A DNA stretch of 56,539 bases from Aplysia californica (Eukaryota). The notes beneath the pieces are model-generated. The model had not been told where the DNA came from, ran no database searches, and saw nothing but the letters and a program-made list of their open reading frames with translations. A program made the translations under genes and the position numbers. The stretch lies in contig NW_004798003.1 in assembly GCF_000002075.1 (NCBI RefSeq), positions 3,881 to 60,419 on the forward strand, given 5' to 3'. This document shows positions 1 to 56,539 of the stretch, in pieces; the stretch's first letter is position 1; each line of letters starts with the position of its first letter.

Positions 1-3000
1 AGGGGGGGGGGTGATCAGAATCGTGGACATGAGCTGGTTTAGGTCGATCAATGGAGACATGCTCCTGACGTCCGTCAATATCCTACAAAAAGTTTTGTCA
101 GACTTGTCCAAAAACCTTGTGTGATCCAGCGTATGGATGTTGTCGATCGTCTCGACGAACAAACACAAAGTCTGATGTTTGCAGCGAAGACGGGACATTT
201 GAAAACGGCCGACGATGTCGAGGCGTTGGTTTTGGAGCTAATTTCTGAACACGTGCCCGGAGTGTATCGAGAGCGTGTGTCGAAGCCTTTGCTGCTTCTG
301 AAAAAGGGAGAAATTCCTCTGGCACAGTGAGGGGCCCTCCATAGACGAGCTCTGCCAATGAAGCTTGACTGTCTTCCTTGGGAACTGTGCGGAGCCCCAA
401 AAGTGCACAAGGCTGACGTGAACTACGGGCCTCTATCAGGCATGACATCTTGAGGGACACCAAAACGTGCTATCTATCCGTTGATGAGGGCGTGGACGCA
501 GTCTGCTGTTGTAGTGGTCTGGAGTGAGATGGCTTCTGGCCAACGTGTTGTCCTATCGATGATCGTGAAGAGGTGCGTGTAACCGTTTGATGGGGGTAGT
601 TGTCCAACCAGATCTAAATGGATGTGCGAAAATCTTTTCTTTTTGGAACAGGAAATGTTTCAAGAGGTGCTTTGGAGTGATTTTGTACTTTGGAGGATTG
701 ACAGACGAGGCACTCTTGGGCCCATTTGCCAACCTGTTTGTGTAGACATTGCCAAACAAACTTTTGAGAGATGAGTTTAACCGTTGCTTTTCTTCCTGGG
801 TGCGAGAGGTTGTGCATGGCATCAAAAACTTGCCTCTGAAACTGTGGGGGCACTATGGGTCTTGTATGTCCAGTAGAGATATCACAAAGTAGTTCAGGAC
901 CTCCTGGTTCTGTAGGTACAAACGCCACACGTAAGCTCGTTGCGTTGAGGCCGTCGGTAGTACCTGTATGCTTTCACTGTCCTGGGCCGTAGCCATGGCC
1001 TTGTAGTCCAAATTGAGTGTGACCTGAAGAATGGACCGAGACACGAAGTGTGCAACAACGTTGGATTTACCTGAGATGTGCTGCACGTTGGTGGTAAATT
1101 CATAAATGTATGCGAGCTGACGTTGTTGGCGTGCTGACCACGGCTCAGAAATCTTGGACATAGCAGCCGTCAAGGGCTTGTGGTTGGTGAAAGCCGTAAG
1201 GCATCCACCTTCTAGCAAGAAACGAAAATGTCTGACAGCCAAGCAGAGGCCGAGTAGTTCGCGGTCAAAAGCACTGTACTTCTATTCTTTTCGTTTGGAC
1301 GAAGACGTCGGCTGAAGAACGCCAAAGGTTGCCAGGATCCATTGGTGTACTGCTCTAACACAGCTCCTACTGCTTGGTCAGAGGCGTCGGTAGTCAATGC
1401 AATTTCGGCATCGGCCTGGGGGTGAGAGAGCATGGCAGCTGTTGCAAGTTCTCTCTTGCTTTTCTGGAAGGCGTTGGACATTTCTTGAGACCAAGAGAGT
1501 GACGATTGCTTACTTCCTGCTTTCAAAGCATCATACAGTGGGGTCATAATCTTTACCGCGCTTGGGATGAAGCGATTGTAAAAATTGATTATGCTCAAGT
1601 ATTGTTGGAGGCTTGTGACCGTGTTGGGTTGCGGGAAGTCTTCTATGGTCCTGACCTTGTCAGGAAGAGTGGTTGATCCTGAGGCTGTGACACGGTGACC
1701 AAGGAAATCGATCTCACGTACCCCAAAGAGACATTTCTCTAACTTCACCACCAGACCTGCATATCTCAGTCTCTGACAGACCGCTCGGGGATCGTCCAAG
1801 TGTTGTCTTTGGGAGAACTTGCGACCAGTATATCGTCCAAGTACACAAACGTGCAAGTGAGATCTTGTGGGACCGAATCAATAAGCCGTTGAAATGCTTG
1901 TGCCGCATTTTAAAAAAATTCCAAATGGCATCCTAAGAAACTCGTTCAGACAAGAAGGGGTTATGACAGCCGTTATCGGGATGTCCCCATGAGCAACGGG
2001 GATCTGATGGTATCCCCGAACCAGGTCGATCTTTGAGAAAATAGTTTTGCCTGCTAGGTGAGCTAGAAAATCCAATATGTACCGGATTGGGTAATGATCA
2101 GGCGCTGTGCGGTCGTTGAGCCTGCGATAATCACCACAAGGACGCCAATCTCCGTTGCTCTTTGGAACCATATGAAGGGGCGAGGCCCTTGGGCTGCTGG
2201 ACCTAGGGCTGATACCCATCTCTTCCATTTTTGCAAATTCTGTTTTCGCAATGTGTAACTTGTGAGGCGGCAGGCAGGGTGCTCTGGCGTGGAGTGGGGG
2301 CCCTGTAGTGTGTATATGGTGCAATACTCCGTGTTTACGATTATTATTGTTTATATTGCTGCTCATTTATATTATGCATGTGATTGTAAGCCTACTTTTG
2401 TNNNNNNNNNNNNNNNNNNNNNNNNNNNNNNNNNNNNNNNNNNNNNNNNNNNNNNNNNNNNNNNNNNNNNNNNNNNNNNNNNNNNNNNNNNNNNNNNNNN
2501 NNNNNNNNNNNNNNNNNNNNNNNNNNNNNNNNNCAAACCAATGTGCCAGGATCTGGACAATAAAGATGTATCTTATCTTATCTTATCTTTCACCTCTGAT
2601 GCAGAGAAGGTGGGTTGTAAGATTTCTGGAAACTCCGAAAGGACTTTTCGGAATTAATTACACTGAGGATCAACGAGGGCTAGCTGTGCACAAGAAATGT
2701 TGCTAATTGTACATTGATATGTGTCTAGGGTCTCTGCTTCAATCAGCTGTTACTGTTGGCCTCTGATGTCCACCAAAAGGTTGTGTTGGCGAAGGAAATC
2801 CGCGCCTGAAAGGGCAAATTTGACGTCCGCGACGACGAGTCTTACGGGTAAACACCTGCTGTGGAGTTTGATGGATATATTGCGCACACCATAGGTGGGA
2901 AAGTTGGTGCCGTTGGCTTCTATTAGCGGTGGTCCTGAGGTACCTTGTCTTTTCTCTTGCCATGTTGCTGGAGTGACTGAAACCTGTGCCCCAGCATCGA

Positions 3001-3064
3001 TAAGAAAGCGTCGCCCTGAATCCCCGTCTGTTATAACAAGCTGAGTCTCGGTTCTGTGGGCCAA
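1..3064 (-). pseudogene. Gypsy pol (PR, RT, RNase H, integrase), frameshifted
   Basis: ORF fragments 2750-3064, 1878-2366, 1212-1856, 853-1242, 614-928 and 98-463 carry consecutive pol motifs in different frames. Confidence 0.9.
2337..2590 (+). mobile_element. Short retroposon 3' end with AATAAA and (ATCTT)n tail, inserted in Gypsy pol (spans an N gap)
   Basis: Near-identical second copy at about 16338-16497. Removing it restores the Gypsy reading ..[11 protein letters not shown].. Confidence 0.75.
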
Positions 3065-3126
3065 CAGAAGCGCAACCGGCTACTGCTGACTCAGCTTGGT
3101 GTTTCCCTGGTTCTGTGAGTACATCT

Positions 3127-4036
3127 TTATGAAAGCGCAAGGCGGATTACATTTCTTTGCCTTCTTGCCGATTTTGATGTGATATCGGGACAAGGGAGGT
3201 GTGTGGTCTCAGGTTGGTTTCTCTTTGAGTTACAACACTTGTGATGGGGAGTTAAGAGACAGAAAGATTTTGTCGGCTTCTTGTGCCTGAGTGCGGCAGT
3301 CAAGATCTCGTGTGCTGCAAGGGGCGTCCTTATCTGTTCTGGAAGCTGTTTCAAAAACAGATGTTTAAAAAGAATACAAGGTTCGTGTGCGCCGAGTTGG
3401 GCCAGCATGGAGTCCATTAGCTCACTAGGTTTTCTGTCTCCCAAACCAGTGGAGTTGAACAGCGCTGCTGCTCTTTCCGTATTTGAAAGGCCGTAAGCGG
3501 ACAAGAGAAAACGTTTTATAGACTCGTATTTGTTTGTTATCAGGAAACGACAAATGCAGTTTTTGGGACACCTGAATAGACATAAGGGTCTTGAACATCT
3601 AGCTCTCACTGGCAAACTTGAAGGCAAGCGAGGCAGGGGTAGGCCCAGAACAACATACTTAGGGAACCTAAACAAATGGGTAACAGGGAAAGATCAGGGA
3701 AACGTAGCTTTTCTGAGAGCATCCGAGCAAAGGAATGAATGGAAAATCATGATCGCCGATGTCTGTCGCAGATCTGGCATTGGATGATGATGATTTGTTT
3801 GTTGTTGGGGGGTTCGTAATGATTGACAGCGCCCTAGTGGCTGTGTCGTTGTCCAAGGCGGCAACGACATGGAAGTACTTAATGTCATCTTGGTTGATTC
3901 CTCGGAGAGCGAATTGTGCTTCCGTTTGAGCAAACAAGGCCTCAGGGCCTGATGTCCAAAACGTTGGAAGTTTAATCGCAACAGCACTTACTTGGAAAAT
4001 GGCCATTGTCGTTGTAGCTACACCGGTATAATCCAA
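3127..4036 (-). pseudogene. Gypsy gag, split by an RTE insertion
   Basis: ORFs 3668-4036 and 3127-3675 join in frame (..ITNPPTTNKYESIKRFLLSAYGLS..) once the insert 3539-3792 and one TSD copy are removed. Confidence 0.85.
3539..3792 (+). mobile_element. 5'-truncated RTE-clade LINE 3' end inserted in gag
   Basis: Reads IRKRQMQFLGHLNR..LTGKLEGKRGRGRPRTTY, has a (GAT)n tail and an exact 11-bp TSD ATTTGTTTGTT at 3528-3538 and 3793-3803. Confidence 0.9.
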
Positions 4037-4078
4037 AGAATTTCACCAAATTTCACGGAGTCGCTGGTTCGAGCCGCT

Positions 4079-4092
4079 CGTCGGGGTCACCA
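4079..4092 (-). promoter_or_regulatory. Primer-binding site complementary to the tRNA-Trp 3' end
   Basis: Minus strand TGGTGACCCCGACG, 1 nt after the LTR-terminal CA. The plus strand CGTCGGGGTCACCA matches the 3' end of animal tRNA-Trp(CCA). Confidence 0.85.
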
Positions 4093-4093
4093 A

Positions 4094-4282
4094 TGTAGGA
4101 GGGGCACACTCCTTACCTTGTGTCCTGTCCTGTGAGTAGCTGTCGACTTGAATGACCGACGAGTTGGACGGCTGGTTAGCTCCTCATGAGTCCCGCTCAG
4201 CTCCCCGGTCAGTCATGAGTTGTCTTGTCGGTGTGAGGTCATCGTTTACATGTAGGTCCGTGGCCGCTACACATAGCCTACA
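4094..4282 (-). repeat. 5' LTR of the Gypsy element (~180-190 bp; outer end at 4271 or 4282)
   Basis: Inverted termini TGTAG(G)...(C)CTACA directly beside the PBS. The second LTR is not in the window, so the outer end is uncertain. Confidence 0.65.
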
Positions 4283-5615
4283 TACATACATGCACATAAT
4301 AATAAATATATGTAGTTCTTCATTTACCAAAAAAATGACAGAGTAAATCATTCAAGCAAAATATTGCTTACACTCTTTCTTACTAATAAGGAAAAAATTG
4401 AGACTCATGTCCATGTTAAATAAGCGCCTCATTACAAATAAAACACATTACAGCGGAATTCTAATAAAGTGAACACATCGGGAGCACAGAAAACGTGTAA
4501 TAAGAGGTGGGTCAAAAAGTGTTGATAAAATTAAACAAACATTATAAAAAGATGAGAACTAATTTTTAAAAATCTGAAACCGAACACGCAGACTTTGTAC
4601 ATACAATATGTCTGCATACAATATAGAGGCCTATTCAAAATCCGATGCAATGGATGATGAAAGCATATTATAATTTGGCTCCAGCTTCTGTGTTATGTCA
4701 TCACCCCTGATTTATTTGCAGGCCAATGCCTATAGCGTCTGTTCTTTCTTTTTTTAAAATAGTTTTTTTATTGAACAGAAAAGAAAAGCGAATAGCCGGT
4801 TCTTCGAAATTTAAACAAAGCCCAGCAGAGCTAGATCTATTGTCATTTTGAAAGGGTGATCATTTCCAGTGTCAAGTATCAAGTTTTTATTGACATTTCT
4901 ATTAAAGCTGTCACCCCCCTCTACTCGCAGTAAAAAAAAAAGAATTAAAAAACAAAACAACCCCCCCCCCCCCCCCAGTAAAACAGATGAAGAAACACAG
5001 GAGCAACGTGGGACACTACCGGTTCTCTTTGACGACACATATCAGTTTTGTAACTCGATCGAAGGGGAAAATCAAAAGAAAACAGGCAAGAACGAGAGTG
5101 GTACACGATCAGTCCGTGTTTTGTTCTTGATGCATCCAGATAATTTTTTACAGGCATAGGCTACATTATGTATTAGTACACGTACCATAGAATTCTATTA
5201 AAAGAAAAAAATGTTTTTAAAAGTGTCCATCAGTTAGTTGTTGTTGTTGTTTTTTTTTTTTTTTGGGGGGGGGGTTTGGTTTTCTTTTTTGGGGTTTTTT
5301 TTTCGGTTTTCTTTTTTTTTTAAAGCTTAAAAACAGTACTTTCTCACCCGGCCACTGAATTCTACTCTGAATGTAGAATTATAATGTGCACCCGGCAGAC
5401 GAATTACTAGGATTGATTCGTTATGGCTTTCATTTTCACATAGGAAGTGTGTTTTCTACTTGTCTTTAAAAATATGGATCGCTCGCTTCGTATTTCGTAA
5501 ATTTCAGCTTGACTAAGGAAAACAAAGTAGCAGTAGCTCTGCCAGTATCTGAATTCAGCACCTTCTAGTGGAGACGAATTGTTTGCGTTACTCGTAGAGT
5601 ATTTAAGCTGTAATT

Positions 5616-5766
5616 ATGTCAAAGAAAATGGAAACAGATCAAATTGACAAAGAAGCAGTACAAAAGCCAGACAAAATGTTCACTCTAAAGAAATGGAACT
5701 TGGTCGCAATGTGGAGCTGGGACGTAGAATGTGACACCTGCGCTATTTGTCGAGTTCAAGTGATGG
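5616..5766 (+). CDS. RNF7: RNF7 coding exon 1
   Basis: ATG at 5616, KKWNLVAMWSWDVECDTCAICRVQVM, donor GTGAGT at 5767. Confidence 0.93.
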
Positions 5767-8700
5767 GTGAGTCAGCTTTCTTTAAATAAAAATAATAAAT
5801 AATGGGAACTGTTGCTATAATAGTAGATGCCAACCAAGATCCGGATGTAAATCGAGAGTCTAGATCTATTACAAAAGTTTTGACTTTGGTATGTTTGGTG
5901 GGCTAGTTTGTAGTTGTAGTCCTTCAGACAGTTCACTAGATCTAGATCTAGATCTAGTTGATCATCGGCATGATGAATCGACAACTTGACATAAATTGGC
6001 ACTTTTTCGGTAGTTCCCACCCCCCTTATTTGGGCCTAGATCTAGATCTAGATCCATAACGTTTGATGCGCGACAAGCGTGTTTGTTTATTTGTATTAAT
6101 TCGTGTTATCTTTTTTATAAACAGTCACAGCAATTCTCGTTCCTTAAGTTTACCTTATTCAAATTTGTACACACNNNNNNNNNNNNNNNNNNNNNNNNNN
6201 NNNNNNNNNNNNNNNNNNNNNNNNNNNNNNNNNNNNNNNNNNNNNNNNNNNNNNNNNNNNNNNNNNNNNNNNNNNNNNNNNNNNNNNNNNNNNNNNNNNN
6301 NNNGATGAAAACTAGTGACATGGTCCATTGCCATGCGGTAAGTGGCAAAGCGGGCCCGCTACGGTGAGATCTAGTCAACTGGCGAGGGAAGCCCCGGTTG
6401 ATAACAAAAATAGATGGCGGAAATACGTCATCTATATTTGAGCCAATCACAGAGGTACAGTGCTAGGTGCCAGCTGTAGCTTCATGTAGGCCAGCTCTAT
6501 TCAGACTCGAGTTCGATTAGATTTTTTAGCTGTTTGGACTCGAATCTGAACGGTCGGTTCTATCTATTCAGACTCTGCTGACATTAAAGATCCCTTGGTG
6601 GGCCTAAAACCGATACAGGAGTAGGCTTGGGCAGCTACCCGGGCGAAATTAAAAATATATTCCTTCCAGTCTGAAAATGCTTTGAAATTTAATGTGTCCC
6701 ACGATCCCATGGGCTTATATTATATGACCTTTATGCATTTGTGAGCACTGTAAAACACTTCTCCCCAAAAACAACCCCAAATCTTCATTTTGTCTTTCCG
6801 CTCCATTTCCAATTGCAAGTGATTGCTATGAGAGCTAGGTTTGAGGCTGACTTATAATGAAAATGACTAACCATGGCCACCTTTGACGGGCTAATAAAGG
6901 CATAGCAGAAAAAAATGCAAGGGTGGTACTGGTGGTACGGACCTTTGGTCGCTATGGAGAGTTGACTGCTACAATGCTATATATTACGTGCAGGGGTTTG
7001 ACTGTTTGATTTCAAGTTGTGGGTTTAATCATGTAGATACTTTCATGACTAACATAATGATTTTATGACATATATTACCTTGAATATGATGTTTTTGTGA
7101 GTTTTTTATTTTAATTTTTTTGTGTATAGTAAGCGCATTAAATGTATATTTGTACAGAAAAAGTGTATGTTTTGTTAATGTCATTTTTATTATCAGATGC
7201 TTGCTTGAGATGTCAGTCGGAAAACAAGCAGGATGATTGTGTTGGTAAGTGCTTTGTTCAATAATTTTCATCCTTTGCTGTTGAAAAGGATCGGGTTATT
7301 CATTAAGTATTTATATAGGCTTTCACATCTGATTTATATTTTTAATAAAGCAGCTTATATTTTATCTCATTAAGACTTGGGGACACCTAAGTTTCAGTGA
7401 CAGGAAAGGTAGTATACATTTTTTTTCATCAAAATTCAAGCAAGGCAAATAAAATGAACAGACTTTAAGATCAGTAACCTCGTATGCCCCCAAATTGACA
7501 AGCACCTGATTCCACCACTTCAGGACACAAATAAACATGTGGCATGTATAAAATAAAATTGATCTTTTTAAAAAAAAAATTGGCAACATCTGTATGTATA
7601 GTACTGGGTGTGATGTAAGGGAAGAAAGTGAGCTCTGTTCAATTATGTCTATATATGTTCGTCTTGCTTTGTCTTTACCAAACATTCTGCAAGGATTCAT
7701 GACCACATGTAGCGCACATTTGTTTCTCTTTTAAAACGTTACTTTCTTGATCTTTACTGAACCTGCTCTAATGGCCACCTGTCCAAGACAATAAACTGGA
7801 CAAACACCCACTTCCCACTTTCTAAAATCAGTCATCTTCTTCACTATCATCTGTAAGTGGGCAACCCAGTTTCTAGTGCGAAGGCTGCTGTTCAACGCAG
7901 GTCCTCCAGGCTCCCTTACTTAGAGTGTTAGGTCTGTCTGCCTTGGGTTCGGCCAATATTTCCTTTCAAGTGTCTTGAGCATTGGGCGAGCTTAGTGCTT
8001 TAGTTTTAGTAAGGTTTTACAGCGCTCACAACTACATAAGGTCATATGAGTGCCAAGGGGTGGATGTCACTAGAGAAGTCCAAATGGGGAATCAGGCTTA
8101 CTCTGCTCACCTTTCTAGCAGCAACAGCACAAAGTCTGCCTCGACTACCAAGGCACCCTGGAAATAACAGTTCACAAGAGAGTGATCAACATACAAAAGA
8201 GGTAGAGGAAAAATGATGAATCAGCAGTTCCCCCTATGTTGTTCCGGCACAGTACAATCATGACATTGATATATCAGTCCGTTAACAATTCTACTGTGTA
8301 TAAGAACGTGTTAATATTCCCCCCTTTGGGAAATTGGGCGAGCTTGTAGCAGATGTTTTCCTGTTTGGCTGCTAGTCCCACACTGACACTGCTCTGAGCT
8401 GCCATTAAATCTGAATTATAATGACACTGTCCAAGATGTCCACCTGTCTAATGTGGTGATTAACCTACCGTCAGCCTGGGCTACTTAGGCCACTCGGGGT
8501 AACTTAGGCGACTTACAGAGAACGGTCCTTACTAAGGAACAGAAAAACGTGCAGCCATTGTGTTCAGCAGGCTAACTACGAGCTAGATTTATTCGGGTAG
8601 ATGTCTAATACAATGCTAGGCTGGCTAAAAAACCACGTTATACCACATCTAAGACTCCTCAACAATCTGTCTGAGTAATGAGGAAGAGGCGAGAGTGTTC

Positions 8701-8884
8701 CTCGTATTATTTTCTGTTTGAGAATTGCACATAAATAAAACATTGTTGTTGATTTCTGCCCACAGTGGTGTGGGGCGAGTGCAACCATTCCTTCCACAAC
8801 TGCTGCATGTCCCTCTGGGTGAAACAGAACAACCGCTGCCCGCTATGCCAGCAAGAGTGGGTGGTGCAGAGGACGGGCAAGTGA
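5616..8884 (+). CDS. RNF7: RING-box protein 2 (RNF7/RBX2/SAG), join(5616..5766,7197..7244,8766..8884), 105 aa
   Basis: Spliced product MSKKMETDQIDKEAVQKPDKMFTLKKWNLVAMWSWDVECDTCAICRVQVMDACLRCQSENKQDDCVVVWGECNHSFHNCCMSLWVKQNNRCPLCQQEWVVQRTGK has the RBX2-type RING-H2. GT-AG introns, phases 1/1. Confidence 0.97.
6584..6760 (+). mobile_element. Deu/Nin-like SINE 3' fragment in RNF7 intron 1
   Basis: taaagatcccttggt..gagtaggctt..acccgggc..tatgaccttt..gtaaaac. Confidence 0.7.
7197..7244 (+). CDS. RNF7: RNF7 exon 2 (48 nt)
   Basis: Acceptor tttttattatcag, (D)ACLRCQSENKQDDCV, donor GTAAGT. Confidence 0.95.
8766..8884 (+). CDS. RNF7: RNF7 coding exon 3
   Basis: Acceptor cccacag, VVWGECNHSFHNCCMSLWVKQNNRCPLCQQEW..GK, TGA at 8882-8884. 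Confidence 0.96.
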
Positions 8885-11002
8885 TCTCCTCCCGCCAGAG
8901 CTCAAAGGTGACAGGTCGTGGGGGGTCAAGGGTCAATGTCCTCTCTCGTGGATGAGCCCATGGTCCACTGGCTCCTGGCTGGCTGCAACGTGGTGGGCCA
9001 AGCTTCAATGGCAACGTCTCAGCTGTTGATATGAGTTTGATCTTGTCAGTGTAATATATGTGTGTACGCTGTGTGTTTGATGTGTGTACTGTGGGAGCTT
9101 TTAATGTTTGTGAAGATATTTGTTGTTTAGCTCGCTGAATCCTAGGCCCTGCGAGGCAGGCGGCAGACTATTCACTGACATCTGGGAGAAAATGGTGTTT
9201 TTCATAAATTAAAAGAAAACTTTCTTATTTATGTCTGTAATTGGCTCATATTTTGATTTAATATTAGAAATAGGATAGTCTCAAAACAAATTGATGAGAG
9301 GTGCACATCTGTCATTATTTTGTGTGTATTGAAGTTGAAAAAAGTAAGGAAAACTGAATGAGAAAATATCCTGTGTTGTTTAGCAAAATTCAGCAGAACT
9401 GAGCTTCCCACAAGAGACTGCAGCTTAAACTTCAAAGAAAATCTATGTTTTGCACCTAAAGTTTTTGTCGTGTAACTTAAAGGAACAAAAGTGGAATAGA
9501 ACAGCTAACTAATGGTATCTACTTATATTATCACATATTTGCAATAGGATTGGAGGAAGAAAAATTACTAAGTTGAAATTGCACATGTATTATGAAAGGA
9601 GTTGGCTGTTTATAGGAAAATACCTCTTGTGTGTGCATTAATGCTAATAGATTCAGTGAGTTAATATGAATGGGAAAAGGAAAACTGTTTTGAAGCCTTG
9701 TAATTATCTGTGCGAGTGAGAGAGTGTGTCTGCGACTAAGTGTGATGGAATAGATTCCTCAAGTCTTGCAATTATTGCAAGTGACAGTGCTTTTTAAAAA
9801 TCTTTTAAAAGCCTTGCTGATCGATTTTGAGATGTATGAAATTGCTAGAAAAACAGTTTCCAATTGTTAATGAGGATTGAATGCAATGCCCTGTTTTGTT
9901 AAAACATTTAGTTGTCCTCAGGTTAGACGTAATGAAATGCAGTTTTATACATTCGTCATTTTGAAGAAAATAGACCTGCAGGAACTAGTTTGCATTTCAA
10001 ATATTGTATCTTTGTATCTGAGCATATGTGCCAGTCTTTCAGTTTGGGACTCTTTGTAAATAATTGAATGACAGTACTGTCTTAAATATCATTGTTTTTT
10101 AGTTGAATTTGTCTTAAATTATCAAGGGTTTTCAGGTGTGTTGTTTTTGTACTGTAAGGTACTCTTCATTTTGTCATCAATGAGCTTGCTGCCAACTGGT
10201 AAAGAAACTGAACTAGATTTCTAGACACTATTTGTTTCCTCTCTTGTTTAAGATTCTTTATTTTTGATACAGCTGCTTTGCCTTTTTTTTGTCTTTTTTT
10301 TTTTTTAGGTGCCAATCCACTCCTATGTCCGTTAGAGTTCTGGTGACTGCCTGTGATGTGTGAGCCTTTGAAAATACAAAATTAATTAATTTAAGAATGA
10401 AAGATGATAGTTTTTGAAGTGTGTTTAGAAGTATTGTGCTTGGTGAGTTTTGATAGGAAGTTGTTGAAGGCGGTTCATGGTTTTTGTTCTCTTCCGAGCA
10501 AGATGCCATGTCCTGTTGAGGCTCTTTTTCATCAGTCTGACTAAAGGCACCCATATCCTAAATAAATGTGTATAAAACTAATACAGATATAATGTACATT
10601 TTCCCTTATGGCCACCTTTTTCTCTCAAGGTGTTTTATTTATTTTTCATAAGAATTTTACTGCACTTGCAACGCATGTGGGTCATGAATGTTGAAGGTTA
10701 GAGTTCTTACTAAAGAATAACATACAGGTAAAGAAGGAGAAAAGAGGATGATAGGTGTTTAACTGCAAAGAAGGAGAAACCTCACCAGAGCAACCACCAA
10801 CCACCCACTCTCAAGGCTATTGCGGTTCAAGACCAACCTCCTTGACACATTTGTTGACACTACAGACATTAGTTTATTATGGACAAGATAGAGGCAGGTG
10901 GAAATCAAATCTTTTTCTGTTGACTTGGGATAGAATTGGGATAAGAGAGTCACTTCGTTATAGTTATACATGTAATAATAATTGTTATTTGGAAGCACAT
11001 AT

Positions 11003-11182
11003 CTGTCCCTGCGGTTTTATGCCCAAAAAATTCTAAAATTATGCTAACTGAGCCCAAAAATGTGAAATTTGGCGATTCTGTTAATTTTAACAAAGAATGA
11101 TCAAAGGGAAAAAAATTGAAATTATGCAAAAAATGATCAAATTTTGCTCAAATATGCGGGGTGCATAAAACCACGGGGACAG
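11003..11182 (+). mobile_element. MITE with CTGTCCC..GGGACAG termini and 6-bp TSD
   Basis: TIR CTGTCCC(T/C)G(C/T)GGTTTTATGC. TSD ACATAT at 10997-11002 and 11183-11188. Confidence 0.8.
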
Positions 11183-35686: not shown

Positions 35687-37118
35687 AAAAGTTCTGAGGC
35701 AACAATGTGCTGATGTGCGTAACATACTGCCGTTGTTTTGTTGGGGTTTTTTTATTGTTTTTTTTATGTTCTTTTTGTTTTTGTTTGGTTTAAATTGTGT
35801 TTTTTGTATTTCAAAAGTTTTTTTCTTGCCGACATCAGGAGCCTTGGGTCCAAACACCTGTACAGCCATATGTGCCTTGTCTCTTGGAAGTTGTAGACTC
35901 AGCAAGTTGTGCGTTCTGCAGCTGGCCAAAATCTACTTCTTTAAACGACATCTTGTCCTCTTTTGTCAATTGATTTCTATATATAAGTATGTGTGTGCGT
36001 CTGTTTACATTAGAAGATGGATGTGTTGAACCCCTCTTGACCCAATGGGCCGGATATCTGGTTTTCCTGTATAACCCGATAGACCTGAAATCAGGTTCAC
36101 TACCTGTTGTTTTGTAATTAATAAAAATATAATTTTTGCACGCAAAACAAACTTCAGTCTATAAATGTTGTTTCAAAAAATGTAAAGTGGTATAAATGTC
36201 AGGCTGTTAATGAAGGTATGAAAAATTTGTTGTAAATGTGTGTTTGTTTTTCAAAGTCGACCAATATTTTAACGACATACTTTAGAAACACAAACAAAAA
36301 TCATCCCGAGCTAAGAGAGTTTGACACATTGATTGATGTTGGATGTGCAAGTGAAATTTCCATACTGTGAACTGCAAAGAGATTTGTGTTCAGTTACAGG
36401 TTTCATGAGTATGATAAATGAATCAGATGTCGTTCATTGTTTTGTGGATTTTCTTCTGGCAGCATCATAATCATATCTCATGAGTTAATGTGTGTTCGAT
36501 GTAGAAAATAAGTACATGTGTGTATGTTTTGGAGGGCGATAATATTCTTGTGAAGAACAAAGAGAGATCACGAACGTGTTATGGTGTTGTGCGTTGTTGT
36601 GTGAGACAAAACTGAAATGAATCAAAGCTGCTTCTGTTTTATGTTCTTTCTTCATGTAATGTTGATGTAGCCTATTGTGTGCCATAGGTTTGTGTGTGTG
36701 TGTGTGTGGGCATGCATTGGTGTTTTTTGTGTTCTTTGTAAATCTTTCTAGCTTCTTGTGTCTGAATCGTCAAGTGCAAACATGACACTGCCTTTTTGTC
36801 CCATTCTGTTTACCAATTCTGAAATATGGCCCTGTCTTTTATCTTGTATTATATTCTGGTACTTGAACATGTGTACTTGCTATTGTGGATTACAGTTGAT
36901 GCATTGTATTTTTAAGCAAGTTTAGGATGTTGCAACCAGTGTCCTGTTGTCTTGTACATGATGCATTCCGCTTTGCTTTGTTAGGAAATGATTGTGTCAT
37001 CACTGACCCTAGACCTCATCCCTGTCTCTGTGGTCGTTGCTAGATGATGCTGTTCGAGTATCTTGGTGGATGTTTGATGGGGGCTCTAATGTGGTTTGCT
37101 CCTTCTTTCCTATCAAAC

Positions 37119-37400
37119 ATCACCAATGCCTTTCACCCCTGGCAGGGTATAGGCCACATACAAGCTCCTTCCTTTTATCTCTGTCCTGAGCCATCGTTCC
37201 AAGTGAGCTTCATTTCTCTCATGTCCCTTTCCACGCATCTCCTCCATGTTTCACGTGGCCTACCCCTGCCTCGTACTCCCTGTGGGTTCCACTGCAGTGA
37301 CTGTCTTGTGATGTTTCCGCTGGGCTTTCTTAAGGTGTGTCCCATCCATCGCCACTTTCTAAGTCCTATTTCTACTTCTATTTATATCCTTTTGTCCTGT
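37119..37400 (-). mobile_element. RTE-like LINE 3' fragment
   Basis: Minus strand reads ..GHTLRKPSGNITRQSLQWNPQGVRGRGRPRETWRR.. Confidence 0.75.
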
Positions 37401-39382
37401 CCTTTCCCACAGTTTATCAAACATATTATATTGTCCTTACACATGTATCTCTTGTTTTCTTTGTATGTTACTCTCTACCTATACCTTTAACTCTAATGTT
37501 CGGCACTTGTGACCTATTTTGTGTTGCAAGTGCCATTAAATATTTGTTTAAACTCTTACTGAGACTAAAGTTAACAGGTTGCCTGAGGGTCCAAATGTAT
37601 GTTTTGATGCTATTTGATAAAATGAATAAGTCAAAGATGTCCATCAAACCCGTACAGTTGCTCTTTGCATTTATGAATGTAATTTTCTACTTTATCGTTG
37701 GTTATAATGCTACATGTGAGATAGCATGGTGAAATCAGGTGCTTGTCAAAATAATGAAATTGAAGAAACAGGCATTTTTTCTGCCAGTTTGGCAATTTTT
37801 ATCAAATTTGTTTTTTGACTTTACACCATTTTTTCCAATTAAGAGCACATTTCTGGGTGGATTTTACTGAAAAACGTTGATTAAAGGCACGAAAAAGTAA
37901 GTTTTCAGTTTCCACGGACTATCAAGCTATGGAAATAACCTGACTTTGGTGGCCATTTTCTCCCTAATTCCACCTTTGAAACCAGGCGACCCCCACCTTC
38001 AATCTCAAATATCTTGACTTCCATTCAAGATAGATGGGCATTTATATTCACTGATAGCAAGAGAATTGAACAAGCTTTGGGTAGAGTTTTGAGCTTGTTC
38101 TTGTTATTTCACTTGGTACTCCACAACCACAGCAGTTGTCTGATATTGAGTTTCATTGTGCTCTTTATTCTGTGAATCAAATGTGTGAGTGTGTGTGGGT
38201 GTGTTTGGGAGGGAGGTATAATGTATACGTATAGAACTAAGCATGCAAACTTTATGTGTTTTGAAGAAAGTAACTGTAGTTGTAATGTTTGTGTTGCCTG
38301 TAGTGTAAATTGATTTTTATCATGAATGAGAATGTGCATGGGTACGGGAAGTGTATAGAGTGTGCTTGGACGCATGAGTGGATCAGAATTATGTTCTGGA
38401 TTGTGTAAAGTTTGTTTGTTTGTTTGTTTGTTTGTTTTTCTTTTTGCTTGAAAAAGTAAACTTCCTTTTTTTTTGTCTTTCTACTATTTATGAAGTGGTG
38501 AGGAGGTGAATAAAACAACTGAGATTTCCATTCTGTCTTACTTGTCTTACTTGTCCACTGTGTTGGGGTCACCGCAGTCGGAACATGTCCATCTCTGCTC
38601 CCCTTCCCTCTTGAGGATCCGTCCCAGAGTCTATCTTCTTGTAGTCTCCATCATAATCTGGGTAGGAGATCCGTTGGACTGGTCCGCACAGATGGCTGTG
38701 TTTCCCCTCTCCTCCTTGGATCCTCTTCTCCTTCAATCTACCTAGAGTGTGGTAACCGCTATCCGCCCTATTCTTCCTCAAATTTTCCCTTTCCATAGTG
38801 TACATAGTACAAGTTATTTCTCTGGTGGAACTGAAGAAACACAGTTCTCTACCCTAGAATTACAAAGTAAGTTCTATCTGCTCAGTAGTAGGGCCTACCT
38901 AGTTTTGAGAAATTTGACGTTTAAAATTTAAGTTTCACAACATGTCAAGCTTTTTTCACTTAAGATTTTGATATATATATATATAACAAATAGGACATTT
39001 GGCCATTTGGTGTCTTGGTCTTACAAACTCAAAACGTCCAAAAATGTCAGATAGAACTTTGTAATTCTATGGTAGCGACTTGTCATTCTGTAAGTTGGCT
39101 TGGTTTTGGTTATGCTGTGTAAAAGTAGTGTGGATGAAATCAGTTGTTGTTGTTTTTTTTCTTTGTTTTTTTTTTGGGGGGGGGGGGATGGGCTGTTCTT
39201 GCCCTTGGGTTGTTTGGAGAGTTCCCAATGCTCTCCACCTGTTTACGGTCGACTCCACCGCTTGCGTTGAACTATGATGACCGTATTGTGTTGCAAGTGT
39301 GATCAAACTCGGCAATAGATAGTCCACCGCTGAATAGTCATTTATTAAAGTCTGCCCTACGTCAGTTGGACATAGTAATACC

Positions 39383-39569
39383 GTGGGTGGTTGGCGGGTG
39401 CTCTGGTGTGGTTTGCTCCTTCTTTACTATCAAACATCTATCGTCCTTATAAATCTCTCCTTCTTCTTTTTTATGTTTGTCACTCCCTTGTAACACCTAT
39501 AATCTTCTGGCGCTCATATGACCATATGCAGTTGCGAGCGCCGTAAAACCTCTACTAAAACTATACTAA
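39383..39569 (+). mobile_element. Family B short retroposon copy
   Basis: TSD ATAGTAATACC at 39372-39382 and 39570-39580. Confidence 0.85.
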
Positions 39570-40236
39570 ATAGTAATACCACCAAGGAGGTTATACATTT
39601 GTAAGGTCCTTGATTATCTCCTTCAAAAAATCATTGCGGATGGCAAGAGAAACATCCTTCTGGCGAGTTTGAGTTTAAACTTTGAGGAAAGAGAGATACT
39701 GATAAACAAATTAATTGGTATTTGCGCCGAAACTGAAACACTGTAGCTTTGCCGACTCTGTGCCGCACAGTCAGCCGAGGAAGTCATGCTGTCTGGGAAA
39801 GTCTTTGTGGAGCCTCTCCTCAATAATGAATTTGTTCATCAGCGTTTGTGGAGTCCACCAATCACCTAACATGTATTTAAATAAATAAATAAATAAATTG
39901 CATTTATATATAGCGCCTTTCCACAAAGAAGTGCTCAATGCTCTGTACAGTAATACCAGAGAGTTTACAGTAATATTACTGTAAACCCTCTCTTCTGGTG
40001 GTAATACAAAGAACACAGCTCCCATAGTAACCATCTTTCNNNNNNNNNNNNNNNNNNNNNNNNNNNNNNNNNNNNNNNNNNNNNNNNNNNNNNNNNNNNN
40101 NNNNNNNNNNNNNNNNNNNNNNNNNNNNNNNNNNNNNNNNNNNNNNNNNNNNNNNNNNNNNNNNNNNNNNNNNNNNNNNNNNNNNNNNNNNNNNNNNNNN
40201 NNCAGTGTTTTAGCGCAAATACCGCTTTGTTTATCA

Positions 40237-40445
40237 CTATCCCCGCGGTTTCACCCCCCCCCCCCCAAAAAAAAAAAACCAAAAAAAAAAAAATTTCTGA
40301 AATTATGAAATCTGAGCCCAAAAACGTGAAATTATGCGATTCTGTTAATTTTATCAAAGAATGATTCAGGAAAATAATCAGAAATTGTGCAATAAATGAT
40401 CTAATTTTGCTAAGTTATACAGGGTGCTTAAAACCCCGGGGACAG
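40237..40445 (+). mobile_element. Second copy of the 6-bp-TSD MITE
   Basis: Colinear with 11003-11182. TSD TTATCA at 40231-40236 and 40446-40451. Confidence 0.8.
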
Positions 40446-40847
40446 TTATCAGTACATGTATAGTATATGTGATCTGTCTTTCCTCAAAGTTTAAACTCCA
40501 ACTCGGCAGAAGGAAAACTTGAGCATGTTTCTCTTGCTATTCGCACAATGATTCTTTTGAAAGAGATAATCAAGGACCTTACAACTGTATAACCCCCTCG
40601 GGGATAATCTTCTTTTACAAGGGTATCATGCTGGACTACAGAGTGGAATAACCCTGGTTCACAACCCAACAACACGGGCATTTTAATTTTAATCTTTTTA
40701 ATATTGTGTTTTAAGACTATCGGACCCGCAAGGCTCTCCACGCGCTCATGGTGTTTGGAGGGTGCCACTGGTAGTTCTTATTTCTTTATTGTCCCTCTCT
40801 CTTTTTTCTGTCTGTCTCACTTACTTTTCCCCATCACTTACTTATTA

Positions 40848-41520
40848 CAGTGCGGTCAAAAATTCATGGTGCAACTTATCCTTAAATACCTTTTGAATGG
40901 TTAAAACGTAAATCCTTGTCACCCATACTTAATACTTTGCACAGCAGTTTTATCAATTTGTCTTAACTTAAGCATATTTTTCCACAACAGTTGAGGCTGG
41001 ATGAAAAAAACTTTTCTTCATTAATTTAATTTATATAAAATACTACTAATCTCCTTCACGCGGAAAATAGAATTGTTCACAGCACTTCCCGCTTCTCACA
41101 CACATTTTATTTTGCATACGCATTGGCTTACATCACAGCTCACCTATTACCCTTTTTAATGGCAAAACTAGATACCAGAAATTAATTTTATAGTGAACAC
41201 TGTTTTTGCACTAAAAGTTCTCAAAACTAGCGTTCAATAAAGATATCTCGCGATTAGAAAAAAAAAGACAGGCTTGCTTTTAAAAGCTATATGTTCAAGC
41301 TGTGAACCTTTTAAAATCAGTAGAAACCACCCGCTGGGATTTGTTATTAGTATTTTTAAGGAATTTTCTAGAATAGAGCTAACAACTTAGTGTTTACAAA
41401 ATTATATATCTTTTAATTAAGACAAAGTACTACAAGTCACAGTACCAAAGCTGGAGAGTTTATGTTCCATACGTTGAGATATTTGGCAATAAGTTGCACA
41501 GCGAAATTTTGACCGCACTA
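40848..41520. mobile_element. Tc1/mariner-type MITE
   Basis: TA-CAGTGCGGTCAAAA..TGCAACTTAT left end and ATAAGTTGCA..TTTTGACCGCACT right end. Confidence 0.7.
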
Positions 41521-41626
41521 CATGTATAAGTCTTACTGACATACTCTATCCCTATACAAACAAGCATTAAATGACCATTATTGTGTTGATGTGCTTATTT
41601 TTACTCAAACGTACAAACATACAAGG

Positions 41627-42062
41627 AGGGGGGCGGGGTGTCGTGGCCTAGAGAATATGGTGTTCGCTACTGACATTCAATAGGTACCGGGTTCGAATCC
41701 TGATAGCGACGGAAATTTTTCCTCTCTAAAATTGTATCCTTTCACCTTCTTAACTGCTGTCTTTCAGCCACACCCCTGATCTTATGGTAGGAAAGATCTA
41801 CACCTAGCCTTCTTGGACAAGGACGAAAAATCGGAAGGTCCTGTGTGCAAGTTGCGCACGTAAAAGATCCCTTGGTTGTCCAAAATCGATAAGGGTAGGC
41901 TTCGGCTGCCACCCGGGCAAAATTCAAAATTTCCTACCAACTGAAAATGTTTAATACATTTTATACATATTAATTTGTCTGTATACCTATTAATATGTCC
42001 CACACGCTCATATGACCTTATATATTCAGTTGTGAGCGCCGTAAAACGCTTACCAAAGCAAA
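41627..42062 (+). mobile_element. Deu/Nin-like SINE copy
   Basis: Colinear with 19299-19845 with an internal deletion. B box GGTTCGAATCC. Confidence 0.85.
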
Positions 42063-42192
42063 CAAACAAACAAGGCTCTCCATCCATATTAAAGGGAGAT
42101 GGTAATGCTATCGCTGAAAAAGTTCTAACTTAACTTACGTTACGTCCCTTGGGCAATAATAAACTCACTGAGGCGATAACAGAACCTCAAAA

Positions 42193-42512
42193 AATTATCA
42201 CCCTTATTCGAGAAGGCTAGGTCTAGGTGTTCGATCTTACCTACCCTAAGATCAGGGGTGTTGCTGAAACACAGCAGTAAGGAGGAGCCAAAAGGAGTAG
42301 CAGTAGAAAAGCTGCAGAAAGAGCCAGGAACCCAAAGGAGGCAAAGAGTGGAAGCGAAAGCTGACGACAGAACATGATTAGAGGGGAGGAAATGAGTTGA
42401 AAGGAGAAAAAAAAAAAAAAAAAAAAGAAAACTTTCCTTCGCTGTCAGGTTTCGAACCCAAGACTTATTAAATTAGAGGCGAACACCTTAACCTCTAGAC
42501 TACGAGAGCCCC
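42193..42512 (-). mobile_element. Deu/Nin-like SINE, 5' half
   Basis: Reverse complement of the head and pyrimidine-rich body of the same family. Confidence 0.75.
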
Positions 42513-42732
42513 ACCCACCCCGTGGTTTAATTTAGATTAGTGGTAGGTGCTTCGCTGTCACACGCAGGAGACCCGAGTTGGGCTCCTTAATAGGGATGGA
42601 TCTAACTTTTTACCGAGTGTCTGGATCTTTCAGTTAGTGTTAGGATGTTGTCATGTATCGCTCTCATCTTGGGGTGACCTTGCAGCCAGGGTCGGAAGCC
42701 CGCCTCCTGCCTAAATGATCTAAATCGTGTTG

Positions 42733-43069
42733 ATAATAATAATAAATAGCATTTGTATAGTGCATATCCCCGCTCAACAGCAGGTTCTATGCGCTTTACT
42801 CTAAATTATTACCCCAGCACACCATGGAGCACTCAGAAATATTCTCAGCTTCCCGGGAAGCATACTGTTAAGCGCTCAAACACTAACAAATTGACAAGAT
42901 CTTTCGCTGTCTATAGCCGGGTACCCATTCCCACCTGGGTGAAGTGAGGAAAAAAGTGTAAATTTAAGTGCCTTTCCCAAGGACACAACGTCGGGCCCCT
43001 AACGGGATTCGAACCCACGACCTTATGGTTGCGAGTCCGAGAGCCTAACCACTAGGTCACCGACGCCAC
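42733..43069 (-). mobile_element. CORE-like SINE copy
   Basis: Colinear with 14937-15297. Confidence 0.8.
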
Positions 43070-43301
43070 GTGATGGCCTAAAAACACCAACAATTTGTTG
43101 GGGAAAAAATTGGGTCAAACCCGGAGTATAAATAGAGATTTGATTGTTTGCCACCCTAGACTAGAATTATAAAGCTCTGTCTGCTCAGTGCCAAGTACAG
43201 TTGTATTGAGAAATTTTGATGTTAAAAACGTTGAGTTTCACAACACGTCATGCTTTTTCGCACGCATCTCTTTGAATATCTTGATAACGAACGACTCCAT
43301 A

Positions 43302-43741
43302 TGTGGGGCAGCGTGGTGGAATCAGGCTCTCGTCAAAATAATCAAATTGAACAAACCTGCATTTTTCCGCAGGTTTGTGAATTTTTATCAAATTTTTGTT
43401 TTTTGGCTCAACACCTTTCATGCCCAATAAAGAATTCATTTCTGTGTTGATTTTTCTGAAAAACGTTGATTAAAAGCACCAAAAAAATGGAAATTTTCAG
43501 TTACCACGGACTCTTAGGCTAAGGAAATAACCAATCTTTGGCGGCCTTTTCTCACTAATGTTTCCTCTGAAAACAGGTGACCCTCACCTCCTTCATTCGC
43601 AAATATCTTCAAATGTATTCAAGATGAATGGACATTAATTTTTAATCCAAATAAAGACAAGTGAACAAGCTTTAGGATGATACCAATAACTCTACATACC
43701 CACAAATTGACGAGAGCCTGATTCCACCACGCTGCATCACA
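43302..43741 (+). mobile_element. MITE with TGTG...CACA termini (~440 bp)
   Basis: Perfect 29-bp inverted core GCAGCGTGGTGGAATCAGGCTCTCGTCAA, TA on both flanks. Confidence 0.85.
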
Positions 43742-44339
43742 TATAATCTTACGAATTTGATAGAGCAGACAGAACATTAATTTTGGTATCTGACCTCATC
43801 GTCTTAGTAACGGCCAAGAATGTCACATACATGTAGAACTTTGTCATTCGAAGGTACCGAGAGGCTAAACGTGCGGCAGATGCTCAGCTTCCCCTGGGTT
43901 TTTTTTTTCTTCGACCGGTATCTTATAATCTGGTTTTGGCCCCAGTTAAGGCCTAATATTTAGGAAGGCGACNNNNNNNNNNNNNNNNNNNNNNNNNNNN
44001 NNNNNNNNNNNNNNNNNNNNNNNNNNNNNNNNNNNNNNNNNNNNNNNNNNNNNNNNNNNNNNNNNNNNNNNNNNNNNNNNNNNNNNNNNNNNNNNNNNNN
44101 AACGCAACACTTCATTCGGAGAGTCTGTACACGTTTGTATCAAATGAAGTATGAAGATACTCAAGAAAGAACAAAAGAAGTGTTTATTGAAGCTGATCCG
44201 TTTACAACCCAGCCCATGGATCAATTTAATCACATAATATTGTATGAACTGATTTCGATACATTGTCTTGTCTTCCTTTTATCGGAGTGCTGATAAGCAC
44301 AAGTCGATACCGGTATTTAATAAAGATCTGATCACACCT

Positions 44340-44575
44340 TTAGAACATTGTATGACCATCGTTAACATTAAACAGACCAAGGCGTGTCTTCACATGGATT
44401 TTTATAACATTTATTGTAAAGTTTTGTTGAGAAATTATGTCCTACTTTTGTATCAGCGCTACCCCCAATTGTGGCAGATTTTCCAATCGGCCTCTTGCAC
44501 GCACTCGATTCGGATCGTCCCTTTTCTTGTGCACTATATTGAAGACATGTCCGGTGCAGCCAGTACTGGCGAGTT
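44340..44575 (-). pseudogene. Tc1-like transposase C-terminal remnant
   Basis: Frameshifted PDMSSI* / NRVRAR..ENLPQLGVALIQK*DIISQ / KSM*R..NDGHTMF*, parallel to the Tc1 C-terminus (SPDLNPIE..L..AL..W..I.Q..SMRRR..GGHT.Y). Confidence 0.65.
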
Positions 44576-45413
44576 CGTATGACATTCATGTACGGTAATT
44601 ATAACCTTCCAGAAACTGTGTTGCTGTTGTTGTTGTGGGTGGTTTCCTTATATTATTCGGAGGGTTTTACCTGTCTAAGACGGAGAATGTTTTGTCCACT
44701 CAGCCCTGATTTGAAACAAAACTACACTAGATTCTAGATCTAGATCTATCACGTTTGGTTCCATCGGCTCAAACTTTTACGTCACGCCGCCAGGCGAGGA
44801 AGGAGGAGTTATAGGGGCTCAATATGAAAAGAGAAGGATGTTACCCATCCCTGTGAGCCAACGCCTACTCTAAAACTGGCGTTGATGTGAGCCTAGACGG
44901 TCAGAGATAGTATAAGAACGTATAGATGTGAGCCCTTATAAGAAGTTATTGGTGCAGCGATAGTGTGTGGGTGTGAAATTCCTGTGATGTCCTTTTGTGT
45001 GGAAGGGCAGTGAACAAGGGAAGATGGTGATATACCCCTGGTCCAAGCCTTCATCCCCCGACCTCCACTCGCCAGTACCTGTGAACTGTGAAAGTGCTTG
45101 AAGTGCATGAGGCTCCAGTATGGAAACTTCGACGAGTCGCCAGACAGAACCCATGGGTGTGAAATTAGTATGGCCGGCAATAATATGTCTGCCGCCCTGA
45201 TCGTACGTCCAGCCAAGAAAACAGTTCCTGGAATCATTAAATTATTGTTTCAAGCACGAGAGGATGGCACTGGTTGACTGCGTTTATTAACCACGGTGTG
45301 TGGGGCTAAGGATGGGACGTACGTGTAGGTTATAGATGATTGAACGTTTCTATTTTTGATAGGTCAAACAAATTAGGTCTTTTTTATTTATTAATTTTAA
45401 AAAAATGGTAATA

Positions 45414-45800
45414 AGTGTTTTACTGCGCTCGCCAACTGCATTAGGTCATATGAGCGCACGGTACACATTAAACGTTTTCAGTTGGTAGAACATTTTGAAT
45501 TTTGCCCGGGTGGCGGCTGAAGCCTACTCTTATCGGTTTTAGGATATTATTTCACGCGCAACTTGCATACGGGGCCTCCGAGATTTTTTATCTTTGTTCG
45601 AGAGGCTAGGCGCAGATCTTTATTCCTACCAGAAAATCAGGGTTGTGGCTGAAAGACAGCAGTAAAAATACGGGGCCAAGGAGTAGCAGTAGAATTTTTT
45701 TAATTTAAAGGATGTTGCAGAAAGAGTGGGCCCAGCGAAGAGGAGGCAAAGGGAGTGAGTTGGTCAAAAAATAAAGCGGAGACGTAGAGAGCAGGAAAGG
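45414..45800 (-). mobile_element. Deu/Nin-like SINE, 5'-truncated
   Basis: Reverse complement of the body and tail (ttttgaattttgcccgggtggcgg..). Confidence 0.8.
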
Positions 45801-46233
45801 AGGTGAGGTACAAGACAAATGTCAATAATATGCAAGCCCTTGGACAGTAGATAAGTAGGACTGACGCATACCATTATCAGAAAGGATAGCACCTGTGAGA
45901 TGCGTTAAAAAAAAAATAGCAGAGGGTTTTACAGCGCTCGCAACTGCATAGATCTAAGGTCATATGAGCGCCATCTGGGAGATGAGAAATTTTGACCACT
46001 GTTTGCCGACCTGACAGGCAACCTTTGATCCCACCGGCTGAGTCTATTACCCCCCCCCCCACCCCTCCACCGCCCTCGAAATCCCCCCTAAGATAGTACC
46101 GTAGGGTATAGTATCTTAGATCCCTCTACGGAAAATGTCTAGCCAAGGCATGGAAATTATTTTCCGGCTCCCTTTGCGATTCTGTCTTATATAAATAATA
46201 ATAAATGTACACACACGTATACACACACAAACG

Positions 46234-46291
<58 letters not shown>

Positions 46292-46446
46292 AATAACAAT
46301 AATATTTTTAAAAATAATAAATTAATTGCATGAAAGCCTTGTCCAAAAGGTCTCCGCCACGAGCCATTTAATACGGAACTACGGCTGAGCTGAATTGAAA
46401 CTCCGGACATCACGCGTGTAAAATAAAAACATGAACCAAAGTAAAC

Positions 46447-46475
46447 ATGGCTGATTCGGAGACGGATCACGAGAG
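46447..46475 (+). CDS. RUBCN: Probable RUBCN first coding exon (MADSETDHE-S)
   Basis: aaacATGG start context in CpG-containing DNA. Ends AG|gtctgc in phase 2, matching the next exon. Confidence 0.55.
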
Positions 46476-49400
46476 GTCTGCTGTTATGGTTTTTTCTGTG
46501 TATACAGTGAAGATGTGGACACCTTAGGAGTGCACATTCTCCATTCTTTCTAGTACTAAAATTTCACCCTGAAATGAAACAGTCATGATATTTCTTTCAT
46601 CACCTGTTACACTACATGACGGTCTCTTTCGTACACTAGCACAACATCAGGGCAGTCTCTGCCTTTCATCATTGTGTTGGTGTTGTTATGCCACCGCCCA
46701 CATTTTCACTTTTTACCACCACACATTCCAGGCTGTCATTGTGACTGTGTTTTGAGTGGTCATATCAATGTTATTAATTAGATAGCAATAGAACTGGAAC
46801 ACCTCACCAAGGTTCTCCTTTTCTGTAATCTTCCTCTTCTTTCTTCTTCTTCATTTTGAAGTTGGGTCCTCTTGATTCTTGAAATAGGAGAGAGTAACTT
46901 GTTGACAAACCAAATAGGCCTAGGCCCTAGCCCTAGCCCTAGCCCTAGCAGAGTAAATCTAGAATCTAGATTTTAGATCTAGACTTACAGACTTCTAAGT
47001 AGGCTACTAAGTAGGCCTACTACTACTAACTTACTTTTAGTGAAATGCAGGCCTAAAAGGTTGAACTGAACACAGAAGAAAACATTGTTTTTGTTTGATC
47101 ACATAGATCTAGATTTATTTTGTTATCTTTACATATATTTGTACGGCAATGGTCTTGTTGAAATCCAGGTGATGGCACTGCTCAGTGGTTAGTGAAAGTG
47201 ATAGTGAGGTCAGGCTCACAATAACGTCTTGTGCGTGAGGTTGACACAGCGTTTTTGTGGGTGGTCACTCGGGTGTACCTTGAGCAACATATAAACCTTG
47301 CTTAAAAATAACAAGGCACTTCATAGTGGCATCGGCAATGGTGTTTGGATTGTCTTTATTAAATTCAGATTGTGAATTGATAAGGCTAGGGACTACTGAC
47401 TTCGGTGTTTAATTAATGTTGAATTGTTGAAGCATAAAATAGAGTAGCAACAAGTTAATAAAGAACCGTAACTGTCATTTTTACACCAATTTTGACAAAC
47501 CTTTGAGCAAATGTAATTTAGTCAAGGGGAACATCATCAGAAGTAAATCGATTTTTAAAAAGTCCCTGGAAAACATCAAGTAGGGCCTCTATAAAATTTG
47601 AAATTTCAGCCGAAATTGAAGAAAAGCAAAATTCACAACTTCCTAAAAAATCAACCATGATGTTTGTGCACTGTAGTACAAACAAATTGTCAGCAAACTG
47701 TTCAAATGTCTTTTAAGCTGAGAAAACAAACATTTTTTAGGAGCAAGAAAAATTGTTAGACTCTTAACGAATGAACCTCCTTACTTTTCTTACCCTTTTT
47801 GATTTTAGAATTTGAATTTTGACAAAACTGCAATTTAAAAAAAATGTTTAAAAATAAATTTTTGTCACAGTAGCCTATAATTTGAACAGCCAGCTGCTGA
47901 AATTTATTTCAAACTGACATCGCCTCACAAACTCAGGGGAGGCAATCACTTTTTGAAATATACGCTTCAGAAGTGTTGACCATTTCTCTCTGGACAAGCT
48001 TGATTAATTTGGACATTCTGGATAAACCCCGTTCATGTTTCTGAGTCAATTTATCTTGAATGTTCGGACACTTACACTCCAACAAGCACATCAGAATGTG
48101 TAAACCCCATTGCAGACACTGTGACTGCCACGAGGAGACCGTTGAACATCTTCTCCTTCACTGCCCAAACCTGGCAGCTCTTCAATGCTGGCTCTTACAC
48201 ACACCTACAGACTTACAAAGCCTGCTCTACTCTGTCGTTGACAAGGACATGTGGTTACTTGAGGGAGGCATTGCGCAGCCAAGAGCGAAATGCTCGTGCT
48301 AAAGGGATTTGAAAACAACAACATCTTGACTGTTCAATTTCTTGTTGTTTTCGTAGATTTTCTGTCTTTAAAAAAAAAAGGAAAAATTAAAGTGAACAAC
48401 ACCATTGCACTTTGAATGGGTCATATTTTTTTTTCAACAGTGTCTATGCAATGACACTTTTTTAAAACAAATTTATTCAAGTACAGATATAACACATAAT
48501 TATGATTTAGACTTTTACATTTTAAGAAATTGTTTTTACTCAGTTTCAGTTAAAATCTTAAGAAAACGATTTTTTTTTTCTTTTTAAACATATTTTTTAT
48601 TTCATGATCAAATTTGATGCACCCTTGAAGGAATTTTATGTTTAATTGTTTTGTTGATATTGGTGCTAAGATGACAGAGTTGTTGCCCTTAGCATTGTTC
48701 TTTTATTTTTAGACAGTGTATGCGTGCCATCGAAACAAGTTTAAATACAAATTTCCCAAAAAGCTCTTTGTTTTAAACAGAGATGTAAAAAGTTTTTGAG
48801 CCCCCCAAAAAAAATTAGAAAAAAATTGCCCGTTGGCGAAAAAAAATGCCGATTTCTTTGATTTCATTTTTTGGACAAGCACCTGATTTCACCACGATGC
48901 CTCACCTATTGTCTCTGCGCCAGCAAAATGGCTCTCAACTCATTTTTGCTACTTTTGAGAAAAATGGAATATAACTGTTCAACTAGTCTTTTATCATCTA
49001 ATAGTAGTAGAAAAGCTTGCCTTGCAAGTTTCTTTTGTGACTGCTTTTGTGCATTTTTATTTGGTTTTACCATAAGATAGAGTTATACACAGTACCACCA
49101 AACTAAGGAAAAGTCAAAATGCTAGTTCATTTTTTTCATTTTGGCACAGGCACAGCTATAAATGCCATTTTGCATGTGCTGTGACGATATTTTGTATCCA
49201 AGCAAGCATTGCATAAAGTATTGGATAGAACAGGCAGAGTGCTAGACTATTCCTGCTCTTCTATTTGATTTTAATGCTTCAGAAAGGTTAGCATTTAGTG
49301 ATCCAGGCTTAGTGGACACTTTGGACATCATGTTCATTTTGACTAAAACTTTCAGGTGTATTGTTAAAGATTAGAGGGGAGAGCGAGCTAGGGAGATGCA

Positions 49401-51608
49401 TCATAGCACGTTAACTGTAGTGTGGGTAAAGCGCTTTAACCTTCCTTGTAGGTGGTTGGCGGGTGCTCTGGTGTGGTTTGCTTCTTCTTTCTTATGAAAC
49501 ATCTATTGTCTTTATCTCCCCTTCTTCTTTTTTATGTTTATTACTCTCTTGTAACACCTCTATTCTTCTGGCGCTCATATGAAATGACCTTGTAATTTAT
49601 GCAGTTGCGAGCGCCGAAAAACCTACTCTACTAAAACAAACAAGAAGAGGGGAGAGCTAGGGAGATATATATCATCGCACGTTAACTGTAGTGTGCGTAA
49701 ACCTTCCTTCTGTCTAGACATGCGGAAGTGGGTGCTAGGTGTATGATCGAAGAAAGGTAGTGTAGTACTGCATTGGGTGATATCCATGGCAATGGTGTGG
49801 GAATTGTGTTTGTGTGCATCATGCGTATTTGCGGCTGTTGGAACGTGAAGTGTGTGCATCATGCGTATTTGCGGCTGTTGGAACGTGAAGGCTGGCTTTA
49901 CAGATCGGGAAGTGATTACACAAGAGGGGCAAGTGACATGCTTTGACCAATGATGGTTTCATTATCATGATTGTGATCTGAAATAAGAACAATGTTGTAA
50001 AAACAAAATGATATTAAAAAAGTTAGTTGTTAGGCTCATCAGCATTACTCTTTTCCTATCTCTTGATTAAACACTGAACAAGACACATCATTGCACATAG
50101 TAAATCTGCTGTCATTTTTATAAGTACAGTACAGTGTTGTTACCAAGCAAACAACATTTGCTTCAACTTCAAAGGTTAAAATCCTATCCGTACGTCGTGT
50201 TTTCCTATCGTATCCATATATGACGTGGGGAACTCCGTGCCCCCACTTTCCAAAGAGAAAATTTACTCGTTAATCTGATCCGTACGCTTTGCATAACAGT
50301 ATTAGCTGTCTGTCAAAATGATTTTTTGAGAAATACTGAAAGTTTCGAGGAGATCTTCGCACTAGAAGTATTCAAAAATCTGAAGAATACAACCCCTGGG
50401 GTACGAAATGACCCCAGGCGTACGGATATGAAGGAAGTTATTATAAAAATTGTATACACTTAAAAATATGAACTTGGGATGTTTGCAGAGTTTGATTTCT
50501 TGGTAACAACATTCAGTTTTTTGCTCAACTCGGTGAACTGAACACTGGCTTTAGGCAGTGCTGAGATTAAGATTTCTTCTCGCCAAAGTTTGCCAAGTCA
50601 CACTAAGTGTGAGATGAACAAGTTGATCAATAATGGAAATGAGAACATTTGATATGCATGCAGCTTTTTCAGTCACGGAAGCCAATATTAAACACTTATA
50701 ATAGACATGAAAGGTAGTAGAATGGTTTTCAAAGAAAACAAGGCTTGTATCATAAGTTTTTTTGTGGTTTTGTAGATCTTTGAAGTTCAATGTAGTTGAC
50801 TAGAAATAAACGGTTTTTGTTTTCAGTATTATTCTGTCCTTTGCTATCCCTCCTAGGGTGGTGGTGTTGGTAGCCTTGTCGTTAGGCCGCCGGACCTGTG
50901 ATTCGGGCTTTCAGCTCTGTCCGATGTTGTGTCCTTGGGAAAGGCACTTTACATGATTTTCCCAATTGGCCCGGTCCTTTTGGAGATGGACGTTAAAATC
51001 GGAGGTCCGGCCTCTTAAATCTCACCTTATAGTGTTGATTGGGGCATTAAACCTCTACACCATTTCAATTTCACCATTTCATCTCTGCTATACCTAGATC
51101 AAGAGGATCATGAGACTTGACAGATATACTTGTGTACAGTAAAACTCTTACTAAAACTAACATATATATATANNNNNNNNNNNNNNNNNNNNNNNNNNNN
51201 NNNNNNNNNNNNNNNNNNNNNNNNNNNNNNNNNNNNNNNNNNNNNNNNNNNNNNNNNNNNNNNNNNNNNNNNNNNNNNNNNNNNNNNNNNNNNNNNNNNN
51301 NNNNNNNNNNNNNNNNNNNNNNNNNNNNNNNNNNNNNNNNNNNNNNNNNNNNNNNNNNNNNNNNNNNNNNNNNNNNNNNNNNNNNNNNNNNNNNNNNNNN
51401 NNNNNNNNNNNNNNNNNNNNNNNNNNNNNNNNNNNNNNNNNNNNNNNNNNNNNNNNNNNNNNNNNNNNNNNNNNNNNNNNNNNNNNNNNNNNNNNNNNNN
51501 NNNNNNNNNNNNNNNNNNNNNNNNNNNNNNNNNNNNNNNNNNNNNNNNNNNNNNNNNNNNNNNNNNNNNNNNNNNNNNNNNNNNNNNNNNNNNNNNNNNN
51601 NNNNNNNN

Positions 51609-51647
<39 letters not shown>

Positions 51648-54600
51648 CCTCCCTCTCCCTCTCTCTCTCTCTATTTTCCTTTTTCCCTGCACTACTTAGT
51701 GACCTCTATTGTGTCGATATATATATATATATATATATATGCTTCTCTTTACTCAAACTCATTTATGTCCATCTGCGCTGTTTGCAGTGACTGTCGAGAT
51801 CTCCTCATCAAGCTGAAGAGGACCACGGAAGGTCTCCTGGCGGGCCAGTCTATGCAGGGTGTGTGGGGCACGTACGGCGGGCTGAGACGTGTGTGCGACG
51901 ACACCGAGGCCATACTGGGCCATCATGTCCGGGAGGATCAGGTAGTGCCTGTGACAGATCTCCTCAGTTTGTGCTAGGGTTTGTTGAGTGCATCATCACC
52001 ATATTGGTGGCGATGGATTGGACGTACTCTTAGGAAGGTCTAAGTGTCCCTTCTCCCAAAGAAAGGATGTGTCATCATGTCTTTTTTTTAACTTGACCAA
52101 TATCATAAGCATGGATTTGGAGTGCTTGACAGAAATGTATATCTAATTATCGGAAGTAAAAATGACACATTCTGTGTCGTTCTGGCAAACGGAGGTAAAT
52201 GGAAATGACATGGAGCGCGTCGTTCTGTCGGATAAGAGTTTAAAACTATAAATCTCCCCTCAAGTTTATTAGTTTGGGAAAACATGGACACAAAGAATGT
52301 CGAGCAGTTTTATGGCGTTGGTGGTGTGGTGGATAGGCTCTCGAACTCTCAACCGTAAGGCATGGGTTAGAGTCCTGTCAGGGGCCCAAGGTTGTGTCCA
52401 TGGGAAAGGCTCTGTGCACAAATTTTCTTCGCTTTACCCAGGTGGGAATGGGTTCCCGGCTATAGACAGTGAAAGGTCTTGTCAGTTTGTAAGTGTTTGA
52501 GCAAGTGCAATCTGAAGCTTGCACTGCATATGTCTCTGAAACCTGAGAATATTTAAATTTCTTGGTATTCTATTGTCTCCTGGGGTAATAATATTGTAAA
52601 GCACATACAGCATGCTGTAGAGCATGAATATATATTATTTAACGCATATAATATATGCGTTAAATAGATGCAATTATTATTATTTTTGGGTAGGTGGTCA
52701 CAGCGGTGTAATTTATGCGACAGTTAAAAATTTTCTTGTGGACCTGACAGCTGAGAACGTTTGTTTTGCCTGTCAGACCTTTGAGGTTCAGCCCAGTTTT
52801 TCTCTATTCGTTGCTGATCGCACGAAACTCCTGAAGAAAATAGTACAGTAACATTGAGCTAGTGATGAGATGTGTGTGTATTCTTCCTCTTCTTCGTGTG
52901 TCGGGTCTGGAGCAGAAAGCGATGATCATGGTACCGCATTCTTTCCTGTCATCTGTGTCTTCTTGGTCAGCTCAGTTTTTCTCTTTGTGTTATTCGTTGC
53001 AAAGTTGTTCGGGTCATCTGTGCATGTTGTTCTTTGTCTTCCTCTGATTTGCCTTTATTTTTCCACACAGCAGCAGTTTCTATAGTCTGTTTAATCTATT
53101 TATGTTGCCAAAAAATCTTACTTATCTTTTTCTGATGGGTCTATAGACCTTTCATAACCACATAACCAGCCATTTGGAGTACTTCTCTTTGTGTGTGTAT
53201 ACAGAGGACAAAAATTCATCGTAACTGGCTGGGTGTTCAGAATGCTCCCTCACACTCACAGTGCTTTTTGTGGATCGTAAATCAAACCTGTCTCTTTTAT
53301 CTTTAGTATATATTGTACTTGCTCCAACATCATTGTCTGGGGGAGGTTGGCGGGTACTCTGGTGTTATTTGTTCCTTTTTTCCTATTAAACATCTATCGT
53401 CCTGACCTGCGCTCCTTATATTTAAAAAAAAAATCTTTTCTGGCTTTTATGAAACATTTAGAATTTAAGTTTTCTCAAAATGTCTTTCAGGAGCATATAA
53501 ACAATAACACGGATGAAGAAACTGAAGAAAAAAAAAATTGGGTCAAGAACAGGAGAACAGCTGGTGGAGGATGTGTAATGTTTTTACTGCAACATTCTCA
53601 TCTTTAAAAAAAAATTGGGAATGTCTTTTCTTCTCTAACATTTATTGTTCTAAAATAAGACATGAATAAAAAACAAAAACAAAACACAAAATAATAAAAA
53701 GAGAAACAGTTGTCCAGGGTGAGGTCAATGACCTTTGGTGAGAGTGGAGAGAACTGTGTCATGTACAGGGTAGGCAGCTGGTTCTACCTCTGATCTTTGG
53801 GTATGAATAATGGGGAATAAACGAGACACTGAACCCGTGACTCAAAGGTGGCCTTGTGTGTGGAAAGTTGGTATTGGCGGTCGAGGTCTTGGCGTGGCTC
53901 TCTTTCTCTCTTTTTGATGAACTGTTTTGATAAAGCTTCACACAAATGAGGTTGGTTTTTTTTGGTTTTTTTATGAACATATGAAGTGGAAATAGCTCAA
54001 GTTTCATTAGAAGACTATAATTCTCTGTGAGGTCATTTTCAGGAGAATTTATGACAAGTGGGTAAAAGAGAATTTATCATGGTCTGATGACTTCTTGACT
54101 TCTTCTTCACATTGTATTTGTGGTCGCTTTTAAGGACAGGCGGGCCAACCCAGGTTTCATGGATTTCCAAAAATCTTGACCTACTCCAAAAGCAGGCTTT
54201 GCCCTACCTATAGGAGAAGTTTGGTTTCATTATATATGTAAATATAATATATTCATTATTTGTTAGGTTATAGAGAAAACTCTCCTTGTCTTTTAAAGAA
54301 ACTGAACAAGGGACAAAAACTTTACCTTCGATTTTCTCGAAACAGCTTTTTTCGGGGTAGTCCCCTTGTGCTTAGAAGTGATCATATACAGTTAGTACTA
54401 TTTTACACGTGAGAGCCAAAAACGGATATTGTTATCAGGAAAACAACATTTTCGTGAAAGGTAATTATAAGGAAGCTATTATCAAAATTGTATTCTTAAA
54501 AATATTGACTTGGATTGTTTGCAAAATGTTTGTTTTCTTTAGCAACAATGTTCAGCTATAAAAGTACATCTGAACAGCCTGTCTCCGAAATGATTTAGAT

Positions 54601-54933
54601 TGTGTCAATGGGGTATGTAAAAACTTTAGAAAATTGATTTTTGAATTATTGATTAATAATTAATTAATTAAAATTTTATCTTTTTCTCGATGCTCCCCCA
54701 GGCCAGCAGCGCATCGGAGGGCAACTACTGGGCTTTTGTGCAGGGGCTCAAGTGGCTGAGCCCGAGCCACGCGCCAATCATTGAGCGCCTCTCTCGACAC
54801 ACAGGGCGACAGCGGGGCCAATATGCCGAGGTCGGGAGGGCGTGGCTGCAGGACAGTGTGCAGGACCACTCCCTCATCTCACAGCTGGACATTCTACTGG
54901 CCAGCCCGGAGCATCTGCATACATTCTACTACG
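46447..54933 (+). CDS. RUBCN: Rubicon (RUN domain Beclin-1-interacting protein), 5' part: join(46447..46475 tentative,51788..51941,54702..54933,...), continues beyond the window
   Basis: LLIKLKRTTEGLL..VWGTYGGLRRVCDDTEAILGH..DQ / NYWAFVQGLKWLSPSHA..AWLQDSVQDHSLISQLDILL..TFY aligns by recall with the Rubicon RUN domain (LLGNLKTTVEGL..VWSKYGGLERLC..DQ..DYWQFVKDIRWLSPHSA..LWLQHSLQYHCLSAQL). Confidence 0.88.
48060..48320 (+). mobile_element. I/Nimb/Ingi-type LINE C-terminal fragment
   Basis: CCHC knuckle CRHCDCHEETVEHLLLHCP. Confidence 0.65.
49448..49645 (+). mobile_element. Family B short retroposon copy
   Basis: Colinear with the other copies and flanked by a long imperfect duplication. Confidence 0.85.
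49811..49890 (+). repeat. Perfect 40-bp tandem duplication
   Basis: TGTGTGCATCATGCGTATTTGCGGCTGTTGGAACGTGAAG occurs twice in tandem. Confidence 0.95.
50861..51060 (+). mobile_element. Chimeric SINE: tRNA head, CORE-like block, Deu/Nin-like block
   Basis: gtgtccttgggaaaggcactttac followed by ggacgttaaaatcggaggtcc. Confidence 0.55.
51788..51941 (+). CDS. RUBCN: RUBCN internal exon (start of RUN domain)
   Basis: Acceptor tttgcag, DCRDLLIKLKRTTEGLL..VREDQ, donor GTAGTG. Confidence 0.9.
52312..52684 (+). mobile_element. CORE-like SINE copy (diverged)
   Basis: Colinear with the reverse complement of 14937-15297. Confidence 0.75.
52880..53085 (-). mobile_element. RTE-like LINE 3' fragment with (GAA)n tail
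   Basis: Minus strand ..KIKANQRKTKNN / GRQRTT.. remnant resembling the RTE end inserted in gag. Degenerate. Confidence 0.55.
54121..54378 (+). repeat. Dispersed ~230-bp repeat, second copy at about 56002-56228; possibly a TTAA-flanked (Kolobok-like) MITE
   Basis: Colinear copies. The 56-kb copy has ttaa-ggacaag ... cttgtgc-ttaa ends. Confidence 0.6.
54702..54933 (+). CDS. RUBCN: RUBCN internal exon (RUN domain)
   Basis: Acceptor ctcccccag, ASSASEGNYWAFVQ..HLHTFYY, donor GTGAGT. Confidence 0.9.
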
Positions 54934-55114
54934 GTGAGTTTTTTTCTCTATTTCTTGCTCAAACCCAGGGATTGAAATTTTTTGTTAGTTTTTTTCTTTT
55001 TTAAACTTGGCAATCTGTATTTCAGACTCGAACCCAGTGATAAAAATCTACAAAATTTATCCCACAGACAGAGGTATCTGTAAAGCCTCGTCTATTTCAT
55101 TATGGAAACTTCGT

Positions 55115-55531
55115 ATAATAATGATTATAATAATAGATTACATTTATATAGCGCTCTATCCCATGCGAGTTTATTATGAGCTCTGAGCGTTTTACATGGA
55201 TGACATGATCACTAAGCGTGATACTTCATTTACGCAAAATAAAACATTTCACAGTAACAAGAAAGCCATTTCAGCCACAAAAAGAAGAACTTTCTCAACC
55301 ATACATTAATAATACATGTAAGGACAGCTGTAAAAAAAACCCAAACTTATCAGCATTTACTAAAGCGCCACTACTAAGAATTAAACAAATGAGTTTAGAG
55401 CAGTCGCTTAAATGTATTAGTATTAATAAGAATTTTGTTATTTCTCTGAGGTCTTCTCTGAGCAAGGAGTTCCAAATTTTCGGGCTAAAAAATGAGAGAC
55501 TTCTCATACCAAAGGATTTTTGAATTGTCAT
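55115..55531 (-). mobile_element. L2-clade LINE 3' fragment
   Basis: FGMRSLSFFSPKIWNSL, then an L2-type tail (gagcgctatataaatgtaatc plus tatt repeats). Confidence 0.7.
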
Positions 55532-55688
55532 TGATATGTGTTTCGTTTATAATTCATTCTGTTTTCTTGGAAGTCTCGCTTAATAATAAAACGTGTATGC
55601 TTTACGTGTTGTGGGTCAAAGACCTCAAACATTGTGTAAAATACCTATCTACCTTCCCATCTTTACTTTGCTCCATCATGCCTTGTCC

Positions 55689-55866
55689 GTGGGTAGTTGG
55701 CGGGTGCTCTGGTGTGGCTTGCTCCTTCTTTCCTGTCAAACATCTATCGTCCTTATCTCCCCTCCTTCTTTTTTGTATTTGTTACTCTCTTGTAACACCT
55801 CTAATCTTCTGGCGCTCATATGACCTTGTGCAGTTGCGAGTGCCGTAAAACTCTTACTAAAACTAA
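55689..55866 (+). mobile_element. Family B short retroposon copy
   Basis: TSD ATGCCTTGTCC at 55678-55688 and 55867-55877. Confidence 0.85.
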
Positions 55867-56539
55867 ATGCCTTGTCCTACAAAGGTGTAGTGATCGGTTG
55901 AGTCGACAGTGCAAGTGTATGTATCAGTCTTGCCAGATGTCCTGAAATTTTGGGGACTGTCCTCGCCTGGATTCAGCAGTCACAGAATTTGAGAAGACAT
56001 TTGGTCGCTTTTAAGGACAAGTGGGCTAATCCGGATTTCGGGGGTTTCCAGAAATCTTGACCTACACCAAAAGCGGGCATTGCCCTACCAAAGGAGGTGT
56101 GTATATTTGTTTGGATATAGGGAAAAATCTCCTTGTCTTTTATAGAAACTGAACAAGGGGCAAAAACTTTACCTTCGATTTACCTTCTCAAAACAGCTTT
56201 TTTTAGGATAAACCCCTTGTGCTTAAAAGCGAGCATTTGCTACACCACACGAAAATCAGTCCCACCTGATGTGATTTTTGATAGTTAATTTATTTATGAT
56301 GATGTAAAATGTACACAGGCAAGTACCATACATATACATAGATAATGTACAGAAATTCAACAACATGGTGTACACAGATTACACAATATCTAAGAACACA
56401 GAAGATATTAGACCTACATAGGCCTACACACTAGTGTTTTTCGCTATCATAGCTCACACAATATCTAGAAATCTTGGAACACAGTGGGGATGTACCGTAA
56501 AGGTTTCAAAATTGATCAACTGAAGCATAAGCAAGAACA

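Follow-up and report, generated by a model that had tools for sequence, protein, structure and literature searches.

Palindromic arrays at housekeeping gene starts in Aplysia californica consist of short insertions that duplicate TA around a constant core

Introduction

Tandem runs of AGATCT gather around gene 5' ends in a 56,539-nucleotide stretch of the Aplysia californica genome (hereafter the window), which raises the question of how a short palindrome came to accumulate there. A search of titles and abstract openings, with few subscription journals covered, yielded no paper describing the motif in molluscs. Here, we report that the arrays mark the 5' regions of housekeeping genes genome-wide and that they are built from insertions of a constant core that duplicate TA, a point absent from the first-pass annotation of this DNA.

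Results

All runs listed in the first-pass annotation were found again, each within 1-2 nt of the place given there. In addition to the arrays of Table 1, they include 6036-6054, 44733-44748, 46964-46983 and 47104-47114, and the TAGGCCTA/(GCCCTA)n stretch occupies 46915-46949. Palindromic runs of at least 10 nt number 16 in the window versus 0.23 expected, and runs of at least 12 nt number 10 versus 0.02, the expectation coming from 60 block-wise dinucleotide shuffles, none of which held more than one run of at least 10 nt. (AGATCT)n is the top hexamer repeat class of the window (16, versus 11 for the runner-up). Two of the zones described as free of tandem runs (33-44 kb and 48-56 kb) indeed contain none of at least 8 nt, and the third (9-21 kb) holds a single 8-nt run at 17084.

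Table 1. Exons, arrays and repeat elements located in the window
Feature	Position	Strand	Basis
RNF7-like first coding exon	5628..5766	+	sequence; donor GT at 5767
Array, one GATC module, unique intron-1 sequence	5859..5868	.	sequence, repeat comparison
Array, three GATC modules, directly outside MITE end	5936..5957	.	sequence, repeat comparison
Small inverted-repeat element end	5998..6075 (limits approximate)	.	comparison of copies
Array in PUDP intron 1, expanded inside repeat copy	23113..23132	.	copy comparison
PUDP intron 1 array (intron nt 82-101) with unique flanks	23254..23273	.	sequence, repeat comparison
PUDP exon 1	23355..23532	-	ATG at 23415; contigs of 3/4 runs
Unannotated exon divergent from PUDP	24102..24316	+	assembled contigs of runs X15 and X5
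Mixed-module array 57-108 nt past donor of the 24102..24316 exon	24373..24424	.	sequence
Two arrays within inverted-repeat element (~24470-25160)	24938..25032	.	copy comparison
Array at repeat edge, ~1 kb before fucosyltransferase (GT11) reading frame	30643..30654	.	sequence, repeat comparison
Array newly gained inside repeat copy	44725..44752	.	copy comparison
Single TA-GATC-TA module at TA of high-copy repeat	45949..45956	.	repeat normally has one TA
RUBCN-like first coding exon	46447..46475	+	sequence, homologue comparison
Patch of GGCC, GGCCC, GCCC, GAATC, GATTT, GATC and GGC modules between TAs	46915..47114	.	sequence

The first exon of Table 1 belongs to a gene that we take to be RNF7-like, and Pfam gave no match on this short exon. 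In its intron, array 6036-6054 is the expanded internal seed of the small inverted-repeat element, other copies of which have 8-bp target duplications. PUDP exon 1 ends at 23355, the exact break point of contigs in three of the four sequencing runs compared, and a later PUDP exon carries the HAD domain; a degenerate patch lies in the exon 1 leader (~23497-23524). In the sole other copy compared, the counterpart of the array at 23113 is a single TAGATC. The divergent exon was predicted from the array cluster and a GTAAGT donor at 24317 and was afterwards seen in assembled transcript-type contigs; those of X15 and X5 stop at 24316 and then resume elsewhere (X3 and X5 are presumably RNA, and X15 is of unspecified kind). 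It is probably a first exon. No start site was mapped because the raw reads of run X24 matched only repeats in the stretch examined. The exon itself contains a 9-nt run (24262-24270), and three other copies of the element downstream bear arrays at matching places but of different lengths.

RUBCN exon 1 encodes MADSETDHE, in frame with exon 2. By eye, this peptide resembles the N termini of five gastropod homologues, and tblastn gave so short an exon no score. The mixed patch lies 440-640 nt into intron 1. At 44725, both array and seed are absent from all four other copies compared. No first exon was established near the arrays at 30643 and 44733, and no RNA record is listed for the fucosyltransferase exon.

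Genome-wide, array runs reach 26 per 100 kb near 60 housekeeping gene starts, versus 4.2 in HECT gene bodies and 6.5 at random places, a four- to six-fold enrichment; array-bearing loci number 40 of 60, 4 of 20 and 6 of 19, respectively, and 15 of 20 Fox loci lack arrays. These densities back the earlier claim of enrichment at gene 5' ends. The accompanying placement behind the first coding exon is not supported as a strict position behind the first donor, since arrays flank gene starts on both sides, also in 5' UTRs, with no fixed place relative to them. Donor-to-array pairs are ~1.2-2.5 times control, with 0.55-1.2 times control expected from word frequencies, and exceed the reversed control weakly (369 versus 266 pairs); a tight link between arrays and splice donors was rejected on this weak excess. 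Nucleosome positioning with regular spacing, another option raised earlier, finds no support in the pair counts, which fall smoothly with the gap, from 5367 (80-100) through 3718 (165-185) and 2736 (250-270) to 2155 (335-355). In this coarse genome-wide test over four distances, no ~200-bp or nucleosome-length periodicity appeared, and local spacing showed only a weak dip at 80-119 bp. CpG observed/expected, a weak proxy for unmethylated domains, was 0.72 near arrays versus 0.54-0.73 elsewhere. The predicted hairpins of the arrays are weak (-4.8 to -11.3 kcal/mol), as for any palindromic repeat, and folding yields no evidence of function.

Recurrent repeats contain 49 of 159 arrays (31%), the same share as for control places (89/287), in line with the previous statement that arrays are not tied to one TE family; a single family as carrier was rejected on these figures. 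Unique flanks were found for 68 of the 159, a class that low-copy repeats would enter by escaping detection. In one MITE family, the seed expands in 6-nt steps (27, 33, 39 and 45 nt). Of the 47 copies picked, 45 adjoin other arrays, and expansion did not follow flanking array density (rho 0.12, p 0.42, n=47), although nearly all copies were in array-bearing places to begin with. Birth of arrays by slippage from a tandem seed was rejected, because seedless sites gain modules. Tandem duplications make up 2 of 49 motif-bearing insertions.

The comparison of repeat copies revealed how modules arise: TA-X-TA forms from a TA without a seed, X being one of the constant cores GATC, GGCC, GGC, GATTC and GACTC. 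For one such TA in a MITE inverted repeat, 30 distinct variant places are listed, 23 of them bearing modules, with four single-module rows that have common flanks and possibly reflect one event; the remaining seven are substitutions, deletions or unrelated. Simple modules at this TA are GGC (twice), GCC, GGCC, GATC (three times), GATT, GATTC, GACTC and GAAGTC, and its stacks, of up to about ten modules, comprise (GATC)2, (GATC)3, (GATC)5 plus GATTTC, and mixed forms such as GGCC+GAATC+GATC. The original sequence resumes after the second TA in 21 of the 23 module-bearing sites, the other two extending past the stretch compared. A second, unrelated repeat carries GATC, GACTC, GGCC and GGC modules at its own TA.

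Among 50 derived non-tandem TA-X-TA insertions, X is GATC in 6, GGCC in 4 and GGC or GCC in 6. The GATC and GGCC gains sit in differing flanks, with distances to the nearest possible cis template of 156-3753 bp (GATC) and 114-4947 bp (GGCC). Eleven other duplicated dinucleotides gave no such core, except in rows that are the same events. Per 10 kb of repeat, derived insertions bearing the motif number 4.55 where the surroundings are rich in arrays and 0.59 where arrays are absent (~8 times denser), and other insertions 18.7 and 13.2 (Fisher p=6e-5). As an internal control, TACATGTA, the Tc1 footprint as stated in PMC3520976, is enriched 2.6-4.8 times, and TA-flanked CAG-ended elements are present. 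Modules are gained in place at seedless TAs, with constant cores, mixed stacking, a regional bias and later growth by 6 nt. These data strengthen the earlier option of a mutational signature of open germline chromatin as regards mutation; the open and germline state we infer.

A source element was sought through de novo inverted-repeat scans, family-boundary words, nested insertions, Tc1 DDE_3 loci, ISL2EU, candidate filled sites and a listing of Harbinger-like DDE loci without sequence, and no match to the cores emerged. About 1.9 Mb of promoter-rich sequence yielded no TA-flanked inverted-repeat family with a GA or GGC start, and no TA-duplicating element with core-matching ends turned up there, in 30 DDE_3 loci or among 5 HTH_Tnp_4 loci. 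Tc1 families in the 30 loci end in AA.. wherever repeats were seen. In the sole GGC-ended family, only 43 of 92 ends are preceded by TA, a share expected from a 3-bp TWA duplication, and 1 of 20 candidate filled sites holds an inverted-repeat element (GGC..GCC), with ambiguous flanks. ISL2EU, a young family, has AGAC/AGAT ends and duplicated AT in 10 of 10 listed left ends. Its expected scar is therefore 8 nt at AT, not 6 nt at TA, and it does not fit as the scar source, the events lying at TA sites, several of them without AT.

Discussion

We favor, with modest conviction, the view that the arrays are stacked footprints of TA-targeting cut-and-paste transposons, recording promoter DNA open in the germline and lengthened by slippage. 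Transposons with TA targets would land in such DNA and later excise, and the short insertions that duplicate TA around a constant core would be their scars. This core may derive from an element starting GA.. or GG.., each of whose ends would contribute its initial 2-3 bases, with GAT or GGC ends annealing via their last two bases to give TAGATCTA or TAGGCCTA. The scar supplies two TAs and often a CTAG, and the site would therefore be struck again, while replication slippage would then extend GATC runs. On this view, promoter accessibility would be recorded by the arrays as a side effect, with no selection for them as a signal. Tc1/mariner footprints measure 2-4 bp, and some elements prefer open chromatin (PMC7913693). 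Against the footprint reading count the missing source element, the scars far outnumbering resident elements, which is unusual, the expansion inside MITE copies that did not follow flanking array density, and the varied, not uniform, products of Tc1 excision in worm germ cells described in PMC4490562.

More speculatively, and on balance doubtfully, a hit-and-run enzyme, nuclease or transposase, whose ends start with G could home on germline-open housekeeping promoters. Since every scar would improve the target, the genome would in effect chart where its chromatin is open. The unexplained lineage-specific words at promoters of teleosts (GCTAGC/TAGGCC) and oomycetes (TACATGTA), for a long time interpreted as factor sites or nucleosome codes, would be the same kind of scar, some perhaps co-opted since.

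The main rival to footprints is repair-templated copying, which we consider unlikely. Any nuclease might break TAs in open promoter DNA, and end joining of the polymerase-theta type would copy one unit from an existing array, TA priming on the array and re-annealing at TA, such that the motif spreads itself without a transposon end. This would account for the absent source element and for the denser gains near existing arrays, and templated inserts form 24% of Tc1-break deletions in PMC4490562. The templates described there are near the break, whereas here they would lie 114 bp to several kb off. Moreover, GG-type cores make up 10 of 16 single GATC/GGCC/GGC gains, yet are few among array modules (GGC 39 and GGCC 17 versus GATC 761), and copying leaves the origin of the first motif unexplained.

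A selected promoter signal, either a factor site or a nucleosome-linker signal of the kind put forward for teleost 6-mers, with the creating insertions retained at housekeeping promoters, seems to us improbable. It is consistent with the housekeeping enrichment and the array-free Fox loci, and in medaka GGCCTA/TAGGCC ranks 17th among accessible-linker 6-mers, and of the 12 words in the top 20 that match no factor, 10 contain CTA/TAG (PMC5607494). It is at odds with the absence of periodic spacing and of a fixed place relative to starts, with the negative weights of AGATCT and TAGATC in medaka, and with gains that are whole TA-duplicating modules of several cores, found also inside MITE ends. 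Least probable are ordinary microsatellites brought by promoter-seeking MITEs and extended by slippage: the 6-nt growth of one MITE seed, the proximity of its copies to other arrays and the two window arrays shared with other copies of their element fit this account, but it is contradicted as a full explanation by the control-level share of arrays in repeats, the unique flanks, the seedless gains and mixed modules beyond slippage, and remains a secondary process.

In this lineage, the arrays allow housekeeping gene starts to be marked from sequence alone, and one cluster revealed an unannotated exon.

Hexanucleotide microsatellites arise by slippage, and the arrays resemble them in growing by whole 6-nt steps after a seed exists. 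Unlike them, they show seedless birth and alternating modules of different sequence, and the allelic series within repeat copies captures a seedless route to microsatellite birth.

Among transposons, Tc1 is stated to leave the footprint taCATGta, TACATGTA (PMC3520976), and ZB one of 0-3 bp (PMC7913693). As in Tc1/mariner footprints, TA is duplicated here around a short constant core that is the same from both sides; the cores start GA or GG rather than CA, however, and they are stacked in arrays concentrated at housekeeping promoters, with no TA-duplicating element with matching ends found. ISL2EU, of the PHIS group (PMC4482050, PMC4122938), is alike in being a young intact family here, with inward TAGAC/TAGAT junctions and copies within array patches.

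The Phytophthora promoter motif-1, TACATGTA, is likewise a TA-NNNN-TA palindrome that abounds upstream of genes; its authors weighed a footprint origin, decided against it and suggested a factor site (PMC3520976), whereas here the insertion origin is observed directly in repeat copies. An abundant palindromic promoter motif is not necessarily a factor site. Similarly, the linker 6-mers of teleost hypomethylated domains (Nakamura et al. 2017, PMC5607494) are lineage-specific, CTA/TAG-rich promoter words without a known factor, enriched, as here, at promoters of broadly expressed genes, and TAGGCC is common to both. They differ in their ~200-bp periodicity, absent here at the four sampled distances, and in the negative weight of our main word in medaka; what that study puts forward is a rule for positioning rather than an origin by insertion. 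If the footprint reading is true, the origin of these factor-less fish 6-mers becomes testable by the same comparison of repeat copies.

Arrays at gene starts

It is very probable that the short palindromic arrays with a TCTAGA/AGATCT period are a real, genome-wide feature, that they are associated with the 5' regions of housekeeping genes, and that serial insertions duplicating a TA gave rise to them. All of the tandem runs named in the first-pass annotation are present in the window. Its TCTAGA-period runs reach 10 nt or more in 16 cases (0.23 in shuffles) and 12 nt or more in 10 (0.02 in shuffles). Across the 927-Mb genome, an array 20-mer has 7478 matches, overlapping ones counted.

The proposed enrichment at gene 5' ends was borne out in 10-kb stretches centered on domain-start exons of Ras-family, proteasome-alpha, and DnaJ genes (42/45, 7/7, and 11/18 rows used; three Ras-family rows, which were internal or bordered a contig end, were left out). 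Controls comprised 20 HECT 3' gene-body stretches, 20 Forkhead (Fox) loci, and 20 places picked arbitrarily, of which one was all N. At least one run occurs in 40 of the 60 housekeeping loci, versus 4/20 HECT, 6/19 random, and 5/20 Fox loci (P = 1e-4, 5e-4, and 1e-3, respectively; one-sided Mann-Whitney). The density of runs of 10 nt or more is 21.3 (Ras), 49.0 (proteasome), and 29.2 (DnaJ) per 100 kb, versus 4.2 (HECT), 6.5 (random), and 9.4 (Fox). The profile is broad, peaking 1 to 2 kb upstream of the anchor, and is blurred because the anchors are coding exons, some not first exons, rather than mapped starts. Fifteen of the 20 Fox loci lack any run; by their peptide motifs, the array-positive ones resemble what we take to be broadly expressed subfamilies. 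The placement of arrays downstream of first exons holds only in part: a modest link to donors exists (369 array-donor pairs versus 266 control pairs), and arrays also lie before starts and in leaders.

The window genes are RNF7-like, PUDP (HAD domain), a GT11 fucosyltransferase, and RUBCN-like. The closest homologs of the last belong to a sea slug and to snails of land and fresh water, which makes a heterobranch gastropod the likely source. From the array cluster at 24373-24424 and a GTAAGT donor at 24317, an exon ending there was proposed; later contigs from two runs stop at 24316, the predicted exon end, and then continue elsewhere. Such contigs reveal neither start nor strand, and that their runs are RNA is a guess. 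This exon is possibly a leader belonging to the fucosyltransferase gene, which lies 7 kb downstream; directly before its donor lies CCGGAAGT, presumably ETS-like. In runs X3, X5, and X15 (the first two putatively RNA), arrays are found toward the ends of long contigs derived from other loci; arrays thus likely get into untranslated regions of mature transcripts. Close to arrays, the TA-to-TA words GGGT and GGGCC are enriched 4- to 5-fold.

Features of the window and of other loci in the same genome (L numbers; G000:C, contig coordinates)
Feature	Location	Strand	Description
LTR retrotransposon	1-3700	-	Broken, pieces in several frames; presumably Gypsy-like (gag, protease, RT, RNase H, integrase)
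MITE, ~260 bp	5998-6075; L136-L198		8-bp target duplications; GGCG/GGTG at the ends; copy number of several hundred, nearly always within array patches; presumably Merlin- or Mutator-like
PUDP exon 1	End at 23355		Contigs from three runs
Unannotated spliced exon	24102-24316	+	Divergent from PUDP, ~570 bp from its start
TA-flanked element, 825 bp	25491-26315		CAGTGG ends; Tc1/pogo-like MITE
Transposase-like frames	28245-29500	+	Broken; no Pfam match
Tandem repeat	34026-34300		136-bp unit, two copies, 97% alike
Putative additional exon	44437-44596	+	GTAATT donor 140 nt ahead of 44733 array
(GCCCTA)n	46915-46949		(TAGGGC)n on opposite strand; one letter from telomere repeat
Non-coding element, 2 kb	L242 (G000:C10:1052488-1054496)		Perfect inverted repeat of at least 30 bp beginning GGC; flanked by two head-to-head copies of another repeat
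Young intact ISL2EU transposon, 4.6 kb	L206 (G000:C1092), L207, L208 (C309), L263 (C957)		Two long frames
Second ISL2EU-like transposase frame, ~410 aa	L210 (G000:C25)		Arrays upstream; clear inverted repeats absent; may be a domesticated gene

Birth of arrays at TA sites

Comparison of repeat copies provided before/after pairs for array gain. The array at 44725-44752 stands where four of four other copies keep a seedless stretch. Per 10 kb of repeat, over all loci compared, motif-carrying derived insertions number 4.55, 2.1, and 0.59 in array-rich, intermediate, and array-free surroundings, and other derived insertions 18.7, 16.1, and 13.2 (406 of 437 events retained after a flank-length filter). 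Among 50 TA-duplicating non-tandem insertions, the core is GATC in 6, GGCC in 4, and GGC/GCC in 6; their flanks are mutually unrelated, and no template for the four-letter cores was found within 110 bp.

At one TA that lies in the end of a MITE and has no seed, modules (constant cores between two TAs) are present in 23 of the 30 distinct variant places listed by a pattern search covering part of such sites, where four single-module rows may share one origin. These range from single GGC, GCC, GGCC, GATC, GATTC, or GACTC to mixed stacks of about ten, and a second repeat bears the same modules at its own TA, window site 45949 among them. An existing seed lengthens by 6-nt steps. Words between TAs within arrays are GATC (761), GAATC/GATTC (142), GA/TC (134), GAT/ATC (66), GATT (49), GATG (42), GAC (41), GGC (39), and GGCC (17); several of the non-GATC words could be decayed GATC.

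Origin of the modules

We lean toward transposon footprints as the likeliest cause. A cut-and-paste element produces such a core, alike in both reading directions and set between duplicated TAs, if it abandons 2 to 3 bases of each inverted end. The cores would derive from elements whose ends begin GA.. and GG.., insertion would favor promoter DNA that is open in the germline, and new TA targets would come with every scar. In the excerpts consulted, the Tc1 footprint is taCATGta (PMC3520976), Tc1 family footprints measure 2 to 4 bp, and ZB insertion leans toward open chromatin (PMC7913693). Relative to Markov expectation, TAGATCTA is enriched 33-fold in 5' stretches and 12-fold in control stretches, TAGGCCTA 18-fold and 10-fold, and TACATGTA 4.8-fold and 2.6-fold, respectively. 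TA-flanked CAG-ended elements, possible makers of TACATGTA, are present in the genome; the 825-bp window element could be a maker of TACATGTA or TACAGTA scars. The regional bias is common to other mobile DNA: a MITE whose copies were selected solely on the basis of its end has arrays in the flanks of 45/47 of them, at 2.2 runs per kb versus 0.24 at random.

No element combining ends that match the cores with TA duplication was found in ~1.9 Mb of promoter-rich sequence, 30 DDE_3 loci, and 5 HTH_Tnp_4 loci, so that membership of the arrays among transposon footprints is not established. In a GGC-ended family, TA precedes 43/92 ends, closer to a 3-bp duplication; one copy sits at exactly the TA bearing GGCC modules in other copies. 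The intact ISL2EU family, which encodes THAP, HTH, and DDE plus a YqaJ frame and whose copies are 98.6-99.2% alike, has ends AGAC and AGAT and an AT target duplication, as described for the group in the excerpts consulted (PMC4482050, PMC4122938). Its copies lie in array patches and also bear arrays in the interval from left end to transposase start, as though the element's own promoter gathered them.

Scars without resident elements leave room for arrays multiplying by copying from neighboring arrays during end joining (background in an excerpt of PMC4490562). A single carrier transposon is rejected, in keeping with the annotated independence from any one TE family: against a database of 0.2% of the genome, 49/159 arrays lie inside a recurrent repeat, like control places 700 bp away (89/287), and 68/159 have unique flanks. 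A nucleosome-positioning signal, also suggested at first, is not supported in a regularly spaced form by TAGATCTAGA pairs, whose forward matches fall smoothly and without periodicity over four gap ranges at coarse resolution (5367, 3718, 2736, and 2155 at 80-100, 165-185, 250-270, and 335-355).

Comparison with known systems

The arrays work like a transposon footprint, without a matching element in hand. No description of the motif in molluscs was found in the literature, judged by titles and abstract starts with few subscription journals covered. Given the smooth decay of TAGATCTAGA pairs, the arrays are, at this coarse resolution, unlike teleost linker 6-mers in spacing, which is roughly 200 bp in the excerpt consulted (PMC5607494). 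AGATCT is negative in medaka (supplementary file 5). Like teleost promoter words, in turn, they include TAGGCC, which is among the 12 top-20 medaka 6-mers without a factor match; CTA/TAG occurs in 10 of these 12 (PMC5607494, supplementary file 6).
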